In this document: positions 1-64,000 of the stretch, in pieces
How positions within the stretch are numbered: position 1 is the first letter of the stretch
Layout: each line of letters begins with the position of its first letter
Assembly: GCA_964521095.1 (NCBI GenBank)
Contig: CAZFPJ010000002.1
Location: forward strand, 85,108 to 149,107
Length of the DNA stretch: 64,000 nucleotides
Direction: 5' to 3'
Source: an uncultured Candidatus Saccharibacteria bacterium
GTDB taxonomy: Bacteria > Patescibacteriota > Saccharimonadia > Saccharimonadales > 2-12-FULL-41-12
Program-made: the position numbers and the translations under genes
The notes under the pieces: model-generated
What the model was told of the DNA's origin: nothing
Seen by the model: the letters and a program-made list of their open reading frames with translations, nothing else
Databases searched by the model: none

Positions 1-26
1 TTGTAAACCAGAAGATTGAATCATGG

Positions 27-1973
27 ATGGTTTCTAATGGACGCAAACGACTAAAGACAGACTTTCCTACCTTTATTAAGCGTCATCGACGACAGGCTGT
101 AACTTCTATGTTGGTTGTCGCTTGGTTTGGCATCATGGCTTCATTGGTTACCTTATTAAAGCCATGGCCTACCAAGATTATGGTTGACTCGGCATTTGGC
201 AAAGTGCCGGCGCCAGGGCCTTTGGCAGAATTTTCTCAGACCCCAAAGCTTATCCTGATAACTTCTATCATGACCTTATTCATTTTTGCTGTCAGTACAG
301 CACTTAACATCCTCAGAGACTACCTGTTGATGAAGTTTAGCTACAGAATTAATACAAATTTCAAGCGAGAATCCTTTCGACACATCTTGCATATCCCGGT
401 TGGCAAAGGGCTGTTAAGTAAGGGTGATTACATCTATCGCCAAAACAATCTAACAAATAGCCTTGCAGACTATGTTTTGGGCTCTATATCTACCATAGTT
501 CAGTCAGTTGTTATGATAATCGCCATTGTAGCACTAATGATTTTTTTGAATTTCCAGCTGGCGTTGGTCTGTATTGTACTGATTCCAGTCTTGTATCTTT
601 TAACGAAATTTTTTGTGCCAAGGGTTGGGGGCTATGCCAAACAGCTTACAAAAAACAACAGCAATGCATCTTCTGTTATTACCGAATCCGTAGACAACGC
701 CGAGACAGTCCAGGCATATGAGATGGCCGACACTCAGGTCCGCAAGGTGCAAGATCTTTGGTCCGAAAATTATCGATTAATGTCCAGAGGGATGTTATTT
801 GGCCGATCTTACAAGATGAGCAATAGCTTTTTTGTCATTATTGCTACGGCTGTAGTTATGTATTTTGGTGGAGTTCAGGCATTAAATAACAAATTAACTT
901 TGGGTGAAGTTTTGATATTCATGACCTATTTGAGCTACTTGATGGCGCCTATTCAGAATCTGGCTAATCAGCTTAGTATTAGGAGCCAGAAAAAGATTGA
1001 TGTTATGCGAGCGCATGAAGTTTTGTCAGAGCAAGAAGGGGTCGAGAACACCTGGACAGAGAGGCATTTTCCAATCAGCCAGGGTCGGATTGCCTTTCAG
1101 GGCGTCAGTTATTCGTACAAAAATTTCCCAGTTTTGAAGAATCTAAATTTTGTTATAGAACCCAGACAAAAGATAGGCATTATTGGGGCTAGCGGTTCCG
1201 GCAAAAGTACATTCCTTAAGTTGCTGGCATTGTTTGCCGAGCCAACTCACGGCAAGATTACTATAGACGACATAGACATTCAGACTACATCTTTGTTAGA
1301 GCTTAGAAGGCAAGTTGCCTATGTAGGGCAAACTCCTCAATTATTTAATATTTCGATACTCGAAAATATTGCAGATGGTAGCTTGAGTCGCCAAATATCA
1401 CCGCAGGCGTTAGATAAGATTACCAAGGATACGGGAGTCTATGAGTTTACCCGCAAAATGCCAGAAGGGCTCAATACTCGTGCTGGTGAAAACGGCAGTC
1501 GCTTGAGTGGTGGTCAAAGACAGCGAATCGCTTTGGCTCGCGGTCTTGCCAAACAAGCTCCAATTTTGTGCCTAGACGAACCAACCTCAGCCCTAGACAG
1601 TGATAGCGAGAATTATGTAAAAGATCATCTGATCGACCACATAGCTAATAGGACAGTAGTGTTAGTGTCTCACCGTAAAGCTCTGCTGACCTTGATGGAC
1701 AAAGTCTATGTGCTAAAAGACGGTGGCTTACGGGATGTTAATGAATTTGGTGGGCTAGACAAATATTTGGCTAGCGTTAATGATGTCGATGCTCAGATAA
1801 CCGTAGAACAAGCTCGTGCCGAGGAAGCAAAGGTAGAAGAAAAAATTCAACAAGAAGAACAGCAAATTCGTCAACAAGAAAAAGATATTGACAGAAAGTA
1901 TGAACAGACGCCATTGAGTTCTGTAACTACAAACGACATGGCAGATGATGTGACTATTAGTATTAGTCACTAA
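27..1973 (+). CDS. ABC exporter, fused permease/ATPase (ABCB/MsbA type) with charged C-terminal tail
   Basis: 648-aa ORF. N-terminal multi-helix membrane domain, then an ATPase domain with Walker [10 protein letters not shown], signature LSGGQRQR and Walker B ILCLDEPTSALD. The last ~70 aa are E/K/Q-rich. Confidence 0.9.
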   Translation: MVSNGRKRLKTDFPTFIKRHRRQAVTSMLVVAWFGIMASLVTLLKPWPTKIMVDSAFGKVPAPGPLAEFSQTPKLILITSIMTLFIFAVSTALNILRDYLLMKFSYRINTNFKRESFRHILHIPVGKGLLSKGDYIYRQNNLTNSLADYVLGSISTIVQSVVMIIAIVALMIFLNFQLALVCIVLIPVLYLLTKFFVPRVGGYAKQLTKNNSNASSVITESVDNAETVQAYEMADTQVRKVQDLWSENYRLMSRGMLFGRSYKMSNSFFVIIATAVVMYFGGVQALNNKLTLGEVLIFMTYLSYLMAPIQNLANQLSIRSQKKIDVMRAHEVLSEQEGVENTWTERHFPISQGRIAFQGVSYSYKNFPVLKNLNFVIEPRQKIGIIGASGSGKSTFLKLLALFAEPTHGKITIDDIDIQTTSLLELRRQVAYVGQTPQLFNISILENIADGSLSRQISPQALDKITKDTGVYEFTRKMPEGLNTRAGENGSRLSGGQRQRIALARGLAKQAPILCLDEPTSALDSDSENYVKDHLIDHIANRTVVLVSHRKALLTLMDKVYVLKDGGLRDVNEFGGLDKYLASVNDVDAQITVEQARAEEAKVEEKIQQEEQQIRQQEKDIDRKYEQTPLSSVTTNDMADDVTISISH

Positions 1974-1996
1974 GTGCCTTGAGTTGTTTTTGGATA

Positions 1997-2437
1997 CTAC
2001 AGGTCGGGGCCCATCATGCCAAACGAACCATCTGCAGACATCTGCTCGCCGTCACTATCTCCACCCGTTAGGCTATCTATGTCGGTTGAGTCTGGCGCGT
2101 CATCTCCGCTTGCGTCTACGATTGCATCTGTGGCTGGCGTATCATCAGCTGGTTGAGAAGCTGGATCACTCGTATCGTTAGATAAATCCCCAGATACTAT
2201 ATTGTCAGAGCTTGAGCTACCCGAGGAACTGCTATCTGTTGTCATCGGTGCCCCTGTTTCGTCTACTTGTGTCAGAGGTTGCTGTTCGACAACTTCAACT
2301 TCAGCCATGGTGTCTGCCATCTGAATATTTTCGGCCATTGGTGTAGCTTGCACTTGATCTGCCTGAGTGTAGTCGGCGGCAAAATTGTTGTTACTTTGGT
2401 TGTTCTGCGATATGTCTTGGCTGTTTTGATTGTCCAT
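1997..2437 (-). CDS. hypothetical hyper-acidic Asp/Ser-rich protein (paralog A)
   Basis: 146-aa ORF with no TM segment or signal peptide. It shares an N-terminal ~47-aa block (NFxADYTQADQVQATPMAENIQMADTMAEVEVVEQQ..QVDETGAP) and a C-terminal DGE..SGSFG motif with the adjacent ORF. Confidence 0.6.
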   Translation of the reverse strand: MDNQNSQDISQNNQSNNNFAADYTQADQVQATPMAENIQMADTMAEVEVVEQQPLTQVDETGAPMTTDSSSSGSSSSDNIVSGDLSNDTSDPASQPADDTPATDAIVDASGDDAPDSTDIDSLTGGDSDGEQMSADGSFGMMGPDL

Positions 2438-2448
2438 AATGTTTTCTC

Positions 2449-2874
2449 TTAGTTAAGGCCAAATGAGCCACTTGGGTCAGTCGGCTCGCCATCATTATCT
2501 GAGCCTATTAGGCCATCTATGTCGCTATTGTCCGCCATGCCGTCATCGCTAGTCGAGCTAGTCTCGGCTTGTACAGTAGACGCTGTATCTTCTGGCGCTA
2601 CTGAGGGACTTTCTGCTGTCTCGGTGCTTGTAGGCTCATTACTACTTTCGACCTCCGTGCTAACGGGCGCTTCTTGTGTTGTTGGTTCTGGTGCCCCTGT
2701 TTCGTCTACTTGTGCCAGAGTTTGCTGTTCAACAACTTCAACCTCAGCCATAGTGTCTGCCATCTGAATATTCTCGGCCATCGGTGTAGCTTGCACTTGA
2801 TCTGCCTGAGTGTAGTCGGCAGAGAAGTTATCGTTTGAGTTTTGTGTTTGTTGCGGAGTCGAGTTGTCGTCCAT
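2449..2874 (-). CDS. hypothetical hyper-acidic protein (paralog B)
   Basis: 141-aa ORF in tandem with paralog A. A sigma70-like promoter and an AAAGGA ribosome-binding site lie upstream. The core at 2690-2830 is ~95% identical in DNA to 2248-2388. Confidence 0.6.
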   Translation of the reverse strand: MDDNSTPQQTQNSNDNFSADYTQADQVQATPMAENIQMADTMAEVEVVEQQTLAQVDETGAPEPTTQEAPVSTEVESSNEPTSTETAESPSVAPEDTASTVQAETSSTSDDGMADNSDIDGLIGSDNDGEPTDPSGSFGLN

Positions 2875-2909
2875 ATAAATCCTTTTTGTATTGATTGATG
2901 GCTAACTAT

Positions 2910-2938
2910 AATTATGTATCAATATCAATATTTGTCAA
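2910..2938 (-). promoter_or_regulatory. candidate sigma70-type promoter for the acidic-protein gene pair
   Basis: Minus strand: TTGACA (2938-2933), 17-nt spacer, ATAATT (2915-2910), ~35 nt upstream of the ATG at 2874. Confidence 0.35.
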
Positions 2939-2973
2939 AATAAATACCTCTTTTTAAGGACAGATATTTATTT

Positions 2974-2994
2974 TGGTAGCGGGGGCAGGACTCG
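2974..2994 (-). repeat. 21-nt exact copy of the tRNA-Met 3' end (third copy)
   Basis: TGGTAGCGGGGGCAGGACTCG is identical to 3343-3363. In tRNA sense it is CGAGTCCTGCCCCCGCTACCA. Confidence 0.9.
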
Positions 2995-3161
2995 GTCACC
3001 TCCGGCGACCCCGTCGCAACATCTTTCAAAACAAGTTTTGAAGAGTTGACTCACTTGCGAACTGCCACCGGCAGTTCGCACCTCCGACCTTCTTAGCGTC
3101 GCAGGATGAATTAAACTCAGCACCAAGTAAAAGACCCCATCTTTCGATGAGGTCCGTTACT
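2995..3161 (-). mobile_element. candidate non-coding module, family 2, bounded by tRNA-Met 3'-end copies (miniature integrative element and/or structured RNA)
   Basis: Homologous to 56057-56215 next to tRNA-Arg. Shared hairpins: GCGAACTGCC/GGCAGTTCGC at 3057-3079, TTCAAAA-CAAG-TTTTGAA at 3025-3042, and GCGAC-CCC-GTCGC at 3005-3017. No credible ORF. Confidence 0.5.
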
Positions 3162-3179
3162 TGGTAGCGGGGGCAGGAC
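3162..3179 (-). repeat. 18-nt exact copy of the tRNA-Met 3' end (second copy)
   Basis: TGGTAGCGGGGGCAGGAC is identical to 3343-3360. In tRNA sense it is followed by a hairpin plus T-run (3154->3129) homologous to the tRNA's own terminator. Confidence 0.9.
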
Positions 3180-3342
3180 AGCGGGCTTCGCCCTTTTTCG
3201 CTTGTTCGCCAGAAAAATACCTCGTGCTTTCCTGGCTTCTCTGCGCTACACCGAACCTGTGGTTCGCTTGCGCTCACGCATCAGGTTCTCGTTCTAGCTC
3301 CGACAAAGAAAAAAGACCCATCCAAAGATGAGTCATTTTTCT
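3180..3342 (-). mobile_element. candidate non-coding module, family 1 (includes the tRNA-Met terminator hairpin at 3309-3334)
   Basis: Roughly 65-70% identical by eye over ~110 nt to the module downstream of tRNA-Lys(UUU), 31670-31797. Shared blocks: CGAGAACC, GGTTCGG, GCAGAGAA, GAAAGCAC, GGTATTTT. A 9-bp stem (3228-3236 / 3208-3216) covaries with its counterpart. Confidence 0.5.
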
Positions 3343-3417
3343 TGGTAGCGGGGGCAGGACTCGAACCTGCGACCTTGTGGTTATGAGCCACACGAGCTGC
3401 CGCTGCTCTACCCCGCA
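3343..3417 (-). tRNA. tRNA-Met (anticodon CAU), initiator-like
   Basis: 75-nt cloverleaf folded by hand: anticodon loop CTCATAA, T-arm GCAGG-TTCGAGT-CCTGC, encoded CCA. It has a 1:72 U-U mismatch and two G-C pairs next to the anticodon loop, resembling fMet tRNA. Confidence 0.85.
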
Positions 3418-3469
3418 ATAACTTAAGTGAGATTAAATTGTAACAAACAGAGGTGAGATTGTCAATTAC

Positions 3470-3865
3470 CTAAGAGTCTTTATAGTGTTCTTGGTATCCA
3501 CCCGGTGGTTCGTCTGCCAGTAGTTTGCCTCTGCCACTAAGGCGTCGTCTATCGGGCTTTTTTCTTGGTTTACGATTTTCTGAGTAGTTAGGTTGGGGAG
3601 GGAATACTTCGTAAACCAAGTGCTCGCCATCGGGGCCAATTAAGTCGCTTTCTTCTGTCCAGGAGATTGGTTCATCAGATATCTCTAGGGCAGAGGCTCC
3701 TATCTGCTTGCGTATTTGGCTAGGACTAAGCCTTCCTTGTGCGTCAAGTCTATCGTATTCGGCAGATTGTTCTGGCGTCAGGTCATCTATATTTGCAGGA
3801 TGCACTACTCCATCGGGATTAAATAGTGGCTCTTGTTCTGGATGTAGATTTGAGGACTTGCTCAT
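3470..3865 (-). CDS. hypothetical protein
   Basis: 131-aa ORF with no recognisable motifs. The promoter TTTACT-17-TATACT ends 6 nt before the ATG, so the mRNA may be leaderless. Confidence 0.55.
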   Translation of the reverse strand: MSKSSNLHPEQEPLFNPDGVVHPANIDDLTPEQSAEYDRLDAQGRLSPSQIRKQIGASALEISDEPISWTEESDLIGPDGEHLVYEVFPPQPNYSENRKPRKKPDRRRLSGRGKLLADEPPGGYQEHYKDS

Positions 3866-4141
3866 ACTTGTAGTATACCACGAATAAGCATAAAAGTAAA
3901 GAGATGGCTTGACATTATTGTAATGGTTATGTATAATTGATAAGCGTTAATTACAAAAAAATAAAAAAATAACAAAACTAAAAAGGAGCGCGTTAAAAGT
4001 GCTAAGTTACGAGCTATTGCCAACAGTCGACGAGAGTATATTGAAGGTCGACGAACTACTTGCTGGACTATAAGTTTATTTAGGTCCAAGACAGTCCTGC
4101 CGGAGCGCTCATAATAATGGGCGCTGAGTTAATTCTATAAC

Positions 4142-4169
4142 TAAAAAAGACTGCCATTTTATGCAGTCT
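4142..4169 (-). terminator. intrinsic terminator after the tRNA (CAU) gene
   Basis: Minus strand: stem AGACTGC/GCAGTCT with an 8-nt loop, followed by TTTTTT. Confidence 0.7.
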
Positions 4170-4181
4170 GATTATTCATAT

Positions 4182-4258
4182 TGGTAGCGGCGAGTGGGCT
4201 TGAACCACTGACCTCAGGCTTATGAGTCCTGCGCTCTAACCAGCTGAGCTACGCCGCC
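4182..4258 (-). tRNA. tRNA with CAU anticodon, Ile2 (lysidine)-like or elongator Met
   Basis: 77-nt cloverleaf with encoded CCA. The body (GAGCGCAGGACTCATAAGCCTGAGGTCAGTGGTTCAAGCCCACTC) resembles E. coli tRNA-Ile2 more than elongator Met. tilS is present at 15049. Confidence 0.8.
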
Positions 4259-4387
4259 TTGTTTTTTGTTGATTGTCCGCTTTGTCTACAGAATTTGGAA
4301 TTATGTAGTGTGCTAGCAAAATATGATAACACATAGGACGCTTAACAGAGATAAATATAGCACAAACCGGCGTTAGTTACCAGGCTA

Positions 4388-5680
4388 TTAGCCTCGTTGC
4401 AGGGCATCGATAGGGTCTATGCGTGAGGCGCGTCGAGCAGGGAAGAAAGATACTGCTATGCCAACGGCAATCATGAATAAGATCATGCTACCGATGAGCC
4501 AAGCTGGGGTCGAGAATAAGTCGAAAGATTGAGTAACCCCCCTACTCCGGGCAGATTGATTCATCAGTAGGTTTAGTATGTTGCCATTAATGATGGCCAA
4601 GATTATCCCAACTACTGCGCCGGCTATAGACAGCAAGATTGCCTCTAAGATGAAGAGCTTCCTTATGTCGCGGTTTCTGCCCCCGAGAGCCATCATCAGG
4701 CCGATTTCTTTTGTGCGCTCTAACAGAGATATGGTTAGCGTGTTAAACATGCCCAAAACTGAGACTACCATGCCAATGCTACCAAATCCGACTAATATGA
4801 TGGTAAAGATTTTGAAAATCTGGTTAATCTGGGCCAGCGTGTCTATGGGGGAGTCTGTCTGGTAGCCTAGGCTCTCTACTTGTTTACGAATACTCTGTAC
4901 ATTGGTTGTGTCATCGGCAACCACTTTGATTTGAGAGTAGTATTTGACGCCAGCTACTTGCAATAGTCCGGCGGGCATAAAAATCTCGCCACCACTTCCG
5001 GAGTCTATTACCCCAACGATAGTAAGTTCTTTTTTGAGACTATCTTGCCCGCTAGGTAGGCCTTTGAGTGGTATTTTTACCGTAATTTTTTTGTCGATTG
5101 CTTTATTAGCGTCGTTGATACCTATAGAACTCAATAAGGATTTGTTAACCACAATTACATCGGAGTCTTGGTTGGTCAGTAATCGCCCAGATGACAGCAG
5201 AAGGTTGCTAAGGTCTTGATAGTTTTTGTCTACAGCGTAGACGACAGTGTCGGACTCGCTATTTTGGTAGCTGATACTACCCGGATAAGAATAGGATTTG
5301 CCCACTCGTTCTACATGGGCTAGGCCATTTAGCTTATTGGCTAGGCTTTCGTCCAGGTTTAGGATACGGGAATTAGGAGTTCTGATATCGATTGATTTTA
5401 TAGAGCGGTCTCCGATAACTTGCCTGGTAACTAAGTCGCGCAGGCCAAGCCCAAACGAAAATAAGAAAAAGATGGCTCCGATGCCAATAATGATGCCAAA
5501 GAGCGTTAAGAATGTCCGGAGTTTTTTGTTTACAAGATTACGCCAGGCAATGTCTAGGAGTATAAAAAACGAAATTGATTTGTGGTTTTTGTTAAGTCCA
5601 AAAATTTTAACAAAAAAAGGCAACAGAACTTCCTTCGTTTTGTGAGTATATTTTTTGATAGGATTAATAATATTATTCAT
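4388..5680 (-). CDS. ABC transporter permease, MacB/FtsX family
   Basis: 430 aa: N-terminal TM, ~230-aa extracytoplasmic domain, C-terminal 3-TM FtsX-type domain. It overlaps the upstream ATPase gene by 4 nt. Confidence 0.85.
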   Translation of the reverse strand: MNNIINPIKKYTHKTKEVLLPFFVKIFGLNKNHKSISFFILLDIAWRNLVNKKLRTFLTLFGIIIGIGAIFFLFSFGLGLRDLVTRQVIGDRSIKSIDIRTPNSRILNLDESLANKLNGLAHVERVGKSYSYPGSISYQNSESDTVVYAVDKNYQDLSNLLLSSGRLLTNQDSDVIVVNKSLLSSIGINDANKAIDKKITVKIPLKGLPSGQDSLKKELTIVGVIDSGSGGEIFMPAGLLQVAGVKYYSQIKVVADDTTNVQSIRKQVESLGYQTDSPIDTLAQINQIFKIFTIILVGFGSIGMVVSVLGMFNTLTISLLERTKEIGLMMALGGRNRDIRKLFILEAILLSIAGAVVGIILAIINGNILNLLMNQSARSRGVTQSFDLFSTPAWLIGSMILFMIAVGIAVSFFPARRASRIDPIDALQRG

Positions 5681-6468
5681 GGCTTGGCTTTCCTGGGGTG
5701 TTTTGAGGTAGAGAATTCGTTTAACCTGGTCTTCATGCTGTCCATCAGTGAGTTTGTGATTTGGGTTATGCTCTCATCTTTGGATGATTCTACGGTGCCA
5801 TCTTGCACGTGCAGTAGATTATCTGCCAGGGGCAAGTACTCCATGTTGTGAGTGACCAGGATGATTGTGCGCAGGGAGTCGCTGTGAGCCTTGCGCAAGA
5901 GATCCATGACTTTATCGCCATTGGTTGTATCCAGACTTCCGGTGGGTTCGTCGGCAATTATAAACAAGGGGTCATTGACTAGTGCTCTAGCAACGGCAAC
6001 TCTTTGTTGCTCGCCTCCAGACATTAGTGTTGGGTATTTTTTGGCGTAACTCTGCATGTCGATTCTTTCTAGCGATATCATGGCCATGTCTTTGGCAAGC
6101 GATTTGTTATAGCCCAAAAAGTATAGGGGCAGAGCAACATTTTCTAAGACATTAAGGCTAGAAACCCAAAAGTTTTGCTGGTAGATTATGCCGATTCGAC
6201 TGGCTCTAAACCGAGCGAGGTCATCTGCTTTTAGTTTGTAGATATCTTGGTCTTTGAAGGTTATGTTGCCTTGCGTAGGCTTTTGAAGTCCGGTGATAAT
6301 GTTTAGAATTGTTGACTTACCAGAACCGCTGGCACCGTAAATAACATTAAACGAGTTATGAGCCATCTCGAAACTAACATTTTTTAGAACATCTATAGTT
6401 TCTTCACCAACCTTAAAACTTTGGCTAATATTGCTGGCTTGTATTAGTGCCTCACCCTGCTTTTGCAT
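5677..6468 (-). CDS. ABC transporter ATP-binding protein (MacB/LolD-like)
   Basis: Walker [10 protein letters not shown], signature [15 protein letters not shown], Walker [12 protein letters not shown]. It starts 2 nt after the stop of the giant gene. Confidence 0.9.
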
Positions 6469-6470
6469 GC

Positions 6471-9400
6471 CTAGAACCCAAACACTTTCTGGAGAGAGTT
6501 AAGGATGATTGTTAGCACACTGTCTGAAGCCCGCCCAATTATGGCAGATTGAGGTTCGCCCTGTCCGACATTGCCAGATTTATCTTTTGATAGTGGCTGA
6601 ATGCTGTAGACCCGTGATGTTGGCAGGTCGGAGACAATAACTATGTGTTCTGTGCCAAGGGCTACATCTTCGCTGGTTTTGTTGTTAAATACAGTTGTGT
6701 TAGATCCTTCGCCATAGGCTACTTGGCTAGAGGATGGTTCGTCGGTCTTCCAGGAGACTACTACTTGTCCACGAGCTTCTGCACCGGTGCCACGGATAGA
6801 TGTTTCGATTTGTACTTCACTAATTTTTGGTGGCCGGGTGTCGAGGGCCGTTTTGAATTGTTGGCGGTCTGATTCGGCTAGGTTGCCACTGCCATCACGA
6901 CTTTGGGCAATCAAGAAATATTCGCTATTATCTTCTAGGCCTCGCAAGATGAGTTTGTGATCGGTGGTTAGTTGAGAATCTTGAACATCGATACCAGCCT
7001 GGCCAACCTTGCCATAAGTTACCGTTGAAGTAGCAGGTACATTTGTAGTCCAGCTGACTTCTTGGGTGCTGGTTGGCTCTCCTGCTATTGGTTGGAATCG
7101 TAGGTCTAGTATCTTTGGTCGAGCAGGGGTGGTGAAGGAGGAAACACTGCCATCGTAAGAGTTGTCTTCTTTATCGTAGGCGACTAGTTTGTAGAAGTAT
7201 TTTGAGCCGTCCTCTAGGCCATCTATGCTAACTTCATAGGTTGACTCATAAGGCGAGGTGTTGATAGATTTTATGCCTCCAAAGCTTTCGCCTTTGCCGT
7301 ATAACACATCAATGCGACTAGCGTTTTTGCTGGTAAATCTAATAGAAGCATTTGCGAGCCCAACCTTTGAGGTGGTGATTTCTTTGAGCGATGGGGCAGG
7401 GGCAGTTTGGAAAGTAAATTCTTGGCTAGTACCTGTGTTGCCATCTTCGTCTGTCCACTTGGCAACATAGTAGTAGGTAGTGCCTGCGCTTAGGTTGTTT
7501 AGGTCTATTTGGTGCGAACTTACTTGGTCAGACGAGGCGATCTCTGAAGAACTATATTTTCCGCTGGCTGTCCCAATAGCTATCTTTGAGTCACTTGATC
7601 GGTCGGTACTCCAGCTGATGGTCGCTTTGCGGGTAGTTATGTTGGATACTTTTGGATCTGCAACCAGGGTTGCTGGAGAGGTGAATTTACCAGTTGGTAT
7701 CTGGTTGACTGTGGTGCTGTTAGACCCACAGTTGTTAGTGCTGTCACAAGCCGTTACTCGATAGTAGTATCTTTGCTGACTTAGGCCGGCGTCTATGTAG
7801 GTAGTGCTAGAGCTACTACCTACAAACGAGAAGCTGACATTGTTTGTAGAGCGGTATACCTTATAGCTAGATATGCCAGCACCGGTATAAGTTGGTGCAT
7901 CCCAAGTTAGAGCTAGGCGCCAGTTGTTGGTGGCCTTAATAGACACATCGACGATATCGGTATTTAGGGGTATACCTGGAGACGGAGTGTTGGCCGTAAA
8001 GTTGACGGACGAATAGCTACTGTAGTTGATGTTGTTGGACTCGTCTTTTGCAACAACATAGAGCGTATTAAGTCCAGGCTGGGTTGCATATGGCCCCGCC
8101 CCTAAACTAGTCGTGCCTCCGCTAGTAAAGGTACAGTTATTGGCGGACGGAAGGATGTTAACGGTGTAGCAATAGGTTATATTGTTGGCGTTACCAACAA
8201 AAGTAGCCGGCTGGTTCCAACTGAAAGAGAACGAGTTGGTGGTGTTAGTAGTTGGATTTGCTGTAACATTTTGCGGTTCGCTTGGGGCTCCAGAAGTATT
8301 GATTTTTATAGCTGCAGTTACATAAGAAGCCGTCACATTACCTGCTTGGTCCCATGTTCTGAAGTAGACGGTATTTACTCCCTCAGTCAGATTAGCGTGA
8401 TCCGGTGTCGTAATAGTTTGGTATGACCCGTCATTAGACAGCAGGTCATTCATGTCACCCGTACCGCTATGACTATCTCCGTACCAAACAGTGTTGCCGA
8501 TTTTATATTGGAGGCCGGCAAGCCCAGAGTTGGGGTCATCAGGTGCTCCACCGCCAGATGTTGGCCAAGTTAGCGTGACATCTTTGGTGTTAATAAACCC
8601 AGATGGCGCAGTAATGTAACTAGGGTTAGTTGGCGGGGTGTTGTCGAAGCGGAAGTGGAACTGAGTTGTGCCAGTAGTTACATTGCCAGCATTATCCATA
8701 GCTTTGATAGTGAGGTAATACGGTGAGTTGCCGGTTGCTAGAGCTGTTTGTATAGTGCCAGCAGTTGCTGTGTCTATGCTGTTAGTCTCTATTAGGAATT
8801 GACATCGTCCGCCATTATCGGCTGGACTGTTCCCCAGAATACCTTTTGTAGTAACCGGGTCGGCGGAGCCATCGGTTCCAAGGTAGAGGCAGTAGCCCTT
8901 TATGCCAGAGTCTGTATCGGTGCCTGCTGTCCAGGAGAAATATGGTGAGCTACCATTGGTCCAAGCATTTTGCGCCAAGCTAGAACCGCCAGACGCCTTG
9001 AGTGCTGTTATGTTGCTAGCGTTTGTGGCTGGCTCTACTAAATCAGAAGTTGAGGCTAGGGTTACGCTGTTTAGGGTTACGCGTTGGTCGCCATTGCTCT
9101 TTAATACAGCCTGCCACTTTATGCCACTAAGGGTGACAGGGAAGGTACTCATATTTGCGTCGGCTACCGATATGGGGTTGGCCTCGGTCGTGTTATTGGA
9201 ATCTGCCCAACTGCTACCATTCCAGAATTTCCAGGTGACCCCGTTATCGGCAGACAGTCGGTAAGTGATGTCGCCACCGTTAGCGGTTTCGTTGGCTGTA
9301 AGGTTATCCCAGTGCCAGACGCCGTTGATACGAACTGGGTTGTTGAGGGTTATGGTTTGGGCAGTTGTGCTGTATGGCTTGCTGTTGAAGCTCGGCCTTG

Positions 9401-12400
9401 CGATGTCACTAATCCGTACCTCGTCTAACTGCCCCTGGAAATATCCGCGTGATTTTCCTTGTTCTCGTCCACCCCAGCTAGCACCGACAAACATGTCTCG
9501 TGAGCTGTCTGGTATAGTTAAAGATTTAGCTTGCGACCCAACTTCGTTGCCATCGATGTACAGTTTCATAGTTGAGCCATTGTAGGTGGCTGCTACATGG
9601 TGCCAGCTAGTGTCAAAACTAGAGGTAGAGGACTGCACGAATCCATTGTCGCCCCAAGACCAGATAGAGTTATCTTCTGAGTTGCCACTAAGCCCGGTAC
9701 CGGCGTATAGTTTGCCTTTATAAGGACTCATTGACCTAACGGCTTCGACATTGCCATCCCAACCGTTATTCATGCTGTCACCACCAATTTGTGTCCAGGT
9801 GGAGCCATCAAACTGCCAAAGCTCTCCATCGCCAGCCGTTGTCCCTAGTCCGGCGTATAGTTTGCCATTGTATACAGCGAGCGAGTGGATATACTCGTAG
9901 GTGCCTGCACCCCAACTATTGTTAACCGATCCTGTACCGCCCCCAATTAGTTCCCAGCTAGAGCCGTCATAAGTCCATATTTCGGCATCCCCTGTACTGT
10001 CGCCAAGTCCTACTGCTAGTTTGTCACCAAAGTTAGTCATAGATCGTACGGTTTCATAGCTTGTATTCCAGCTAGAGCTAACTCCATCGCCACCAACTTT
10101 ATTCCAGGCACTTCCATTCCACCGCCAGACTTCGGCTTCTGTGGCCGAAGTGCCGATGCCGGCATAAAGCTCGCCATTATAAATACCTAGCGACGAAACC
10201 ATCTCGAAGTTGGCTGCCCAGCCATTATTTATGTTGTCACCGCCAATTTTATCCCACTGACTGCCGTCCCAAACCCATACTTCGGCGTCATTGGCCGAAG
10301 TGCCGATGCCGGCATATAATTTACCAGCATAAGACGCCATAGAGTAGACTCCTTCATAGTTGGCTGCCCAGCCATCGTTCATGCTGTCACCACCAATTTG
10401 CGTCCAGGTACTGCCATCCCACTTCCATACTTCGGCGTCATTGGCCGAAATTCCTAGCCCAACATACAGCTCGCCCCCTAGGCTAGCCATAGAGGTTACG
10501 GCTTCGTAAGAAAAAGCCCCCCAGCTATTGTTGACTCCTTGTCCGCCTATCATTTCCCAGTTGCTACCGTTGAATCGCCATACCAGGGCATTGCCTGCCG
10601 TAGCATAGCCGGATCCCGCATATAAATAATCTCCGACCCATTGCATGACCTCTACGCTTTGGAGATTGTAATATCCCCAACTTTTATTTATCCCATTACC
10701 ACCTATCTGTGTCCAGGCGGAGCCATTCCATGTCCACATTCGTCCAGTGCCAGCAGAGTCATAAGTTCCTGCATATACCGTGGAGCCACTACTACTTAAT
10801 GTAAATATTGCATCGCCTTCTGCTGTGTTCCAGCTAGAGTTCGCTCCATCACCTCCAACTTTATGCCAGATACTACCGTCCCATCGCCAGACCTCACCAT
10901 CCCCATCGCTACTGCCGAGACCTACAAATATATCTGTTCCATTGCTGGTGATGGAACTGACATACTCGTAGGTTGTGTTGGCCCAGCTAGAGTTAAGCGT
11001 ATCACCACCAATTTGTGTCCAGGTGGGCGAGCCACCATTGCAACCCGAACAGCGATATACATCGCCATCGCCGGCGCTGTCACCAGTACCTGCATATATA
11101 TAAGTGCCGTCATAGAACAGGCTTCGAACCATTTCGTAGTTAGCAGAAAAACCACTGCCGTTATCGGCAACCTTTGTCCACTGAGTGCCGTTCCATCGCC
11201 AGACCTCGGCTTCGTTAGCGGTAACCCCCAAGCCAACATATAGATTAGTGCCATCATTGGTCATAGAGTAGGCATATTCGTAGTTTGTTCCCCATCCAAG
11301 ATTAATGCTGTCACCACCAATTTTGCTCCAGCTGGAGCCATCCCATTTCCACACCTCGGCGTCGTTAGCACTTGCTCCTAGTCCGGCGTATAGATTTCCC
11401 CCAAAATAATCTAGCGAGTAGACACCCTCGTGTGTGCCAATACCCCAACTCCCTGGCGTATTGGCGTCACCACCAATTTTGCTCCAGCTACTACCATTCC
11501 ATCGCCAGACCTCTGCATCTCCGGCACCAGTACCGAGCCCCACAAAAACATTTGTGCCATCAGTTGCCATGCTTAACACATATTCATGTTCGCCAGACCA
11601 GCTAGAATTTACGCCGTCGCCCCCAATTTTACTCCAGGTGGAGCCACTATATTTGTATACTTCCGCATCTTTTGTGGCTACGCCGGTTCCAGCGTATACA
11701 TCACTACCGACCGTCACAGATGAGGATACGGCGTTTTTGCCATTTAAGCCCCAGCTACCGTTAACATCGTCGCCAGCGGATTTAGTCCAGCCGGTAGCTG
11801 AATTATTGGCAAGCTCGTAAGTTAGCTTGCCTGTTTCATTGTCAAAATACATCTGGTAGTCGCCTTTATCTACTATTGCCTGGCGTTGTTCGTGCGAGCC
11901 AGCTGAGAAGTTGGAGCTAAATTTAGTCCAACCTTCAATTGTATTGTTTTGCGAAAGTGAAAGAGAGGGCGAATCGGGCACAGATATCTTTGAGGTAGTG
12001 CCATTTAGGCCTAGAGCATTATTTAAGTTACCTGTTTGCCAACTCTCGTCTTTAACCGTTCCATCATTGTTGTTGGTGGAGCTGTCATGAACAGTAGTTC
12101 CGCTCGATTCATCTAGGTGAAAGAGGGCTTTGGTGTTAGCATCGTCAGAATAGTTCTGGGCCTTCATGCGCACGCTGTTACCACTGATCTCTAAGCCATC
12201 ATCTAGGCTATATTGGCTAGGGGTAGAAAAGTCCCAGTTGTCAAAAAGGTCAGATGCAGCCAAGACTCTAGATAGAGAGGCAAATAACATTGATCCGATG
12301 ACAATCATGTATACGCCAAATACTGCATAATGCACTCGCTTGTGTTTGTCCCACTCGTGCCAGGTTTTGTATTTAGAGTATTTATTGGACAAATGCAGAT

Positions 12401-12608
12401 GTGGTTTGTGGGCCAAGTAGTGATGCCAGTATTTGTACCATCGCTTAAGCATTATAGAGGTCCTACGCAAGGAGTAACGAGAAATTTTACTACCGTATAT
12501 CGTTACCCAAACGGTAAATTGAATAGCCAAACGAATAAATATCGCAGAATATTTTAGCAATAATCCCCACGATTTTTGAGCTACTAGTAAAAATTTTTGT
12601 CTCGACAT
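6471..12608 (-). CDS. giant membrane-anchored surface protein (LamG/ConA-like domain with nested beta-propeller repeats, then FN3/Ig-like domains)
   Basis: 2045-aa ORF. It has a basic W/H/K/Y-rich N-tail and a TM segment at about aa 93-117. LamG_3-like sequence is split into aa ~160-270 and ~1000-1072. About 14 repeats of ~50 aa follow the pattern AEVWxWxGSxWxxIGGDxxNxxW. The C-terminal half contains multiple FN3-like modules. The true start may be an internal Met (aa 53). Confidence 0.85.
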   Translation of the reverse strand: MSRQKFLLVAQKSWGLLLKYSAIFIRLAIQFTVWVTIYGSKISRYSLRRTSIMLKRWYKYWHHYLAHKPHLHLSNKYSKYKTWHEWDKHKRVHYAVFGVYMIVIGSMLFASLSRVLAASDLFDNWDFSTPSQYSLDDGLEISGNSVRMKAQNYSDDANTKALFHLDESSGTTVHDSSTNNNDGTVKDESWQTGNLNNALGLNGTTSKISVPDSPSLSLSQNNTIEGWTKFSSNFSAGSHEQRQAIVDKGDYQMYFDNETGKLTYELANNSATGWTKSAGDDVNGSWGLNGKNAVSSSVTVGSDVYAGTGVATKDAEVYKYSGSTWSKIGGDGVNSSWSGEHEYVLSMATDGTNVFVGLGTGAGDAEVWRWNGSSWSKIGGDANTPGSWGIGTHEGVYSLDYFGGNLYAGLGASANDAEVWKWDGSSWSKIGGDSINLGWGTNYEYAYSMTNDGTNLYVGLGVTANEAEVWRWNGTQWTKVADNGSGFSANYEMVRSLFYDGTYIYAGTGDSAGDGDVYRCSGCNGGSPTWTQIGGDTLNSSWANTTYEYVSSITSNGTDIFVGLGSSDGDGEVWRWDGSIWHKVGGDGANSSWNTAEGDAIFTLSSSGSTVYAGTYDSAGTGRMWTWNGSAWTQIGGNGINKSWGYYNLQSVEVMQWVGDYLYAGSGYATAGNALVWRFNGSNWEMIGGQGVNNSWGAFSYEAVTSMASLGGELYVGLGISANDAEVWKWDGSTWTQIGGDSMNDGWAANYEGVYSMASYAGKLYAGIGTSANDAEVWVWDGSQWDKIGGDNINNGWAANFEMVSSLGIYNGELYAGIGTSATEAEVWRWNGSAWNKVGGDGVSSSWNTSYETVRSMTNFGDKLAVGLGDSTGDAEIWTYDGSSWELIGGGTGSVNNSWGAGTYEYIHSLAVYNGKLYAGLGTTAGDGELWQFDGSTWTQIGGDSMNNGWDGNVEAVRSMSPYKGKLYAGTGLSGNSEDNSIWSWGDNGFVQSSTSSFDTSWHHVAATYNGSTMKLYIDGNEVGSQAKSLTIPDSSRDMFVGASWGGREQGKSRGYFQGQLDEVRISDIARPSFNSKPYSTTAQTITLNNPVRINGVWHWDNLTANETANGGDITYRLSADNGVTWKFWNGSSWADSNNTTEANPISVADANMSTFPVTLSGIKWQAVLKSNGDQRVTLNSVTLASTSDLVEPATNASNITALKASGGSSLAQNAWTNGSSPYFSWTAGTDTDSGIKGYCLYLGTDGSADPVTTKGILGNSPADNGGRCQFLIETNSIDTATAGTIQTALATGNSPYYLTIKAMDNAGNVTTGTTQFHFRFDNTPPTNPSYITAPSGFINTKDVTLTWPTSGGGAPDDPNSGLAGLQYKIGNTVWYGDSHSGTGDMNDLLSNDGSYQTITTPDHANLTEGVNTVYFRTWDQAGNVTASYVTAAIKINTSGAPSEPQNVTANPTTNTTNSFSFSWNQPATFVGNANNITYCYTVNILPSANNCTFTSGGTTSLGAGPYATQPGLNTLYVVAKDESNNINYSSYSSVNFTANTPSPGIPLNTDIVDVSIKATNNWRLALTWDAPTYTGAGISSYKVYRSTNNVSFSFVGSSSSTTYIDAGLSQQRYYYRVTACDSTNNCGSNSTTVNQIPTGKFTSPATLVADPKVSNITTRKATISWSTDRSSDSKIAIGTASGKYSSSEIASSDQVSSHQIDLNNLSAGTTYYYVAKWTDEDGNTGTSQEFTFQTAPAPSLKEITTSKVGLANASIRFTSKNASRIDVLYGKGESFGGIKSINTSPYESTYEVSIDGLEDGSKYFYKLVAYDKEDNSYDGSVSSFTTPARPKILDLRFQPIAGEPTSTQEVSWTTNVPATSTVTYGKVGQAGIDVQDSQLTTDHKLILRGLEDNSEYFLIAQSRDGSGNLAESDRQQFKTALDTRPPKISEVQIETSIRGTGAEARGQVVVSWKTDEPSSSQVAYGEGSNTTVFNNKTSEDVALGTEHIVIVSDLPTSRVYSIQPLSKDKSGNVGQGEPQSAIIGRASDSVLTIILNSLQKVFGF
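9639..11795 (-). repeat. coding tandem repeats (~150-nt period, ~14 units) inside the giant gene
   Basis: Recurrent W-x-W-x-G-S-x-W..IGGD blades at aa 318, 368, 420, 470, 518, 574, 625, 677, 728, 778, 828, 878, 931 and 983. Some blades share DNA strings, e.g. GGCCGAAGTGCCGATGCCGGCATA at ~10143 and ~10293. Confidence 0.8.
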
Positions 12609-12725
12609 GAAGTCTCTATCGGATACCCCTAATGTAAACTTGCCTCATATTATATTATAAAACACCTAGCATAATCAATTTAGGTTACTCAGTTTTTGCC
12701 GATAATCTAACAGATTGGTTGTTGG

Positions 12726-13280
12726 CTAGGTTCGTCGAAGGATGTACTTACTGGTAGCGACAACCGCAATCTCGTTTATAGCAAAGATTTCTCGTCTTAT
12801 TTTTTCAGAGACAGGGTCAACTGTTAGCATAGTTGTATCATGCTTTTGATAGACTTTCCCGCCAGCTTGACTGATCTCTACCAGATCTAAGCCCAGTGGT
12901 CTGGCATATGGATAAAAATCTCCCTGGTTGCTCATAATACTTATTCCTCGTAGCTCTTCATCTCTGTTTTCTTGTAACCTAGAGTTGGTTTCTAGGGATA
13001 GTTTGATCAGGCTAACGATTAGTGCCGAGCCCTGTACGGCTATTCTTGGCTCGGGTCCCTTGCGAGGGTCATAGTAAAAGAGATCTTGATTTTCGCTAGT
13101 AATTTTTAGCTTTAACGGATCTGCGCCCGACGAAGGGTCAAGCCTATTTCGGTTATCAAGTAGGCCATATTCTTCAGTTGGCTCTGGCTCGAGTTGTCCA
13201 ACTAGCTCCAAAGCGAAGTTTTTTGAGGTAATCTTGTCTAGGTTGGCGGATGGTGGCCGATGAACCTCTCTGTGCTCCAT
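12726..13280 (-). CDS. hypothetical protein
   Basis: 184-aa ORF with no recognisable motif. Confidence 0.5.
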   Translation of the reverse strand: MEHREVHRPPSANLDKITSKNFALELVGQLEPEPTEEYGLLDNRNRLDPSSGADPLKLKITSENQDLFYYDPRKGPEPRIAVQGSALIVSLIKLSLETNSRLQENRDEELRGISIMSNQGDFYPYARPLGLDLVEISQAGGKVYQKHDTTMLTVDPVSEKIRREIFAINEIAVVATSKYILRRT

Positions 13281-13324
13281 ATGTATTAATAATCTAATAA
13301 AGTGGGCGTATGAGTCAAATTAAT

Positions 13325-14086
13325 TTAATAAACTCGGAAAATAAGGTAGCCCACGGATGTAAGTCCTATGCAGATTATTGTTAATCGGATAACTCTGGAC
13401 GAAAATCTTTGAGCAACCCTAGCTCCAACATAACCACCGACACCAGTGCCAATTGCCAGCATTAAAGCCACCCTCCAATTTATGAGTCCTGACGGGATGA
13501 GTACGGTGGCTGTCGTAATAGCTATAGTGCAAGTTCCTATATTTTTAACAGCCGTTAACCTGTGTATGTTGTTCATGTTGCCCAATCCCAATAGGGTCAG
13601 TAGCATGAATCCAAAGCCAATCCCAAAGTAGCCTCCATAAATAGCTAAGGGTAGGAGTGTGATTCCTATCAAAGTCAGGGATGATATTTTTTGTCGTTTA
13701 GATTTTAAGTGTAGGTGGACTCGAAAATGCAGAAAAGGCTCGATAATAAAAAGACCAACCACAAAAAGGAGCAACAAGGGTAGTAGACTTTTAAATTTTT
13801 CTGGTGAAGTTTCGGTTAAAAAGTAAGCTCCTATACTTGCCCCAATACTCAACGGAATTAGTAGTATCAAGAAAGAATTTGGGATTGTTCTAATATATTT
13901 TTGATAACCAATTAACGCGCCTATTTGCCCAGGAATTACAGCCACACTGCTCGTAGCGTTGGCTACAATGGGAGGTATCCCCAGCGCCAACATAACAGGA
14001 AAGCCAAACAGCATACCACCACCAGCAATCGAGTTCATGCCACCAACAGCAACGCCCACCAGTAATAACAAGATGTCTGTGCTCAT
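13325..14086 (-). CDS. TauE/SafE (TSUP, DUF81) family anion exporter
   Basis: Polytopic Gly-rich membrane protein (VGGMNSIAGGGMLFGFPVMLALG). I moved the start to ATG 14086 (MSTDILLL), which forms an ATGA overlap with the upstream NUDIX stop. The track ORF extends to 14185. Confidence 0.75.
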   Translation of the reverse strand: MSTDILLLLVGVAVGGMNSIAGGGMLFGFPVMLALGIPPIVANATSSVAVIPGQIGALIGYQKYIRTIPNSFLILLIPLSIGASIGAYFLTETSPEKFKSLLPLLLLFVVGLFIIEPFLHFRVHLHLKSKRQKISSLTLIGITLLPLAIYGGYFGIGFGFMLLTLLGLGNMNNIHRLTAVKNIGTCTIAITTATVLIPSGLINWRVALMLAIGTGVGGYVGARVAQRFSSRVIRLTIICIGLTSVGYLIFRVY

Positions 14087-14490
14087 GCAAATAGTTCCGG
14101 TTTCGCCTCTTTCAAGTTTTGCCAGCAAGGTTCGAAGAGTGGAGAGGGCAGTGTTTGGAATGTTTGCCACCTTTGGTCTACCCACTTGTCTGGTTCGGTA
14201 ATTTTAGGCTCTCCACTTACCCAATTGCACTCAACCCAAATTGTCACATAGTGCTTATTGTCATCAGTGAATAGATCGTTTGTGGCAGCCAAAAACTTCA
14301 CATCGTCGACGCTTAAACCTGTTTCTTCTAAAACCTCTCGTTTTGCACAGTCCTCCCACGACTCACCAAATTCTAGATGTCCACCTGGTATACTCCAGGT
14401 GTCATGACCATGCGAACCCCGTCGTTTGCCCATTAGGAACTTGTCGCCTTTCCAGACAAATACGCCGATACCAACTCGAGGGTAGCTCAT
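14083..14490 (-). CDS. NUDIX hydrolase (MutT-like)
   Basis: Nudix box GGHLEFGESWEDCAKREVLEETGL. Confidence 0.85.
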   Translation of the reverse strand: MSYPRVGIGVFVWKGDKFLMGKRRGSHGHDTWSIPGGHLEFGESWEDCAKREVLEETGLSVDDVKFLAATNDLFTDDNKHYVTIWVECNWVSGEPKITEPDKWVDQRWQTFQTLPSPLFEPCWQNLKEAKPELFA

Positions 14491-15029
14491 ATAAATCTCA
14501 CAATCTCGGCGTTCTTGAAAGATTTCCCTCTTAGTCCTAGAGGGGCGTTGTTGACTTGTCTCCTTATGGCTCTGCCGATCGCCCCATGTGCCACAATTAC
14601 AACTGTCTCTTGGGGTAGAGTATAAATGTATTCTAGAATTTCTGTTGCCCGTTCTTGTAAGTTTTGCAGACTTTCTACTCCTTCGTAGGAATCAATAGAA
14701 GATTCGTCGACAACATATCTGGTTGTTGCTACTAGATCTTTTCTGCCTTCCAGGATTCCAAAGTCACGCTCTATGAGTTTGTCGTGCAGTAATATCGAAG
14801 ATATATCGTAGTCTAGCTCGTTTGCAATATGCTTGGCTGTATCGTGGGCCCTCGTTAACGGCGATGCGACAATCATGCCTATGGATAGTCCTTGCTTCTT
14901 TAGTTTTCTTCCAGCTTGCTTGGCCTGGCTTTTGCCAAGCTCGGTTAGTGGAGCATCAGATGATCCCGACCATTTTTTTGCTTTATTAAATTCACTTTCG
15001 CCGTGACGAATAAAATATAAAGTTTTCAT
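14487..15029 (-). CDS. histidine phosphatase family protein (phosphoglycerate-mutase-like)
   Basis: N-terminal LYFIRHGESEFN (RHGE motif) and SPLTRAHDTA. 4-nt overlap with the downstream gene. Confidence 0.85.
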   Translation of the reverse strand: MKTLYFIRHGESEFNKAKKWSGSSDAPLTELGKSQAKQAGRKLKKQGLSIGMIVASPLTRAHDTAKHIANELDYDISSILLHDKLIERDFGILEGRKDLVATTRYVVDESSIDSYEGVESLQNLQERATEILEYIYTLPQETVVIVAHGAIGRAIRRQVNNAPLGLRGKSFKNAEIVRFI

Positions 15030-15048
15030 ATACTGATACCATTATAGT

Positions 15049-15924
15049 GTGGAAATAAATCTTGAGCCAGGCAGATATGTTGTTGCCGTTTCGGGCGGAG
15101 TTGATTCCGTGGTTTTGCTAGATATGCTGTCGAAAAAAGCCAAGCTTGATTTGGTGGTTGCTCATTTTGACCATGGTATCCGAGAGGATTCGTTCGAAGA
15201 TAAGATTTTTGTTGAAGAGCTAGCGCATAGATACGGACTGGAATTTATTGGCCAGACAGTTTCGTTGGGTCCAAGCGCAAGCGAGGATGAGGCCAGAAAC
15301 GCACGGTATAAGTTTTTGTTTCATACAATGAAAGAGTACGGTGCGGATGCTATAGTTACCGCTCATCATCAAGACGATTTAGTCGAGACTATCTTTTTAA
15401 ATGTTCTACGAGGTACAGGCAGGAGAGGATTGAGCCCAATGACCCGAACGGGGATACTTCGTCCGTTACTCGAGTATCCTAAGGCTAAAATTTTAGAGTA
15501 CGCCAAGCAAAATAACTTGGCTTGGCGCGAAGACAGCACAAATCAGGATACCAAATATCTGCGGAACTACTTACGCCTAGAAGTGCTCCCCAAGCTAGAC
15601 GAAAACGCCAAGAGCAGTTTGATCAACCTGTCTAAAAGAAATAATCAAAGCAATCAAGAGCTAGACTTGATTATAGAAAATCTACTTCAGTCAGATGGCG
15701 ATGTGCCTCGGCAGTGGTTTGTTGGTCTGCCTCATGCCGTAGCTAAGGAGATTGTCGGCTCAGTACTAAGGGCCCAGGATATTTCTCTGAGCAAGAAACA
15801 GATAGAGAGCTTGGCTACAAAACTCAAAGTAGCCCGCTTAAATAGCAGGATCGACATTGCCAAGAATAAACAATTTGTAATTGGCAAAAAGACTATTCGC
15901 ATCATAGACACTTCATCTGTATAA
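15049..15924 (+). CDS. tilS: tRNA(Ile)-lysidine synthase
   Basis: PP-loop VAVSGGVDSVVLLDML. GTG start. Sits directly upstream of ftsH, a common arrangement. Confidence 0.85.
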   Translation: MEINLEPGRYVVAVSGGVDSVVLLDMLSKKAKLDLVVAHFDHGIREDSFEDKIFVEELAHRYGLEFIGQTVSLGPSASEDEARNARYKFLFHTMKEYGADAIVTAHHQDDLVETIFLNVLRGTGRRGLSPMTRTGILRPLLEYPKAKILEYAKQNNLAWREDSTNQDTKYLRNYLRLEVLPKLDENAKSSLINLSKRNNQSNQELDLIIENLLQSDGDVPRQWFVGLPHAVAKEIVGSVLRAQDISLSKKQIESLATKLKVARLNSRIDIAKNKQFVIGKKTIRIIDTSSV

Positions 15925-15935
15925 TAAGACGATAC

Positions 15936-17810
15936 ATGGATAAAAAACCTTTTAAAGGCAAAAGTAGCAGAGGGCCCAAGAAGCTAAAACAAGGCTGGAG
16001 AAATGCCGGCTTTATAATATTAGTGGCGTTGTTTGGTCTGATAATCTTTGCCTCAACCAACCAGCCTTCCAAGCTACAGGAAGTAGCGTTTTCTGATGTT
16101 GTCGCTAGAGCCAACCGGGGCGAAGTGAAGAAAATTGAGATAGCCGGCGACAATTTAACAGTTACCAAAAAAGGCGAGGATAAGCCTAGTCAAAAATCTC
16201 GCAAAGAAGCCGGCGCTAGTATATACGAGCAAGGCTTAAACAAAGATGCACCTGTTGAAATAACTAATAAACCTGCATCAAACACTAGTGCAATTTGGAC
16301 CAATGTTGCCTTGAGTCTGTTGCCAATTATTGTTATTGGGATCATCCTGTTTTACATGCTAAAGAGTGCTCAGGGGCAAGGTAATCAGGCTATGAGTTTT
16401 GGCAAGAGTCGTGCAAAACTTTATGGTAACGAAAAAGAAAAAGTAACCTTCAAGGAAATTGCAGGTAGCGAAGAGGCCAAAGAAGACCTAGAAGAGGTTG
16501 TAGAATTCTTAAAAGAGCCTAAAAAGTTTGAAGGTCTAGGTGCTCGGATTCCAAAAGGAGTACTTTTGGTCGGCCCTCCGGGAACTGGTAAAACCATGCT
16601 GGCTCGCGCGGTAGCCGGTGAGGCTAATGCGCCTTTCTTTAGTATTAGTGGCTCGGAGTTTGTGGAAATGTTTGTTGGAGTTGGTGCGTCCCGTGTTCGT
16701 GACTTATTTGCCAAGGCCAAAAAGAATGCCCCATGTATCATCTTTGTTGACGAGATCGACGCAGTCGGCCGTAGGCGAGGTAGTGGTATGGGTGGCGGGC
16801 ACGATGAACGAGAGCAAACCCTAAACCAAATATTGGTAGAGATGGACGGATTCGAGCAAGGTCAAAATGTGATTGTCTTGGCTGCTACTAACCGAGCAGA
16901 TGTGCTTGATCCGGCTTTGCTTCGACCGGGTCGTTTTGATCGCAGAGTCAATATAGGCTTGCCTGACCGGAAAGACCGCGAAGCGATTTTAGAGACACAC
17001 TTCAAGAAAAAACCAGTTGCTAAAAATGTTGATCTAAAAGCGTTAGCTGGTAAGACTGCAGGTAGTTCTGGAGCCGATTTAGCTAACATTGCCAATGAGT
17101 CGGCTATTTTGGCTGCTCGTAAAAACCAAAAGGAAATTACCAATAATATTGTTACAGAAGCTTTTGAAAAAGTGGCGATAGGTCCAGAGCGCAAAAGCAA
17201 AGTAATGAACGATGCCGAAAAAGAGATGACCGCTTATCACGAGGCTGGCCATGCTATTGTTGGCCATGTTTTGCCAGACAGTGACCTGGTCCACAAGGTG
17301 ACAATTATCCCACGAGGTGGAACCGGCGGCGTTACTTGGTTTATCCCTCCAGAAGATAAGAGCTATCACAGTATTTTGGAATATAAAGATATCCTTGCCC
17401 GTATGCTCGGCGGACGAATTGCCGAAGAAGTTATTTATGGTCGGGACAGGGTAACCACTGGGGCTGGTAATGATCTGCAGAAGGCTTCAGAGCTAGCGCG
17501 AGACATGGTGATTAATCAAGGCATGGGCAAGGCACTTCGTGATCAGGTGTTCCAGATAGAATCAGGCATGATGTTTGATCGGATGACGCATGAACGACAG
17601 TATTCTGAAGAAACCGCTAAAATAATCGACGACGAAGTAGAGGCATTAATTACAGAGTCAGCCCAAAGAGCACGAGATGTCATCAAGGCAAACCGCACAA
17701 AACTAGAAGCATTGAAAGAGCTTTTGCTAGAAAAAGAGACAGTAGAAGCCGACGAAGTAATAGAAGTTTTAAAAGGTTCGGCATTGCCAAAATCTGCTGC
17801 ACTTTATTAG
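15936..17810 (+). CDS. ftsH: ATP-dependent zinc metalloprotease FtsH
   Basis: Two N-terminal TM segments, AAA module GPPGTGKT / IIFVDEIDA, zinc site HEAGHA. Confidence 0.97.
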
Positions 17811-17885
17811 CCAATCAGGCAAAAATAGAAACACTCAATTTTAACCTGTAAAAAACAGGGCTTAGACTTTATAATAAACAGTATA

Positions 17886-19478
17886 GTGTATCGAAATCGT
17901 TTTTTATCTCGTGCAAACAAGCGGATTAGCTTGGGCAGCGCCGCATCCTTGTTGGCGTTTGCTGCTTTTTTGGGTCAGTTACTTGGGCTACTAAGAGTGA
18001 AGCTGGTTAATGCTAACTTTCCAGCACTCGGCCCAGACAGTACTGATGCATATTTTGCTGCGTTCAAAATTCCGGATTTCTTTTATTTTACAGTTGCGGC
18101 AGGTGCATTAGGCGTTGCCTTCATACCATTTTTAACAGATAGACTTAATCGGGGCGACAAAAAGGGTGCTTGGGAGCTAAGCAATAGTCTGCTTAACTTG
18201 CTCGCCTTAATTATGTTGGCGGTGGGTGTGATTATTTTGGTTTTTGCAGAACCTTTAATTCACTATATCGTAGCGCCAAACCTTGCTCCGGAACAATTGC
18301 ATAATGCCACGACCATTATGAGGCTAGTAGCCTTTAATCCATTCCTGTTTACTGTAGCTGGCATATTGATGGCGGTTCAGCAGACTTTTGGGCGGTTTTT
18401 CTTTTACGCTATTGGGCCACTTGTATATAACTTGTCAGTGATAATTAGTATCTATGTATTCAAAGACAATGTTGGGCTAATTGGGCTAGGTATCGGCGCC
18501 TTGATTGGTGCTTTACTTCAGCTATTTATTGCCCTTTTTGGATTCTCCGGACTCAGTTTTAGGTGGCGTTGGGGCATCAAATGGGCAGACACGGACTTTA
18601 GGCATATGTTGCGACAGCTTCCTCCAAGGTCTATCGACCAGGGAGTGGACTCTATAAACAGTATTGTCGAGACGAACTTTGCTAGGCGTCTGGGGGAGGG
18701 CAACATTACATACTACGAGAATGCGTTTGTGCTACATACCGCCCCGACCATGTTGGTGGGTACGGCTATCGCTACAGCTGCATTCCCTAGGCTGTCAGAG
18801 CGGTTGAGTCAGGGGCGTCCAGATTTATTTAGGCGTGATTTCTTACGGATTATGCGTGTAATGATATGGATAATTTTACCCATAAGTGTGGTTATGTACT
18901 TCTCCAGAGGTTACTTAGCCCGTCTAATCTTTACGCGGGATGCTCCAGAGATTGCAGTAATATTAGGATTTTTCATTGGAGCGATTGTCTTTAGAACCAT
19001 ATATATGATCATGTCTAGGTGGTTTTATGCTCAGAAGGACACCAAAACACCACTTTTTGTCTCGTTATTCGCGATAGCACTTAATATTATGTTGGCTTAC
19101 ACGCTATCAAGGCCAACTGCTTATGGGGTTGCCGGTTTGGCGATGGCGCAGTCTATAGTGGCTGCGTCAGAAGTAGTTTTGCTTTTCTTTATTATGATAA
19201 TCCGTGATCGCAAGCTTTTGGATCCAGCCTTTTTTGGTGGACTTCTCCGCATAGTATCGGTTACTGGCTTCACAGTCATAGCTACTTTCGCTATGATATC
19301 TGTCCTGCCCCTAGAAACAAGTGACCGTGGTTTTGTGACTCTCGCTACAAAACTAAGTTCAATAACTTTCGTAACTTTGTTTGTGCATGTTGGCATGTCG
19401 TATTTGTTTGGGCTTGAAGAGGCAAGGCCGGTGGTAAGGAAGGTGAAGAGTATAATATTGTCACCAATTAAGATTTAG
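17886..19478 (+). CDS. murJ: lipid II flippase MurJ/MviN
   Basis: 530-aa polytopic protein. N-terminus LGQLLGLLRVKLVNANFPA..DAYFAAFKIPDFFY is typical of MurJ. GTG start. Confidence 0.85.
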   Translation: MYRNRFLSRANKRISLGSAASLLAFAAFLGQLLGLLRVKLVNANFPALGPDSTDAYFAAFKIPDFFYFTVAAGALGVAFIPFLTDRLNRGDKKGAWELSNSLLNLLALIMLAVGVIILVFAEPLIHYIVAPNLAPEQLHNATTIMRLVAFNPFLFTVAGILMAVQQTFGRFFFYAIGPLVYNLSVIISIYVFKDNVGLIGLGIGALIGALLQLFIALFGFSGLSFRWRWGIKWADTDFRHMLRQLPPRSIDQGVDSINSIVETNFARRLGEGNITYYENAFVLHTAPTMLVGTAIATAAFPRLSERLSQGRPDLFRRDFLRIMRVMIWIILPISVVMYFSRGYLARLIFTRDAPEIAVILGFFIGAIVFRTIYMIMSRWFYAQKDTKTPLFVSLFAIALNIMLAYTLSRPTAYGVAGLAMAQSIVAASEVVLLFFIMIIRDRKLLDPAFFGGLLRIVSVTGFTVIATFAMISVLPLETSDRGFVTLATKLSSITFVTLFVHVGMSYLFGLEEARPVVRKVKSIILSPIKI

Positions 19479-19480
19479 CC

Positions 19481-21262
19481 ATGGAACAAAAAAATACAAG
19501 AAATTTTTGCATCATTGCCCATATTGATCATGGCAAGTCTACTCTTGCTGATCGCTTGTTGGAGCTGACAGGCACAGTCCAGAAGCGAGACATGAAGGCA
19601 CAGTTACTAGATAAAATGGACCTAGAGCGAGAGAAAGGAATTACAATCAAGCTAGCTCCTGTCCGGATGGACTACAAGGGTTTTCAACTTAATCTAATTG
19701 ATACGCCGGGGCATGTAGATTTTTCTTACGAAGTTTCTCGTAGTTTGCAGGCCTGCGAAGGAGCGATTCTAGTAGTAGATGCTTCGCAGGGCATCCAGGC
19801 ACAGACCTTGGCTAATTTATATCTTGCCATGGAGGCGGACCTGGCGATTATACCCGTTTTAAACAAAATCGATCTACCGGCATCAGATGTCGAAAAAGTT
19901 AGCAAAGAAGTCATGAGTTTAATTGGATGTAAAAAAGAAGACATCATTTTGATCTCCGCCAAAACTGGCAAAGGGGTCGACAGTGTGCTAGAGGCAGTCG
20001 TTAATCAGATACCCCAACCAAAGGGCATCGTTGATAAGCCTTCCAGGGCTTTAATTTTTGATAGTTATTATGATGATTATCGTGGCGTGATTTTATATGT
20101 TCGTGTGGTCGATGGGTCTATAGGCAAAAATGCTGAAATCAAGATGATGGCAACAGATGCCAACGGACTTGCCTTGGAGGTTGGTAGCTTGCAACCGAGC
20201 ATGCTTCCCAGCAAAGAGCTGGCCACCGGTGAGATTGGATATATAGTAACGAACCTCAAGAGCACCAGAGAGGCTAAAGTTGGTGATACTGTCTCGTTAT
20301 CTTCTGCTCCAGCGCAGACCGCCTTGTCCGGCTACAAAGAGATTCACCCATTTGTTTATGCAGGGTTCTTCCCAGAAAGCAATGAATATTATCAGGAGCT
20401 AAAAGATGCTATAGAAAAGCTGTCTCTTAGCGATTCGGCTTTGCAATTTAGTTTAGAAAACTCGCCCGTGCTTGGCTTTGGGGTACGGATTGGCTTTTTG
20501 GGATTGCTTCATATGGACATTGTAAGGGAGAGGCTAGAGCGAGAATACAGCCTAAGTTTGGTGGTAACTAATCCGTCGTCAGACTACCAAGTCAGTCTAC
20601 TAAATGGAGATTCTGTAGATATTCGTTCGGCTAGCGAATTGCCAGACCCAGCCCAAATAGCAGAAATTCGCGAACCCTGGATAAAGGGTGAGATTGTGGT
20701 GCCAAAGGACTATGTTGGCGGAGTGCTACAGCTCATCACAGGCAAGCGAGGTTTACAAAAAAATATTAGCTTTGTAGATGAAGTTTTGGCCGTTATAGAC
20801 TTCGAAGCCCCCTTGGCCAATTTATTGACCGATTTTTATGACGAGCTAAAAAGCATCACCAGCGGTTACGGTTCATTCAATTACGAGCTAGATAACTACA
20901 GAGCAGAAGATCTGGTCCGAGTAGACTTTTATGTTGCGGGCGATAAAGTCGACGCATTAAGCGTCATGGTGCATCGAAGCGAAGCACAAAGTCTTGGTCG
21001 AGAGACGGTTAAGAAATTGAAAGACATAATTCCAAGACAAAACTTTAAGGTCGCTCTGCAGGCAGGAATTGGTGGCAAATTTATCGCCCGCGAAGACATT
21101 AGCGGATACAGAAAGGATGTTACTGCGAAATTGTACGGTGGTGATGTGTCTAGGCGCAAAAAGCTGTTAGAAAAACAAAAAAAGGGCAAGGCTCGTATGA
21201 AGCGATTTGGCAAAGTAGACATCCCTAGCGAAGCCTTTACGGTAATGCTCAAAAGAGACTAG
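19481..21262 (+). CDS. lepA: translation elongation factor 4 (LepA)
   Basis: G-domain AHIDHGKSTLADRLL and DTPGHVDF, with a LepA-specific C-terminal region. Confidence 0.97.
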   Translation: MEQKNTRNFCIIAHIDHGKSTLADRLLELTGTVQKRDMKAQLLDKMDLEREKGITIKLAPVRMDYKGFQLNLIDTPGHVDFSYEVSRSLQACEGAILVVDASQGIQAQTLANLYLAMEADLAIIPVLNKIDLPASDVEKVSKEVMSLIGCKKEDIILISAKTGKGVDSVLEAVVNQIPQPKGIVDKPSRALIFDSYYDDYRGVILYVRVVDGSIGKNAEIKMMATDANGLALEVGSLQPSMLPSKELATGEIGYIVTNLKSTREAKVGDTVSLSSAPAQTALSGYKEIHPFVYAGFFPESNEYYQELKDAIEKLSLSDSALQFSLENSPVLGFGVRIGFLGLLHMDIVRERLEREYSLSLVVTNPSSDYQVSLLNGDSVDIRSASELPDPAQIAEIREPWIKGEIVVPKDYVGGVLQLITGKRGLQKNISFVDEVLAVIDFEAPLANLLTDFYDELKSITSGYGSFNYELDNYRAEDLVRVDFYVAGDKVDALSVMVHRSEAQSLGRETVKKLKDIIPRQNFKVALQAGIGGKFIAREDISGYRKDVTAKLYGGDVSRRKKLLEKQKKGKARMKRFGKVDIPSEAFTVMLKRD

Positions 21263-21313
21263 CTCGCCCCCTAATCAAGTGGTCAATAAGTTAAATTATG
21301 GTATAGTCTTTGC

Positions 21314-22015
21314 ATGGAAGAGAGGCTAAAACAAAAGTTATCTGCCTACAAAACTCCCCCCGAGGCGGTAAAGGTGGTTAGTAATACGGCTATAGTTTTT
21401 TTGGTTGGGATATCTGGTGCTGGCAAAGATACTGTGCGCAAAGAGCTACTTGCTACTGGCGATTTTCATCACATTGTTTCGCATACTACCAGGCCTCCAC
21501 GCCATAATCATGGTGTTTTAGAACAAGATGGGGTGGATTATCATTTTGTAGATGTTAAAAAAGTCGAAAACATGCTCGATAATAAGGAATTTATCGAGGC
21601 GAAAATATTTAGCAATAATGTTTATGGAACTAGTATTGCAGAAATTCAGGCTGTTCACGACGCCGAGTTAATTGCCATCAGCGATCTTGAGATACAAGGA
21701 GTTGCAGAATATATGGCTATTAGTCCGGCGGTTAAACCAATTTTTTTACTACCTCCAAGTTATGAAATTTGGCAGGAGAGGCTCAAAAGGCGATACCACG
21801 ACAACGACATAGACCCAATAGATATTAGTAGGCGACTCCAAACTGCAAAGGTAGAACTGCAAGAAGCATTGGAAAAGGATTATTTTTATTTTGTGATCAA
21901 TAACGATTTAGAAACATCAATTCAGCAGGTAGAAGCAATAGCCAACGGAACTCTCGCTAAAGAGTCTACCAAAGAAGCCAGAACTCTCGCCAAAGACCTG
22001 CTTGCAAAACTCTAG
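21314..22015 (+). CDS. gmk: guanylate kinase-like protein
   Basis: P-loop GISGAGKDT and SHTTRPPR..DGVDYHFV motifs. Has an N-terminal extension relative to typical Gmk. Confidence 0.7.
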   Translation: MEERLKQKLSAYKTPPEAVKVVSNTAIVFLVGISGAGKDTVRKELLATGDFHHIVSHTTRPPRHNHGVLEQDGVDYHFVDVKKVENMLDNKEFIEAKIFSNNVYGTSIAEIQAVHDAELIAISDLEIQGVAEYMAISPAVKPIFLLPPSYEIWQERLKRRYHDNDIDPIDISRRLQTAKVELQEALEKDYFYFVINNDLETSIQQVEAIANGTLAKESTKEARTLAKDLLAKL

Positions 22016-22038
22016 CACTCTTGAATACAGAGTGCTAA
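22012..22038. promoter_or_regulatory. CIRCE operator (HrcA binding site) upstream of hrcA
   Basis: CTAGCACTC-N9-GAGTGCTAA versus the consensus TTAGCACTC-N9-GAGTGCTAA. The spacer contains TTGAAT, which with TATCAT (22044-22049) gives a 17-nt-spaced promoter. Confidence 0.85.
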
Positions 22039-22050
22039 TTTGATATCATT

Positions 22051-22761
22051 GTGACTATTATGACCAGTAGACAACAGGAGATATTGAAAGCAGTTGTAGA
22101 GCAATATGCCGAGGTGGCTAGTCCCGTAGGCAGTAGTTTGCTAGCCAAGCTTTTTGATGTATCGAGTGCCACTATTCGCTCCGAGATGGCCGAGTTAGAG
22201 AGGCTGGGCTTTATCACGCAGCCGCATACTAGTGCGGGGAGAATTCCAACAGACAAGGGTTATAGGTTCTATGTGAATGGCCTACAAGAACAGGATCCAA
22301 ACAGCATCTCTAGGCAAGCACATGCCATAGAGAGGCAAATCCGAGGCTCAGGAGAAGCCGAGCAAGCTATAAAGAACGCTGTCCAGGCGCTTGCGTTGGC
22401 CACTAACAATTTAAGCATTGGTCTGCATGATGGGCGAACTTATCAATATGGTTTGGCTAGCTTGTTTCAGCACCCCGAGTTTTACGGAGGGCAAGAAGCC
22501 TTTGGTATTGCTCAGCTTGTCGAGCGCTTGCCAGAGTTGATTAGCCAAATTTACGAAGAGGACAACAGGGTCACTGTGTACATAGGCCAAGAAAACCCAA
22601 TCGGTCGTTCGGCTGGAGCTAGCTCAATTATTGGTCGAGTCCATACGCCAGACGGCCAAAGCTTTGTTGGCGTAGTTGGCCCAACACGACAAAATTATAA
22701 TCAAGTAGTTGGTTTGGTAGATTATGTAAGTAGCACACTGGAGAAAGCCCTTAATGCCTAA
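22051..22761 (+). CDS. hrcA: heat-inducible transcription repressor HrcA (short form)
   Basis: N-terminal winged HTH ([49 protein letters not shown]) and C-terminal GPTRQNY. Only 236 aa. The start could be ATG 22060 rather than GTG 22051. Confidence 0.85.
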
Positions 22762-23212
22762 AAAGCCAAAAGTTGAAGATCTAGAGATGCAAATCTCGGA
22801 ACTCAAAGAAGCCTTGCAGAGAGAGCGAGCAGATGTCATCAATGTTCGCCGTAGGCACGACGCACAGATGGCGGGCTTGCAGACAACCATAAGAGCCAGC
22901 GTTATTACGGAGCTGTTACCAACAATAGACAACCTAGAAAGGGCCCTAGCTCATACGCCAAAAGACATCCAAGAGCACGATTATGTAAGAGGTGTTAACG
23001 GCGTAGTAAGACAGTTTGCAAAAACCCTAGCAGATCTTGGCGTAGAGCGCATAAAAACGGTTGGAGAGGTTTTCGATCCACAGTTGCACGAAGCGGTAAG
23101 CATGGAAGACGCAGGCGGTAATCAAGAAATAGTTAGCGAAGAATTGCAGTCCGGCTATAAACTAGGCGACCAAGTCGTCCGACATGCCATGGTGAAGGTG
23201 AAGAAGCAATAG
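22754..23212 (+). CDS. grpE: nucleotide exchange factor GrpE
   Basis: 152 aa. Coiled N-terminus, then the conserved [22 protein letters not shown] region. Lies between hrcA and dnaK. Confidence 0.9.
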
Positions 23213-23455
23213 ATGGCAGAGATAGCTAGAAGTCTCACAGCCCCACAGGCCTTTGTTATGTATCCTGTCAGGGAGCTATGTCAAGAAAGCGCTAGCCAGG
23301 TATACGAAGCTGTAGGCAAGCACTTGATAGATTTATATGAAAAAGATGTGTCCGTAGACGCAGAGGCATTTTTGGTAACTTTAGATAACGGGCAAGAGGT
23401 GGCTTTTCAGTTCGCCCAAAGTGTCAAATACAAACAGCGCCAAGAAGCTGTCTAA
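23213..23455 (+). CDS. hypothetical protein, start abuts the grpE stop
   Basis: 80-aa ORF. Its ATG immediately follows the grpE TAG (caaTAGATGgca). No motif recognised. Confidence 0.5.
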   Translation: MAEIARSLTAPQAFVMYPVRELCQESASQVYEAVGKHLIDLYEKDVSVDAEAFLVTLDNGQEVAFQFAQSVKYKQRQEAV

Positions 23456-23471
23456 TCTATAGTGTCGATTG

Positions 23472-23500
23472 TTGACCTGTATTAAGCTCGTAAGATTATA
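23472..23500 (+). promoter_or_regulatory. candidate promoter for the 293-aa gene
   Basis: TTGACC (23472-23477), 17-nt spacer, ATTATA (23495-23500). Confidence 0.35.
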
Positions 23501-23554
23501 TGTTAGCTGGTTATGCTTGCACCAATAATATATGACGCATATATTTAATACTAG

Positions 23555-24436
23555 ATGATTGAATCACATAAAAATACTCCCGATGACATACTATTGAGAG
23601 CTCCCGAACTACAGCCTGCAATCATTGATGAGCTGATCCCGAAGCGACAGAAGCCTGGCGCTAAACTGATTATCTTAAATCAGATAGAGCAGGCAGATCA
23701 TATGTCCAAGTTAGAGCTTTCGGAAGCTACAGGATATTCAAACCATCATATCGGCATAAATGTTAGGTGGCTGGAGGCAGTGAGTTTGTCGGAATCTACT
23801 GAGCATGAAAAACCTGCACTATACTCCATTACGAAATTAGGAAGAACGGCCATGGATCAAGTCAGGGTCAACAAGGCTGAACTTTTTACAGCAGAGGGAA
23901 CTCTACTTGAACCTAGCTATAGTCTACGGAGTGCTGCTAGCTTTAACATTATTGACATGGTTTTACATGAGGCATCTTCTGTGAGTAGTGATGGCACGGT
24001 TTGGCTTCGGCAGAATGGGGACTCCGGAGGAGCCGTAGACGAGGTTGCCGAATTCGTTGGGTCCACAAGGGATACAGTAACTCGTAGACTTTATGACCTT
24101 AACACAAGAAACCTTGTTGATATAACGAAGAGAGAATCAAGAAAGAGGGGTTCAGTTGCCACAAATATCGGGGTTACCGTTTCCGGTCAGAAGTGGCATA
24201 GTGAGAGACTTAGCGACTTAGGCGCGTCAGATTGGACAGATAAATCCTATCAAATCGATGAAATTCTTGAGTTACAAGAAGGGCTTAGCCACCTAGGTAG
24301 CTCTGGCATAAATTTGCTTACTGATATAACCGGCCTTACGGCTATGACCTTGTCCGAATTGTCTGCGCACCAACAGTTTCTTAAGGAAAAATTTGAAGCT
24401 ATACGAGCAGGCGTGTTACCTCAAAAACGACGATAA
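23555..24436 (+). CDS. hypothetical protein with two winged-helix (MarR-like) segments
   Basis: 293-aa ORF. The segments ILNQIEQADHMSKLELSEATGYSNHHIGINVRWLE and VDEVAEFVGSTRDTVTRRLYDLNTRNLV look like wHTH. It sits between grpE and dnaK. Confidence 0.55.
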   Translation: MIESHKNTPDDILLRAPELQPAIIDELIPKRQKPGAKLIILNQIEQADHMSKLELSEATGYSNHHIGINVRWLEAVSLSESTEHEKPALYSITKLGRTAMDQVRVNKAELFTAEGTLLEPSYSLRSAASFNIIDMVLHEASSVSSDGTVWLRQNGDSGGAVDEVAEFVGSTRDTVTRRLYDLNTRNLVDITKRESRKRGSVATNIGVTVSGQKWHSERLSDLGASDWTDKSYQIDEILELQEGLSHLGSSGINLLTDITGLTAMTLSELSAHQQFLKEKFEAIRAGVLPQKRR

Positions 24437-24525
24437 TCTGCGAATAGTAGTAATATGCTAATCATTCAGGACTTTAAAATATATAATCAGATATTCTTGC
24501 TCAAAACCCTAGACAACGATTATTA

Positions 24526-24552
24526 TTGGCACTCTTGACACGAGACTGCCAA
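24526..24552. promoter_or_regulatory. CIRCE-like inverted repeat overlapping the dnaK promoter
   Basis: TTGGCACTC-N9-GACTGCCAA. The spacer contains TTGACA (24535-24540), followed 17 nt later by TAAACT (24558-24563). Confidence 0.6.
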
Positions 24553-24561
24553 CTCGGTAAA

Positions 24562-24588
24562 CTAGCAGTATTAGCATGCGAGTGCTAG
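24562..24588. promoter_or_regulatory. second, degenerate CIRCE-like repeat upstream of dnaK
   Basis: CTAGCAGTA-N9-GAGTGCTAG. The right arm matches the consensus well and the left arm matches partly. Confidence 0.45.
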
Positions 24589-24682
24589 AATTAAACCACA
24601 AGAATTAACAATCTAATAATAATCTTTGTACCCCAGTAGACTTATTCTTTTCTCGGTGGTGCAAAAGCGAGAGGAGATATAA

Positions 24683-26593
24683 GTGGGAAAAATTATAGGA
24701 ATAGACCTAGGAACAACTAACAGCGCTATGGCTGTGATGCAATCTGGCAACCCAGAGATTATTGCTAATAGCGAAGGCAACCGAACCACGCCAAGTGTAG
24801 TAGCTATCAACAAAAACAACGAACGACTTGTAGGTCAAGTAGCTAACCGCCAGAGAGTTACTAATGCCACCAATACTATCTTTGGTGTTAAAAGACTGAT
24901 TGGCCGTAAATTTAGTGACAAGGAAGTCCAAAAAGACATCAAGCTAATGCCATTTACCATTGCCAAAAAAGGCACAGGCGTTCAGGTAGAAATGTCTGGC
25001 AAAGGTTACAGCCCAGAAGAAGTTAGCGCTATGATACTTAGCAAGCTAAAGGCTGACGCCGAGGCTTTCCTTGGCGAGCCAGTAACAGAAGCAGTTATTA
25101 CTGTTCCTGCATACTTTGATGACTCCCAGAGGCAAGCTACCAAAGATGCTGGCAAGATTGCAGGCCTAGAAGTCAAAAGAATTATTAACGAGCCTACTGC
25201 AGCAGCGCTGGCCTATGGATTAGACAAAGGCAAGGAAGAAAAGATTGCCGTGTTTGACCTTGGTGGTGGTACTTTTGATGTGTCAATACTTCAACTTGGT
25301 GACGGCGTATTTGAAGTGCTTAGCACCAACGGCGACACGCATCTAGGTGGTGAAGATTTTGACCTTCGTATCGTTAATCACTTTGTTGACGAGTTCAAAA
25401 AAGAGTCTGGCATAGACATCAAAGACGACAAAGCAGCCATGCAAAGGCTCAAAGAAGAAGCAGAAAAGGCTAAAAAAGAGCTGTCTACCACAGAAGTTGC
25501 AGACATCAATTTACCCTTCCTAACGGCTGATGCAGACGGGCCAAAGCATTTCGAATACAAACTGACTCGTGCCAAATTGGTCGAGCTAGTTGGCGACCTT
25601 ATCGACGGAACAGCCAGCCCGGTAGAAAAAGCCCTAAAAGACGCCAAGCTAAAAGCCAGCGATATTAATGAGGTGATCTTGGTTGGTGGTATGACCCGTA
25701 TGCCAGCTGTTATCGAGAAAGTAAAGAAAATTTTTGGTAAAGATCCGAAGCAAGGCGTTAACCCAGACGAAGTTGTAGCCGTGGGCGCAGCTATCCAAGG
25801 TGGAGTTCTGCAGGGAGATGTTAAGGATGTATTGCTTCTTGATGTAACTCCACTCTCGCTCGGCATTGAAACTCTTGGTGGCGTAGCAACCAAGTTGATC
25901 GAGCGAAACACAACAATCCCAACCAGCAAGAGCGAGGTATTCTCGACTGCTGCGGATAATCAACCACAGGTAGAGATCCATGTTGTGCAGGGAGAGAGAG
26001 GCATGGTGGCCGACAACAAATCTCTAGGGCGATTTGTGCTAGACGGTATTCCGCCAGCACCTAGGGGTGTTCCGCAGATCGAGGTTACATTTAACCTAGA
26101 TGCCAACGGAATACTTAATGTAACTGCAAAAGACAAAGGTTCTGGCAAAGAACAAAGCATTACCATCCAAAACAGCGGTAACTTGGACAAAGAAGAAGTC
26201 GAAAAAGCTGCCAAAGAGGCCGAAGCTCACGCCGAAGAAGACAAGAAAAAACGCGAAGCCATCGAGTCTCGCAATATGCTAGAAAACGCTGTCTACCAGG
26301 CAGAAAAGCTAAAGACCGACAGCAAAGACAAGCTAAGCGAAGACGATGTAAAGGCGATTGACGAAGCGGTCGAAGAAGCCAAAAAAGTCCAGGGCGACGA
26401 CAAGGCCGAAAAAGATGCTATCGACGAAGCATTGAAAGCTTTAAACGACAAGATTATGCCAATCGGCGCCAAGATGTACGAACAAGCATCAGCCGAGGAA
26501 GCTCCTGCAGAGGGCGAAGAGGCAAAGTCTGACGAACCAGTAGAAGGCGAAGTAGTCGAAGACGACGACAAGACCGACAAAAAGAAGAAATAA
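24683..26593 (+). CDS. dnaK: molecular chaperone DnaK (Hsp70)
   Basis: [17 protein letters not shown] and the full Hsp70 architecture. GTG start with a GAGGAG ribosome-binding site. Confidence 0.98.
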
Positions 26594-26781
26594 TGACCGA
26601 ACAGCAACCTTGGAAGGACGAGTTAACTTCAGAAGAGGTTGCTAAGCTTGAGAAAATTGGCGAAAGAGTTACAGAATATTACAGCCAACCAGCAGATCGG
26701 TTACCTCCAGCCGATGGTGATGAACACGAAGAGGGTTTGATATTGAAAGATATAATAGAGAAAAGACTAAAAAAAGATTAA
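26593..26781 (+). CDS. hypothetical small acidic protein, start overlaps the dnaK stop
   Basis: 62-aa ORF with a TAATG overlap onto the dnaK stop codon. Confidence 0.45.
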   Translation: MTEQQPWKDELTSEEVAKLEKIGERVTEYYSQPADRLPPADGDEHEEGLILKDIIEKRLKKD

Positions 26782-26796
26782 ACTATACGGACAACT

Positions 26797-27246
26797 ATGC
26801 GCAAACAATACCATCATGAAAAAATGGAAAAACTTACTAACGGCTTAACCGCTGTCGAGCAGCAGGTGTCTGCGCAGATTCTTAATGCTCTAAACGATCG
26901 TACTTCGGGCCATGATAGCGAGCTGCTACTTGGGAGTGCTAGAACAGAAGAAGGACATATGGTTAGTGTAAGTATTTTAGAGGGTCCACAGAACCAACAG
27001 CCGTATTTTTGTGCAACAAGAGAATTGCCAGAGGACAAGCAAGGTAGAGTAGAGCGATACGAGTATTATTGGGGAGAAGGCTATTGGGGTAAAAAGCCAG
27101 AAGCTGTGCACTCGATTGTCGATAAGGGCCACCTGCACTTAAGTTATCCACACGAAGACGATCTGTACGGATCATTCGAGATGGTTGAGGTAGACTTTCG
27201 TGATGCCGAAAAAATAGTGTTGGACTACAATCAAGCATTAAGTTAG
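26797..27246 (+). CDS. hypothetical protein
   Basis: 149-aa ORF between dnaK and dnaJ. No motif recognised. Confidence 0.5.
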
Positions 27247-27260
27247 GTAAAGAACGGAAT

Positions 27261-28376
27261 ATGAGTAAACGAGATTATTATGAAGTATTGGGAGTTGGCA
27301 AAGACGCAAGTGCCGACGAGATTAAAAAGGCTTACAGGCGCTTGGCGGTCAAGCACCATCCAGACCAAGGTGGTGACGAGGAAAAGTTCAAAGAACTCAA
27401 CGAAGCTCACGAAGTCCTAAAAGACCAACAAAAACGCCAACGCTACGACCAATTTGGTCATGCAGGCGTCGGTGGAGCTAGCGGAAACGGTGCGGGCGGT
27501 AACCCATTTGCTGGGTTCGGTGGTTTTGGTGGCCAGGGTCAAGAAATGCATTTTGACTTTGGAGACGGTGGCCTGGGTGACTTGTTTGGTAGTTTTTTTG
27601 GTGGTCAGGCTGGTGGTGGCCAAAGGGGGCGCCAGGCTCGTGGCAATGATGTCGAAACTAGTATAGACTTGAGTTTTGAAGAAGCAGTTTTTGGTATCGA
27701 AAAAGAGTTAAAGCTGAACCTAAACGATACATGTAGTCATTGCAAAGGGTCCACTGCAGAGCCGGGGCACGAACTCAAAACCTGTGATACCTGCAAAGGC
27801 GCTGGCCAAGTTGTCCAAGAAATGCGAACAGTTTTTGGCAACATACAACAAGCTACGACATGCCCAACCTGCAAAGGCGCTGGTAAAGTACCAGAAAAGG
27901 TTTGCACGGTTTGTCATGGCAAAGGCGTAGAAAAGAAGAGTCAGAGCATAAAACTCAAGATCCCTGCTGGAATTGACGATGGTGCAACCGTGCGACTCCG
28001 CGAGAGAGGCGAGGCAATTGCCAACGGCCCCAAGGGTGATCTGTATGTCAATATTCGCGTTAAAGCTCACAAGCATTTTACTCGCGAGGGTGAGCTAATA
28101 CTGAGCGACGAACATGTGTCTATGGTAGATGCCGCACTGGGCACAGAAATAGAGGTTGATACAGTCGATGGCTCGGTAAAAATGAAGGTGCCTGCTGGCA
28201 CTCAGAGTGGCACGGACTTTAAGCTAAGCGGTCACGGCGTGCCAAAGCTTCGAGGTTCGGGGCGGGGCGCACATATAGTAACTATTGTCGTAGACACGCC
28301 AACTAAACTTTCCAAAGAGCAGATTAGCGTTTTAGAGCAGTTCAAATCTGCTCGCAAAAAACGCTTCGGCATCTAG
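27261..28376 (+). CDS. dnaJ: co-chaperone DnaJ (Hsp40)
   Basis: J domain with HPD, a G/F-rich linker, and four CxxCxGxG zinc-finger repeats. Confidence 0.97.
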
Positions 28377-28458
28377 AGACATTGTTCTGCTTTGCCTATT
28401 GAGTAATTAGCTATAATAATACTTTCTTTTCAAGTTAGAGCTTCGTATAATATTGCTA

Positions 28459-28575
28459 ATGATTAAGAACAAAAATGAACGCGGGTTTTTTACTATGATC
28501 GTTACTCTCATAGCTATTTTAGTAGCAGTTGTTGTATTCGCTTACTTGCGGGTTAAAACTCATCAACAGGGGTGA
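28459..28575 (+). CDS. candidate small single-pass membrane protein (38 aa), not in the ORF track
   Basis: ATG at 28459, TGA at 28573-28575. Translation MIKNKNERGFFTMIVTLIAILVAVVVFAYLRVKTHQQG has one clear hydrophobic helix. Confidence 0.3.
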   Translation: MIKNKNERGFFTMIVTLIAILVAVVVFAYLRVKTHQQG

Positions 28576-28615
28576 ACTATTGACTAAAGCTGTCTATTTT
28601 GCTATAATATAAAGA

Positions 28616-29035
28616 GTGTCGTCTCAAGTCAAAAAGCCAAAAACTATAGGAGCCGTTATTTCAGCGGTTTTTTCTGACTTTAGTGACCAAGCAGTATTGG
28701 TCAAAATAGATACTGGCGCTTATACGGGTGCTTTGCACTACTCTAAGCTTAAAGAAAAACCAGGCAAAGACGGTAGTAGAGTTTTAGAATTTGCTCCGCT
28801 AGGCGGAACAAAAACCTACATAGTTGAAGAGTTCGCTGTTCGCTATGTTAAGAGCAGTAATGGTACCAGAGAAAAAAGATACTTTATCGACACGCAAGTC
28901 ACAGTAGAGGGCAAATCGTACCCGATTGTTTTAAGTCTTGCGAACCGAGGAGACATGAAGTTCCCTGTACTAATTGGTCGGAGATTTTTAAAACAAAACA
29001 ATTTTGTTGTTGATGTAAACAAAAAGCAACCGTAA
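28616..29035 (+). CDS. RimK-associated retropepsin-like protease domain protein (COG4067 / 'ATP-dependent zinc protease' family)
   Basis: 139 aa with KIDTGAYTGALH (a DTG-type motif) and C-terminal VLIGRRFL. Directly upstream of rimK. GTG start. Confidence 0.6.
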   Translation: MSSQVKKPKTIGAVISAVFSDFSDQAVLVKIDTGAYTGALHYSKLKEKPGKDGSRVLEFAPLGGTKTYIVEEFAVRYVKSSNGTREKRYFIDTQVTVEGKSYPIVLSLANRGDMKFPVLIGRRFLKQNNFVVDVNKKQP

Positions 29036-29052
29036 CATTAGAAAGTAAAATT

Positions 29053-29955
29053 ATGAAGATAGCTATTTTATCTAAAGGTGCAGACAACTATTCTACCAAA
29101 CGACTGGTTGAAGAGGCCGAGGCTCGTGGACACGAGGTTACGGTAGTTAATTATGCAAAATGTTATGTAACCATAGAGCAAAACAACCCTGTTGTGCGAT
29201 ACCAAGGTGAGTCGCTGGGGTCTTTTGATGCTATCATCCCTCGTATATCGATGTCTCTTACTAAGTATGGTACATCTATTGTTCGTCAGTTTGAGTCGCA
29301 GGGGGTGTTTACTACTGCTAGTTCAATTGCTGTTGTGCGGTCTCGCGATAAATTGCGGAGCATTCAGCTTTTAGCGCGTACGGGTGTAGGTATACCAAAG
29401 ACTGTTTTTGCCCATGAGAGTGCAGATGTTGATGATGTCATCAGCGAGGCAGGAGGGACGCCACTAATAATCAAGGTAGCCAGAGGTACTCATGGCAAAG
29501 GGGTGGTCCTGGCAGAGACCAAGAAAGCGGCACAGGCCGTAATGCAAGCTTTTTATGTAGAGGGCGTAAACTTTTTGGTGCAAGAATTCATTAAAGAATC
29601 GGCAGGGGAAGATATCCGAGCAGTTGTTGTTGGTGGTAAAGTTGTCGCTAGCATGAAGCGACAGAGCTTAGATGATGATTTTAGGTCCAACTTACATCAA
29701 GGTGGCAAGGGTGAGACTGTAAAATTAACCCTAGAAGAGCGCAAAACTGTCCAGAAAGCAGCCAAAGCTATCGGCTTATCTATCTGTGGTGTGGATATAA
29801 TCCGCTCCGCTCGTGGTCCATTAGTTTTAGAAGTAAATGCCAGTCCCGGGTTTAGGATAGAGCAGGTTACAGGACGCAATGTTGCTGTTAAAATCATAGA
29901 GTATGTCGAGCAAAATTCTAAAGGCAAGCGTAAAAAAGATAAGGTTGGTGCCTAG
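29053..29955 (+). CDS. rimK: ATP-grasp ribosomal protein S6 glutamate ligase RimK
   Basis: 300 aa. MKIAILS..STKRL..EA..RGHEV N-terminus and ATP-grasp core (IIKVARGTHGKGV, EVNASPG). Confidence 0.85.
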   Translation: MKIAILSKGADNYSTKRLVEEAEARGHEVTVVNYAKCYVTIEQNNPVVRYQGESLGSFDAIIPRISMSLTKYGTSIVRQFESQGVFTTASSIAVVRSRDKLRSIQLLARTGVGIPKTVFAHESADVDDVISEAGGTPLIIKVARGTHGKGVVLAETKKAAQAVMQAFYVEGVNFLVQEFIKESAGEDIRAVVVGGKVVASMKRQSLDDDFRSNLHQGGKGETVKLTLEERKTVQKAAKAIGLSICGVDIIRSARGPLVLEVNASPGFRIEQVTGRNVAVKIIEYVEQNSKGKRKKDKVGA

Positions 29956-30391
29956 GTTCCGCTATTCGCGCAGTCTGTATGTTGCGCTGATCGGGGTTGT
30001 GTTATTAATTTTTGTTTTGGTGGTTTTCTTTTTTGAGTACCCTAGCAAGGAAATTGTAAATTTTGGGTCTAAAAAAATAATTATCGAGAGGGCTAGCACA
30101 AAGGCCGAGAGGCAATTAGGCTTGTCTGGTAGGGAGAGACTAGGCGAGGACGCAGGGTTGCTATTTGTTTTTGACTACTCTGGCCAATATTGTTTTTGGA
30201 TGAAGGACATGAATTTTTCGATAGATATTTTGTGGCTAGACGACAAAAAGAAGGTTGTAGATATGGTTAGCTCTGTTTCGCCAGAATCGTACCCAGACAC
30301 TTTTTGTCCAAAAGTGCCAGCTAGCTATGTGCTAGAAGTAAATGCTGGTCAGGCTAAACAACATGGTGTAGCTATTGGGACGCAACTTTAG
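29903..30391 (+). CDS. DUF192 domain protein with N-terminal TM
   Basis: RQLGLSGRERLGEDAGLLFVF...FWMKDMNFSIDILWLD is typical of DUF192. The start is uncertain: the track ATG overlaps rimK by 53 nt, and GTG 29947 is an alternative. Confidence 0.65.
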   Translation: MSSKILKASVKKIRLVPRFRYSRSLYVALIGVVLLIFVLVVFFFEYPSKEIVNFGSKKIIIERASTKAERQLGLSGRERLGEDAGLLFVFDYSGQYCFWMKDMNFSIDILWLDDKKKVVDMVSSVSPESYPDTFCPKVPASYVLEVNAGQAKQHGVAIGTQL

Positions 30392-30415
30392 TAGTTCTTA
30401 TGGTAAAATTACCTA

Positions 30416-30892
30416 ATGAATGAAGTATTGCTATTGGCCGGCATTTTAGTAGCTGTTTGGGCTGTGCTTTTGTTCTTTCGAGCTCCCTCAATTGTTATAT
30501 TTTTGAGCCTTCTTGTTGGTCAAATACTTGCGAGCCAAGTTAGCGAACCTCTGCAGGAGTTAATGGGCTCGTATGTTCAGATTCCTGACATTAAATATTT
30601 ACAGCTTGCTTTATTGCTGGTTCCTGTAGTTTTGAGCTTGGTCTTTTTGCGGTTTAAGGTTGTTAAGTCCAAGGTGTTTGTAGAAGCTATATCGTACTTG
30701 TTTGTTGTGGCGACGGGGCTATTGTTTGCTTCTGATTATTTGTTTGCACTGCAACAAAATATACAGACCGCAGAGGCACAATATGGTGAGTATAGGGCGG
30801 TAATATTGGCTGTTACGAGTGTACTGACGCTTATAAATGCTTGGCTAACTTACCCCAGAACAAAGGGTAAAAAGAAGCATTCTAAGCACTAA
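30416..30892 (+). CDS. hypothetical membrane protein (about 4 TM)
   Basis: 158-aa hydrophobic ORF. Confidence 0.55.
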   Translation: MNEVLLLAGILVAVWAVLLFFRAPSIVIFLSLLVGQILASQVSEPLQELMGSYVQIPDIKYLQLALLLVPVVLSLVFLRFKVVKSKVFVEAISYLFVVATGLLFASDYLFALQQNIQTAEAQYGEYRAVILAVTSVLTLINAWLTYPRTKGKKKHSKH

Positions 30893-31356
30893 ACAACAGG
30901 TGGTTTTGGCCCTTCAATAGGTGTAGGGGTCTCTGCTGTGGGTTCGGGTGATACTTCAACGATAGGAGATGGTGTTGTAGCTTGAGGTGCTTCGGCAGGT
31001 ATTGCAGGTGTGGCAGGGGCTACTGCAGGTTGTTGCATGGTTGGGCTAGCAGACTCTGCATCGATAGCATCGTTTAGGCCAATTTGTGCAACAATCATTC
31101 CACCAATTCCAGTAAGAATCCAAAGCAAGAAAACCAATATTCCTGACATTTTTCCTTTAGAAACGGTCTCTACGCCCATGGAGTAGCGATATAGCCAATA
31201 GTAATTGGCAAACGGTATAAAGTACAGGATGAAGTGAGGGATATTAGCGCCTTTTGTGCGCATTTCTTTTGCCGTTAAGTAAGCCCAGAATATAGAGTAT
31301 ATACCTAGAGTAAATATTGTTAACAAGATTACTGCTGCTAGATTTCGTTTTTTCAT
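30889..31356 (-). CDS. membrane protein (DUF4234-like) with Pro/Ala/Thr-rich C-terminal tail
   Basis: 155 aa. LGIYSIFWAYL motif, 3-4 TM, tail PAVAPATPAIPAEAPQATTPSP. Confidence 0.5.
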   Translation of the reverse strand: MKKRNLAAVILLTIFTLGIYSIFWAYLTAKEMRTKGANIPHFILYFIPFANYYWLYRYSMGVETVSKGKMSGILVFLLWILTGIGGMIVAQIGLNDAIDAESASPTMQQPAVAPATPAIPAEAPQATTPSPIVEVSPEPTAETPTPIEGPKPPVV

Positions 31357-31430
31357 AATTCTCCTTAGTGTTATCTGGCATAAGCATAATATGAATTTTG
31401 CTATAATGCTAGTTAATTAATCCTTGCGGA

Positions 31431-31458
31431 TTGACTTTTTGCCAAAAATGTCGATAAT
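31431..31458 (+). promoter_or_regulatory. candidate promoter for tRNA-Lys(UUU)
   Basis: TTGACT (31431-31436), 16-nt spacer, GATAAT (31453-31458), ~95 nt upstream of the tRNA. Confidence 0.4.
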
Positions 31459-31551
31459 CTAAGAAGTTAATTTGCTAATCTGGCCAAGAAAGACGATTAG
31501 CCTCTAGGCGATAGAGGACAAGGCTAGATGATGGAAATAACTAAAAGATGG

Positions 31552-31627
31552 GGGCCTGTAGCTCAGTTGGTAGAGCAGCGGCCTTTTAAGCCGCGTGTCC
31601 CGGGTTCGAGCCCCGGCGGGCCCTCCA
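31552..31627 (+). tRNA. tRNA-Lys (anticodon UUU)
   Basis: 76-nt cloverleaf: anticodon loop CTTTTAA, T-arm CCGGG-TTCGAGC-CCCGG, encoded CCA. Confidence 0.9.
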
Positions 31628-31629
31628 AT

Positions 31630-31797
31630 TTTAGTACCCCTCGCCCAAGAGGGGTTTTAAAATTGGAGAATTTATCCGAGAACCCGAGCCTGCGCTAGCA
31701 GGGGTTCGGCGTAGGCGAGCAGAGAAAAGAAAGCACCTTGGGTATTTTCTTTTCGAGTGAGCCGAAGGAGCGACCGAATGTAATGAGGGAAAGCGAT
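31630..31797 (+). mobile_element. candidate non-coding module, family 1 (includes terminator hairpin 31636-31658)
   Basis: Lies between two exact 20-nt copies of the tRNA-Lys 3' end. Homologous to 3180-3342. Contains a 9-bp stem GAAAAGAAA (31724-31732) / TTTCTTTTC (31746-31754) with loop GCACCTTGGGTAT. Confidence 0.5.
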
Positions 31798-31817
31798 GCC
31801 CCGGCGGGCCCTCCAAT
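31798..31817 (+). repeat. 20-nt exact copy of the tRNA-Lys(UUU) 3' end
   Basis: GCCCCGGCGGGCCCTCCAAT is identical to 31610-31629. Confidence 0.9.
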
Positions 31818-31822
31818 CTAAG

Positions 31823-31844
31823 AACCCACGATTGTGGGTTTTTT
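31823..31844 (+). terminator. intrinsic terminator after the repeat copy
   Basis: AACCCAC-GATT-GTGGGTT followed by TTTT. The outer bases CTCCAATC and GATTGGGAG can extend the stem. Confidence 0.65.
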
Positions 31845-31966
31845 GATTGGGAGATCTTGTAGAGATTCGAAGCTGGGACACGCAGTGTCTCGGGTGGAAT
31901 TGGATTATCTCAGTATCTCAACTCAGCCAATTCATAGACAAACCTAAGTTCTGATAAAATAGACAG

Positions 31967-33439
31967 ATGAAGCTACCGTCTGTTAATTTTAGGCGAACTA
32001 CGCTACTGCTTGCCGGATGTATTAGTTTGCTTGTTGGGCTGGCTGTGTCTCGCCTAGATCTGGTAGGTATACATATAGTCTGGATTTTGCTGTCTATGGT
32101 TTTTGTCATTGCAAGCTGGCGCAATAAAAATATCATTACGCTAATGTTTTTGGTGATATTTTGTTTTTTAGTTGGCTTGTGGAGAGGCCAGCAGTTTTTG
32201 GTTTATACCGAACAGTACAACACGCTTTTTGATCAGAAGGTAACACTAGTTGGAGTAGCAAAGAGCGACGCTATCTATGGAAAAAACGGACAGCTTTCTT
32301 TTGACATGGGGGATCTTGAACTAACCAAGCCACAGGCAGATAGCCTGGTTGGAACAATCAGTGTTAGTGGGTATGGAGAAAATACAATTTACCGAGGAGA
32401 CAAATTGCAGGTAGAGGGCAAGCTTCGCAGGACATTAGGGTCAAAGCAGGGTCGGATAAGTTTTGCTAATTTATCGATAATCAATAAGACCGCATCACCC
32501 GTGCAGAAAATTCGTAGTAAGTTTGCCTCGGGCATGTACAATGCTGTTCCAGAACCTGAAGCGTCTTTTGCGTTGGGGTTGTTGATTGGCCAGCGAGATA
32601 CTTTGCCAAAAAATACTAGTGACATATTAAAGATTGTGGGGCTAACACACATTATTGCTGTGTCTGGTTACAATTTAACTATTCTGGTCAGGGCTGCCCA
32701 ACGAGGGTTTGGAGGTCGTTCGAAGTACCAAGCAATACTGGTTGCAACAACTCTAATTTTGGCATTCCTAGCGGTTACGGGGTTAAGTGCCTCTATAGTC
32801 AGGGCCTCCATAGTTTGCTCTCTTGGGCTAACAGCCTGGTATTTTGGCAGATCTATTCGGCCAACGCTCTTAGTAGCCCTGTCGGCAGTAATTACGGCAC
32901 TATGGTATCCGATATATCTGTGGTCAGATATTGGTTGGTACTTATCGTTTTTAGCTTTTTTTGGGGTGCTGGTATTGGCTCCTTTAATTGCCCAGAGAAT
33001 ATGGAAGCCAGACAAACAAGTTTCTACAATCAATCTCTTGATAGTGGAAAGTTTTTGTGCGCAGATAATGACTATCCCAATAGTTCTATTTATATTCCAC
33101 CAAACTTCGTTAGTTGGTTTGATGGCTAATATTTTGGTTATTCCCCTAATACCGCTAGCAATGCTACTGGGTTTAATAGCCGGGATAGCTGGAGTGTTTG
33201 TGCCTGCTGTTGCCGGGTTTATAGCTTGGCCAGCAACTATCCTTCTGACTTACATATTGGATGTAGCTAGAGTTTTATCAAGAGCCCCACATGCCCAGCT
33301 GGGAGCAAGCTTGACAGTATTTGGAGTAGTATTTTTATATGGAGTTTTGCTATTTATATCGTGGGTCTTATACCATAAACTCAAGAGAGAACATGGTATA
33401 ATTAGGCAGAATAATTTTGAAGAAACGATAGGCTGGTAA
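31967..33439 (+). CDS. comEC: DNA internalization channel ComEC/Rec2 (no metallo-beta-lactamase domain)
   Basis: 490-aa polytopic protein. DUF4131-like N-terminus and competence domain (GLTHIIAVSGYNLTIL). It ends before any MBL domain. Confidence 0.8.
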   Translation: MKLPSVNFRRTTLLLAGCISLLVGLAVSRLDLVGIHIVWILLSMVFVIASWRNKNIITLMFLVIFCFLVGLWRGQQFLVYTEQYNTLFDQKVTLVGVAKSDAIYGKNGQLSFDMGDLELTKPQADSLVGTISVSGYGENTIYRGDKLQVEGKLRRTLGSKQGRISFANLSIINKTASPVQKIRSKFASGMYNAVPEPEASFALGLLIGQRDTLPKNTSDILKIVGLTHIIAVSGYNLTILVRAAQRGFGGRSKYQAILVATTLILAFLAVTGLSASIVRASIVCSLGLTAWYFGRSIRPTLLVALSAVITALWYPIYLWSDIGWYLSFLAFFGVLVLAPLIAQRIWKPDKQVSTINLLIVESFCAQIMTIPIVLFIFHQTSLVGLMANILVIPLIPLAMLLGLIAGIAGVFVPAVAGFIAWPATILLTYILDVARVLSRAPHAQLGASLTVFGVVFLYGVLLFISWVLYHKLKREHGIIRQNNFEETIGW

Positions 33440-33444
33440 TAGCG

Positions 33445-34170
33445 ATGGCTGGACACAGTAAGTGGGCGAAAATTCATAGAGGTAAAGCAATAGAAGATGC
33501 CAAACGGGGTGCTGTTTTTACGCGTCTTGGTAATGCTATAGCGATTGCGGCTAAGGGTGGCGCTGACCCAGACATGAACTTTACCTTACGCCTAGCTATC
33601 GATAAAGCCAAGGCCGCCAACATGCCAGCCAGCAATATACAAAAAGCAATTGACCGCGGAAGCGGCAAGCTGGGCGGTGAGCAGATTCAAGAAATAATGT
33701 ACGAAGGTTATGGCCCGGGCGGAGTCGCTATATTGGTAGAATGTGCTACGGATAACATTAATCGCACTTATCCAGATGTTAGATTAGCTTTCTCGAAGCA
33801 TGGTGGCAATATTGCCGAAAAAGGTAGTGTTGCTTTTCAGTTTGACCGAAAGGGTGTAATCCAGATTAAAGGTACTAGCGAAGACTTGCTCTTGCAGGCT
33901 TTAGACGCTGGCGCAGAAGATGTTGAAGAAGATGGAGAAGAAACAACAATCTATACCGATGCCAAAAAGCTGGCTGAAGTAAGGGATGCTTTGAAAGATC
34001 AGAACATCGAAATTATTGAAGCTGAGCTGAGCCATATTCCGCAAAATACAGTTGAAATTACCGATGCGTCTACGGCTGGCAAAATCGAACGGCTCATGGA
34101 CGCGCTAGAAGAGCTAGATGATGTCTCTGATACACATGTAAATTTTGATATATCCGACAACCTTTCATGA
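33445..34170 (+). CDS. yebC: YebC/PmpR family DNA-binding regulator
   Basis: MAGHSKWAKIHRGKA..DAKRG N-terminus, conserved throughout. Upstream of ruvC. Confidence 0.95.
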   Translation: MAGHSKWAKIHRGKAIEDAKRGAVFTRLGNAIAIAAKGGADPDMNFTLRLAIDKAKAANMPASNIQKAIDRGSGKLGGEQIQEIMYEGYGPGGVAILVECATDNINRTYPDVRLAFSKHGGNIAEKGSVAFQFDRKGVIQIKGTSEDLLLQALDAGAEDVEEDGEETTIYTDAKKLAEVRDALKDQNIEIIEAELSHIPQNTVEITDASTAGKIERLMDALEELDDVSDTHVNFDISDNLS

Positions 34171-34646
34171 GGATTATAGGGATCGACCCGGGCACAGGAA
34201 TCTTGGGGTTTGGTGTGATTGATATTAATCAAAAAGGTAAGTGCGTCTTGGTTGACGGAGGAGTGATTCGGACTCCAGTTAAGCAGGCGGACAGTAAACG
34301 ACTACTAACAATTTATGAAGAATTAAGCGAGATAATATCTACGCATAAACCTGACATTATGTCGGTGGAAAAACTATTTTTTGCCCAAAATGTTACGACC
34401 GCTATGAGTGTGGCCCAGGCTCGTGGGGTGGTGCTTTTGTGCGGAGAGCAAAATAATTTAGAATTATTTGAGTATACACCATTGCAAATAAAGCAAGCCA
34501 TAACTGGCTATGGTAAGGCAGATAAAAAGCAGATACAAGAGATGGTCAAAGTTATCCTTGGTTTGCAGGAGATACCCAAGCCAGATGATTGCGCCGATGC
34601 GCTAGCTACGGCTATTTGTCATGCTAATTCTGCAAGGTTTGCTTGA
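34167..34646 (+). CDS. ruvC: Holliday junction resolvase RuvC
   Basis: MRIIGIDPGT.., EKLFFAQN, DAADALA motifs. 4-nt overlap with yebC. Confidence 0.93.
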   Translation: MRIIGIDPGTGILGFGVIDINQKGKCVLVDGGVIRTPVKQADSKRLLTIYEELSEIISTHKPDIMSVEKLFFAQNVTTAMSVAQARGVVLLCGEQNNLELFEYTPLQIKQAITGYGKADKKQIQEMVKVILGLQEIPKPDDCADALATAICHANSARFA

Positions 34647-34702
34647 GATCTAAAAGACCTACTCAAACAATAATCGCAAGATTCCTATATAATAGAGTTT
34701 AG

Positions 34703-35278
34703 ATGATTGCATATTTAGAGGGGATAGTAAAAAACAATAGCTCCAATCCGGTAGTTTTGGATGTAAATGGTGTTGGTTATGGGATATTTATATCGATTGA
34801 AGATAGATCAAAAATCAAAAGCGACACGAACCAGAAGTTTTTTATATACGAACACATTAGGGAACAAAGTCATGATTTGTTTGGCTTTATTTCAGAGGCG
34901 GACAAGCATTTCTTTGAAAAACTATTGGGCGTTAATGGCGTAGGGCCAAAGATGGCGTTAAACATGCTGAGTGTTGGATCTGTCTCGGAATTACGATCTG
35001 CAATTGCGGGAGGAGATGTTAAGTTTATCCAACAAACCTCTGGTGTCGGAAAACGCTTGGCGGAGAGAGTCATAATAGACCTTAAAGATAAAGTTGGTTT
35101 AGCTAGTGATGTATCTGCAGGTGACATGTTAGATTCTGGTTATAGTGGAAGTGACGAGGCTGTATCTGCGCTGGTGGCCCTTGGTTTTTCTGATCAAAAC
35201 GCTAAAAAGGCTTTGTCCCAGGTGAGTAAAGACCTATCCGTAGAAGACAGAGTAAAACAAGCATTGAGGGCTTTATAG
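34703..35278 (+). CDS. ruvA: Holliday junction branch migration protein RuvA
   Basis: MIAYLEG N-terminus, HhH motifs (GVNGVGPKMAL, GVGKRLAERV). Upstream of ruvB. Confidence 0.93.
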   Translation: MIAYLEGIVKNNSSNPVVLDVNGVGYGIFISIEDRSKIKSDTNQKFFIYEHIREQSHDLFGFISEADKHFFEKLLGVNGVGPKMALNMLSVGSVSELRSAIAGGDVKFIQQTSGVGKRLAERVIIDLKDKVGLASDVSAGDMLDSGYSGSDEAVSALVALGFSDQNAKKALSQVSKDLSVEDRVKQALRAL

Positions 35279-35281
35279 AAT

Positions 35282-36280
35282 ATGGCAATCGAACGAATTA
35301 CTCAACCAGAGCCAGACGAAGTAGAGATAAAAGAAGAAGTAACTTTGAGGCCAAAAGATTTTAAATCTTATGTTGGCCAAGAGAGACTTAAAAAAAATGT
35401 ACAGCTAGCCATAGATGCTGCCAAGAAACGGGGTGAGCCTATTGATCATGTGTTGCTGTACGGACCTCCAGGGCTTGGTAAGACGACCATGGCTCATGTT
35501 ATCGCTAATGAGATGGGATCGAGCTTGCGAGTAACTTCTGGCCCAGCTATAGAAAAATCGGGTGATTTAGCTAGCATGCTGACAAACCTTCAGGACGGCG
35601 ACATCCTATTTATAGATGAAATACACAGACTGAACAGGTCAATCGAGGAAATTTTGTATTCCGCCATGGAAGATTTTAAGCTAGATATTATGATTGGCAA
35701 GGGGCCTAGCGCAAAGAGTCTTCGGCTTGATTTGCCGAAGTTTACAATTATTGGGGCAACAACGCGTACTGGTTCGTTGGCGGCACCTCTGCGAGATAGG
35801 TTTGGTTTACAGCATCGCTTAGAATTTTATAATGAAGACGAGGTAACGCAGATTATCAAGAGAGCCTCACAGATACTAGGTGTAGATATTGACGACCCTG
35901 CGGCCCAGCACCTAGCTAAGCGATCACGATTGACACCTCGAATTGCTAATAGGCTCCTCAAGAGAGTTCGAGATTATGCAGATGTGAATGGAGACGGAAT
36001 AATTGATGCTCCTACTAGTCAAAAAGCCATGGAACTGCTTGAGATTGATGAGCTTGGCTTGGATCCTGCCGATAGGAAAATTATTGAGACTATTATAAAC
36101 AACTATCAACGACGACCAGTCGGACTAGACACGATTGCAGCACTGACTGGTGATGAGAAGATAACCATAGAAGATTTCTTTGAGCCTTATCTAATGCAGA
36201 TAGGGCTTCTGGAGCGAACACCAAGAGGCAGAAAAGTCACCACTAAGGCTTATAAGCATCTAGGCAGAACTATAGAGTAG
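35282..36280 (+). CDS. ruvB: Holliday junction helicase RuvB
   Basis: [39 protein letters not shown]. Confidence 0.97.
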
Positions 36281-36287
36281 GTAATAT

Positions 36288-36599
36288 TTATTCCTGAAAA
36301 GGGTTGTCTCGGGCAGTTTTGAATAAAGACTGAACCTGAATGTTTTGGTCCTGGAGTTGAGTTATCTTGTTTACAGAGCCCTGATCTATTTTTAATCGAC
36401 CATTTTTATTAAGGCTTTCTTCTACGGCAGTTTGGTCTGGTCCTACATTGTTCAGGGCACCAACTTGCCAGACCAAATAACTGAACAAAGATAAATTAAG
36501 TATGATGAATATTATTACCTTATATCGGTTTAGAAATGTTTTAAGTTTGTCGACTAGGCCGGTAATGCTTCCCATTGAAAGGTTGATGTCTGGTCCCAT
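36288..36599 (-). CDS. hypothetical single-TM protein, last gene of the pilMNO operon
   Basis: 103-aa ORF starting 3 nt after the pilO stop, with one TM segment (IIFIILNLSLFSYLVW). Confidence 0.5.
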   Translation of the reverse strand: MGPDINLSMGSITGLVDKLKTFLNRYKVIIFIILNLSLFSYLVWQVGALNNVGPDQTAVEESLNKNGRLKIDQGSVNKITQLQDQNIQVQSLFKTARDNPFQE

Positions 36600-36601
36600 A
36601 A

Positions 36602-37243
36602 TTACGGTTTTACATAGGCGTTTAAAGTTATATTAAACACCAATCGTCCGCCTTTCTTCGGTGTTACAGATATTTTCTCAACATGAGCAGTACGACGATT
36701 TCCTTCAAGTTTGCTCAAAAAATCGATGAGTTGTGCATAGGTGATAGAGGTGGAGTCGGAGTTGGCAATAGTTATTTCCATGGCATAAACACCATTAACT
36801 CCAGTCACTGGTTTTACTTGGGTGATGTTTGGTGCTGTTGCAGTAGGCGTGTTCGCGCTATTGGCGCTGTCTGTCGCAGAGTTCTGAGCAGTAGCTTTCG
36901 CCGACTGCCCTAAGGTAGAAGATGAGAAGTTAATAGTCTGCAGACTGACCCCAGCATTCTTAGCAATAGAGTTTATCTCTCGAACTGTTTTTGCTTGATC
37001 TTTGTCTTGGGGCACAATTGCCTTGGTTAGCTTATTTAGATCAGCATATTTTTCGATATCTTTCTTGGCTTGTGATTGTGACATTTTTTGCTGTTCGGCA
37101 ATTTCTTGTTGAGAGCGGATATTTTTAAGATCAGTAGACTTTTTGGTTAGTTGTTTGAGTCCTAGAAATCCACATGCTCCTATGAGCAATAGAGTACAGA
37201 CAAACACGCCAGACATGATCATGAAAAAGCGTTTGTTTTTCAT
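36602..37243 (-). CDS. pilO: type IV pilus assembly protein PilO-like
   Basis: 213 aa: N-terminal TM, coiled region and C-terminal domain. Follows pilN with a 4-nt overlap. Confidence 0.6.
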   Translation of the reverse strand: MKNKRFFMIMSGVFVCTLLLIGACGFLGLKQLTKKSTDLKNIRSQQEIAEQQKMSQSQAKKDIEKYADLNKLTKAIVPQDKDQAKTVREINSIAKNAGVSLQTINFSSSTLGQSAKATAQNSATDSANSANTPTATAPNITQVKPVTGVNGVYAMEITIANSDSTSITYAQLIDFLSKLEGNRRTAHVEKISVTPKKGGRLVFNITLNAYVKP

Positions 37244-37857
37244 CTTTTTGGCTCCTCGCTAGAGGTTTTTGATATGTATGTGAACGGATTATTTTTTGAG
37301 AACAAAGCTTTGATTTGAATTGTACAAGGGTAAGCGCTATTAGTATCTTCTTCTGATCCAGCCGTACTGCAAGATATAGATTCTATGTCGGCTTTGTCGA
37401 ATATTTTATTTTGGGGATCTTGAAGGTTGAGCTGTAGTTGGGTAGCAGAGTCAACATCTTTGGCAGACCCCTTCAAGGAGAGGGCTCCTTGAAGCTTGTC
37501 TACCTGGAATCCTGTGAGAGTTGCGTTAACGGGTATAGATGACCCAAGCTGAGTCAGTAGTTTTGAAAACAATATTTCTTTTGATAGGACCTGAACAACT
37601 AGCTTGGTATTGTTGGACAGTTCTTCAACTTGCTTTTGGGTGTCTTCTATCTTGCGAGACTGAAGCTCGGCTTGTGTAGTTTCCGCGTTTTTGGTTTCTG
37701 CTTTCACACTTTGCCTTAATACAAAGTAACCCCCACCTATGATGCCCAGTGTTATGAGTAGAGAGATGCAAGAAGCGATAGTCCAGCGCACCATAGTGGT
37801 GTTGCGTCGTCCATATATAATCTCTTGTTTGCAGTCAGCAGGAAGGAGGTTGATCAT
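37240..37857 (-). CDS. pilN: type IV pilus assembly protein PilN
   Basis: MINLLP N-terminus, a single TM and a coiled region. 4-nt overlap with pilM. Confidence 0.7.
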   Translation of the reverse strand: MINLLPADCKQEIIYGRRNTTMVRWTIASCISLLITLGIIGGGYFVLRQSVKAETKNAETTQAELQSRKIEDTQKQVEELSNNTKLVVQVLSKEILFSKLLTQLGSSIPVNATLTGFQVDKLQGALSLKGSAKDVDSATQLQLNLQDPQNKIFDKADIESISCSTAGSEEDTNSAYPCTIQIKALFSKNNPFTYISKTSSEEPKR

Positions 37858-38936
37858 TTAAATATCTCCTTAGCGTTGACGAGTGATAGCCCAGAGGATG
37901 TTACATACATAGATTTTTCGGCGCCTTTTGGAGCTTTGAGTCGTCCCAGGTTAAAGGCTTGCCACGGATCGCTCATACGGACGGGTAGACGCAGGGAGTT
38001 GGTCAGGTAGTCGCTAAGCCCAGGCATATGTGCTCCGCCCCCCATGATTACTATTTGGCCAATTTCTTTATTTTTATTCGAGCGGTCTTCATAATATCTA
38101 ACCATTCTACGAATTTCTTTTATAAGTTTCTCAAGCTCTGGACTCAATGCTTCAGTGATTTCTTTCTGCTTTTTGCTTTTTCCGAGGCCGTATTTGGTTT
38201 TTATTACATAACCCTCTCCTGTAGTTACCCCAAGCTTCTTGGCAATTAGGCTCGTAAATATATCGCCTCCACAAGATGCAGTACTGGTTACTATAACGGT
38301 TTTATCGTGAATTGTTATGTCAGCCGACAGGGAACCAAAATCTATTAATACTGCCGGAATATCGGTGCTTAAATCTTGATAGTCAAACAGTCTGCCGGCT
38401 GCCCCAGTGCTGGTATCAAATGCGACTGCTTCAAGACCCAAGACATTTAGTAGGTCCATGTGGCTATCTATAATTTTTTTTGGGGCACCAACGGCTAGTA
38501 TTTCTACGCTACCTTTATTTTTGCCGATAACAGAGTAGTCTACATATAGCTCTTCTAGTGACATAGGTATGTATTGCTGTAGTTCCGAGAGAACGGCCTC
38601 GTCCAGTTCTTTACTCGATAGAGACGGCAAGGTCATTGTTTTTGCAAAAGTGTGGGCAGCGGGCACAGAGGCAACTACTCTACGAGTAGTAATATGACCC
38701 TCTAGCCCGTCTTTAAATAATTGCTTAATCGATTTTGCAATGCTTTCGACATCGATGATTACGCCATCTTTGATAGCCTTGCTGTCAAAGCGAACAACTC
38801 CATATCCAATGATTGAGCGCTTTTTTTTGCCGGGGGAGTTCTCGACCTGCATAACTTTGACCGTATTGAACCCAACATCCAGTCCGAAGACGGGCTTGTC
38901 TTTAAACAGTAGTGATGAGTTTTGTGTTCCACCCAT
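37854..38936 (-). CDS. pilM: type IV pilus assembly ATPase-fold protein PilM
   Basis: 360 aa with an actin-like fold (FGLDVGFNTVKV, LIDFGSLSADITI, IVIMGGGA). Confidence 0.85.
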   Translation of the reverse strand: MGGTQNSSLLFKDKPVFGLDVGFNTVKVMQVENSPGKKKRSIIGYGVVRFDSKAIKDGVIIDVESIAKSIKQLFKDGLEGHITTRRVVASVPAAHTFAKTMTLPSLSSKELDEAVLSELQQYIPMSLEELYVDYSVIGKNKGSVEILAVGAPKKIIDSHMDLLNVLGLEAVAFDTSTGAAGRLFDYQDLSTDIPAVLIDFGSLSADITIHDKTVIVTSTASCGGDIFTSLIAKKLGVTTGEGYVIKTKYGLGKSKKQKEITEALSPELEKLIKEIRRMVRYYEDRSNKNKEIGQIVIMGGGAHMPGLSDYLTNSLRLPVRMSDPWQAFNLGRLKAPKGAEKSMYVTSSGLSLVNAKEIFK

Positions 38937-39007
38937 AGTTATCAGTATAAATTATAGCAGATACGCTAGTGGTTAGTTTGGTTTATATAGTATTTTCTCA
39001 GGTAATT

Positions 39008-39031
39008 ATAAAACCCCGGTTTTACGCGGGG
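39008..39031 (-). terminator. intrinsic terminator after pilA
   Basis: Minus strand: CCCCG-8 nt-CGGGG followed by TTTTAT, 35 nt after the pilin stop. Confidence 0.5.
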
Positions 39032-39065
39032 CTTTATCTGCAAGTCTAGCCTAGGTGTTAAGAGA

Positions 39066-39515
39066 CTAGTTAAGTGCGTTTTTGGCGAAGGTGCCACCAC
39101 CTTCAAGAGTAGCGGTTAGTGCGTAACCGGTACACTCATTACCAGAGGTGTTGTCGCAGTTAGCAGGTGTAACAGCGTAAGCATACTGATTATTACCAGC
39201 TGCCGCTGTTATGTTGTTGCCGGCTCCGCCTTTAGGGTCATGTGCCGACTCCGTGTCGAGCCCCTTTAGGTTGCCAGAAACCCAGGCGTTGTCTTGCATG
39301 TTTGCAAGTGTTGGGTAGTTACCTTTTTGTGCGTAGTAGGCTTCAACTTGGCCATGTAACGCTTTAATGTCTGTTTGTCGTTCAGTGTCTCGCGCTTTCT
39401 TTTGCACGCCACTAAATGTAGTAATCACCAAAGCGGCCAAAATACCGATTACGACGATTACAATTAAGAGTTCCACAATGGTGAAACCGCTTTCTTTACG
39501 CTGTAGTGAGATCAT
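39066..39515 (-). CDS. pilA: type IV pilin (prepilin with N-terminal cleavage/methylation motif)
   Basis: Leader MISLQRKESG followed by FTIVELLIVIVVIGILAA (G/F cleavage site, Glu5). Confidence 0.9.
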   Translation of the reverse strand: MISLQRKESGFTIVELLIVIVVIGILAALVITTFSGVQKKARDTERQTDIKALHGQVEAYYAQKGNYPTLANMQDNAWVSGNLKGLDTESAHDPKGGAGNNITAAAGNNQYAYAVTPANCDNTSGNECTGYALTATLEGGGTFAKNALN

Positions 39516-39650
39516 AAGGACCCACCCTCCTTGTTATAACTTATTTTATTTTGATGATCTTATACGCTAAAAAAAGCAGATAAGTATCTAGGAGAGATTA
39601 TTAAGCATTAGAGTCATAAAAGCAAGTACTTTTCTTTACTATTTATCAGA

Positions 39651-40877
39651 CTAGTTGGTGCCCACATTCTGGCTAAGAGATGCGATAGGGCCCATAACGC
39701 TAGCTGCTATCATGCCAACCATGCTTCCAAGCACCAAGATCATAATGGGTTCTATGAGCGAGCTAATACCGTCTATGACAGTATCTACCTCTTCTTCGTA
39801 AAAATCCGCCACCTTTAGCAAGATTGTATCTATCTGTCCTGTTTCTTCGCCAATTGCTAACATCTGGCTGACTATAGCGGGAAAATGGGCGCTTTTAGAA
39901 AGAGGTTCGGATAATTGCTTACCCGCCTTAACATCACGGGCGGCGTTGGTCAGCTCTTCTTCTATAACTTTGTTACCTATGGCACCTCCAGTGACTTCCA
40001 GGGCGTCTAAAACCCCAACTCCAGAGGACATTAGCGAAGCGAATGTCCTCGAAAAGCGAGCGATGGCTATTTTTACGAGAATCCCATTAAGTACCGGTAT
40101 GCGTAGGAGTAATTTGTGCAGGGCGTATTTGCCCTTTGGAGTGCGAACATAGCGTCGGAGTAGGGTGACAATTATAAAGCCTACAATAAAGATGAATATA
40201 AAATACTTTCGCGTAAAGTCGCTGAGGCTAAGCATGGCTTGCGTATAAACAGGTAGCTGTGCATCTGGCCCCCCTAGATCTTTTAGTATGTTGCCTAGTT
40301 TAGGCATTATGAATAGCATGATTCCAAAAAAAGCCACTACTGTTATGCTGAGTATAACCACGGGGTAGGCCATAGCGCTTTTGATTTTTTTGCGAATGGT
40401 GGCATCTTTTTCTACCTGGGCAGCGACTCTTTTTAGTATTTCGTCCAAGATACCGCCAGCTTCACCGGCTCTAACCATATTGACATAAACTTCACTAAAG
40501 ATATTTGGGTATTTTGCCAAAGAATCGGCTAAAGTCATGCCTCCTTCTATATCTTTTGTAATATTGCCTACCACAGAATTAAAGTATTTGTTCTCTGTTT
40601 GCGTCTGCAGGGTGGCTAGCGAACGAGTCAGGGGCACCCCGGCACTTATCATGGTCGATAACTGTCGAGTAAAAACTACAAGGTCTTTCAGTTTGACCTT
40701 CTTGCCACCTAGTTTCAGGAGGCTTTTAAGTCCACTAGCGCCAGACGCTTCTTTAACTAACAGCGGATGGATGCCTTGGTGAGATAGGGTGGACAGCGCG
40801 CCCTCTTTTGATGAGGCCTCGATTGTGCCTGTTATGGTTTTGCCTTGTTTGGTAGCTGTGTATGTGAATTTTGTCAT
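39651..40877 (-). CDS. pilC: type IV pilus platform protein PilC (GspF family)
   Basis: 408 aa with two T2SS-F repeats and 3 TM segments. Confidence 0.9.
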   Translation of the reverse strand: MTKFTYTATKQGKTITGTIEASSKEGALSTLSHQGIHPLLVKEASGASGLKSLLKLGGKKVKLKDLVVFTRQLSTMISAGVPLTRSLATLQTQTENKYFNSVVGNITKDIEGGMTLADSLAKYPNIFSEVYVNMVRAGEAGGILDEILKRVAAQVEKDATIRKKIKSAMAYPVVILSITVVAFFGIMLFIMPKLGNILKDLGGPDAQLPVYTQAMLSLSDFTRKYFIFIFIVGFIIVTLLRRYVRTPKGKYALHKLLLRIPVLNGILVKIAIARFSRTFASLMSSGVGVLDALEVTGGAIGNKVIEEELTNAARDVKAGKQLSEPLSKSAHFPAIVSQMLAIGEETGQIDTILLKVADFYEEEVDTVIDGISSLIEPIMILVLGSMVGMIAASVMGPIASLSQNVGTN

Positions 40878-40881
40878 ATAT

Positions 40882-42696
40882 TTAATCCTCGGAAGTTACC
40901 CGAAGTATTTCTTCTATGCTTGTTTGTCCGCGGAGAGCTTTAATGAATCCGTCTAGTTGCATAGTAACCATGCCCTCTTTTATAGCTTGATCCTGGATTG
41001 ATTCGCTGGTGCCATTAGATACAATAAGTTTTTGGATTTCTGTAGTGTTATCTAGGACTTCATATATGCCAACGCGCCCTTTATAGCCGGTATGGTTGCA
41101 AGAACTACACCCTTGGTCGTGCGCTTTGAACAGGCGTTCGATTTTGGAGCTAGTAGTCGACAGGCTGTCGGTTTTTGCGCTTGATTTCCCGGAATTTGCT
41201 TTTCCTATACCTCCTTCTAGGGCTGATTTTTCTAGACTATGTATATATTTCATAGTCTCTGATTTGCTGACTTCAAAGATAGAGTCTAGCTGTTTTAGAG
41301 TGGCTTGGTCTGGAATGAATTCTTCGCGACAATCGACACATAGTTTGCGGACCAGTCGTTGCCCAACAATTGCTCTAACAGTACTGGCTATCAGGAATGG
41401 TTCGATGTTCATGTCTAGTAAGCGGGGCAAGCAAGTCGCTGCATTGTTTGTGTGCAGGGTTGCAAACACTAAGTGCCCAGTTAGGGCCGCTTGTACGCCG
41501 AGTCCTGCCGTTTCGGTGTCGCGAATCTCACCCACCATAATGATGTTTGGGTCTTGTCGCAGGAGGGCCCGAAGCCCTGCCACAAAGGTCATGCCAGCTT
41601 GCGGGTTTACCTGGGTCTGGTTGGCTCCGGGTATTTTATATTCCACAGGGTCTTCTATAGTAGAGATATTTACAGATGGTTGGTTTAGCAGGCTCAAGAT
41701 GCTAAATAGGCTAGTAGATTTACCCGATCCAGTTGGTCCAGTAACTAGTATCATGCCGTGAGGCTGAACAATGGCATTATTAACAGTCTTTAATGCGGAG
41801 CCCCAATAACCCAGATCTTCCAGAGATAATGCTTTGCTAGACTCGTTCAAAATACGCATCACGACTTTTTCGCCATCCGTTATGGGTAGTGTTGATACAC
41901 GAAGAGCATAGACCCCGCTACCAACTTGTATTTTGAATCTGCCGTCCTGGGGAGCTCTTCTTTCGTCAATCTTTAGATTGCTTAAAATTTTTATACGACT
42001 TACTAGTGCTCCATGAACTTTTTTCGGCAACTTATTGGCCTCTTTCAGGATGCCGTCAATTCTATAACGAATGCTTACATAGCTCTCTCTTGGCTCAATA
42101 TGTACATCGCTAGCTCCAGACTTTATAGCATATTCAATCACTAGATTGACTGTTTGAGCGATAGGCGAATCTTCGGCCAAGTCTTCTTCTGCAACCTGAC
42201 TATCTTCCTCAAAGCCATCAGTCTCTTCTGGGGTTAGTACTTTTGTGAGCTCGGTAGAAACATTACCACGATATTGGTCTAGTGCTCCTGCGATAGCCGA
42301 TTCACAGGCGACATAGACTTTCAGGTCGGTGCCGAGCTCTTTCTGCAAGAAGTTTATAGCCTGTATATCGTCAGGATCCTCCATGGCGAGTAGCTTGGAT
42401 TCGTCATCTTCAACACCAAAAATAACTACTTTGTATTGCTTGGCAATCCTCTCTGGTATAAGGAGTAGGTTCTCTCGCTTGATCTCTTTTGGATTCAGGT
42501 CAACAAAAGGTATGTCAATCTCTTCTGCGTAGAGTTTTGTGAGATCCTTTTCGCTCAAGATATTATTTTTGACCACTAACTCCTGCATGGATTCCTTAGA
42601 GGTCTTGGCCTGCTCTCGCAAGGTCTCTAGTTGTTCGTTATTGGTTTTTTTGTTGGCACGGAGAAGCTTCTCCACCAAACTGTCCGATATGCGCAT
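40882..42696 (-). CDS. pilB: type IV pilus assembly ATPase PilB (GspE family)
   Basis: N-terminal T2SSE_N-like domain, Walker A GPTGSGKST, Asp/His boxes, tetracysteine motif (CVDC...CSSC). Confidence 0.92.
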   Translation of the reverse strand: MRISDSLVEKLLRANKKTNNEQLETLREQAKTSKESMQELVVKNNILSEKDLTKLYAEEIDIPFVDLNPKEIKRENLLLIPERIAKQYKVVIFGVEDDESKLLAMEDPDDIQAINFLQKELGTDLKVYVACESAIAGALDQYRGNVSTELTKVLTPEETDGFEEDSQVAEEDLAEDSPIAQTVNLVIEYAIKSGASDVHIEPRESYVSIRYRIDGILKEANKLPKKVHGALVSRIKILSNLKIDERRAPQDGRFKIQVGSGVYALRVSTLPITDGEKVVMRILNESSKALSLEDLGYWGSALKTVNNAIVQPHGMILVTGPTGSGKSTSLFSILSLLNQPSVNISTIEDPVEYKIPGANQTQVNPQAGMTFVAGLRALLRQDPNIIMVGEIRDTETAGLGVQAALTGHLVFATLHTNNAATCLPRLLDMNIEPFLIASTVRAIVGQRLVRKLCVDCREEFIPDQATLKQLDSIFEVSKSETMKYIHSLEKSALEGGIGKANSGKSSAKTDSLSTTSSKIERLFKAHDQGCSSCNHTGYKGRVGIYEVLDNTTEIQKLIVSNGTSESIQDQAIKEGMVTMQLDGFIKALRGQTSIEEILRVTSED

Positions 42697-42757
42697 AATC
42701 TATAGATGTTAGTATACTAACAATTAAGCATAAGAACTAGGATTATAGTTTTGGCCC

Positions 42758-42772
42758 ATAGCACAGTGCTAT
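42758..42772. promoter_or_regulatory. perfect palindrome overlapping the recA -10 region (candidate operator)
   Basis: ATAGCAC-A-GTGCTAT. It overlaps TATAAT at 42770-42775, ~45 nt upstream of the recA ATG. Confidence 0.4.
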
Positions 42773-42818
42773 AATAGGTACTAGTGGTAGGGAAAACTAA
42801 AAGCAGTCTGGAGGGGTA

Positions 42819-43826
42819 ATGGCTGACAAAAAAACAAGTGAAGATAGTGGCAAAAAACAAGCATTAGGTTTGGCGCTAGATACTATAGAAAAACAATTTG
42901 GCAAGGGATCTATCATGAAGCTAGGCGATGCTCACAAAACTACGGTCGAGACTATTCCGACCGGCAGTATTAGCCTCGACATAGCGCTAGGTGGGGGTAT
43001 TCCAAAGGGGAGAATCGTCGAAATATACGGTCCGGAAAGTTCTGGTAAAACTACGCTAACTCTTCATGCTATCGCCGAGATTCAAAAGTCTGGTGGTACG
43101 GCTGCATTTATTGACGCAGAGCATGCTCTAGACCCAGCATATGCCAAACGACTTGGCGTAGATGTCGAAAACCTTTTGATATCGCAACCAGATAACGGTG
43201 AACAGGCCCTAGAAATCACAGAGACATTAGTGCGGAGCAGTGCCGTTGATTTAATTGTGGTTGATTCGGTTGCAGCGCTCGTCCCTCGTGCGGAGATTGA
43301 GGGCGATATGGGCGACAGCCATATGGGTTTGCAGGCCAGGTTAATGAGTCAGGCTCTTCGTAAGCTTACTGGCATAATTAATCGCTCTAATACAACAGTA
43401 ATATTTATTAACCAAATTCGTATGAAGATTGGTGTAATGTTTGGTAACCCAGAAACCACAACTGGTGGTAATGCGCTCAAATTTTATTCGTCAGTGCGTA
43501 TGGATATTCGCCGAATTTCCCAGATCAAACAAGGCGATGAGATTATTGGCAATCGAACTCGAGTAAAGGTAGTTAAGAACAAAATTGCTCCGCCGTTTAG
43601 GCAAGCAGAGTTTGACATCATGTACAACCAAGGCATCTCTGCTAGTGGCGATGTGCTTGATCTTGCTGTAGAGCGAGGAATCATAGACAAGAGCGGTGCT
43701 TGGTTCGCGTACAATGACGCCAAGATTGCTCAGGGCCGAGAATCTGCCAAAAAATACCTACAAGATAATCCAAAAATTTTGACTGAAGTCGCCAAAAAAG
43801 TAAAAGAAGCCTCTGCCAAAGAGTAA
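42819..43826 (+). CDS. recA: recombinase RecA
   Basis: [18 protein letters not shown] and the L1/L2 loop regions are conserved. Confidence 0.98.
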
Positions 43827-43838
43827 GTAAGGGTTTAA

Positions 43839-44294
43839 ATGACGGCGACGAATCATGCACTTTCGGGCGCTCTCATTGGGCTGGCAGTGATGCAACCGAT
43901 CCTAGCGTTACCACTGGCTTTTGTCTCACATTTTATGCTCGATGCCGTCCCTCATTTTGGTTTTGATGAGCATGGAGGGCATCTTAAAAATAAAAAGACC
44001 TTTCATAAGGTTTTGTATGTTGATGCGTTGTTTTTAGTAGTAATTTTTGTAGGATTATTTGCTTTGAATGCTCCGCTTTTAGCTTTTGTATGTGCGGTAG
44101 TTGCTGGATCGCCAGATTTAATTTGGGCGTATCGCTATGTGTTCAAAGAAAAATTTGGCACGGTGACAGCACCTCCAAAGAATATATTTAATCGTTTCCA
44201 TTCTCGCATTCAGACTTCACAGACCTTTAGAGGGCTGTATATCGAAGTGCCTTTGGCTTTGATATTTCTTTCGTTAATTATTCAAAAAATATGA
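43839..44294 (+). CDS. membrane protein, YdjM-like (LexA-regulon inner-membrane putative hydrolase family)
   Basis: 151 aa, about 4 TM, with H..LDAVPH and SPDL motifs. Sits between recA and recX, with an ATGA overlap onto recX. Confidence 0.4.
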   Translation: MTATNHALSGALIGLAVMQPILALPLAFVSHFMLDAVPHFGFDEHGGHLKNKKTFHKVLYVDALFLVVIFVGLFALNAPLLAFVCAVVAGSPDLIWAYRYVFKEKFGTVTAPPKNIFNRFHSRIQTSQTFRGLYIEVPLALIFLSLIIQKI

Positions 44295-44887
44295 AGATTA
44301 CAGATATAAAACAACAAGTTAAGCGAAGCGATCGTTATTCGATTTACGGCGACGATAAATATATTTTTTCACTGAGCGAAAGCGAATTATTAAATTTGGG
44401 GCTTAAAATAGGACAAGATTTCTCTGCAAAAGAACTGGAAAAATTAAAAGACACAGCCGTTTTAGACAAGGCGTTTGATCGTTGTCTAAACTTGATCTCT
44501 AGGCGTCGTCGTAGCCAATGGGAAATCGAGCAATATTTAAAACAAAAGAGCTACGAATTAGAAATCATAGAAAAAACCATAGAACATCTAGGTACAAGAG
44601 GATACATTAATGACGCTTTGTTTGCGGAAGCTTGGATAAATAATCGCCGACTCCTTAAAAATACTAGCAAGCGTCGCTTGCAACAGGAGCTTCGAGCCAA
44701 GCGAGTACCCGATGAAATTATTCAGCAAGCTCTAGAAAATGACGAAGCCGACGAGCAAGAAGTGCTAAGAGAGTTAATAGCTAAAAAACGCACCCAAACC
44801 AGATATCGGGACGACCAAAAACTTATAGCATACCTAGTTCGTCAGGGGTACAACTATTCGGATATAAAACAACTTTTACGAGGCTAG
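44291..44887 (+). CDS. recX: RecA regulator RecX
   Basis: 198 aa with the three-repeat helical pattern (..CLNLISRRRRSQWEIEQYL.., ..INDALFAEAWI..). Downstream of recA. Confidence 0.85.
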   Translation: MKITDIKQQVKRSDRYSIYGDDKYIFSLSESELLNLGLKIGQDFSAKELEKLKDTAVLDKAFDRCLNLISRRRRSQWEIEQYLKQKSYELEIIEKTIEHLGTRGYINDALFAEAWINNRRLLKNTSKRRLQQELRAKRVPDEIIQQALENDEADEQEVLRELIAKKRTQTRYRDDQKLIAYLVRQGYNYSDIKQLLRG

Positions 44888-45400
44888 ACTAGGAGCAGGA
44901 ACGCCACCTTTAATAGGTTGTGCCGAATCATCTACAATTATCTTTTTATTGGTAATCTCGACGATCTGAGTTCGGTCGATACTAAGCGTGCCACCTGCAA
45001 AATTCTTAACTATAGATTGTGATGCATAGATTTTTTTTACAAAAAGACTCTGTGTCTCTACAGCAAAGTCAGTGATCTTACCAAGTTTCTTGCCACTTTC
45101 TGTTACCACAATTTTACCTAGTAGCTCAAACTGAAGTTCTATAATTGGCTGGAGCCTCACAAGGTCAGATTCGGGGCTCAGCACCTCATGGTCGTTAACA
45201 ACGATACCTTTATCTATAACCTCTCGGACATCACCAGACACTAGCATTAGCTGGGAATTGTCATGGCTGTCTGTAACCTTCCACCCTTCGATTTTTAGAT
45301 TGTTTGGATTAAAAATAATCTTATTAGCCGTAGCTATAGGTCTGCCGGTTCGCAGAGATAGTACGGGCACATTAGTAAAAGTCGGACTGAGTTTTAGCAT
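44876..45400 (-). CDS. PRC-barrel-like domain protein
   Basis: 174 aa with two repeats of a G..IG.V.D...D pattern. The assignment is weak. Confidence 0.4.
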   Translation of the reverse strand: MLKLSPTFTNVPVLSLRTGRPIATANKIIFNPNNLKIEGWKVTDSHDNSQLMLVSGDVREVIDKGIVVNDHEVLSPESDLVRLQPIIELQFELLGKIVVTESGKKLGKITDFAVETQSLFVKKIYASQSIVKNFAGGTLSIDRTQIVEITNKKIIVDDSAQPIKGGVPAPSLAS

Positions 45401-45483
45401 TATGCTAGTTATTATAGCAACATTAATAAAACGCTTGTGTTTTCAGATATTTCTCAGCTACAATCAGATACCAAAGGCTGTTC

Positions 45484-46863
45484 ATGAAAAGAAGCTATAA
45501 ATTATTCGCTCTAACCTGTATTTTTAGTTTATTTAGTTTATCTTTGGGCTCCATTTCTGCAGAGCCTATTCAGGCAGCTCCATTATTAATAAGCGAAATA
45601 CAAACTGGCTCATCGTTGAGCGCTAGTGAGGAGTTTATAGAGCTCTATAACAATAGTGACCAAACAATTGACTTGGCACAGTACGCGATAGAGTATTATT
45701 CTGCTTCGGCTATGGCGCTTTCTCCGAGTGGTTCGCCTACTCAGACAATACGCCTAAGCGGGACACTTTATCCTAAGGGATATTTTTTGGCGACAAGCAC
45801 TAATTATCTTACAGAAAAAAGCAACCTACTTTTCTCGCCAACATTGGCAGATGCAGGAGGAGCTCTTCGTTTGTTGAGGGGGTCAAGCAGTACCGAAGAT
45901 TTGGTAGGCTGGGGAACAGCAAAATTATATGAGAAAGCTCCGCATCCAAAAGCCGGTAACGGAAAATCATTGTCTCGAAATATCTCGTTAGATGAGGCGC
46001 AGGACACCAACGACAATAGCGTGGATTTTGATATCTTAGCTTTGCCTACCCCAGACAACACGAATGTAGCTTCAGCTCAAGAACCAGAACCAGAACCAGA
46101 ACTTCCACCTATAACTAGCCCTATTCCAGATGTCTCTATGGCTCTTTCGCCATTATTTATAACTGAGGTTTTACCTAACCCCGCTAGTCCGGCTACCGAT
46201 GAGGATGACGAATATATTGAACTTTACAACCCAAATGATCAGATAATATCGTTGGCTGGGTATCAATTAGAGTCTGGCAATAGTTTTTCGTATCAGTATT
46301 TATTTACTGACGGCTTCGTTCCTGCACTAGGCTACTACACTATATTTTCTAAAGACTCTAGCTTAACACTGTCAAATACCAGTGGAGTTGTCCGGCTTAA
46401 AGATCCATCAGCAGATGTTATTAGTCAGACCGCTCCATATGAAAATGCTGACGACGGAAGCGCCTGGGCTCTTTTGGATGGCATATGGCAATGGACTCTT
46501 TCTCCAACGCCATCTGCTATTAATACATTAAGGTTGCCAATAGCACCACTTCCAAAGACTGTCAGTAGCAGTAAATCTGCCAAGCCGAAGGCTGTGGCTA
46601 GCAGTAAAATTAAGACTGCGAGCACTAAAGCTAAGGCTAGTCCCAAAGCTAAGTCTTCGGCAAAGCCTAAAGTTGCATCCGCTACTAAATCTATTAGTAA
46701 CGAGGAGGTGATTCCTCCTGTCATACATACCAGAATTCTTGTAGGTGTAGGTGTATTAGCGGTACTATATGCACTGTATGAGTACAGAAGAGACATATAT
46801 TCAGGTTTGCTCAGATTCCGGCGCTACCGAGAAATTCGCCGAGAAGTTCGCACAAAACCTTAA
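45484..46863 (+). CDS. secreted/anchored lamin-tail-domain (LTD) protein
   Basis: Signal peptide, two LTD-like modules (LLISEIQTG..EFIELYN, LFITEVLPNP..EYIELYN), a K/A/S-rich linker and a C-terminal TM anchor. Confidence 0.7.
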   Translation: MKRSYKLFALTCIFSLFSLSLGSISAEPIQAAPLLISEIQTGSSLSASEEFIELYNNSDQTIDLAQYAIEYYSASAMALSPSGSPTQTIRLSGTLYPKGYFLATSTNYLTEKSNLLFSPTLADAGGALRLLRGSSSTEDLVGWGTAKLYEKAPHPKAGNGKSLSRNISLDEAQDTNDNSVDFDILALPTPDNTNVASAQEPEPEPELPPITSPIPDVSMALSPLFITEVLPNPASPATDEDDEYIELYNPNDQIISLAGYQLESGNSFSYQYLFTDGFVPALGYYTIFSKDSSLTLSNTSGVVRLKDPSADVISQTAPYENADDGSAWALLDGIWQWTLSPTPSAINTLRLPIAPLPKTVSSSKSAKPKAVASSKIKTASTKAKASPKAKSSAKPKVASATKSISNEEVIPPVIHTRILVGVGVLAVLYALYEYRRDIYSGLLRFRRYREIRREVRTKP

Positions 46864-47215
46864 CGGTGGCGAGATCATTGAGTTGATTGGTGATGTTGGT
46901 GCCGGCAAGACAACCTTTGTCAGTGGTTTGGCTCGTGGATTAGAGGCGAAAGACAAGGTATCTAGTCCAACCTTTACAGTAGAGCAGATTTATCGCGGTC
47001 GATTAAACATTCATCATTTTGACTTTTATAGGCTATCTCAGCCAGGCTTGATTGCTCATGAATTGCAGGAAGCGCTTGAATCTCCGAATAGTGTAGTGGT
47101 TGTAGAGTGGGCAGAAACGGTTAGAGACGTTTTGCCACAAGATCGCATAGTTATTTTGTTTGAAGTTGTTAGTGAGGCCAGCAGAAAATTAACGATATCT
47201 GGGGTTTTGCGGTGA
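46769..47215 (+). CDS. tsaE: tRNA t6A37 biosynthesis ATPase TsaE
   Basis: P-loop GDVGAGKTTF, SPTF and HFDFYRL motifs. It overlaps the upstream gene by ~90 nt. Alternative ATG at 46778. Confidence 0.85.
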   Translation: MHCMSTEETYIQVCSDSGATEKFAEKFAQNLNGGEIIELIGDVGAGKTTFVSGLARGLEAKDKVSSPTFTVEQIYRGRLNIHHFDFYRLSQPGLIAHELQEALESPNSVVVVEWAETVRDVLPQDRIVILFEVVSEASRKLTISGVLR

Positions 47216-47604
47216 TAGTTTTGACAATGCGAACTGACAAGCCAAAGGCAGAGATAGGCCTATTCAGCGATCAGGAGGAACTAGCATATGAAACCTGGCA
47301 AGCCCATCGTGAACTCTCTGCGACCATACATCAAAAAACAAAATCACTGCTAGATTCGTGCCAAAAAGATTGGTCAGATATCGAGGGGATTGTAATTTAC
47401 AAAGGCCCAGGTAGTTTTACCGGGCTTCGTATTGGGTTCTCGGCAGGAAATGCGATTGCTTATGCGCAAAATGTTCCGATAGTCTCGGTTGCTTCAGACG
47501 ACTGGGTCCCAGAGGGTATCGCACGACTACTTGCAGGCGAAAATGAAAAAATTTCTCTGCCAGAATACGGTGGCGAGGCCAACACCACCAAACCTCGTAA
47601 ATAG
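47212..47604 (+). CDS. tsaB: TsaB (YeaZ)-like protein, N-terminal domain only
   Basis: GPGSFTGLRIGFSAGNAIAYA motif. Only 130 aa, versus about 230 aa for typical TsaB. Confidence 0.7.
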   Translation: MIVLTMRTDKPKAEIGLFSDQEELAYETWQAHRELSATIHQKTKSLLDSCQKDWSDIEGIVIYKGPGSFTGLRIGFSAGNAIAYAQNVPIVSVASDDWVPEGIARLLAGENEKISLPEYGGEANTTKPRK

Positions 47605-47835
47605 CTAAAAATTAATTAAAGATAAAGACAAGACTTGTGTATACTAAGTAGCAAGGCCGTTTTTTGGTCTTAATGTTTTAACGAAACAATTTATACACGA
47701 TAAAATTATCGATTTGTTGCTTTAGCAGATTTATCCGACTTTTTGCAAAAAGAGAACTAAAGAAGTGATAGTGAGCGTTCTATTTTCTCAAGGTCGACAC
47801 ATTGCTGTGTCAATGATTCGGTAGGGAGGAAAATT

Positions 47836-49350
47836 ATGGATCCAATTACTATTGTATTGGCGGTTGTTGGCGTTGGCGCAGGTTTTGGCGCAAGTACGGT
47901 AATAACAAAAAAGAAAATCGGCACTGCCGAAGAGCGCGCAAACAAAGAAATTAAAAAAGCCAAAAGTGAAGCAGACAAGTTACTCTCTAAGGCTAGAGAT
48001 GAAGCTGCAGAGCTCGCAGAAACAGCTCGAAAAGACGAGAAGATTCGTCGCAACGAGACAAAAGACATCGAAAAAAGGCTACTCGCCCGAGAAGAAACTC
48101 TAGATAAAAAACTTGATAGCCTAGACAAGCGAGCAGAATCTTTGCGCAAAGGCGAGGCAGAAGTTGAAGAGCTAAAAAACGCTATCAAGGACATTCGAGT
48201 AAAGCAACAAGACAAGCTAGAAAAGATAGCCAAACTTACCAAAAAAGATGCCGCCGATAAACTAATGGCGATGACCGAAAAGGACATCAAGGCAGACCTA
48301 ATGGGGCTGATCACAAAGCTGCAGGCAGATGCGAAAGATCTAGCAGAAGAAAAGTCTGCGTCAATCTTGGCAGCCACTATGGAGCGGATGGCCAGCGAGG
48401 TAACCGCAGAACGAACAGTTACTAGCGTCAAGCTAGAAGACGAAGAAATGAAAGGTCGAATTATCGGCAAAGAAGGTCGTAATATTCAGGCCCTACAGCG
48501 AGCCACTGGCGTAGATATTATGGTAGACGACACTCCAGGTATGATTATTTTGAGTTCGTTTGATCCTGTTCGTCGCGAGATAGCCAGAGTCGCGTTAGAG
48601 ATGTTGCTAAAAGACGGACGAGTTCATCCGGGGCGTATTGAAGAGGTTGTTGAAAAGGCTCAAAAGCAAGTCCAAAAAGATGTTACCAGGGCCGGAGAAG
48701 ACGCAGCTCGTGAAGTTGGCATTGTTGGTGTGCCAAAAGAGATCTTGCAGTATCTTGGAGAGCTTAAATTTAGGACAAGCTATGGCCAAAATGTTCTGAA
48801 GCACGGAACAGAAATGGCGCATATGGCTGGAGTGTTAGCAGAACAACTTGGCGCCAATGTTAAGACTACCAAATACGCTGCACTTATTCATGATATGGGC
48901 AAGGCCCTAACGCATAAAATAGAAGGCAAACACCACCACATTACTGGCGAGATTGCTCGTAAATACGGTGTTGCTGAAGATGTTGCTCATGCAGCAGAAG
49001 CTCATCACGACGACATGGAAGCAACGACCTTAGAAGCAGTAATAGTCCGAGTAGTTGACGCTATAAGTGCTGCCCGTCCAGGAGCTCGCAATATTAGTCA
49101 GGAAAACTTTGTGGAGCGCATGAAAGACCTTGAAAATGTTGCTACTGGGTTTCAGGGTGTAGAAAAGGCCTACGCTATTAGCGCTGGCCGTGAGGTGCGA
49201 ATTTTTGTTAAGCCAACTCAACTAGACGACCTTGGCGCGATCAAGCTAGCTCGTGATGTTTCTACTAAAATCGAGTCTACAATGCAGTATCCGGGCACTA
49301 TTAAAGTCAATGTCATCCGAGAGACGCGAGCTATCGAATTTGCTAAATAA
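47836..49350 (+). CDS. rny: ribonuclease Y
   Basis: N-terminal TM, long K/E coiled coil, KH domain (GRIIGKEGRNIQ), HD domain (HDMGK). Confidence 0.95.
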   Translation: MDPITIVLAVVGVGAGFGASTVITKKKIGTAEERANKEIKKAKSEADKLLSKARDEAAELAETARKDEKIRRNETKDIEKRLLAREETLDKKLDSLDKRAESLRKGEAEVEELKNAIKDIRVKQQDKLEKIAKLTKKDAADKLMAMTEKDIKADLMGLITKLQADAKDLAEEKSASILAATMERMASEVTAERTVTSVKLEDEEMKGRIIGKEGRNIQALQRATGVDIMVDDTPGMIILSSFDPVRREIARVALEMLLKDGRVHPGRIEEVVEKAQKQVQKDVTRAGEDAAREVGIVGVPKEILQYLGELKFRTSYGQNVLKHGTEMAHMAGVLAEQLGANVKTTKYAALIHDMGKALTHKIEGKHHHITGEIARKYGVAEDVAHAAEAHHDDMEATTLEAVIVRVVDAISAARPGARNISQENFVERMKDLENVATGFQGVEKAYAISAGREVRIFVKPTQLDDLGAIKLARDVSTKIESTMQYPGTIKVNVIRETRAIEFAK

Positions 49351-49372
49351 GCAGTGTGGTATTATCTAGATT

Positions 49373-50098
49373 ATGTATAACCTAGTTTTCAAAAAAATCC
49401 GTCTAAGCTGGTATTTTATAATCTTTTTAGTCTTTTATACTGTTTTAGCAATCATCTTACCCAAGCAAACTTTTAACAGTGGAGCGCTGACTTTGTTCTC
49501 TGTTAACTCTTTCTTGTATGGATTTTATATAGCTCCAATATTGAGCAGTCAAAAGGGCAGAGTAGAAGAGATGCACAAGGTTGTCCGTTCGGAGGCAAAT
49601 GAGATTTTTGCAATGGCTTTAAATCTCAAGAAACTTCCAAAAAAGATGCGCAATAGTCTGCAAAAAGAACTAGCAGAGTATGTAAAAGTTAGCGCTTCCG
49701 AGCGTAAAGTAGCCCAAGGTGAAAAAGAATACGAAGACCTAATAACATATTGCCTGGAACACGAAGGCGAGCACAGCGAAGAGGTAGATAGCTTTTTGAA
49801 AGCCTTGATTGCAAATCAAAAAAACAGAACACAATTTTCTATGCTTGTAGCCAATAAAGTATATAGCCACGAGTGGATAGTTGTGCTTGTGTTGTTTTCT
49901 ATAACGCTTGGTTTTATCTTGCTTCTTGACATAGGCAACAGCCCGTTACTGCTAGTTATTAAGGCGTTTCTGTGTACAGGTCTTAGTATGCTTCTCATAA
50001 TTTTGGCAAAATTGAGCACCTTGACTCACAAAAAAGCCAAGCAAATCTGGGATCCGTACAAAAAGCTAATTTCTACACGGTTTTATAGAATAGACTAA
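49373..50098 (+). CDS. hypothetical membrane protein
   Basis: 241-aa ORF with 4 hydrophobic segments. Confidence 0.55.
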   Translation: MYNLVFKKIRLSWYFIIFLVFYTVLAIILPKQTFNSGALTLFSVNSFLYGFYIAPILSSQKGRVEEMHKVVRSEANEIFAMALNLKKLPKKMRNSLQKELAEYVKVSASERKVAQGEKEYEDLITYCLEHEGEHSEEVDSFLKALIANQKNRTQFSMLVANKVYSHEWIVVLVLFSITLGFILLLDIGNSPLLLVIKAFLCTGLSMLLIILAKLSTLTHKKAKQIWDPYKKLISTRFYRID

Positions 50099-50145
50099 CT
50101 AGCCCTAGATAAAACAACGGTTATCTGTTAAACTCTATCTGTTGT

Positions 50146-50222
50146 CGGGGTGTGGCGCAGTTGGCTAGCGCGCGCGGTTTGGGACCGCGAGGTCGCCGGT
50201 TCGAGTCCGGCCTCCCCGACCA
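50146..50222 (+). tRNA. tRNA-Pro (anticodon UGG)
   Basis: 77-nt cloverleaf: anticodon loop TTTGGGA, T-arm GCCGG-TTCGAGT-CCGGC, encoded CCA. Confidence 0.9.
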
Positions 50223-50228
50223 TTTTAT

Positions 50229-51185
50229 TTGCAGATGAACATAAATCCAGAGTTTGATAACAGGGAAGAACAGCCAGAACGCCGTCACGGGCTAAGAGAT
50301 AAGATTGCTGTGGGACTATTATTGGGCGGAATAGCCATTGCTAGTTGGCATATTTTTGATAAGTCTGGGGATGTAGAAAAGATCTCTCCCATAAAGCCAC
50401 AAATAACAGCCGTAGATGACGAGTACCGCCAGATTAGCTGGAACATGCACAACGAGACTTCAAAACGCTGGAGACAGATCAATAATCTTATAGATGAAAA
50501 TAATCTTGATGCAGTAGCACTCCAGGAAGTTAGTAGCGAGGATTTTAAAGAGCTTGCATCTAAGTTGCCAGACATGTACGCCACTTTTGTGATGGCAGAT
50601 GCTAAGTCTAATGCCACAAAAGGCGGGTACGGCAATGTCATATTATCAAAACATAAACCAGAGCAAATAAAGAGCATATCTTTGTCTGGCTCAAAGTTTA
50701 TCGGGGGGATTTTGCATACCGCAACCGGGTTTGTTGAAGATGTAGCTTTTGCTGACACCACCCTTGAAAATACAGGCAAGGGTTTTCAGGCCGATAGGTC
50801 GGCTCTTGCCGTAACTCTGCCGATAGCACAGGGCGGTAAAGAACAAGGTATAAGAGTCATAACTTCCCATATTGCTGGCGATGAGCGAGTTCATGATGAG
50901 CAATTAGGAAAATTGATAAAATTTGTAGATAGTCAGTCTTCTGATGGACGACCAACAGTATTCTGCGGAGACTTAAACGATATTCCAGAAAACATAATCC
51001 CCGAGTTTGCCAAGATAGGTTTTATTACATCAGAGACCAAGGGGACCTGGACTGGCCCTAGTAATCGCACAATAGACTATTGCTCTTATAGCCCAGAAGA
51101 CAAACTGGGCTTAGGTAGAGTGTCTGTCCTTGATGCTCCTCATACCGACCACTACCCGCTATTGGCATCCTGGGAGGCTAGGTAA
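50229..51185 (+). CDS. membrane-anchored endonuclease/exonuclease/phosphatase (EEP) family protein
   Basis: N-terminal TM, then ISWNMHNE, LDAVALQEV and HTDHYPLL motifs. The start is more likely ATG 50235 than TTG 50229. Confidence 0.75.
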   Translation: MQMNINPEFDNREEQPERRHGLRDKIAVGLLLGGIAIASWHIFDKSGDVEKISPIKPQITAVDDEYRQISWNMHNETSKRWRQINNLIDENNLDAVALQEVSSEDFKELASKLPDMYATFVMADAKSNATKGGYGNVILSKHKPEQIKSISLSGSKFIGGILHTATGFVEDVAFADTTLENTGKGFQADRSALAVTLPIAQGGKEQGIRVITSHIAGDERVHDEQLGKLIKFVDSQSSDGRPTVFCGDLNDIPENIIPEFAKIGFITSETKGTWTGPSNRTIDYCSYSPEDKLGLGRVSVLDAPHTDHYPLLASWEAR

Positions 51186-51244
51186 TACGACTCATCTTGA
51201 CTATACTAGGCGTATATTAAAAGCTAAGTTGATAATAAGATATA

Positions 51245-51850
51245 ATGAATCGCTACAGTTTTAGACCACTAGTAAAAACTCTAAAAGAAATTGCTATACC
51301 CAGTGTTGAGCAAGCAGTCTTATCTATCGTTTTGTCTTTGGCCATTATAGCCGTATCGTTCTTTAGCTATTTTATAAAGCTAGTTACAGGAGGTGACCCA
51401 GCCACCAACCAGTTGCTCAACGAAACGGTTAGTAGTTATGTATCGAAGCTCAATGATACCCCCATATCAGAACACATTGGTAGTATCTTGATTTGGGGCG
51501 TCGTGGGGGCAATTGCTTATATTGGGCTTATTACCGTTGTTAACTTAGTAATAACCGCCAGGAATATCCGCATAGAGGCCAGAGGTGGCGTAACGAGTGT
51601 CAAGCAAGACTCTTTCTCGCTACTAGACGAGTATCGTCGCGCAGTTTGGATAGTGATTGCGGTAGTTTTGTGCTTGATTAGCCTCTTTGTACTTTTGGGA
51701 GTATGGATGGATGTGTTTAAGCAGGGAATAATTGATCATAATATATTACAGCTTGCCTTTGGCCCGTTGGGTTTAGCTATCAATATTTATTTTGTCTATA
51801 TGTTTGTTTGGGTCGCATGGCGTAATCCAAGCGCGCTTTCTCGTATCTAA
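51245..51850 (+). CDS. hypothetical membrane protein
   Basis: 201-aa ORF with about 4 TM. Confidence 0.5.
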   Translation: MNRYSFRPLVKTLKEIAIPSVEQAVLSIVLSLAIIAVSFFSYFIKLVTGGDPATNQLLNETVSSYVSKLNDTPISEHIGSILIWGVVGAIAYIGLITVVNLVITARNIRIEARGGVTSVKQDSFSLLDEYRRAVWIVIAVVLCLISLFVLLGVWMDVFKQGIIDHNILQLAFGPLGLAINIYFVYMFVWVAWRNPSALSRI

Positions 51851-51932
51851 TCTACCCCTATCATTAACTCTTAGCGGTTGGTACAATATCTATTATGCTA
51901 ATGTCTGTCTGTTTATTCTATGAGGACTGGTT

Positions 51933-52295
51933 GTGATTATTTTTAACTTGTTGAGCTGGTGGTATGTGCAGGGTTGGGGCTGGGTATTGTTGTCTTCCCA
52001 AAAACACTTACAAAATGTATCCGAGTCGTTCTCTGTGAGTATACTGCTCAGAACTCTCTTTTCCCCGTGGAAACAAATCCAGTCAGAAGTTTCGTTCCGT
52101 AATTTTTTACAGTCGCAAATAGACAATTTTATATCCAGGTTTATTGGGTTTGTTGTCAGGCTAGCTATGTTGGTTGGCGCTTGTTTCTTAACCATTTTTA
52201 TTATTCTTAGTACTATTGTCGTTTTGATTTTGTGGGCATTTGTCCCGCTATCGGTAATTATTTTTCCCGCGTTAGGAATTCGAGGGTATTTGTAG
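51933..52295 (+). CDS. hypothetical membrane protein
   Basis: 120-aa ORF ending 1 nt before the Clp-like gene. Confidence 0.5.
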   Translation: MIIFNLLSWWYVQGWGWVLLSSQKHLQNVSESFSVSILLRTLFSPWKQIQSEVSFRNFLQSQIDNFISRFIGFVVRLAMLVGACFLTIFIILSTIVVLILWAFVPLSVIIFPALGIRGYL

Positions 52296-52296
52296 A

Positions 52297-54690
52297 ATGG
52301 ATCAGATACTCGCCTTAAATCTAAAAAGCCAGCGAGCCTACAGGGCCCGTTATAGCAGGCACTTCAACAAGAAGGGGCTAGTGAGCCTTATTGTATTCGC
52401 GGGTTGGATAGCTCTGGTGGGGGGCGTGCTTGCTGTCATATTTGGCTATCCTGCAGGCTACTTTTTGCTGATCATCCCGGCGATATGCTATATGTTGTGG
52501 GCTTGGCACAAAGGGTCTCTTAAGAATGTTCCAGTAAGTCCAGGCACTTTAGACGGACTGCTCAGCAAGGAGGTTCTAGCCAGACTTAGTAGCGACCAAC
52601 CGTCGTCATTAGAGGTGTGGCTGGCTTTACACGATTCTCCGGCTAGGTTCTTTTTTCAGAATCGATATCTCTTGGGTAATGATATATTCGAGAATTTGTT
52701 AAATAAAAATCCTGGCACAGGCTCTGAAGTGTGGCAACATGCTTTGCAGTTGCAAAAAAAATATAACACGGCTGGCATAACCGATTCTGTATTGCTTGTA
52801 TCTCTTCTGCAAAGTATCGGCAATATAGAGCAAATACTTCGTCGCGCAGAGCTGGAGATGAAAGACATAGAGTCTGGCATAGTATGGTTTGAGCACCTGC
52901 AAGAAAAGGTTGAACTAGCTTCACAAAGAAAATATTTTGGGGGGCTGGCGCGTGACTGGGCTTTTGGGTACGCTCCTCTTTTGCAATATCTTGGGCACAA
53001 TATTAGTAAAGAGATCCAGTCCTACGGATTTTTTGCGGACACACACAGACATCAATTGTTGGTCGAGCAGATGGCCCAAGGCATGGCTACAGGCAACAGT
53101 ACAATAACTTTGGTGGGAGACATTGGTGTTGGCAAGACAACTTGCGTGTACGCCTTTGCGGAGCGATTATTAAATGATAAGTCTTTAGCTTCCAAGATCC
53201 GCTATAGCCAAGTTGTATCCTTGGATGCGCCATCGCTTTTGGCCCAAGCAAAAAACCCGGGAGAGCTAGAGAGCTTAATAATGCGCTTATTGGCCGAGGC
53301 TCATAAGGCAAAAAATATGATTTTATTTTTTGACAATGCTCAGGTCTTTTTTGGTACTGGACCAGGGAGTGTTGACATAAGTAATGTATTAGCGCCGGTT
53401 TTGGAGTCTGGGAGCGTGAGACTTATTTTTGCTATTACTCCAAAAGAGTGGCAAATTCTTAGTGCTAACAATTCCGCCATCGCAAGTCACCTGCAGTCTA
53501 TACAAATGCAACCTGCTAATGAGGCAGATACGCTGACAGTATTGCAAGACCAGGTGATATCGGTAGAGTATCAACGAAAAGTAGTCTTTACCTATAGTGC
53601 ACTTCGCGAAGCCTACAGACTTGGCAGTCGCTATATTGATACTCAAGTCATGCCAGGTGCAGCCTTGGAGGTCTTAAAGTCTGCAACACCATTAGCAAAA
53701 GACGGCCTTGTGACACCACAAATTATTCAGCAGAGCATAGAGCTGTCGGTTGGGGTCAAATTGCAACATGCGAAGGGCGATGAGTCGCAGAAATTGTTAC
53801 ATCTAGAGGATGAGCTTCGCAAGTATGTTATTAGTCAAAAACGGGCGGTCAGTGTTGTGTCTGACGCGTTAAGGCGGTCTCGCAGTGGTGTAGGTAATCC
53901 TAATCGTCCTGTGGGTACATTTTTGTTTTTGGGTCCCACGGGTGTAGGCAAGACGGAACTCTCAAAAGCTTTGGCTAGGGTATATTTTGGGAACGAGCAG
54001 TCCATAATCCGAGTAGACATGAATCAGTACTTGCAACCCAGCGATGCTCAACGCCTGATTACGCCAATGTTAGGCGACCAACTTGGTTTTTTGGGTCAAG
54101 TCAGAAAAGCTCCGTTTAGTGTTGTTTTGCTGGATGAGATCGAAAAAGCACATCCAAGTGTTGTGAATTTACTACTTCAAATGCTTGATGAAGGTATGAT
54201 GAGCGATTCGGAGAATAAACAGGTCTCTTTTAAAGATGCCATAGTCATTGCTACTTCAAATGCTGGTGCCGAGAGGATTCGTCAGATCATAGACTCCGGA
54301 GAAGACTTACTCAAAAAAGAGGCAGATTTTGTGAGTAGCCTAATTAATGATGGTAGCTTTGCGCCAGAGTTTGTTAATCGTTTCGACGAGGTCGTGCTAT
54401 TTAGCCCTCTTACACAGGACGAGTTAGTACAGGTTATAGACCTAATAATTACCGATATGAATAAAACCCTAGATAGTAAAAAAGTCAGGGTGTTGCTTAG
54501 CGATAATGCCAAGCGGTGGCTGGTCGAAAAGGGGTATGACTCTAAGCTAGGGGCTCGACCGATGCGTCGCATGGTGCAACGGTATGTCGAAAATATTATT
54601 GCCAAAAAACTTCTAGGCCAGAGCACAGTATCTGGGGGAGAGGTGCATCTAGACATCGTAGATTTTGAGCAACTGGATTCCGCGCAGTGA
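52297..54690 (+). CDS. membrane-anchored Hsp100/Clp-family double-AAA+ ATPase
   Basis: Two N-terminal TM helices (aa ~28-72). First AAA+ module (D1): Walker A GDIGVGKTT, Walker B ILFFDNAQ (DN instead of DE). Second module (D2): GPTGVGKTE and VVLLDEIEKAHP. I saw no long M-domain. Confidence 0.8.
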   Translation: MDQILALNLKSQRAYRARYSRHFNKKGLVSLIVFAGWIALVGGVLAVIFGYPAGYFLLIIPAICYMLWAWHKGSLKNVPVSPGTLDGLLSKEVLARLSSDQPSSLEVWLALHDSPARFFFQNRYLLGNDIFENLLNKNPGTGSEVWQHALQLQKKYNTAGITDSVLLVSLLQSIGNIEQILRRAELEMKDIESGIVWFEHLQEKVELASQRKYFGGLARDWAFGYAPLLQYLGHNISKEIQSYGFFADTHRHQLLVEQMAQGMATGNSTITLVGDIGVGKTTCVYAFAERLLNDKSLASKIRYSQVVSLDAPSLLAQAKNPGELESLIMRLLAEAHKAKNMILFFDNAQVFFGTGPGSVDISNVLAPVLESGSVRLIFAITPKEWQILSANNSAIASHLQSIQMQPANEADTLTVLQDQVISVEYQRKVVFTYSALREAYRLGSRYIDTQVMPGAALEVLKSATPLAKDGLVTPQIIQQSIELSVGVKLQHAKGDESQKLLHLEDELRKYVISQKRAVSVVSDALRRSRSGVGNPNRPVGTFLFLGPTGVGKTELSKALARVYFGNEQSIIRVDMNQYLQPSDAQRLITPMLGDQLGFLGQVRKAPFSVVLLDEIEKAHPSVVNLLLQMLDEGMMSDSENKQVSFKDAIVIATSNAGAERIRQIIDSGEDLLKKEADFVSSLINDGSFAPEFVNRFDEVVLFSPLTQDELVQVIDLIITDMNKTLDSKKVRVLLSDNAKRWLVEKGYDSKLGARPMRRMVQRYVENIIAKKLLGQSTVSGGEVHLDIVDFEQLDSAQ

Positions 54691-55328
54691 CAACAATTAT
54701 ATTAACCCTAGTCGGATTATGTGGACTGCTACTAGTAACCGAGACTCTATGGCGCAAAAAACTCCTTAGCGCAGAGGTATCTCGCAAGATAACTCATATT
54801 TCGGTCGGTAGTGTTATAGCATTTTGGCCTCATTTTATAAGTTGGGGTGCTATACAAATACTATGCCTCGGTATGCTGGTTGCAATATTTATTTCGTATC
54901 ATTTTAAGCTATTCGGTTCGATACATAGGGTAAAAAGGTCCACCAAAGGGGAGCTTCTGTACCCCATAAGTATCGGAGTTTGTGCTTTGTTGCAACCAGC
55001 TCCTTGGGTTTTTACAGTAGCAATTTTGCATCTATCTATCGCAGATGGTCTGGCAGCGATAGTCGGCTCCAAGATAAATGGTTGGACGCGTTATAAAATC
55101 TTTGGCCATCAAAAATCTTTAGTTGGTACAGGTGTTTTTTTTGTTGCTTCGCTAACGATAATCTCATTTAGCTATATATTTCTAGCTCAAGACGATATTG
55201 TGGGGGTTGCTCCGGCGATGGTATTGCTGATCGCGTCAATGGCGACTGTAGTAGAAAACTTATCTTGGTATGGGCTGGACAACTTAACCGTTCCTGTAGC
55301 TATTGTGTTAGCGTTAAGCGTAGTTTAG
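54687..55328 (+). CDS. polyprenol/dolichol/phytol kinase family membrane protein (COG0170-like)
   Basis: 213 aa, about 6 TM, with SRKITHISVG, ADGLAAIVG and KSLVGT motifs. 4-nt overlap with the upstream gene. Confidence 0.55.
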   Translation: MTTIILTLVGLCGLLLVTETLWRKKLLSAEVSRKITHISVGSVIAFWPHFISWGAIQILCLGMLVAIFISYHFKLFGSIHRVKRSTKGELLYPISIGVCALLQPAPWVFTVAILHLSIADGLAAIVGSKINGWTRYKIFGHQKSLVGTGVFFVASLTIISFSYIFLAQDDIVGVAPAMVLLIASMATVVENLSWYGLDNLTVPVAIVLALSVV

Positions 55329-55361
55329 CCAAGACTTTACTAGTTTTATAATCAATGAATT

Positions 55362-55439
55362 TGGGGCGAGTGATGGGAATTGAACCCACGGCCTTCGGAA
55401 CCACAACCCGACGCTCTAACCAACTGAGCTACACCCGCC
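55362..55439 (-). tRNA. tRNA-His (anticodon GUG) with encoded G-1
   Basis: 78 nt: anticodon loop TTGTGGT, an extra 5' G opposite C73, encoded CCA. Confidence 0.9.
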
Positions 55440-55512
55440 ATATCTTTGGGGACACTTTTTGTATCAAGAACAGGGGTGATTATAGCTTATTTTGCTATAC
55501 CTTACAATCTAT

Positions 55513-55938
55513 TTATAGGTAAGGTTTGATGTCTGGTATTACGCTTTCAAAAAACTCTCTATCTTTTGGGTGGGTCAAATAGCCTATAACTTTATCTATC
55601 TCAACCCAGATTGCCTCGGGGTTGTCGGGGTCTTCTGGTATAAGTTCTGTTTGCTTGGTTTTATATAAAAATAAGGTTATCTCTTTTATCTCGCTGTCGT
55701 CTAAAGGCCCTTCGTCCAAGGGTATTCTGTGTCTTTGATATGTTCCTAGCTCGCATAGCAAGGCTAGCTCTGTAAGGCCAGTCTCTTCTTGTATTTCACG
55801 CCTTGAAGCTTGTTGCAAATCTTCACCTGGGTCAACACCACCTTTGGGTAGTGACCATGAGCGACCATGCTGACTAACTACCACAATTTTATTGTCTGAC
55901 CCAATGATGACCCCGCCAGCTGTTTTTCTAATTTTCAT
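55513..55938 (-). CDS. NUDIX hydrolase
   Basis: Nudix box GGVDPGEDLQQASRREIQEETGL. Confidence 0.85.
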   Translation of the reverse strand: MKIRKTAGGVIIGSDNKIVVVSQHGRSWSLPKGGVDPGEDLQQASRREIQEETGLTELALLCELGTYQRHRIPLDEGPLDDSEIKEITLFLYKTKQTELIPEDPDNPEAIWVEIDKVIGYLTHPKDREFFESVIPDIKPYL

Positions 55939-56029
55939 TTAGCAATATATCCAAGCCAACAAGCGCAACCATACCGAGCAGTGCGTATGTCCAAAATTTC
56001 TTTTCTTTACTTGCAATCTTTTCACTCAT
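55928..56029 (-). CDS. candidate 33-aa single-TM protein, not in the ORF track
   Basis: ATG at 56029. Translation MSEKIASKEKKFWTYALLGMVALVGLDILLNEN. The stop overlaps the NUDIX start region. Confidence 0.25.
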   Translation of the reverse strand: MSEKIASKEKKFWTYALLGMVALVGLDILLNEN

Positions 56030-56034
56030 AACAT

Positions 56035-56056
56035 TGGTACCCCGGGAGGGACTCGA
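56035..56056 (-). repeat. 22-nt exact copy of the tRNA-Arg(UCU) 3' end
   Basis: TGGTACCCCGGGAGGGACTCGA is identical to 56216-56237. Confidence 0.9.
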
Positions 56057-56215
56057 CCCACCTTCGGCAGGCCCGAAACTTCGCTATTGAAAACAAGTTT
56101 TCATCGGAAGATTTCCTTGCAAACTGCCACTGGCAGTTCTCACCCCGACTTTACGGTCGGAGGTTCATCTTGCAATCAATATAAATTTACTGGCCAAAAG
56201 GCCACAGAATTTACA
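56057..56215 (-). mobile_element. candidate non-coding module, family 2
   Basis: Homologous to 2995-3161. Shares AACTGCC-ACT-GGCAGTT (56122-56138), TGAAAA-CAAG-TTTTCA (56088-56103), and a hairpin TTCGG-CAGGC-CCGAA (56063-56077) at the position of GCGAC-CCC-GTCGC. Confidence 0.5.
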
Positions 56216-56292
56216 TGGTACCCCGGGAGGGACTCGAACCCCCGACCTTGACGTTAGAACCGTCTTGCTCTAATCCACTGAGCTACCGGGGC
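56216..56292 (-). tRNA. tRNA-Arg (anticodon UCU)
   Basis: 77 nt: anticodon loop GTTCTAA, T-arm GGGGG-TTCGAGT-CCCTC, encoded CCA. Confidence 0.85.
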
Positions 56293-56311
56293 AAGATACT
56301 AAATATAAGGT

Positions 56312-56386
56312 TGGTGCGGGCGGAGAGAATCGAACTCTCATCACTTGCTTGGAAGGCAGGTATATTAGCCATTATACGACGCCCGC
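56312..56386 (-). tRNA. tRNA-Gly (anticodon UCC)
   Basis: 75 nt: GCGGGCG acceptor, anticodon loop CTTCCAA, T-arm GAGAG-TTCGATT-CTCTC, encoded CCA. Confidence 0.85.
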
Positions 56387-56436
56387 AGGTTTCTTTAACA
56401 GAGGTAATTATAGCACGAATATTAAAAAGAGCTAAT

Positions 56437-57957
56437 CTAGATATCGTGGATTATTTCTATCTTGGCGCCAAGCGAGTTAAAGCGATCGGCCAAGTCCTCG
56501 TAGCCACGGTTGATAGAATAGACATTACGAAGCATCGAAGTGCCTTTAGCAGAGAGCATGCCTATCAGTAGTAGGACTGCTGGCCGGAGGGCAGGGGGCG
56601 AAACTATATCGGCAACACTCCATTTTGTAGGGCCGTCTACATAGGCTCGGTGTGGGTCTGCCAGGGTTACACTAGCACCAAGTTTTCGTAACTCGGTGTA
56701 GTATATAGCTCGCTCTTCATAAGTCCAGTCGTGTATGAGCGTCCTGCCTTTGGCTGTAGCCGCAATCGGCACAAAGTAGGGTAGGTTGTCTATATTGAGG
56801 CCAGGGAAGGGGCGAGCATATATTTTCTCGTCCAGAGCCTTTAGTTTGCCATTGTGTTTGTGGATCGTTATGTCTACGAGATCGGTATAATTGTTATTTG
56901 CCTTGTACGGTTTGCTTGTGTCTATCTGAAGACCCATTTTCTCGAGCTTTAACAGTTCTAGTTCTAAAAATTCTATGGGAGCACGACTTATCTTGATGCT
57001 AGAGTTCGTCGCAACAGCTGCAGCTATAAAAGTCATCGACTCGATGGGGTCTTCGCTAGGATAGTAGGTAATATTTTTCTTGATGTTTTTTACACCCCTT
57101 ACTGTAAGTGTGCTTGTACCTATTCCGTCAATTTTTACCCCTAGTTTTCTTAAAAAATAACAAAGATCCTGCACCATGTAGTTGGCGCTTGCCATTTTTA
57201 TAGTAACTTCGTTGTCTTGTCGAGCGGCCGCCATTAGTATGTTTTCTGTTGTAGTATCTCCCGACTCATACAAAACCACATGTTTTGGTTGTTTTTGTTT
57301 AACAGTAACTTGGTAAAACCCGGTTTTTGCCACAATATCGACTCCAAATTCTTCCAGCGCAAACAAATGTGGTTGCACCGTTCGTTTGCCTAGTTTGCAG
57401 CCTCCTGCATACGGAATCTTAAATTCAGGGAATATGTGCATAAGAGGGCCAAGCATCATGATGACACTACGGGTTTTTCGGGCTGCCACTTTGTCCATTT
57501 TTGACAGATCCAGTTCTTCGGGTGGTTTGATCTCTAGGTCATTATTGGCCATCCATCGCACCTTCACCCCAATGCTAACGAGCACCTCGATTAGGCGGTT
57601 AACCTCTTCGATTCGAGGCATTTTTTTGAGGCGCGTAGTTCCTTTGTTGAGTAGCGCGGCAAAAAGCAAACAAACTGCGGCATTTTTGGAAACTTTGGTT
57701 TCTATAGTTCCAGATAGCTCATGTCCACCTTCTATCCGCAAGCTAACCGCGTCGCTACCGAGGCTAATTATCGGCTTATTGAGAGCATCACTTATGCGTC
57801 CTAAAGTTTCTAGGCTCAGATTTTGCCCACCTTTTTCGATGCGGTTGATAGCGCTTTGGCTGGTACCAATGCGTTTAGCAAGCTCCGCTTGGGTCAGCCC
57901 TCGTTCTTGCCTGATCTGATAAATTAGATTGCCGATCTTTTGGTTTGCTACATTCAT
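56437..57957 (-). CDS. murA: XRE-family HTH domain fused to UDP-N-acetylglucosamine 1-carboxyvinyltransferase (MurA)
   Basis: aa 1-65 carry an XRE HTH (RGLTQAELAKRIGTSQSAINRIEKG). The rest has the MurA/EPSP-synthase fold (GGHELSGTIETKVSKNAA..LLFAALL) and a catalytic-loop Cys (YAGGCKLGKRTV). Confidence 0.85.
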   Translation of the reverse strand: MNVANQKIGNLIYQIRQERGLTQAELAKRIGTSQSAINRIEKGGQNLSLETLGRISDALNKPIISLGSDAVSLRIEGGHELSGTIETKVSKNAAVCLLFAALLNKGTTRLKKMPRIEEVNRLIEVLVSIGVKVRWMANNDLEIKPPEELDLSKMDKVAARKTRSVIMMLGPLMHIFPEFKIPYAGGCKLGKRTVQPHLFALEEFGVDIVAKTGFYQVTVKQKQPKHVVLYESGDTTTENILMAAARQDNEVTIKMASANYMVQDLCYFLRKLGVKIDGIGTSTLTVRGVKNIKKNITYYPSEDPIESMTFIAAAVATNSSIKISRAPIEFLELELLKLEKMGLQIDTSKPYKANNNYTDLVDITIHKHNGKLKALDEKIYARPFPGLNIDNLPYFVPIAATAKGRTLIHDWTYEERAIYYTELRKLGASVTLADPHRAYVDGPTKWSVADIVSPPALRPAVLLLIGMLSAKGTSMLRNVYSINRGYEDLADRFNSLGAKIEIIHDI

Positions 57958-57969
57958 AACCGCAATATT

Positions 57970-57985
57970 ATATCACTCATGATAT
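57970..57985. promoter_or_regulatory. palindrome overlapping the -10 box of HTH-murA (candidate auto-operator)
   Basis: ATATCA-CTCA-TGATAT. On the minus strand, TATAAT ends 9 nt before the ATG. Confidence 0.35.
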
Positions 57986-58033
57986 GTTGATGCACTATTT
58001 CATAAAACGGTTTTTAGCAGTTACAATAAATAG

Positions 58034-59314
58034 ATGAGAGATAGCCAGATAGAGCAGTTAATTATTGCAGAAGAAAAACGACAGCGAGAAGGACTAGAGC
58101 TTATACCAAGCGAAAACTATGTAAGCCGAGATGTTCTTGACGCTATGGGGAGCGTGCTCACCAACAAATACTCCGAGGGTTATCCGGGTAAACGGTATTA
58201 TGGTGGTCAGGAAAATACTGACAAGATAGAACAGCTGGCAATTGACAGAGCGAAAGAGTTGTTTGGGGCAGATCATGCTAATGTCCAGCCACATTCTGGA
58301 GCTCCAGCCAACGAGGCCGTCTATAGTGCCTGGCTAGAGCCCGGCGATGTGGTGTTGGCCATGGACTTAAGTCATGGTGGTCATCTAACGCACGGTGCAC
58401 CAGTTACTCGTTCGGCCAAGCTATATAACTTTATTCGTTATAAGATGAAAAATCCCGAGACGGGCCAGATTGACTACGACGAGCTTAGAGAGCTTGCCTT
58501 GCAATATAAACCAAAGATTATCTTGGCTGGATTTAGCGCTTATCCTAGAGAGCTAGATTACGGCAAGTTCGCCGAAATTGGCGACGAAGTAGGGGCTCTA
58601 CTGATGGCAGATATGGCACATATTGCCGGCTTAATTGTCGGAGGTGTTGCAAAGAATCCGTTTGATTATGGCTTTCATGTAATCACCACTACTACACACA
58701 AAACTTTGCGTGGTCCCCGCGGTGGATTAATTTTAAGCAAAGGGACGGTCGGTAACCCTCTCAAAGCCCCCGACAAAACTCTAGAAAATATTCCAACTCT
58801 TATTGACCGAGCAGTCTTCCCCGGCATGCAGGGTGGTCCACACGAGCATGTTATCGGCGCTAAGGCTGTAGCTTTTGGAGAGGCCTTAAAGCCAGAGTTT
58901 AAAGCTTATGCTAGCCAAATAATAAAAAATGCCCAATCTCTGGCTGAGGCGCTACAGGCGCGAGGGTTCAAGCTAGTTACGGGCGGAACTAGTAATCACC
59001 TGATTTTGGCAGATGTACACACTAGCTTTGGTATCGATGGTAACGAAGCAGAAACAGCTTTGGATAAGATTGGTTTAACACTCAATAAAAACGCTATTGC
59101 CGACGATCCTTTGCCTCCTTTTCGGCCAAGCGGAATTCGTCTGGGAACTCCCGCCATCACAACCAGAGGCCTTAAAGAATCTGATATGGAAAAGATAGCC
59201 GACTGGATGAAGCAGGCAATAGAAAATAGATCCAACCCCGAAGAGCTAGAAAAATTAAGAAAAGAAGTCAAAGATTTCGCTTTAAAATTTCCCCTTCCAA
59301 GCGACAAGGTCTAG
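58034..59314 (+). CDS. glyA: serine hydroxymethyltransferase
   Basis: Full-length SHMT with the PLP site TTTTHKTLRGPRGG. Confidence 0.97.
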   Translation: MRDSQIEQLIIAEEKRQREGLELIPSENYVSRDVLDAMGSVLTNKYSEGYPGKRYYGGQENTDKIEQLAIDRAKELFGADHANVQPHSGAPANEAVYSAWLEPGDVVLAMDLSHGGHLTHGAPVTRSAKLYNFIRYKMKNPETGQIDYDELRELALQYKPKIILAGFSAYPRELDYGKFAEIGDEVGALLMADMAHIAGLIVGGVAKNPFDYGFHVITTTTHKTLRGPRGGLILSKGTVGNPLKAPDKTLENIPTLIDRAVFPGMQGGPHEHVIGAKAVAFGEALKPEFKAYASQIIKNAQSLAEALQARGFKLVTGGTSNHLILADVHTSFGIDGNEAETALDKIGLTLNKNAIADDPLPPFRPSGIRLGTPAITTRGLKESDMEKIADWMKQAIENRSNPEELEKLRKEVKDFALKFPLPSDKV

Positions 59315-60336
59315 ATTAGCTCCGGTTCTTGTTCTAATGTAATATCGAATTTCTTTTGTGCCGAGGCAACTATGGCGTCTTTAAAGGCCACCAACGAAGC
59401 CGTGTTTTTGGCTTTTTCGTTGACCAGCACCAGTGGTTGCTTATCCCAAACAGCCATACCGGTATTCGGTTCACGGTAACCTTTTAGTCCAAGATATTCC
59501 ATGATCCAGGCCCCCGAAATTTTTACGGTATCGTCATTTACATCCCAATATACAATGCCTGGATATTGCTCTTTGAGTTCTTCTAGTTGTACGCGAGGTA
59601 TAAACGGATTAGCAAAAAATGATCCACAATTGGCAATAACTTTAGGGTCTGGCAACTTGGCGGACCGAATAGAGATAACTGCTTCTCGGATGTCTTTAGA
59701 GGAAGGGCTGGTGATTTTGTGCTCATTAAAATAATTCTGTACCGAAGCATAAAATGGAGGGGTAGGTGATGTGTTGCTAAGAGTTAGTGTTATTGAAGTA
59801 ATTAAGAATCTGCCACGATCGGTAGTTTTAAATCGGCTAGTCCTGTACCCGAACTCACATTCGACCTTTGGTATGGTTGTCATTTTTTTTGTTTGACGGT
59901 CGTAAGCTTGTACACAAACTAGTATATCGGCAATTTCTCGCCCATAAGCCCCGACATTTTGTACTGGTGTAGCTCCAGCTAGCCCAGGTATTAACGATAA
60001 TTGCTCTATTCCAGACAGCCCTTGCTCTACTGTTTTGGCCACAACTTCATCCCAAACCTCTCCAGCGCCGATAGTTATAAAGGTCGCCCCATCTTGGGGC
60101 TGTAGCTCGACTCCTTTTAGGTTGTTGACTAGTACCAGTCCCGGATAGTCTTTGTCTTGCCAAATAATATTACTGCCTTGCCCAATCATGATAATGTCTG
60201 CGATATTATTGGACTCTGCCCAGTCTATAGCCTTCTGGATTTCATCAAGATTATTAATGGTACACAGATACCGAGCTTTTCCTCCAAGTCGCATGGTGGA
60301 ATGGTCTTTTAGAGATATGTTTTCTTTTAACTCCAT
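59311..60336 (-). CDS. murB: UDP-N-acetylenolpyruvoylglucosamine reductase
   Basis: FAD-binding PCMH domain (MRLGGKA.., GQGSNI) and a MurB C-terminal domain. Confidence 0.9.
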   Translation of the reverse strand: MELKENISLKDHSTMRLGGKARYLCTINNLDEIQKAIDWAESNNIADIIMIGQGSNIIWQDKDYPGLVLVNNLKGVELQPQDGATFITIGAGEVWDEVVAKTVEQGLSGIEQLSLIPGLAGATPVQNVGAYGREIADILVCVQAYDRQTKKMTTIPKVECEFGYRTSRFKTTDRGRFLITSITLTLSNTSPTPPFYASVQNYFNEHKITSPSSKDIREAVISIRSAKLPDPKVIANCGSFFANPFIPRVQLEELKEQYPGIVYWDVNDDTVKISGAWIMEYLGLKGYREPNTGMAVWDKQPLVLVNEKAKNTASLVAFKDAIVASAQKKFDITLEQEPELI

Positions 60337-60433
60337 ACCCTTTTAGTATAACCGAAATGTTTACTTAAAAAACATTGTAGTGCTTATTAAAACGAGTCTT
60401 GCAAAAAGTTCATGAGGGCGTAACATATAAGGT

Positions 60434-60967
60434 ATGAGTCAGAAGAATGAAGAGCCTTACCAGGCACTAGGGGCACGGATCAAGAAGCTACGCGAACAGT
60501 GGCAACAGTCGGTTGTAGAGGTATCTAATACTCTCGAGATTGATGAGTCTACCCTAAGAGCAATTGAACAAGGAAAGACTATGCCTGCAGAGGAGCTACT
60601 CGACTTATTAAGTAGCCACTTCTTGTTAACAGATGAGCAGACCGACGAGCTTAGAGACCTGGCCGATCAATACAACTCTCAAACAGGTGATGCGCTAATG
60701 AGTGGTATCGAAGATATGTTAATGAAACAGATCGTCATGTATCTGCCGGTAGATAGCAAGACTCTTTTTACGGATAGCATGAACGCTACAGTCAACGACC
60801 ATGGCGTAGTCTTGCAGTTTATGCAGAATAGTCCAGATGGTCAGGCATTGCCAGTTAGTAAGGTTGGCATGAGTCGCGAACACGCCGAACGCATGATAAA
60901 AGTTATTCGTTCCACACTAGATCAACATGATCGCTCTAACGACCAAAAAGCTTTACCGCCTCAGTAG
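60434..60967 (+). CDS. XRE-family HTH protein with uncharacterised C-terminal domain
   Basis: N-terminal HTH (LGARIKKLREQWQQSVVEVSNTLEIDESTLRAIEQG). No S24 peptidase motif. Confidence 0.6.
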   Translation: MSQKNEEPYQALGARIKKLREQWQQSVVEVSNTLEIDESTLRAIEQGKTMPAEELLDLLSSHFLLTDEQTDELRDLADQYNSQTGDALMSGIEDMLMKQIVMYLPVDSKTLFTDSMNATVNDHGVVLQFMQNSPDGQALPVSKVGMSREHAERMIKVIRSTLDQHDRSNDQKALPPQ

Positions 60968-61254
60968 TATCCTTCCGCCTCGGCTTGGTTTTCTAGTTGT
61001 TGCAGTTTTTGTTCGCTAGATACTTCCTCGGCAAGCGGGTCTAGTCGAACCAGACCAGCAAATATAATTTTCGAGGTAGGATCAATCGATCCAGGTTTTC
61101 CCCAACTGGGGTAAGACTTATCAATAAAATGCTTCGGACCAGTATTTGCCATAGCTCGTGCAATTTTTTTATTGCGAGGAATTTTTTCAATAGAGGCTGT
61201 TTCGAAGCCTTCGTAGTCGTCAAATAACAATTCTGGGTCCACATCGAAACGCAT
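60961..61254 (-). CDS. hypothetical protein
   Basis: 97-aa ORF, convergent with the previous gene and overlapping it by 7 nt. Confidence 0.45.
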   Translation of the reverse strand: MRFDVDPELLFDDYEGFETASIEKIPRNKKIARAMANTGPKHFIDKSYPSWGKPGSIDPTSKIIFAGLVRLDPLAEEVSSEQKLQQLENQAEAEGYY

Positions 61255-61348
61255 AGTAATACAACTATAAAATTATAGATGGATAATGTCAATTCTAGGC
61301 TAGGAATAGTTTTATTTTTATGCTAGAATTACCTCTGTTGTTTTGTGC

Positions 61349-61425
61349 GCACCGGTAGCTCAGCGGATTAGAGCATCTGTCTTCGGAACAGAGGGTCGGG
61401 GGTTCGAATCCCTCCCGGTGTACCA
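61349..61425 (+). tRNA. tRNA-Arg (anticodon UCG)
   Basis: 77 nt: anticodon stem-loop TCTGT-CTTCGGA-ACAGA, encoded CCA. Confidence 0.85.
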
Positions 61426-61426
61426 T

Positions 61427-61503
61427 GGGCCAGTAGCTCAGCTGGTTAGAGCACCTGCCTCTTAAGCAGGGTGTCGAGGGTTCGAGTCCCTCCTGGCCCT
61501 CCA
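61427..61503 (+). tRNA. tRNA-Lys (anticodon CUU)
   Basis: 77 nt: anticodon stem-loop CCTGC-CTCTTAA-GCAGG, encoded CCA. It starts 1 nt after the end of tRNA-Arg. Confidence 0.9.
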
Positions 61504-61506
61504 AAA

Positions 61507-61671
61507 ATAGAACCGCCTTCCTGGCGGTTTTGTTTTTGGAACGCTTAAGGAAGAAAGCCAACTGCTTGGCTTTTGTGGGACTCGAACAGGCGGAGCGATG
61601 TCGAGCAATTCAGCGAGACCGCGAGCCGGGGTCGACAGCGAAAAGCAAAGCTTTTCGACTGGTGACTCGAA
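61507..61671 (+). mobile_element. candidate non-coding module (divergent; includes terminator 61511-61537)
   Basis: Lies between two exact 22-nt copies of the tRNA-Lys(CUU) 3' end. It contains an inverted copy of the T-loop region (GGGACTCGAAC, ~61578-61588) and the hairpin CGAAAAGC-AAA-GCTTTTCG. It shares the motif CAGnGAAAAGnAAAGC with family 1. Confidence 0.45.
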
Positions 61672-61693
61672 AGTCCCTCCTGGCCCTCCAAAA
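61672..61693 (+). repeat. 22-nt exact copy of the tRNA-Lys(CUU) 3' end
   Basis: AGTCCCTCCTGGCCCTCCAAAA is identical to 61485-61506. Confidence 0.9.
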
Positions 61694-61697
61694 TATG

Positions 61698-61724
61698 AAC
61701 TCCCCAAGAGGGAGTTTTTATTTT
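61698..61724 (+). terminator. intrinsic terminator after the repeat copy
   Basis: AACTCCC-CAAGA-GGGAGTT followed by TTTATTTT. An outer clamp pairs CTCCAAAATA with TATTTTGGAG. Confidence 0.65.
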
Positions 61725-61821
61725 GGAGCAGTGTGCTTTAGAACGCCCGACACGCCAAAAGGGCGTCGAGTCCCTCCCCTGATCGAATATGCCAGGATAG
61801 ACTCAAATCTAACTTGATATA

Positions 61822-62268
61822 ATGAAATGTATGAAAAGCAAAGAACGGGTGTTTAGTTCGAATCAACTGTTGTTTAAGGAAATATTTGTAGGGACGCTCA
61901 TATATGCTGTAGTCCTGGCATTTTTTAATGATTATACGCCTATTGTTGAGGCCAAAAGCTTCTCGACTATTTTTTATGCATCTATGTTGCTAGAGATATT
62001 GACTCTTGTAGCTTTTTCGATCAAGAGGCGGATAGTTGGCTGGTTAAAGGGGCGTAAAAATACAACTTATGCAGTAGCGATATTTTTTTGTGTGTGGCTT
62101 GTAATGTTTTTGTCAAAATTTGTATTTATTTGGGCTGTAGATTTTGTTTTTGGTAAAAATATTAGTATAAATGGCTTCTTTGGCATACTGGCGGTAGCGC
62201 TGTGTGTTACCGTGGTACATAAGCTAGCAGACTACATATTTGTAAAGCTTGACGGCCAGCAGGGATAA
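61822..62268 (+). CDS. hypothetical membrane protein
   Basis: 148-aa ORF with about 4 TM. Confidence 0.5.
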   Translation: MKCMKSKERVFSSNQLLFKEIFVGTLIYAVVLAFFNDYTPIVEAKSFSTIFYASMLLEILTLVAFSIKRRIVGWLKGRKNTTYAVAIFFCVWLVMFLSKFVFIWAVDFVFGKNISINGFFGILAVALCVTVVHKLADYIFVKLDGQQG

Positions 62269-62299
62269 TTATTGTCTATAGCTCTTTTGTTAGGCCATC

Positions 62300-63079
62300 T
62301 TGCCAGGCATTGTTTGGTATTATATTAAGGTGAAAGATCGGACTACAAAAAAAGGGGCATCCACAAAAGAGGTGTTACGACAGTCATTTGCCTCAAGGAT
62401 TTTGATAAGATTAGCTATTGCTATATTCGCAATTGCTGGCATGCATTTGCTAGTTCAGTATTTAAATATGGATGTTTACCATCAGCAGAACGGTCAGGTT
62501 TTTGAGCTGTCGAATCGTTTCGATATGGACGATGAGTCTAGCTTGCCTACCTGGTTTTCTGAGATATTGTTTCTGACTATCGCCGTTAGTGCATTCTTTG
62601 CGTCTTGGCTTAGCAGAAATGCCGTTCGTAAAGTTTGGATAGTTGTTGGAGCAGTTAGTTTGTTGGCAGCGATTGACGAAATAGCTACTCTGCACGAATT
62701 TGTCCTGCAAAGCGTACATGTAATATTTTTTAAAAACGCCCCACCAGCGGGGCTCAATAATGCATGGGCGATTATGGCACCTTTTATACTGTTAGCCTTT
62801 GCATTTTTAGCTTGGCGAGCGTGGCAGGCTCTTCCAAGGCGTACGACAATTATTCTAATAACTGCTGGCGTAATATTCTTGCTTGGGGCGTTAGGGATAG
62901 ATATGTTAACCGACATGGTAAACGAACAAACTTTCTTGTACCAAGGAGCGCTGGTTGCTCTAGAAGAATCTATGGAACTGTTCGGCGGTGCGGTGGTGCT
63001 GTACGGGATTATTGACTATCTCGAGCAACAGCATAAAACAAAAATCAAAAAAGCTATATCAAGCTTGCGGACTGGCTAG
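62300..63079 (+). CDS. hypothetical membrane protein
   Basis: 259-aa ORF with about 7 TM. The TTG start in the track is uncertain; GTG 62330 is an alternative. Confidence 0.5.
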   Translation: MPGIVWYYIKVKDRTTKKGASTKEVLRQSFASRILIRLAIAIFAIAGMHLLVQYLNMDVYHQQNGQVFELSNRFDMDDESSLPTWFSEILFLTIAVSAFFASWLSRNAVRKVWIVVGAVSLLAAIDEIATLHEFVLQSVHVIFFKNAPPAGLNNAWAIMAPFILLAFAFLAWRAWQALPRRTTIILITAGVIFLLGALGIDMLTDMVNEQTFLYQGALVALEESMELFGGAVVLYGIIDYLEQQHKTKIKKAISSLRTG

Positions 63080-63081
63080 TC

Positions 63082-63738
63082 ATGGTTAGAAACAATAGGA
63101 ACAAAAATAGTCGAGGCAGGGCCAAGAGCAAGAACAAGGTTTTTGCAAGTCCGGTTGGTCAGATTGTCATATCAATCATTATTTTTGTTACTGCAACTTT
63201 AGCGTCCAGAGGTGAACAGCTTGCTTCGTGGGAGCAAAATTTATTTTTACATATTTATAATTGGCCAGATATTTTACATAATTTTTTCTACCTAGCTACC
63301 CAGCTAGGTAGTTTATATATGGTTTTGGCATTACCTTTGATAGTCTTATTTCTTAAGCGCACAGATATAGCAATCCGCTTACTAGCAACAGGGGCGTCAG
63401 TGTATGTGTTAGTTGGGGTCGCAAAGGGCTTGTTTGGCAGAGGTCGTCCGCAAGAATTTTTGGCAGATGTTGTCAGTCGTGACATCACTCATGGCCCTGG
63501 TTTTCCGTCCGGACATACTGCGCTGGCGGTAGCCTTAGCGCTAACTGTGGCTTACTATCTTCGTTTTAATTATCTTTGGATACCGGCAATCTGGATCGCT
63601 CTGGTTGGGTTATCAAGGATATACTTGGGTGCTCATTTGCCATTAGATATTATTGGCGGGTTTGCAGTTGGCTGGTTAGTTTATGCGGTGTTCGCCCGTA
63701 TTTATCAGGTATTTTCTGCCAAAACAACAGCCGGGTAG
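63082..63738 (+). CDS. PAP2-family lipid phosphatase (undecaprenyl-diphosphatase-like)
   Basis: PAP2 motifs KGLFGRGRP, PSGH and SRIYLGAHLPLD. Confidence 0.8.
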   Translation: MVRNNRNKNSRGRAKSKNKVFASPVGQIVISIIIFVTATLASRGEQLASWEQNLFLHIYNWPDILHNFFYLATQLGSLYMVLALPLIVLFLKRTDIAIRLLATGASVYVLVGVAKGLFGRGRPQEFLADVVSRDITHGPGFPSGHTALAVALALTVAYYLRFNYLWIPAIWIALVGLSRIYLGAHLPLDIIGGFAVGWLVYAVFARIYQVFSAKTTAG

Positions 63739-63750
63739 TCAGAGGTCTGA

Positions 63751-64000
63751 TTAGAATAAATAAAATGGCGGTACCGCTAAAGCTCCTAGGATGTATGCGC
63801 CTATCGCTACACCAATAGTGTCAAATACAATATCCGAAAGAGAGTTGCGTAGGGATTCGTGACCAAACGATATCCCAAACCTAGCCAGAATAGGAGACAG
63901 TACAAAGATCTCTATAGGCTCCCAAAGCACCATTATAGTCAGAGCCACAAAGGGGTTCATAACCCATCCAAGTAGAATGCCCCACGATAGATGCGTTAAG
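63751..64000 (-). CDS. hypothetical membrane protein, possibly 5'-truncated by the window edge
   Basis: The frame stays open upstream of Met 63960 to the end of the window. The sequence is hydrophobic. Confidence 0.4.
   Translation of the reverse strand, partial: LTHLSWGILLGWVMNPFVALTIMVLWEPIEIFVLSPILARFGISFGHESLRNSLSDIVFDTIGVAIGAYILGALAVPPFYLF

Follow-up and report, generated by a model that had tools for sequence, protein, structure and literature searches.

We found that two non-coding units of ~185 nt lying in tandem behind a tRNA-Met gene belong to a large superfamily of small (~180-200 nt) non-coding elements, located at tRNA genes of Saccharibacteria-type (CPR/Patescibacteria) bacteria. 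The superfamily is previously undescribed: no Rfam family matches it, and no description of these elements was found in the searchable literature. The window analyzed here, the whole 64-kb stretch of DNA, contains five units at four of its nine tRNAs. The tail of each unit matches its own tRNA with 100% identity over a length of 18-22 nt.

Units at the tRNA genes of the window

The original prediction described a tRNA-Met gene (3417->3343) followed by two units that end in copies of the tRNA 3' end. This was confirmed by ARAGORN and Rfam and by exact-match counts. The sequence GTCCTGCCCCCGCTACCA occurs exactly three times in the 64-kb window, always on the minus strand (3343-3360, 3162-3179, and 2974-2991), while 0.02 occurrences are expected by chance and three matches were obtained in 0 of 100 shuffles. 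The third copy reaches 21 nt (2994->2974), so that the two unit tails measure 18 nt and 21 nt. The junctions in the T-loop and the extension of the copies through CCA were likewise borne out. Terminator-like hairpins with T-runs were located at 3334->3315 and 3155->3132. The second hairpin had been read as a diverged copy of the first, and a 58-nt block consisting of the hairpin and the tRNA end is repeated three times at this locus, with 64-100% identity. The two module families are real: the family-2 core of the second unit (3082->2991) has a paralogue in the window at tRNA-Arg (56144->56053), and family 1, to which the first unit belongs, has one after tRNA-Lys(UUU). The results support that two different small elements have accreted in tandem at this one tRNA. 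No promoter was found inside the Met-locus modules; the units lack one of their own.

In order, a unit comprises a terminator, the T-arm of the local tRNA in antisense, the 5' half of the T-arm in sense, the module, and the remainder of the tRNA through CCA. In downstream units the module is inserted at a fixed position of the T-loop. The Lys-UUU, Arg-UCU, and Lys-CUU loci have the same architecture as the Met locus, with the tail matching the local tRNA each time. The sequence between the repeats had been regarded as wholly unrelated to the tRNA, which proved incorrect. It contains sense (CACAGGTTCG, AGGTCGGAGGT) and antisense (CGAGAACCTG, CCTGCGAC) T-arm segments, and CCTGCGAC (3105->3098, second unit) is the exact antisense of tRNA-Met positions 46-53.

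Table 1 Positions in the window of the tRNAs that carry units and of the parts of each unit.
Feature	Position	Strand	Remark
tRNA-Met promoter TTGACA-17-TACAAT, with ACCTCTGTT motif	3437-3465 (3465->3437)	-	graded strong
tRNA-Met(CAU), intact, initiator-like, U1:U72 mismatch	3343-3417	-	found by both ARAGORN and Rfam
Terminator 1, hairpin and T-run	3305-3342	-	A-tract/T-tract can also pair with CCA end
Unit 1 antisense T-arm segment CGAGAACCTG	3282-3291	-	partly a sequence reading
Unit 1 sense T-arm 5' half CACAGGTTCG, about tRNA positions 48-57	3252-3261	-	
Unit 1 family-1 structured core, between T-loop positions 57 and 59	3180-3251	-	central hairpin covaries
Unit 1 tail, exact tRNA-Met positions 59-76, 18 nt	3162-3179	-	
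Terminator 2, like tRNA-proximal terminator of other species (L016, L075)	3122-3161	-	
Unit 2 antisense T-arm segment GAGTTTAATTCATCCTGCGAC	3098-3118	-	
Unit 2 sense variable loop and T-stem 5' strand AGGTCGGAGGT, about positions 44-54	3080-3090	-	
Unit 2 family-2 core, hairpins P2-P3-P4	2991-3082	-	covariance model R1, 84.2 bits, E=1.3e-16
Unit 2 tail, exact tRNA-Met positions 56-76, 21 nt	2974-2994	-	
AT-rich hairpin past tail 2, overlapping -35 box of downstream gene's promoter	2934-2973	-	
tRNA-Lys(UUU)	31552-31627	+	
Family-1 unit at tRNA-Lys(UUU): antisense and sense T-arm segments, core	31662-31797	+	
Tail, exact tRNA-Lys(UUU) positions 59-76, 18 nt, then terminator	31798-31815	+	
Putative degenerate second unit at tRNA-Lys(UUU): antisense GATTCGAAGCTGGGACAC, loop, sense GTGTCTCGGGT, short hairpin, no tail	31865-31934	+	read from sequence
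tRNA-Arg(UCU)	56216-56292	-	
Unit at tRNA-Arg(UCU): antisense T-arm GATGAACCTCCGACC, loop, sense GTCGGGGT	56142-56169	-	
Family-2 core at tRNA-Arg(UCU)	56053-56144	-	R1, 93.7 bits, E=1.1e-18
Tail, exact tRNA-Arg(UCU) positions 55-76, 22 nt	56035-56056	-	
tRNA-Lys(CUU)	61427-61503	+	
Family-3 unit at tRNA-Lys(CUU): antisense T-arm GGGACTCGAAC and P4-like hairpin common to family-2 variants	61536-61672	+	
Tail, exact tRNA-Lys(CUU) positions 59-76, 18 nt, then terminator	61673-61690	+	
Putative degenerate third unit at tRNA-Lys(CUU): T-arm-like fold-back, decayed tail, no module	61727-61790	+	read from sequence

Family 2 in metagenomes and variation between species

Our search for family 2 in metagenomes uncovered 130 instances with more than 110 distinct sequence variants, located at tRNAs of 12 isotypes (Arg, Gln, Glu, Gly, His, Leu, Lys, Pro, Ser, Val, Phe, and Trp). 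Together with the Met locus of the window, family 2 was found at 13 isotypes, and the tail always matches the local tRNA. Among the 130 instances, 31 are clear and 23 are probable downstream units, while 39 are mirror-image upstream units, which contain 5' tRNA fragments interrupted in the D-loop, D-stem, or T-loop. In almost all downstream cases the identity with the tRNA spans 21-22 nt, from CCA back to position 55/56. Unit length is constant (about 160-220 nt). All units point in the tRNA sense, with a terminator behind most tails. The antisense T-arm is present in every unit, with a longest exact match that averages 7.7 nt for the cognate tRNA compared to 2.7 nt for non-cognate tRNAs. In 19 of 28 units it corresponds more closely to the real tRNA than to the sense copy flanking the module, and the reverse was found in none. 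The recurrence of this architecture across more than 100 independent assemblies excludes an artefact of assembly.

The family-2 core consists of ~90 nt with three hairpins and a conserved fold. Compensatory changes occur at 24 of the 35 pairs in the seed alignment. Across 101 distinct sequences, 95.3% of the cells are paired, compared to 72.8% after shuffling (observed value reached in 0 of 500 shuffles); double changes occur at 33 of 35 pairs, the values of slid controls are 25-42%, and one G·U pair is conserved. Copies that share a genome are diverged and old (~75% identity, with compensatory changes) but structurally intact.

A search of the window and 15 module-bearing loci against Rfam 15 at gathering thresholds returned tRNA matches only. 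At the Met locus, raising the E-value limit to 10 added only tRNAs and noise, with no group I match. Three scans of 2.9 million viral contigs for the module pattern gave no match. A phage origin of the window was considered and rejected, since its genes are housekeeping genes (FtsH, MurJ, LepA, DnaK, RecA, RuvABC, ComEC, and pilus genes) and the sole match to phage DNA is a tRNA.

The tRNA-fMet locus differs between Saccharibacteria species: some have a family-1 or a family-2 unit there, some another variant or two stacked units, and some nothing at all. About a third of the species have no unit, many tails have lost the CCA end, and tRNA-like debris is common downstream of tRNA-fMet in the clade. 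The relatives compared are separate species (GTDB representatives), and at the DNA level only the tRNA and the modules align between them. The modules are conserved better than any flanking DNA. The contigs of close relatives end exactly at the module or repeat loci.

Nested and tandem modules were found, as were truncated and duplicated copies. In locus L144, GGCCCTCCA occurs five times within 1.4 kb, and tRNA-Lys 3'-end repeats border both near-identical duplicated units and cargo cassettes of a single gene each. In locus L121, cargo is located between two units. Most units carry no cassette; the fold is conserved, and cassette-like arrays occur in L144 and L121. The family seems to provide landing sites for extra genes. 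In L177, L149, and L190 the tRNA duplication reaches through the terminator, whereas in L213, the orthologue of L177, it does not. On the comparison of L177 with L213, tail identity appears to be kept by gene conversion and not to be a sign of recent integration.

No integrase, transposase, or reverse transcriptase was detected at the Pfam level among the window's 53 ORFs of 150 aa or longer; the predicted lack of an integrase in the 64 kb holds at that level. TnpB, IscB, IS110, and Cas genes were absent from the window and did not recur near modules, and neither IntI nor attI was found in the window or in the sampled ORFs of L144. Among 145 ORFs adjoining modules, no protein family was present in more than three. 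These ORFs include two large serine recombinases, and tyrosine integrases were not enriched. A large serine recombinase gene abuts a unit-bearing tRNA-Gln locus (L148, L178), which is one locus type only.

Proposed recombination at tRNA genes and alternative explanations

We tentatively favor, with a confidence somewhat short of even, the explanation that the units are non-autonomous recombinational elements, dependent on structure, which accumulate at tRNA genes. A unit is an incomplete copy of the neighboring tRNA, split at a fixed nucleotide of the T-loop (in upstream units, the D-loop or D-stem) by a multi-hairpin module, beside which lies an antisense copy of the uninterrupted T-arm. In the tRNA-sense single strand, as read-through RNA or ssDNA, the antisense segment can pair with both T-arm halves, which would close the module into a multi-way junction, and the last ~14 nt (the acceptor 3' strand and CCA) would stay free. 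Units may arise and stack via recombination between the tRNA-identical tail and the tRNA gene, which could be either site-specific or of the short-homology Campbell type, with the enzyme supplied in trans. Each event would restore an intact tRNA and leave a direct repeat, after which gene conversion with the adjacent tRNA would maintain tail identity. The tails would then offer secondary attachment sites, at which more units and small cassettes of cargo genes build up; the cargo flanking tails in other genomes (L144, L121) fits tails as recombination sites.

The explanation by recombination is supported by the identity of every window tail with its own tRNA, by the variable presence and family of units at tRNA-fMet between species, and by the combination of a fixed junction, cognate antisense T-arms, and a covarying fold. 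It is also consistent with the nested and tandem modules, the duplicated units, the cargo arrays, the signs of gene conversion, the promoterless modules, the relatives' contigs that break at the loci, and the RecA, RuvABC, and ComEC genes encoded in the window. Against it stand the lack of a recombinase, transposase, or reverse transcriptase in the 64-kb window and of any recurrent protein family beside the modules. The old, diverged copies within a genome point more to long-term purifying selection on a functional RNA than to recent transposition, and the separate species compared, aligning at the tRNA and modules only, provide no near-identical filled and empty pair. A double-stranded circle of 185 bp is also implausible, which would limit an excised form to RNA or a single strand. 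This explanation also leaves unexplained how both a sense and an antisense copy are gained for each new target tRNA. A more specific proposal, which we regard as possible but doubtful, is that the units form a new class, confined to ultra-small CPR bacteria, of tRNA-embedded mobile elements, active as a folded single strand (RNA or imported ssDNA). The module, the antisense segment as a splint or guide, and the free tail would mimic an interrupted tRNA and target recombination to T- or D-loops, whichever the tRNA gene, producing an integron-like, cassette-capturing platform without an element-encoded recombinase.

The greater complementarity of the antisense segment to the real tRNA than to the adjacent sense copy would fit a host function. 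The units may be cis-encoded RNAs, made as tRNA trailers by read-through of the terminator. Such RNAs would help to mature tRNAs or control their quality, or would serve as a decoy or sponge that binds enzymes or toxins recognizing the T-arm or CCA end. The antisense T-arm would pair with the module-flanking halves or the upstream tRNA, and the free tail would mimic a tRNA 3' end. We consider this somewhat unlikely. The very strong covariation with a conserved, strand-specific G·U pair, the stronger conservation of the modules than of any flanking DNA between species, the old yet intact paralogues, the constant tRNA-sense orientation with a terminator after most tails, and the perfectly conserved window tails all agree with it. 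A host function is harder to reconcile with orthologous tRNA-fMet loci that vary in presence and family and are empty in about a third of species, with the many decayed tails, with nested, truncated, and duplicated copies and cargo-interleaved arrays, and with units that have no promoter and are separated from the tRNA by a good terminator. The mirror-image upstream units with 5' fragments also fit a single function poorly. The original prediction viewed the units as CIME-like remnants of tyrosine-integrase elements. In this form the units would be attL/attR debris, namely the decayed attP arms of tyrosine- or serine-recombinase islands or prophages left by internal deletions. Part of this att-footprint reading has support: direct repeats run from the T-loop to CCA, units stack at one tRNA, cargo lies between units and is flanked by tails in L121 and L144, a large serine recombinase gene adjoins the tRNA-Gln locus, and tRNA-like debris is frequent downstream of tRNA-fMet. 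The part invoking classical integrase remnants is not supported and is improbable, because compensatory covariation of a three-hairpin fold with a conserved G·U pair is unexpected of decaying DNA or protein-binding arms. The spread of one module family over 13 isotypes, each with a tail and an antisense segment to match, the sharp 55/56 junction, the constant size, the mirror-image units, the tail identity apparently kept by gene conversion, the viral contigs without a match, and the window without an integrase speak against it as well.

The anatomy also resembles a guide RNA, in that a conserved scaffold of ~90-130 nt is followed by a target-identical 3' segment of 14-22 nt and then a terminator, with the conserved T-loop TTCGA directly before the matched segment, as a TAM (target-adjacent motif) would be, and with a contiguous antisense copy of the uninterrupted target. 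The module would then be a protein scaffold, and the tail or 5' fragment would guide an RNA-guided nuclease or recombinase homing to the tRNA gene (like TnpB/IscB omega-RNA or IS110 bridge RNA). This is very improbable, given that no TnpB, IscB, IS110, or Cas gene is present in the window or recurs near modules, that omega-RNA and other Rfam families give no match, and that one scaffold would have to serve guides at either end. Least probable, and largely refuted, are intron-like intervening sequences spliced or excised from the T-loop or D-loop of functional tRNAs. Insertion at a fixed T-loop or D-arm nucleotide, always in sense, would agree with introns, and Patescibacteria are unusually rich in tRNA introns (PMC13011429). 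However, both tRNA halves are intact in 0 of 130 instances, 93 of 130 have a same-strand tRNA nearby (where flanking sequence is available, usually an intact copy of the same tRNA), some units whose tails look intact have no tRNA in the available flank, and there is no group I core or recognizable BHB motif. In silico removal of the module never gives a stand-alone complete tRNA; apparent matches are joins to the neighboring intact tRNA. Two other origins were tried. Copying of a mature tRNA, or a reverse-transcriptase stop at m1A58, prompted by the 18-nt tails (59-76), is weakened by the 21-22-nt tails of family 2 and by the duplication through the terminator in L149, L177, and L190. A snap-back cDNA origin of the antisense arm was rejected, as the module interrupts the sense copy whereas the antisense copy is continuous.

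If the units are mobile, the tRNA genes of the smallest bacterial genomes would host a dedicated, very small, structure-based recombination system, in which the tRNA is regenerated, the tail is kept identical by gene conversion, units stack, and cassettes are captured. This would explain gene gain and shuffling in streamlined, naturally competent episymbionts with no obvious machinery of mobile elements. Were the units functional RNAs instead, they would represent a new, abundant class of tRNA-linked regulatory or decoy RNAs, present at four of nine window tRNAs. Either way, they are a strongly supported structured family absent from Rfam, they break assemblies at tRNA loci, and their partial tRNA copies may confuse tRNA annotation. 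The covariance model from this analysis is a direct handle for surveys and for experiments in cultivable Saccharibacteria.

Comparison with known systems

The T-loop is said, in work by Williams from 2002 that PMC9897764 cites, to be one known class of crossover site in tRNA-targeting integrative elements. The units share with such elements and CIMEs the direct repeats of tRNA 3' segments from the T-loop (Met, Lys, Arg, and Lys loci), an element copy that restores the tRNA, the stacking of different elements, integrase-free small forms, and occasional cargo. They differ in their size (~185 nt), covarying single-strand core, invariable antisense T-arm, and mirror-image forms, and in that one family occupies 13 isotypes instead of showing one att specificity, with no linked integrase family found. 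Integron attC sites are structure-conserved imperfect inverted repeats that fold in one strand and bound single-gene cassettes in arrays. The units may resemble them as structure-conserved imperfect inverted repeats of a single strand that bound cassettes (cassette-like arrays in L144), and in the proposed crossover at a GTT-like core (G-T/T of the T-loop). Unlike attC, they lack IntI and attI, are built from tRNA sequence beside tRNA genes, are mostly cassette-free, and have their large module inside one arm and not at the apex. REP/BIME sequences and MITEs are small, non-coding, hairpin-forming, multi-copy, and non-autonomous, as are the units, but the units are tied strictly to tRNA genes, contain target-derived sense and antisense segments, have neither classical terminal inverted repeats nor short target duplications, and are highly diverged within a genome. 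They are not MITEs, as their inverted repeats are T-arm-derived, the apparent duplication measures 18-65 nt, and paralogues are ~75% identical.

The geometry of the units resembles that of TnpB/IscB omega-RNAs and TldR guide RNAs (PMC10705468), in which a structured scaffold precedes a short segment identical to the adjoining genomic target. The units differ in the lack of a detected nuclease and of an Rfam model match, in having 'guides' at either end, and in their antisense copy. The group I introns in Patescibacteria tRNA genes possess a group I core, self-splice, and interrupt functional tRNAs at the anticodon loop (PMC13011429). The phylum is the same and tRNA genes are again the targets of selfish or structured RNA elements, but the units consist of cores of ~90 nt within partial copies of tRNAs and show no group I signature. 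Disrupted tRNA genes of archaea include non-canonical introns, split and permuted tRNAs, and fragments left by mobile elements (PMC3293823, PMC3218864). In both cases tRNA fragments adjoin tRNAs that are intact or interrupted, the D- and T-arms contain insertions, and mobile elements are proposed to play a role. The units are bacterial, however, and have no BHB or splicing-endonuclease context: the junctions GGT/GAGAAC and GTGAC/C form no BHB motif, and the exons are incomplete. Their interrupted copies are never complete, and their inserts form a conserved structured family.

Unit-bearing tRNA loci in the window

We established a superfamily of small structured tRNA-associated units carrying sense and antisense segments derived from their target. 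The window is a bacterial chromosome segment (GC about 44%) with housekeeping genes (FtsH, MurJ, LepA, DnaK/DnaJ/GrpE, RecA, RecX, RuvABC, ComEC, RNase Y, and type IV pilus) and nine scattered tRNAs. For each tRNA, we searched the downstream sequence for copies of its own 3' end. The tRNA-Met, the hairpins and the tRNA-end copies all lay where the original prediction had placed them, and the 18-nt end was observed three times versus 0.02 expected. The tRNA-Met has a near-consensus promoter, and the ~370 nt of modules at this locus were without a promoter-like site. The same architecture was found at three further tRNAs, Lys(UUU), Arg(UCU), and Lys(CUU), and both Lys loci carry further, degenerate units behind the first. 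The distance from tRNA end to tail end (the unit's copy of the tRNA 3' end) was 181-188 nt in all five window units. Families 1 and 2 (module types) each occur at two different window tRNAs, always with the tail of the local tRNA, which rules out a simple remnant of a single att-specific element. The claim that no integrase is encoded in the 64 kb holds at the domain level: integrase, transposase, or reverse-transcriptase domains were found in none of the 53 window ORFs of at least 150 aa.

Positions of the unit-bearing loci and associated features (window coordinates unless a locus is named)
Feature	Position	Strand	Remark
tRNA-Met(CAU)	3417->3343	-	
tRNA-Met promoter, near-consensus	3465->3437	-	
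Terminator-like hairpins, Met locus	3334->3315 and 3155->3132	-	
Exact copies of tRNA-Met last 18 nt	3179->3162 and 2991->2974	-	second copy 21 nt when extended
Met unit 1, CGAGAACCTG and CACAGGTTCG	3291->3282 and 3261->3252	-	flank family-1 core
Met family-1 core	3251->3180	-	
Met unit 2, ...CCTGCGAC and AGGTCGGAGGT	3118->3098 and 3090->3080	-	flank family-2 core
Met family-2 core	3082->2991	-	
tRNA-Lys(UUU)	31552-31627		then terminator, family-1-like module, tail, terminator
tRNA-Lys(UUU) exact 18-nt tail	31798-31815		
tRNA-Arg(UCU)	56292->56216	-	then hairpin, family-2 module, tail
Family-2 module at tRNA-Arg(UCU)	56144->56053	-	
tRNA-Arg(UCU) exact 22-nt tail	56056->56035	-	
tRNA-Lys(CUU)	61427-61503		then terminator, third module type, tail, terminator
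tRNA-Lys(CUU) exact 18-nt tail	61673-61690		
L144 array	L144:11163-12700		tRNA-Lys-end repeats and interleaved single genes
Large serine recombinase gene, 512 aa (Resolvase + Recombinase)	L178:312-1850	-	equivalent position in L148

Alignments and about 130 further instances gave a constant plan for the unit. On the tRNA strand, the tRNA is followed by a terminator, an antisense T-arm segment, a short loop or small hairpin, a sense segment (~44-54), the module, a sense segment from T-loop to CCA, and usually a terminator. The inter-repeat sequence, originally described as wholly unrelated to the tRNA, thus contains antisense and sense T-arm segments. The antisense segment covers the uninterrupted T-arm region (roughly positions 44-62) and is specific for the local tRNA, with a longest exact match averaging 7.7 nt versus 2.7 nt with non-cognate tRNAs. 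Of 28 units, 19 have an antisense segment that complements the real tRNA better than it does the sense copy beside it; in the other 9 the two are tied, and no unit shows the reverse. Among the family-2 matches listed below, the nucleotide pair just before the module was G-T in every case. The right-hand junction of family 2 is very sharp, almost always with 21-22 nt identical to the local tRNA from CCA back to C56/U55, and was seen at tRNAs for Leu, Lys, His, Pro, Val, Gln, and Arg. Tail identity in families 1 and 3 is exactly 18 nt (positions 59-76).

Other features were observed near these loci. Directly downstream of the Met unit array, small ORFs 1997-2437 and 2449-2874 (-) are paralogues (about 52% identity) almost without homologues among 5.8 billion proteins, and may be cargo of the array. 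Downstream of a second tRNA-Met (tRNA-Met2, 4182-4258), the 25-nt stretch 4093-4117 (+) is inverted and 72% complementary to 2968-2992 (AGTCCTGCC...), the tail region of the unit-bearing tRNA-Met1; the match may have arisen by chance or may mark a heavily decayed remnant in inverted orientation. The motif ACCTCTGTT has three exact window copies (0.46 expected), at 3446-3454 (-), 56397-56405 (-), and 61331-61339 (+), all in or beside the -10 region of promoters (tRNA-Met1, tRNA-Gly, and tRNA-Arg-UCG). A near-variant was seen at tRNA-His and similar motifs before tRNAs in Saccharibacteria loci L125, L134, and L135; the motif may represent a promoter-proximal element specific to the clade.

Conserved module folds and their distribution

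Far from being junk, the modules have conserved folds. Three hairpins make up the family-2 core: P2 (GAGAACUGCC-AGU-GGCAGUUCGC), P3 (long and variable), and P4 (GGGGUCGC-GGAAC-GUGAC). In the seed alignment of 26 sequences (MAFFT/RNAalifold), compensatory double changes were found at 24 of 35 predicted pairs. In the window, the covariance model built from this alignment detected the two expected copies (93.7 and 84.2 bits) and no others; across 100 metagenome loci, it detected 107 copies at E<1e-6. Among the model matches, standard pairing occurred in 95.3% of cells versus 72.8% in column shuffles (0 of 500 as high), both sides had changed in 33 of 35 pairs, and sliding the partners by 1-3 columns left pairing at only 25-42%; these statistics are somewhat inflated because the alignment is fitted to the model, and the independent MAFFT/RNAalifold result is concordant. 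One P4 G·U pair was kept in 81 of 92 sequences. G·U pairs were far commoner than A·C in the family-2 alignment, which indicates that the selected fold is that of the single-stranded tRNA-sense strand (RNA or ssDNA). Family 1 has fewer members, and its central hairpin covaries cleanly (GGAGC/GCUCC, AAAGC/GCUUU, GGUGC/GCACC, GAUGC/GCAUC). A P4-like hairpin is common to family 3 and family-2 variants.

The tRNA-Met 3' end and modules were found again in Saccharibacteria/Saccharimonadales genomes, which makes it almost certain that the window comes from this clade. We scanned species-representative genomes with the tRNA-Met 3' 25-mer and found a unit behind the same tRNA-fMet in many Saccharibacteria. 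Family 1 was present at L014, L033, L037, L044, L092, L109, and L116, among others (L-numbers denote loci in other genomes or metagenome contigs), and model-confirmed family 2 at L020, L026, L029, L034, L065, L041, and L054. Other variants were also present, as were double stacks (L029, L033); about one third of the species scanned had no unit, and in many the 3' end of the tail was gone. Cross-species DNA alignment at these loci covered the tRNA and module only. Even 'empty' tRNA-fMet loci have a conserved ~30-nt motif, CCTCTGTTATTTAGGTTCGAGTCTTACTTGGT (L025, L085, L088, L110, L020, L065), in which a T-loop-like segment is joined to sequence antisense to ACCA and trailer; it lies about 90 nt past the tRNA and might base-pair with the CCA end and the trailer.

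A metagenome survey for family 2 by P2 pattern yielded at least 120 loci and at least 130 instances. Among the matches listed, 31 clear and 23 probable units were downstream of the tRNA (type A, as in the window), 39 were mirror-image upstream units (type B), 21 were others, and 16 lay at contig edges. Type B runs from promoter, leader, tRNA 5' fragment, and module to a few more tRNA nt, an antisense fold-back, a spacer, and the intact tRNA. Its module sites among the matches listed, in raw tRNA positions, were ~18 (n=10), 23-26 (16), 38 (3), 51-54 (6), and 62-65 (3); the insertion positions correspond to D-loop, D-stem end, and T-loop. Family-2 isotypes include at least Arg, Gln, Glu, Gly, His, Leu, Lys, Pro, Ser, Val, Phe, Trp, and Met. 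Modules also occurred in tandem or nested behind GGGGU of another module's P4. The viral contigs scanned gave no match, and Rfam 15 contained no matching family. Two family-2 units (L161, L193) end in ...CCCACCAGCTCCACCA, which resembles the 3' end of tmRNA (ssrA) and not that of a tRNA; ARAGORN called no tmRNA in either sequence.

Tail homogenization, cargo, and neighboring genes

At L149, L177, and L190, the duplication runs beyond CCA through the entire terminator (at least 40 identical nt), but in L213, an orthologous unit with the same tRNA-Val and the same diverged left part, the sequence after CCA is unrelated. This suggests that the tail region is homogenized against the adjacent tRNA, apparently by gene conversion, which would explain perfect tails beside diverged cores.

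At L144, the tRNA-Lys end GGCCCTCCA occurs five times within 1.4 kb versus 0.1 expected. The array contains three units, two near-identical and one truncated inside P3, and points to recent duplication. Its cargo consists of single genes lying between units, one for a GNAT acetyltransferase and one for a small Zn-ribbon-like protein. No tRNA was present within the 14 kb examined. Abutting the first repeat is a 165-aa protein whose HTH domains are of resolvase and IS30 type and which has no catalytic domain. At L121, the order is tRNA-Lys, unit 1, two cargo genes (hydrolase-like and racemase-like, by reading of translations alone), a decayed tRNA end, a terminator, and unit 2.

No recurrent neighbor was found: no family appeared in more than 3 of the 145 ORFs within 2.5 kb of modules. 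Large serine recombinases accounted for 2 of the 145, both at one locus type (L148/L178). The gene converges on tRNA-Gln, its 3' end overlapping, on the opposite strand, the tRNA and an extra 3'-end copy (first-start-codon call), and no second att-like copy lay within 12 kb. At tRNA-Gln(CUG) loci (L135, L136, L148, L178), a 22-nt tRNA 3'-end copy lies only 12 nt past the tRNA, and the leader complements the tRNA's CCA end and trailer (CACTACCTGGCT/AGCCAGGTAGCG, ACTTCC/GGAAGT, CTCTCC/GGAGA), with compensatory changes between loci. By reading of translations alone, L124 has a LAGLIDADG-like ORF (23-589) ending at a tRNA-Ser gene start and, between two tRNA-Ser genes, a 132-aa ORF (1373-1771) with a PD-(D/E)xK-like motif.

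Contigs of the window's close relatives break exactly at unit repeats. The short-read contigs L241 and L243 end and start, respectively, at tRNA-Met2 and immediately after tail 2, showing that the repeats fragment this clade's assemblies.

Interpretation and relation to known systems

We tentatively favor the reading that the units are recombinational elements of a non-autonomous kind, whose gain, stacking, and shuffling would proceed through the tail sequence shared with the tRNA. The enzyme would come in trans and could be a site-specific recombinase, or else RecA using short homologies, these cells being naturally competent. Recombination would depend on the conserved fold, and the tails would also offer cargo cassettes a secondary attachment site. 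An intermediate in the form of a 185-bp duplex circle is implausible. Accretion at a tRNA att site, as originally proposed, is retained in this reading, while the decayed CIME-like (cis-mobilisable) remnant gives way to a dedicated structured element.

The main rival, that the units are host-functional trailer RNA, we judge unlikely. It would accommodate the long-term conservation of the structure, paralogues that are diverged yet intact, an antisense arm that favors the real tRNA, and the constant orientation, but it is at odds with the turnover seen at orthologous loci, with tail decay, with copies that are truncated, nested, or duplicated, with arrays holding cargo, and with units without a promoter. 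Classical att debris and guide-RNA scaffolds are less likely, as are introns, since none of the matches listed keeps both tRNA halves intact.

Our literature search found no description of these elements; the nearest published topics are the group I introns of tRNAs in Patescibacteria (PMC13011429) and the disruption of archaeal tRNAs by mobile elements (PMC3293823). We rate the broader kind, tRNA-targeted non-autonomous elements, as already known, and see a substantial chance, though one well short of even, that the units form a categorically new recombination platform based on single-strand structure. The concepts that come closest are accretion at tRNA att sites and CIMEs, integron attC cassettes, disrupted tRNAs of archaea, omega-RNAs, and REP/MITE repeats; each has one or two features in common with the units but differs from them in others.

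Follow-up and report, generated by a model that had tools for sequence, protein, structure and literature searches.

The window, a 64-kb stretch of Saccharimonadales DNA, contains nine tRNA genes as identified by ARAGORN. The 14-nt 3′ ends of four of these, tRNA-Met(CAT), tRNA-Lys(TTT), tRNA-Arg(TCT), and tRNA-Lys(CTT), are repeated 160 to 190 nt downstream, the tRNA-Met end being repeated twice. A first-pass annotation had described five modules trailing four tRNA genes, and all five are present. Every module is composite: a terminator, the tRNA T-arm in inverted copy, a short remnant of the tRNA in direct orientation, a ~90-nt non-coding core, and the final 18 to 22 nt of the tRNA; each window copy, as that annotation stated, finishes in the 3′ end of its own tRNA. 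The features are:

3343..3418, minus strand: intact tRNA-Met(CAT), target of a tandem pair of modules (ARAGORN; Rfam tRNA, 63.6 bits)
3465-3437, minus strand: tRNA-Met promoter (promoter/terminator scan of the locus)
3315..3334, minus strand: terminator hairpin immediately 3′ of tRNA-Met, its stem reaching toward the ACCA end (terminator scan)
3282..3294, minus strand: partial inverted (reverse-complement) copy of the tRNA-Met T-arm, ..GAACCTG, annotated earlier as the CGAGAACC block (sequence reading)
3252..3259, minus strand: direct tRNA remnant CAGGTTCG, the T-stem 5′ strand and T-loop to G57, matching tRNA-Met GCAGGTTCG; annotated earlier as the GGTTCGG block
3180..3251, minus strand: family-1 core at tRNA-Met, 5′ end GTGTAG, with central hairpin GCCAGGAAA / GCACGAGGTAT / TTTTCTGGC and 3′ hairpin GGGCGAAGCCC (alignments)
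3162..3179, minus strand: 18-nt copy of the tRNA-Met 3′ end, positions 59-76, GTCCTGCCCCCGCTACCA (sequence match)
3132..3155, minus strand: second terminator hairpin, paralogous to the first but diverged (25/40 positions identical to the first trailer)
3098..3105, minus strand: CCTGCGAC, an inverted copy of the tRNA-Met T-stem (reverse complement of GTCGCAGG; sequence reading)
3081..3091, minus strand: direct tRNA remnant AAGGTCGGAGG, variable loop and T-stem 5′ strand to G53 (sequence reading)
2995..3080, minus strand: family-2 core at tRNA-Met, with H1 GAACTGCC/GGCAGTTC, H2 a long hairpin around CAAAACTTGTTTTG, and H3 GTCGCC/GGTGAC (model R1, 95.4 bits)
2974..2994, minus strand: 21-nt copy of the tRNA-Met 3′ end, positions 56-76 (sequence match)
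31552..31627, plus strand: intact tRNA-Lys(TTT) (ARAGORN; Rfam)
31676..31708, plus strand: fold-back of inverted T-arm copy CCGAGAACCCGAG, mini-hairpin CCTGCGCTAGCAGG, and direct remnant GGGTTCG (sequence reading)
31709..31797, plus strand: family-1 core at tRNA-Lys(TTT), 5′ end GCGTAG, with central hairpin GAAAAGAAA / GCACCTTGGGTAT / TTTCTTTTC (alignments)
31798..31815, plus strand: 18-nt copy of the tRNA-Lys(TTT) 3′ end, positions 59-76 (sequence match)
56216..56292, minus strand: intact tRNA-Arg(TCT) (ARAGORN; Rfam)
56143..56166, minus strand: fold-back of inverted copy GAACCTCCGAC (reverse complement of tRNA ~47-56, spanning the insertion site), a loop, and direct remnant CGTAAAGTCGGGG (sequence reading)
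56057..56142, minus strand: family-2 core at tRNA-Arg(TCT) (model R1, 101.7 bits; antisense ≤10.8 bits)
56035..56056, minus strand: 22-nt copy of the tRNA-Arg(TCT) 3′ end, positions 55-76 (sequence match)
61427..61503, plus strand: intact tRNA-Lys(CTT) (ARAGORN; Rfam)
61540..61672, plus strand: fifth module, with a third, unclassified core and an inverted T-arm copy GGGACTCGAAC at 61577-61587 (sequence reading)
61673..61690, plus strand: 18-nt copy of the tRNA-Lys(CTT) 3′ end, positions 59-76 (sequence match)

The core lies inside a truncated second copy of the tRNA, within the T-loop in all window copies. The ~160-nt unit that had been read as one downstream RNA module is present, but only the ~90-nt core is conserved, the remainder of each module being terminator and target-derived sequence. 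The family-1 CGAGAACC..GGTTCGG hairpin, previously assigned to the element, likewise belongs to the target: GGTTCG is a T-arm remnant and CGAACC its inverted copy. The inverted T-arm arrangement at tRNA-Met is obeyed by all family-1 copies. At least three core families are represented in the window, with mean column identities of 71% for the family-1 pair and 78% for the family-2 pair; longer variants of family 2 occur elsewhere. No module in the window, at 150 to 190 nt per unit, contains an ORF, and the flanking genes encode housekeeping proteins or proteins without a Pfam match, with no recombinase among them. The tRNA genes here all encode CCA in the genome, and thus the classic proof by post-transcriptionally added CCA does not apply to them.

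The core folds as a conserved multi-hairpin structure on the tRNA-sense strand. Among 63 family-2 sequences the three hairpins pair in 97.6% of cells, compared with 83.6% in shuffles and 28 to 48% in slid registers. Double (compensatory) changes are found in 17 of the 30 pairs (243 cells), none of 500 shuffles equals the observed values, and a G·U is conserved in 51 of the 63 sequences. Family 1 has double changes in 6 of 14 pairs; its central helix covaries in five pairs and retains an invariant G·U. The covarying stems and conserved loops recognized in the window hence persist with more sequences, and the coordinates given for stems GAAAAGAAA/TTTCTTTTC and GCCAGGAAA/TTTTCTGGC, as well as for the C-G/G-C swap (3027/3040 versus 56089/56102), are exact. 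The third family-2 hairpin, placed at 3005-3017 and 56063-56077, was in the wrong register, as only 56.5% of its cells pair, the same as in shuffles; the conserved third helix, H3, is 2995-3010 / 56057-56072. Function on the antisense strand was considered and rejected: antisense folds are weaker in families 1 and 3 (z of −1.4 to −1.6), and covariance model R1 scores 95 to 102 bits in sense against ≤17.6 bits in antisense. The core begins with GUGAG or GUGCG, and the two ends of the family-2 core are direct rather than inverted (5′ GGGTGAG, 3′ GGTGAC; alignment A3). A selected RNA structure, as originally proposed, is the best reading of the covariation itself, but the data as a whole favor a mobile element at least equally.

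The modules are families common to different tRNA loci and not random spacers, as had been argued from the window. The family-2 pattern was found at 66 loci in GTDB genomes and the family-1 pattern at 29 metagenome loci, almost all of them from Saccharibacteria; family 2 is represented in over 50 species of Saccharibacteria, its cores lying beside 24 different tRNAs. Covariance model R1, which detects such units at 90 to 110 bits, has 83 matches in 620 kb of flanking sequence. Homologues of the fifth module (family 3) were absent from the loci gathered with the family-1 and family-2 patterns. Consistent with the novelty originally claimed, Rfam 15 gave no match at the gathering threshold for the window and 18 loci, and none at E≤5 for the modules or at E≤1 for L124, returning only tRNAs and noise, and our literature search found no publication describing these elements. 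A phage or plasmid origin was considered and rejected: a blastn comparison of the tRNA-Met array with 50,697 phage records gave no match, and three pattern scans of IMG/VR gave 3, 110, and 0 chance matches, none with the flanking stem or T-arm context. No reverse transcriptase, transposase, or integrase gene was found in the window, and a crude motif search of ~560 kb of flanks revealed none; the crude search also gave no YxDD-type ORF in the window or in the 560 kb of flanks, and no Y1 (HUH) transposase was noticed among the ORFs of the window. Group II introns are reported to be absent from Patescibacteria (PMC13011429). Clustering of 775 flanking ORFs as a search for a recurrent neighbor protein yielded mainly syntenic neighbors and artefactual ORFs running antisense through the core, and no conserved partner gene was found near the cores. 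One real large serine recombinase emerged from the clustering, at tRNA-Met and at two loci only. We treat it as a separate classical element.

Comparison of the copies in other genomes reveals two layouts. In layout A an intact tRNA is followed by the core and a 3′ tRNA fragment, and in its mirror image, layout B, a 5′ fragment and the core lie upstream of the intact tRNA. Copies were assigned to layout A when a tRNA lay within 450 nt upstream of the core; the tRNA-to-core distance is then 29 to 100 nt, or ~200 to 290 nt in tandem units. The 3′ fragment of the 35 layout-A copies begins at tRNA position 55/56, or in three cases at 58, while the 5′ fragment of the 17 layout-B copies ends at tRNA nucleotide 17, 23-25, 37-38, 46, or 50-51. 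The targets of these 52 classified copies comprise 24 anticodons and 15 amino acids, and the sites used are the D-loop, position ~25, the anticodon loop at 37/38, the variable loop, and the T-loop. Sites nearly always lie within a tRNA gene, a few being in other hairpin loops. A single core family thereby uses at least six tRNA positions as well as non-tRNA hairpins, with no shared site sequence except a G-run. Insertion is directly 3′ of that run, and the 5′ flank ends in G in every case; target runs of at least four Gs are one G shorter at the junction (10/10), and 1 to 3 target bases are lost there.

The core-bearing copy has one arm that extends to a mature tRNA end, CCA in layout A and +1 in layout B. 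On the side toward the intact gene only a stub of 8 to 17 nt is present, capped by the reverse complement of uninterrupted tRNA sequence that crosses the insertion site (for example GGAATCGAACC in L128, GACTTGAACCgCCAC in L144, and GAACCtCCGAC in the window). Direct tRNA 3′-end repeats are 17 to 25 nt, and the duplications overall, from 17 to more than 50 nt, run to one tRNA end with no short target duplication of fixed length on both sides. The duplication ends 0 to 2 nt from CCA in most copies, a result that selection on a functional copy or gene conversion could also give; in L144 and L165 it continues through the terminator. Some flanking fragments correspond to diverged alleles, in L148, L168, L182, and L123, indicating that recombination or horizontal transfer reshuffled loci after insertion. 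Repeated insertion yields tandem arrays, such as that at tRNA-Met in the window.

All classifiable copies except one are co-oriented with their tRNA. The exception, L150:4232-4321, is antisense to the tRNA and lies in a would-be tRNA stem, and thus insertion into mature tRNA cannot account for that copy. Window cores are found on both DNA strands although GC skew is of one sign throughout, so their orientation follows transcription and not replication. Copies in layout B retain a −10-like box upstream. Layout-A cores are preceded by a terminator, and a scan of the tRNA-Met locus gave no promoter for them; transcription there would need read-through.

Several comparisons document recent movement. 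In one genome the three cores at tRNA-Leu-GAG (layout A), tRNA-Val-TAC (layout B), and tRNA-Thr-GGT are 93 to 99% identical, and the cores at tRNA-Lys-TTT and tRNA-Thr-GGT of different species are 100% identical, compared with a between-assembly median of 79%. The tRNA-Lys(TTT) site occupied in the window is empty in the relative L007. Upstream of tRNA-Gly(TCC), L128 and L152 have a core and the window has none; conversely, the family-2 match that follows tRNA-Arg(TCT) in the window has no counterpart in L128.

Collectively, these data are best explained, with a probability of about 0.6 for the reading as a whole, by small (85 to 115 nt) non-coding, non-autonomous, Saccharibacteria-specific mobile elements whose insertion into a tRNA gene duplicates part of that gene. 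That they are mobile insertion elements with an intrinsic target duplication is, taken by itself, likely. The layout, an intact tRNA with a broken partial copy around a core, fits no described element family, and the best reading is that they form a new superfamily of non-autonomous elements. Passage of the core is probably via a transcript or a single-strand, copy-choice intermediate. A polymerase would switch between the tRNA template and the core by pairing at G-runs, and the resulting hybrid DNA, tRNA part-core-tRNA part, would be fixed beside the tRNA gene by homologous recombination, with the mobilizing enzyme acting in trans. Natural transformation and recombination of linear DNA are established for Saccharibacteria (PMC10633639), and transformation could carry such hybrids between species. 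We put forward an RNA-templated, copy-choice form of this mechanism only tentatively. Its most specific version, in which template switching at G-runs links RNA-borne cores ("ribo-inserts") to tRNA molecules or to tRNA-gene copies still being made, and homologous recombination returns them to the chromosome as hybrid tRNA-core DNA, is somewhat more doubtful still; in a variant of it, the inverted arm across the insertion site might be a guide that programs the target. Were this version true, a bacterium without known retroelements would keep an RNA-to-DNA route, with tRNAs as landing pads. The duplications ending at mature tRNA ends could also be explained by gene conversion or by selection on the functional copy. 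Single polymerase paths considered for the inverted arm (snap-back on the nascent strand, twin priming, hairpin opening, and a T-arm-centered fold-back) each predict an inverted core copy or a T-loop-centered palindrome, neither of which was observed, and integron-like G|TT crossover and circular-permutation models did not reproduce the observed junctions.

Other explanations were weighed as well. Chance similarity or assembly artefact, in favor of which no point was found, is refuted by the results: the window has two copies of the block GAACTGCCNGTGGCAGTTNGCAAG, whereas 100 shuffles give an expectation of 0.00, dozens of homologues show covariation, and the modules are not an assembly artefact because two independent Logan assemblies agree over the tRNA-Lys locus at 100% identity. 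A less easily dismissed alternative is that the units are structured sRNAs of benefit to the host that derive from tRNA transcription units, act in regulation, as tRNA-processing decoys, or in protein binding, and include the tRNA fragments as part of the RNA. Such a role would be compatible with mobility and would fit the strand-specific structure, the co-orientation with tRNA transcription, and the −10-like box kept in layout B, as well as the occurrence of the family-2 core at tRNA-Met in at least five species with compensatory differences and of intact cores where the tRNA fragment has decayed (L140, L154, L174, and L181). However, that same decay means that the tRNA fragments are not conserved as guides, orthologous tRNAs are patchily occupied with empty sites, and near-identical copies stand at unrelated tRNAs; the position of layout-A copies behind terminators, with no promoter detected at the scanned tRNA-Met locus, and the lack of a conserved partner gene nearby also weigh against it. 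We regard host sRNAs as unlikely on balance.

Integrative elements of the CIME type, which are integrase-less derivatives, accrete in tandem. The units could similarly be relics or miniatures of integrase-mobilized islands or prophages, in which the tRNA repeats would be attL/attR, the Met array tandem accretion, and the cores attP arms left after internal deletion or mobilized in trans. Tandem units at tRNA-Met agree with this, and islands, prophages, and ICEs share with our units the tRNA-gene target, the partial copy beside an intact gene, and the direct repeat from T-loop to 3′-terminal CCA that is a textbook integration mark (PMC9897764). In addition, the large serine recombinase gene abuts tRNA-Met in L125 and its remnant abuts the 3′ fragment in L161, showing that classical elements do use these sites. 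Nevertheless, our units are 160 nt rather than kilobases long, with a kilobase insert in 0/35 layout-A copies and neither a recombinase gene nor any ORF; instead of one attachment sequence per family, many positions in 24 tRNAs and in non-tRNA hairpins are used, with only the G-run in common. Within one family the duplicated part of the tRNA can be 5′ or 3′, the core interrupts the loop of the pseudo-copy rather than lying beside an uninterrupted crossover site, the truncated side is capped by the intact target sequence in inverted form, and the compensatory changes point to single-strand folding and not to duplex arms bound by protein. With the phage and IMG/VR collections also devoid of matches, an island or prophage origin is quite improbable. 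Still less likely are tRNA-gene introns, self-splicing or protein-dependent, missed by standard tools. Like the cores, introns are structured RNA inserts in tRNA loops, with related inserts in many tRNAs of reduced genomes, and the sites of the cores include the canonical 37/38 position; tRNA group I introns are abundant in Patescibacteria (PMC13011429), and the GUGAG/GUGCG end of the core loosely resembles a group II 5′ end. Yet introns interrupt the sole functional gene and are spliced, whereas here the interrupted copy is always truncated, with both exons complete in 0/52 classified copies and an intact, uninterrupted tRNA beside each. Moreover, 1 to 3 exon bases are missing at the junction, one side is cut to 8 to 17 nt, the cores at 90 nt are much smaller than group I or group II introns, and no Rfam intron or ribozyme model matches the cores even at E≤5.

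A mobile element that duplicates part of its tRNA target resembles several known systems in part. MITEs, REP/BIMEs, and Correia-type elements are likewise ~100 nt, non-coding, hairpin-rich, multi-copy, and mobilized in trans, and we take the GTAG-containing motif beside a long hairpin at the family-1 5′ end to resemble REP. The cores differ from these in lacking terminal inverted repeats, with direct GTGA...GTGA(C) ends, in lacking a short fixed target duplication, in their near-exclusive tRNA targeting, and in their strict co-orientation with transcription on both replication strands. Unlike IS200/IS605-derived or REP/RAYT elements, they show no lagging-strand-template bias but follow tRNA orientation. 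A mechanistic analogue is provided by the Neurospora Mauriceville and Varkud retroplasmids, which reportedly form plasmid-tRNA hybrid cDNAs by template switching that are integrated by homologous recombination. Element-tRNA junctions at mature tRNA ends, to which most duplications here run within 0 to 2 nt, and the proposed homology-based integration beside tRNA genes would be the points of likeness; however, the retroplasmids are kilobases long and encode their own reverse transcriptase, whereas none was found here in the window or, by crude motif search, in the 560 kb of flanks.

If confirmed, the elements would represent a mobile-element architecture unseen before, with a structured core of ~90 nt and no protein, whose targets are essential tRNA genes present as single copies in ultra-reduced genomes, none of which is destroyed, since an intact gene is restored at every insertion. 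They would also imply a trans-acting enzyme in Saccharibacteria and pose the puzzle of how a one-sided duplication and an inverted copy of the intact target arise. The strict targeting of G-runs and loops, together with conservation of structure alone, lends the system to experiments in Saccharibacteria, which can now be transformed (PMC10633639), and it could bring to light DNA synthesis by RNA templating or copy choice in a lineage presumed to be free of retroelements. For annotation, the units account for tRNA fragments, and masking or modeling them is advised. In several related assemblies the contig breaks just upstream of ComEC, beside a tRNA, and the units may be the cause of these breaks.

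ARAGORN identifies nine tRNA genes in the window, and a search with the last 14 nt of each revealed second 3'-end copies downstream of four of them. This bears out the claim of the first-pass annotation that five modules lie behind four tRNAs.

tRNA 3'-end copies found by the last-14-nt search
3162-3179: tRNA-Met(CAT) 3' end, extra copy
2974-2994: tRNA-Met(CAT) 3' end, further extra copy
31798-31815: tRNA-Lys(TTT) 3' end
56035-56056: tRNA-Arg(TCT) 3' end
61673-61690: tRNA-Lys(CTT) 3' end

The stem coordinates and base-pair swaps that had been described for these modules proved exact on re-check. When the window members are aligned, mean column identity is 71% for the family-1 pair and 78% for the family-2 pair, and a 24-nt family-2 block occurs twice in the window (0.00 occurrences expected). 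Two independent Logan assemblies of the same strain have a 100% identical Lys locus, which is therefore no assembly artefact. The modules have ordinary chromosomal genes as neighbors, among them those for ComEC, a NUDIX protein, HTH-MurA, and an ABC transporter. Homologues of this ComEC carry the source name Candidatus Saccharimonadales, placing the organism in Saccharimonadales. A scan of the tRNA-Met locus found the tRNA promoter and two terminators, and detected no promoter inside the modules.

Lining up the matches shows that the 160-nt module is a composite. All window copies have layout A. The intact tRNA and a terminator hairpin come first, and beyond a short spacer lies a reverse complement of the T-arm region. 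Next is a loop, which in family 1 is the conserved mini-hairpin CTTTTGC-N4-GCAAAAG, and then a direct tRNA remnant of 8-17 nt, whose last base is G53 in family 2 and G57 in family 1. The core follows, and after it the rest of the tRNA. This 3' fragment runs to CCA from position 55/56 in family 2 and from position 59 in families 1 and 3 (family 3 being the fifth module); in family 2 it begins exactly 33 nt past the search motif in nearly all cases, whatever the tRNA. Layout B is the mirror arrangement: a 5' tRNA fragment, the core, the tRNA stretch past the break (of which ~8 nt are retained), a reverse-complement copy, a spacer, and the intact tRNA. Its 5' fragment begins at +1 and breaks off at one of several places: the D-loop, the vicinity of position 25, the anticodon loop (after G37 in tRNA-Pro), the variable loop, or the T-loop. 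The reverse-complement copy of the intact tRNA spans the break and often forms a near-perfect palindrome, and the spacer carries a -10-like box. Given this anatomy, the family-1 blocks 'CGAGAACC' and 'GGTTCGG', previously taken for conserved element sequence, are target-derived instead, and they appear conserved because T-loops are conserved.

In these genomes a tRNA terminator forms a long, near-perfect palindrome, and its stem reaches far enough to base-pair with the ACCA end of the tRNA (for example, CTCCAATTTTA...TAAAATTGGAG). Such stems are common to native and module-associated terminators, occur at many of the compared loci, and may bear on 3'-end processing.

ACCA-pairing terminators in the window
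3315-3334
3132-3155
31637-31654
31823-31840
61511-61529

Just past the fifth module lies an orphan, Arg-tRNA-like T-loop/T-stem fragment, TCGAGTCCCTCCCC (61766-61779, plus strand), preceded by a small hairpin, CGCC-AAAA-GGCG; the fragment is probably the decayed remnant of an older, sixth unit.

The core is structured, strand-specific, and protein-less. Sixty-three distinct family-2 cores (90 nt) were aligned, and the alignment supports three hairpins, with 97.6% of cells holding standard pairs compared with 83.6% in shuffles and 28-48% in slid registers. Double-sided changes are found in 17 of the 30 pairs, 10 of which are fixed by the search pattern and uninformative, so that the signal comes from the varying pairs. 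The 243 compensatory cells were reached in 0 of 500 shuffles, and a G.U pair is retained in 51 of the 63 sequences. In family 1 five covarying pairs lie in a long central hairpin, which also has an invariant G.U and the invariant tip GCACC-GAA-GGTAT. The proposal of covarying stems with conserved loops is thus upheld for both families by these compensatory changes. The third family-2 hairpin originally drawn lacks support, since 56.5% of its cells pair, the shuffle level; the true 3' helix, GTCGCC/GGTGAC, forms the extreme end of the core. The family-2 covariance model scores 95-102 bits on the tRNA-sense strand versus at most 17.6 on the opposite strand, and the structure therefore belongs to the sense strand. 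Longer relatives (L150:3911, L154:5911, and L175; L numbers denote loci from other genomes and metagenomes) share the 5' domain and 3' end of family 2, and one copy carries a nested insertion.

In one scan of 185,579 species-representative genomes the family-2 pattern matched 66 loci, nearly all in Saccharibacteria MAGs, and in one scan of the JGI metagenomes the family-1 pattern matched 29, of which ~26 are real. Phage and viral collections gave no real match to the modules. The cores precede or follow tRNAs with 24 anticodons for 15 amino acids. Automatic classification of 79 model hits assigned 35 to layout A and 17 to layout B, the 27 unclassified being locus edges, diverged alleles, non-tRNA targets, and one reversed case; a tRNA-Val (L184) is flanked on both sides, by layout B upstream and by layout A downstream. 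Cores also sit, again after a G-run, in a loop outside tRNAs, that of a conserved hairpin (…CCGGAGGGGGTGGGCACCGCCGG…) to which a conserved 'ACACCCTTCAACCC' succeeds (L124:~380-470, L142:~1395-1460, and L147, with three tandem cores in L142). This target matches no Rfam family and is an RNA or motif outside Rfam. The modules likewise have no family in Rfam, where matches are to tRNAs only, and searches across 8 million papers and preprints turned up nothing closer than the group I tRNA introns of Patescibacteria and general work on tRNA fragments from integrated elements. The original observation thus holds and has been enlarged, with part of its interpretation corrected.

The cores have moved recently. 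In the CAZICT01 assembly, identity among the cores at Leu-GAG (layout A), Val-TAC (layout B), and Thr-GGT is 93-99%, and Lys-TTT and Thr-GGT cores are 100% identical across different species, the between-assembly median being 79%. A relative (L007) has tRNA-Lys(TTT), the terminator, and ComEC without a module, and at the conserved Gly(TCC)-Arg(TCT) pair the core lies upstream of Gly in L128 and L152 and downstream of Arg in the window. Preservation of the tRNA fragments beside the cores varies from perfect to decayed (L140, L154, L174, and L181), and some fragments derive from another allele or isoacceptor than the adjoining intact gene (L148, L159, L163, L168, L182, and L123), with the cores intact throughout. 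Five independent related Saccharimonadales contigs (L006 and L008-L011) stop upstream of ComEC, at a distance of 58-152 nt, which is where tRNA-Lys and any module should lie; this suggests assembly breaks at tRNA-associated repeats.

Insertion into tRNA genes is promiscuous but rule-bound, with a one-sided target duplication and an inverted copy. The last base of the upstream flank, read in the core's frame, is always G and usually part of a G-run; where the run has four or five G, the core-adjacent copy is one short (10/10), whereas a run of two or three keeps its length. The junction lacks one to three target bases: T54/T55 (family 2, T-loop), A58 (family 1), G46-T47 (variable loop), or G19-T20 (D-loop). 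The long arm ends at the mature tRNA end, most layout-A copies keeping an exact match for 0-2 nt past CCA; in L144 (14 nt) and L165 (27 nt) the exact match continues through the terminator, and in layout B identity begins at +1, ±1-2 nt. Because the inverted arm crosses the insertion site, it was templated by uninterrupted tRNA sequence. A clean hit in a tRNA gene should be lethal, and nearly all copies sit in tRNA genes. A rare-rescue model predicts survivors piling up in neutral DNA instead, and the duplication therefore looks like an intrinsic product of insertion.

The window cores at 3 and 56 kb are on the minus strand and those at 31.7 and 61.6 kb on the plus strand; each has the orientation of its tRNA. 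Of 15 overlapping 8-kb intervals, 14 show positive GC skew (the exception, 8001-16000, is -0.034), and by the usual reasoning a single replication direction thus spans the window; orientation therefore follows transcription, not replication. This speaks against a mechanism like that of IS200/IS605 or integrons, which works on lagging-strand single-strand DNA, and favors an RNA-linked constraint, in the mechanism or via selection. The only core found antisense to its tRNA (tRNA-Phe; L150:4232-4321, minus strand) satisfies the G-run rule on the antisense strand, and its fold-back and 3' fragment are arranged as usual with respect to the tRNA.

Known systems resemble the modules in part. Integrase-mediated islands share the tRNA-end repeat, whereas the modules lack a recombinase, a single att site, and an intact crossover site. 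A large serine recombinase was found at two loci only, and looks like part of a separate, classical integrative element using tRNA-Met.

L125:4429-6021, plus strand: large serine recombinase (Pfam Resolvase + Recombinase + Zn_ribbon) in convergent orientation to tRNA-Met, whose 3' end it overlaps
L161:85-762, minus strand: truncated remnant of the same gene, abutting a family-2 3' fragment in another species

MITEs are similar in size and copy number, but the cores lack terminal inverted repeats and a short target duplication. Introns also insert in tRNA loops, but two complete exons never surround a core and no intron model matches. REP/IS200-type elements are hairpin-rich, and family 1 has a GTAG-like start, but the core strand bias is independent of replication.

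The model we prefer, at a probability of about 0.35, is that the core moves as a transcript or single strand. A polymerase on a tRNA or tRNA-gene template would switch to the core and back at G-runs, and microhomology with register slip would account for both the ambiguous and the lost G. The hybrid product would be fixed beside the gene by RecA-type recombination via the long tRNA arm. The nearest known precedent is the hybrid plasmid-tRNA cDNA route of Neurospora retroplasmids. Transfer of units between species by natural transformation, which would explain the diverged-allele cases, could also occur; natural transformation itself is demonstrated in Saccharibacteria (PMC10633639). The model has weak points. 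A crude motif search of the window ORFs and ~560 kb of flanks saw no reverse transcriptase, and Patescibacteria are reported to lack group II introns (PMC13011429). The reversed copy at L150:4232 cannot originate from mature tRNA, and no simple single polymerase path giving the inverted arm was derivable. About equally possible is DNA-level transposition by a trans-acting enzyme, with the duplication generated by repair.

Mechanical ORFs read through the modules (window 3026-3277, minus strand; L137, L148, and L169), the antisense strand of the family-2 core translating to '…RRPRNF..ENKFS.EGFLANCHWQFSP'. These ORFs cluster by BLASTP and risk mis-annotation as a protein family. Other genes of the window have features of their own.

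1997-2437 and 2449-2874, minus strand: two tandem paralogous acidic low-complexity proteins directly 3' of the tRNA-Met array, with near-identical N-terminal halves (…ADYTQADQVQATPMAENIQMADTMAEVEVVEQQ…) and no Pfam match
50229-51185, plus strand: endonuclease/exonuclease/phosphatase-family ORF (Pfam Exo_endo_phos, 1.5e-16), starting 7 nt past tRNA-Pro(TGG), which has no module
56437-57957, minus strand: MurA (EPSP_synthase fold) with a fused N-terminal HTH_3 domain
6471-12608, minus strand: 2045-aa protein with many 'DAEVW(R/K)W(N/D)GS.W.(K/Q)IGGD'-type repeats, probably a giant surface protein

Follow-up and report, generated by a model that had tools for sequence, protein, structure and literature searches.

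A predicted propeller pair nested in the LamG domain of a giant, conserved surface protein of Saccharibacteria

Introduction

Pairs of consecutive seven-bladed propellers on one chain are found in the GH74 xyloglucanase 5jwz, Elp2, Utp21, PorZ (5m11) and the BT4663 sensor (4a2l), and in none of these proteins is the propeller pair nested in another domain. Domain insertion has its own precedents. In prolyl oligopeptidase, a propeller separates the N- and C-terminal parts of the hydrolase domain; in calnexin/calreticulin, the P-domain arm is inserted in a ConA-like lectin domain; and in the cases of Vibrio cholerae neuraminidase and the integrin alpha I-domain, the parent that receives a domain is a propeller. 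In each of these cases, a continuous insert occupies a loop of a discontinuous parent, and its entry and exit are adjacent. MacB-type ABC systems (MacAB, FtsEX, LolCDE) consist of a separate ABC ATPase and a MacB_PCD/FtsX permease, and have an upstream partner with one N-terminal TM helix, which is a membrane-fusion protein or a hydrolase activator.

Here, we analysed a window of 64,000 nucleotides from a Candidatus Saccharibacteria genome (contig CAZFPJ010000002.1). One protein of 2045 aa in this window follows the principle of the insertion precedents but differs from them in its combination of parts, a propeller pair as the insert in a parent LamG jelly roll. We found no earlier description of a propeller pair nested in LamG in the searchable literature, and to our knowledge no LamG jelly roll with an inserted propeller pair has been described.

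Gene layout

The 2045-aa protein is encoded by a single ORF on the reverse strand (Table 1), and its aa 160–1072 correspond exactly to nt 9393–12131. Its parts are arranged in the order N-terminal tail, TM segment, LamG domain enclosing two propellers, beta-domain and FN3-like array. The alignment of 55 orthologs revealed a conserved His/Lys-rich tail at aa ~60–91, preceding the TM segment. This conserved basic tail and the one TM segment point to a membrane-anchored giant surface protein with an N-terminal anchor. No N_methyl (PF07963) match was obtained for the protein with Pfam, and the long basic tail and TM segment are present instead. The C-terminal ~970 aa comprise a beta-rich domain followed by an FN3/purple-acid-phosphatase-N-like (Ig-like) array, with a conserved end (...LNSLQKVFGF).

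The LamG/propeller head (aa 155–1075) follows the membrane anchor after ~40 residues, and is membrane-proximal rather than at the distal tip. This is not where the tip of an adhesin would first be expected, a point against an adhesin role.

Table 1. Features of the giant gene and the adjoining transporter genes (positions in the window)
Feature	Position (nt)	Strand	Basis
Whole gene, 2045-aa surface protein (predicted)	6471..12608	-	ORF; Pfam Laminin_G_3, fn3, Pur_ac_phosph_N
Single hydrophobic TM / signal-anchor segment, aa ~92–116	12261..12335	-	Kyte-Doolittle scan and alignment, 55 orthologs
LamG N-terminal half, aa 155–272	11793..12146	-	hhalign, spliced Pfam match, AF2 pLDDT 81–95
Propeller 1, aa 273–630, seven Kelch-like four-stranded blades	10719..11792	-	Blade HMM, AF2 strands, missing in ortholog P0019
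Propeller 2, aa 631–988, seven blades	9645..10718	-	Collinear with sole propeller of P0019
LamG C-terminal half, aa 989–1075	9384..9644	-	Pfam Laminin_G_3, hhalign, AF2 strands
C-terminal ~970 aa	6474..9383	-	Pfam fn3 and Pur_ac_phosph_N (4 stretches); collinearity with P0019
ABC transporter ATPase gene	5677..6468	-	Pfam ABC_tran E 2e-30
MacB-type permease gene (MacB_PCD + FtsX)	4388..5680	-	Pfam MacB_PCD E 3e-24, FtsX E 3e-19

The split LamG domain

The LamG_3 domain is divided by 717 aa into aa 155–272 and aa 989–1075. We compared the native and the spliced sequence with Pfam Laminin_G_3 (PF13385), and both exceeded the gathering cutoff of 27.6 bits. In the native protein, the best stretch (aa 979–1071) matched profile positions 55–145 of 151 with 60.8 bits, which agrees with the C-terminal half that an earlier note on this DNA had placed at aa ~1000–1072. 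When aa 273–990 were deleted in silico, the match covered profile positions 1–145 of 151 with 87.4 bits. The C-terminal half alone scored 68.7 bits (profile 56–145), and joining the N-terminal half to it added 18.7 bits and extended the match to profile position 1.

The N-terminal half alone had no Pfam match. This would fit two unrelated partial domains flanking the array, with only a truncated C-terminal LamG remnant, or an assembly or fusion artefact. However, hhalign aligned the family profile of the N-terminal half with columns 12–122 of intact LamG domains (probability 99.3%, E 1e-20), bearing out the N-terminal half that had been noted at aa ~160–270, and that of the C-terminal half with the complementary columns 139–209 (probability 99.2%, E 2e-19). 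The spliced family profile matched over 202 columns, spanned columns 1–214 of 214 of intact LamG from related proteins and was unbroken at the splice (probability 100%, E 2e-40); together with the complementary half matches, this contradicts two unrelated partial domains. Furthermore, a C-terminal half of 87 aa and six strands cannot be a stand-alone jelly roll, and the arrangement was found in 67 independently assembled genomes, and also across inserts of 7, 8 and 14 blades. We regard unrelated halves or an artefact as scarcely credible.

The preferred reading is one LamG domain, opened at one hairpin. The break lies at Pfam profile position ~55/56, between the strand LTYEL (aa 262–266), the last of the N-terminal half, and the strand GFVQ, which opens the C-terminal half 3 residues past IWSW, the final propeller strand. 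Intact relatives have a tight turn of ~1–2 residues at this hairpin, whereas the giant protein has 717 residues in its place. With the insert removed, the match to Laminin_G_3 was full-length, and the alignment of the spliced sequence to 4qvs_A, an S-layer domain protein with a LamG-like domain of solved structure, ran from end to end (18–218 vs 3–215 of 227, E 4e-6). In the AF2 model of aa 140–1085 (33 sequences; pLDDT 88.7, pTM 0.88), both LamG halves had pLDDT values of 81–95; the single-sequence AF2 model of the spliced LamG reached a pLDDT of only 45. These results support one LamG domain interrupted by the 14-blade array, and they strongly suggest that the two halves reassemble physically into one jelly roll.

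The architecture was present in at least 128 species-level genomes, nearly all of them Saccharibacteria. From the 128 GTDB species representatives matched, 80 were retrieved and 67 complete genes were assessed. LamG was split in every one of these (67/67; lengths about 1950–2150 aa), and consensus identity differed little between the LamG halves and the propellers (0.66–0.70).

The blade array

The insert consists of 14 Kelch-like blades, each of ~50 aa and four strands. We identified 13 complete units of the pattern (A/G)EVWxW...IGGD..N..W, which begin at aa 315, 365, 417, 467, 515, 571, 622, 674, 725, 775, 825, 875 and 928, while the 14th was divided between the start (aa 272–314) and the end (aa 980–988) of the array. 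In the AF2 model, the array had 56 strands, four for each of the 14 blades, which follow one another as D / A-B-C-D x 13 / A-B-C. The count of 14 tandem ~50-aa repeats given in the earlier note therefore held, one of them being split across the array ends.

A comparison of orthologs showed that P0019 lacks exactly the first seven blades (aa 273–630) and is otherwise collinear, with 57% identity over 1054 aa outside the insert, which argues that the array comprises two propellers, aa 273–630 and aa 631–988. The sole propeller of P0019 (aa 185–548) aligned end to end with aa 631–988 by BLASTP (54% identity, 363 columns, 355 bits), and had 40% identity to propeller 1 (about aa 272–630). The most divergent blades were 0, 6, 7 and 13, those bordering the junctions, with blade 6 adjoining the boundary between propellers 1 and 2; the blade-7 motif NKSWG..L.SVEVMQ was conserved family-wide. 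The best PDB fold matches were tandem seven-bladed double propellers, namely GH74 5jwz (E 2e-16), Elp2, Utp21 (TM-score 0.52, normalised to target length) and PorZ, and single propellers of ~350 aa superposed at about 4–5 Å (4.1–4.7 Å) over 340–380 columns. The double-propeller proteins 5jwz, Elp2, Utp21, PorZ and 4a2l differ from the giant protein in ring orientation, with 9–16% identity and query-normalised TM-scores of 0.25–0.39. Model and ortholog comparison indicate two tandem seven-bladed propellers rather than one 14-bladed ring, in line with the previous remark that the repeats would suffice for two such propellers.

The top fold match (5jwz_A), a GH74 xyloglucanase with two seven-bladed propellers, could suggest that the double propeller is catalytic. 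The two rings would then enclose a glycoside hydrolase cleft, for example one resembling that of GH74 or of a sialidase, and LamG would be an accessory carbohydrate-binding scaffold; many glycoside hydrolases have a LamG/ConA-like fold, and many have a propeller fold. Nevertheless, 5jwz has only 16% identity to the array, with TM-scores of 0.29 (query length) and 0.37 (target length), and the non-enzymes Elp2, Utp21 and EML-like proteins matched equally well. No Pfam family, whether GH, BNR, Kelch or other, matched aa 270–1000 at E ≤ 10, and the propeller had no sequence relative in the PDB (best E 0.35). The conserved residues are the repeated structural W/G/D/N motif of every blade rather than a unique acidic pair. 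A catalytic double propeller is accordingly judged quite unlikely, and because of the missing Pfam match and PDB sequence relative, no binding site can be transferred to the propeller.

Among known propellers, those of the Kelch, Rax2-C and DUF5122 types are alike in their four-stranded blades of ~50 aa with a Gly doublet and a conserved Trp, in having seven blades per ring and velcro closure, and in the strand order, which in the giant protein is A (V.SM..Y), B (LYAGLG), C (EVW.W) and D (W..IGG). Unlike these, the blades of the giant protein matched neither a Pfam model (E ≤ 10) nor a PDB sequence, and they carry a long conserved GGD..N..W...YE loop that joins the last strand to the first strand of the next blade. 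By phmmer, the array was linked at E 1e-14 to 1e-21 and 25–31% identity to proteins with Rax2, DUF5122 and Kelch domains. The giant protein had no Rax2 (PF12768) or DUF5122 (PF17164) profile match in Pfam, and Kelch models matched only the distant relatives P0044 and P0088, weakly. This pattern indicates distant homology to the Rax2 C-terminal and DUF5122 propellers, not membership.

Blade similarity and blade number

It had been stated in the earlier note that some blades share near-identical DNA, which would allow recombinational expansion or contraction. A recombination-prone, copy-number-variable repeat serving surface variation would be consistent with the tandem repeats, which have exact words of up to 25 nt in common, and with the rare relatives that carry 7 (P0019) or 8 (P0014) blades. 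However, near-identity was not found: DNA identity between whole blades was 52–71%, protein identity was 30–64%, and the best local DNA stretch reached 79% over 109 nt (10208–10316 vs 10358–10466). TRF detected one 1.9-copy array with 74% matches. Blade number was likewise without variation across related genomes, since essentially all complete orthologs, at 48–77% identity, had 14 blades; the counts of 13 in a few probably reflect a blade below the HMM threshold. P0019 and P0014 were the only exceptions seen, and several neighbouring blades of P0014 were near-identical in protein sequence. Every blade position had its own consensus, conserved across species. Variation by copy number thus appears very improbable, and a fixed pair of seven-bladed propellers remains our reading of the array.

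Relatives of the module

A phage tail protein of the Phage-tail_3/Rcc01698_C type ends C-terminally in the blade family of the giant protein. Its propeller had 45% identity to aa 631–988 over seven blades, and its gene adjoins a tail fibre gene. In such phage tail host-specificity proteins (Phage-tail_3 + Rcc01698_C, phrog_4271), the seven-blade propeller belongs to the same sequence family but is terminal and not LamG-nested, and the remaining protein is unrelated to the giant protein. In pilin-like proteins with an N_methyl motif, propellers of other subtypes interrupt LamG at the same hairpin; P0082 and P0088, which carry the prepilin methylation motif PF07963, have the LamG-propeller module in common with the giant protein, but not the family. 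The phage tail blade family and the pilin-like proteins with the same split are the points cited for a binding role.

The downstream ABC transporter

The ATPase gene begins 2 nt past the giant gene's stop codon and overlaps the permease gene by 4 nt. In 63 related loci, the ATPase gene was directly downstream in 59 and the permease gene was downstream in 61. We propose that the giant gene is co-expressed with this MacB-type ABC transporter, and gene adjacency suggests that the two may be coupled.

The locus resembles MacB-type systems in its separate ATPase and permease and in an upstream partner with one N-terminal TM helix. The partner here is a 2045-aa LamG/propeller/FN3 protein, in place of the membrane-fusion protein or hydrolase activator. 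The giant protein might be an extracytoplasmic adaptor-like partner of the transporter, its N-terminal tail and TM helix docking on the FtsX-type permease and its head lying next to the periplasmic domain of MacB. Mechanotransmission powered by ATP could then act on the head or pass through it, for example for ligand release, remodelling or loading, and binding would be only part of its job. The order of giant gene, ABC ATPase and MacB_PCD/FtsX permease, abutting or overlapping and kept in 59–61 of the 63 loci, favours such a partnership, as the giant gene sits where MacAB-type operons have the membrane-fusion/adaptor gene. The single N-terminal TM helix, as in MacAB adaptors but here after a conserved cytoplasmic tail, and the membrane-proximal head (aa 155–1075 after the TM segment at ~92–116) point the same way. 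On the other hand, synteny by itself is no proof of physical interaction, and no HlyD/MFP-like domain was found in the giant protein with Pfam. The sole propeller + FtsX fusion seen (P0044) resembles a deletion or an assembly chimera, and one of its blades is cut within a strand. We consider an adaptor role possible but doubtful.

Discussion

We favour a nested double-propeller head with a role in host or ligand binding, and hold this explanation as a whole to be fairly likely. The head would be one LamG (concanavalin-A-like) jelly roll, with a hairpin opened to admit the 717 residues. Each ring would be closed 'velcro'-style, its first and outermost strand (W..IGG) completing the blade formed by the last three strands, so that the chain would enter and leave each ring at the same blade. 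The linkers among the LamG halves and the rings are only 7, 4 and 3 residues long by the AF2 strands, and since entry and exit fall at one blade, both LamG halves and the closure blades would meet at one hub, where the jelly roll could re-form. The contact between the LamG halves and the geometry of the two rings are inferred here from profile continuity, confidence scores, fold-match identity and ortholog comparison. The result would be a rigid three-domain head exposing 14 repeated Trp/Asp/Asn-rich loops. This structural part of the explanation we consider highly probable; for the binding function of the head, the chances are about even.

The nesting of a propeller pair in LamG is an undescribed and strictly conserved architecture of Saccharibacteria (Patescibacteria/CPR). 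Placed between the membrane anchor and an Ig/FN3-like array of ~970 aa, and proposed to be co-expressed with a MacB-type ABC transporter, it is probably a receptor-binding head. It may serve these bacteria as a multivalent ligand-binding module, most likely glycan- or cell-envelope-binding, that would be used in host-cell contact.

A single LamG domain is interrupted by the blade array

The interval 9393-12131 singled out in the earlier note corresponds exactly to aa 160-1072 of the 2045-aa protein encoded by the giant gene. In Pfam searches the native protein matched Laminin_G_3 with 60.8 bits (threshold 27.6), and the best contiguous stretch, aa 979-1071, covered profile positions 55-145 of 151, i.e. 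the C-terminal two-thirds of the domain. The N-terminal LamG fragment by itself had no Pfam match, and the C-terminal fragment by itself scored 68.7 bits (profile 56-145). Joining aa 140-272 to aa 991-1085 yielded a single stretch over profile 1-145 with 87.4 bits, and the parent domain was thus recognised as a member of LamG_3 once the insert had been removed. The same spliced sequence aligned end-to-end with the solved LamG-like structure 4qvs_A (18-218 against 3-215 of 227, E 4e-6), with the splice point falling within a loop.

We then compared LamG family profiles built from 67 orthologs with a reference alignment of intact LamG domains (P0054, P0084-86, P0096, P0107, P0119) using hhalign. 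The spliced family matched intact LamG with a probability of 100% (E 2e-40) over 202 aligned columns that span 1-214 of 214; at the splice there is a gap of a single residue. Taken separately, the N-half (aa 155-272) aligned to template columns 12-122 (99.3%, E 1e-20), and the C-half (aa 989-1075) to columns 139-209 (99.2%, E 2e-19). The full-length spliced match and the separate template columns indicate that the two halves are complementary, non-overlapping parts of one LamG domain, confirming by both Pfam and profile-profile comparison the split that the earlier note had proposed. By domain mapping, the two parts are 717 residues apart in this protein, compared to 12-25 in intact relatives. 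An AF2 prediction of the spliced LamG (aa 140-272 + 991-1085) from a single sequence reached a pLDDT of 45, too low for use.

The insert is predicted to form two closed seven-bladed rings

Translation of the array showed 13 complete units, each starting with (A/G)(E/D)VWxW, at aa 315, 365, 417, 467, 515, 571, 622, 674, 725, 775, 825, 875 and 928. The fourteenth unit lies in two pieces at the ends of the array: its W..(I/S)(G/A)GD..N..W part (aa 272-314) directly follows the LamG N-half, and its xIWSW strand (aa 980-988) directly precedes the C-half. The blade HMM likewise gave 14 matches, in agreement with the 14 tandem repeats noted earlier.

An AF2 model of aa 140-1085, based on a 33-sequence alignment, had a mean pLDDT of 88.7 and a pTM of 0.88, with both LamG halves at pLDDT 81-95. 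DSSP assigned 9 strands to the N-half, 6 to the C-half and 56 (14 x 4) to the insert. In this model the blade strands run in the order A (V.SM..Y), B (LYAGLG), C (EVW.W) and D (W..IG), connected by an A-B turn of 2-4 residues, a B-C loop of 6-9 and a C-D turn of 4, and a conserved 13-16-residue GD..N..W...YE loop leads from strand D into the next blade. Judged from these predicted strand and loop lengths, the blade type is Kelch-like. The array opens with a single D strand and closes with A-B-C, indicating velcro closure. The modelled linkers are short: 7 residues separate strand LTYEL of LamG from the first D strand, 3 separate the last C strand (IWSW) from strand GFVQ of LamG, and 4 lie at the boundary of the two rings. 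With entry and exit of the chain at one and the same blade in each ring, and with linkers this short, the closure blades of both rings and the LamG hairpin would meet at a single point.

The division into two propellers, also suggested earlier, was borne out by fold matches and by a natural one-ring ortholog. The top Foldseek matches in the PDB were tandem seven-bladed double propellers, namely GH74 xyloglucanase 5jwz (E 2e-16), Elp2, Utp21 (target-normalised TM-score 0.52), PorZ and BT4663; single propellers of ~350 residues from viral models superposed at 4.1-4.7 A. Outside the insert, the ortholog P0019 (1602 aa) lines up collinearly with the window protein, at 57% identity over 1054 aa, and its insert holds just seven blades. 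Its propeller aligned end-to-end with aa 631-988 (54%, 355 bits) and scored lower against aa 272-630 (40%, 209 bits), and it carries the characteristic first-blade motif NKSW..L.SVEVMQ. Since P0019, which lacks exactly the first propeller, differs by one seven-blade unit, the boundary lies at aa 630/631 and each ring is self-closing.

When the 14 blade positions of 67 species were compared profile to profile, the most divergent blades (0, 6, 7 and 13) were those bordering the junctions. No register between blades i and i+7 was found in this comparison, and blades clustered within their own ring, which argues against a recent duplication of a whole propeller. The window blades are phmmer relatives of proteins bearing Rax2-C, DUF5122 or Kelch; they resemble Kelch-type propellers in working but matched no Pfam model, and querying PDB sequences with the array or with a family profile gave no match (best E 0.35).

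Blade number is fixed among orthologs

The closest relative found by protein search belongs to 'Candidatus Saccharibacteria bacterium CPR2' (71% identity), where its only annotation is 'LamG domain-containing protein'; many further relatives came from other CPR lineages (WWE3, Moranbacteria, Kaiserbacteria, Berkelbacteria). The CPR2 gene is called as two ORFs of 1166 and 837 aa with a 4-nt overlap, reflecting either a frameshift or stop or a genuine split just past the LamG C-half region. A GTDB scan of one genome per species with an N-half/first-blade profile matched 128 species, and the 80 loci fetched were nearly all from Saccharibacteria/Saccharimonadia, with a few from WWE3, Nomurabacteria, Moranbacteria and Paceibacterota. 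An exhaustive search of representatives with this profile returned 31,069 matches, mostly proteins with many tandem LamG domains among which family members were scattered, and thus gave no clean family size.

The order N-half, blades, C-half was kept in all 67 complete genes, whose products measure about 1950-2150 aa. Consensus identity was similar throughout, with 0.70 and 0.66 for the LamG halves and 0.66 and 0.68 for the rings. Most genes had 14 blades and a few scored 13, probably with one blade under the HMM threshold; the only departures were P0019 (7) and P0014 (8). In P0014, several adjacent blades of the eight-blade insert are nearly identical.

The earlier note had also described near-identical DNA between blades, with recombinational expansion or contraction as a possible consequence. 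Neither held: blade number is essentially constant among the related genomes, and whole blades share only 52-71% of their DNA sequence and 30-64% of their protein sequence. The best local DNA stretch reached 79% over 109 nt, the longest exact word common to blades was 25 nt, and TRF reported one 1.9-copy array with 74% matches. GC content was 0.49-0.50 over window positions 8001-12000, compared to ~0.42-0.45 in the flanks, and GC skew fell to -0.20 at 10001-12000; both fit a minus strand that encodes blades rich in Gly, Trp, Ala and Asp better than they fit a foreign origin.

Coordinates of genes, motifs and related loci (window positions unless a locus is named)
Feature	Coordinates	Strand	Basis or remark
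Giant gene	6471..12608	(-)	2045-aa ORF
His/Lys-rich cytoplasmic tail HH..A..PH.HL.NK...Y..WH.W..H..VH before TM segment	12336-12450 (aa ~53-91)	(-)	conserved
C-terminal tail motif ...VLT.ILN.LQKVFG(F/L)	6474-6520	(-)	conserved
ABC genes (ATPase 5677-6468, permease 4388-5680)	4388-6468	(-)	
Small ORFs flanking the operon	12726-13280, 3470-3865, 2449-2874, 1997-2437	(-)	no Pfam match
Plus-strand ORFs in giant gene	8902-9264, 10863-11243, 11434-11820	(+)	probably antisense artefacts
P0019, one-propeller ortholog	L001 6001-10809		ABC genes downstream likewise
CPR2 gene	L002 8001-14011		two ORFs
P0082, pilin-like	L084 766-2853		split LamG, about 7 blades
P0088, pilin-like	L083 740-4069		split LamG, about 14 blades of 42 aa
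P0044, propeller + FtsX	L085 6001-8283		
Phage tail protein, IMG/VR contig	L086 4483-7020		seven-blade end

The giant gene is paired with a MacB-type transporter

At the N-terminus of the window protein, a conserved His/Lys-rich tail precedes a single hydrophobic segment (aa ~92-116); a highly conserved stretch of ~40 residues then connects to LamG, so that the head lies near the membrane. By Pfam, the ~970 C-terminal residues consist of FN3 and purple-acid-phosphatase-N-like Ig domains. Directly downstream, an ABC ATPase gene starts 2 nt past the giant-gene stop codon, and a MacB_PCD/FtsX permease gene overlaps the ATPase gene by 4 nt. The same order was found at the P0019 and P0001 loci. Among 63 related loci with enough downstream sequence, the ATPase followed in 59 and the permease in 61; the two exceptions come from one genome, that of CPR2, in which the giant gene is divided in two. 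Overall, the three-gene order was kept in about 95% of the 63 loci, across Saccharibacteria and allied CPR lineages.

In some lineages the permease reaches ~700-770 aa through a ~200-aa insertion in its periplasmic domain. We searched these 12 long-permease loci (L005, L008, L012, L022, L045, L049, L058, L063, L064, L073, L076, L078) for blades and found none, the insertion being of another kind. P0044 was considered as a natural propeller-permease fusion and rejected: its sequence breaks off in the middle of a blade strand and continues directly as the FtsX domain. P0044 thus probably reflects a deletion, or an assembly collapse or chimera, uniting the giant gene with the downstream permease.

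This invariant pairing raises the possibility, which we consider rather unlikely, that the window protein is the extracytoplasmic partner of the transporter: as with MacB adaptors, its gene holds that place in the operon and the protein has one N-terminal TM helix. Unlikely, too, is an extension of this reading, in which the head would be the working end of an unrecognised Saccharibacteria-wide three-gene machine controlling host-surface attachment or material extraction. Here, ATP-driven mechanotransmission would pass from the MacB-type ABC transporter onto its ~2000-aa membrane-anchored partner, and the nested three-domain hub might act as a rigid lever or ligand clamp beside the transporter's periplasmic domain.

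Related modules occur on phage tails and pilin-like proteins

Outside the LamG family, the closest relatives were the C-terminal ends of Phage-tail_3 and Rcc01698_C proteins, with 40-48% identity over seven blades. Phage tail proteins with such a seven-blade end include P0056-P0075 and one on an IMG/VR contig, where the propeller at the end of tail protein phrog_4271 shares 45% identity with aa 631-988 and a tail fibre gene comes next. The pilin-like proteins P0082 and P0088, which have prepilin N-termini, carry a LamG domain interrupted at the same hairpin (GKLEFDV... / ...GFIKSQ) by propellers whose blades belong to other subtypes. Type IV pilin-like proteins are thus a further surface-appendage setting that reuses the nesting of propellers in LamG; the gene neighbourhoods of these relatives were uninformative.

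Phage tail tips that bind receptors and adhesins associated with pili are both devices for binding. Given blade kin on the former, the module on the latter, and 14 Trp/Asp/Asn-rich loops, the most economical reading is that the head may serve as a multivalent ligand-binding module.

Discussion

Precedents for domain insertion include the propeller within the hydrolase domain of prolyl oligopeptidase, the P-domain within the ConA-like domain of calnexin, and lectin or I-domains within propellers. Neither this protein family nor a LamG domain with nested propellers was described in the literature that we searched, and database names for the relatives are only 'LamG domain-containing' or 'hypothetical'. 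The components are known; a discontinuous LamG domain hosting two propellers is a new arrangement, strictly conserved in a poorly understood group of bacteria and paired with a MacB-type transporter. The architecture is genuinely unusual, but its parts are familiar and its function is an inference.

The nesting is clean, strongly conserved and extreme, with 717 residues forming two closed rings passed through one hairpin of a 200-residue jelly roll on linkers of 3-7 residues. The nested head offers a useful test of folding order, of tolerance of domain insertion and of annotation pipelines, which at present recognise LamG only in part and give no annotation for 700 residues.

Saccharibacteria live as obligate epibionts, and, to our knowledge, few of the molecules by which they recognise their hosts have been identified. 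The window protein is among the largest conserved surface proteins of this group, and its MacB pairing, the reuse of its blades on phage tails and the reuse of its module on pilin-like proteins make it a concrete, genetically testable candidate for a host-contact function.
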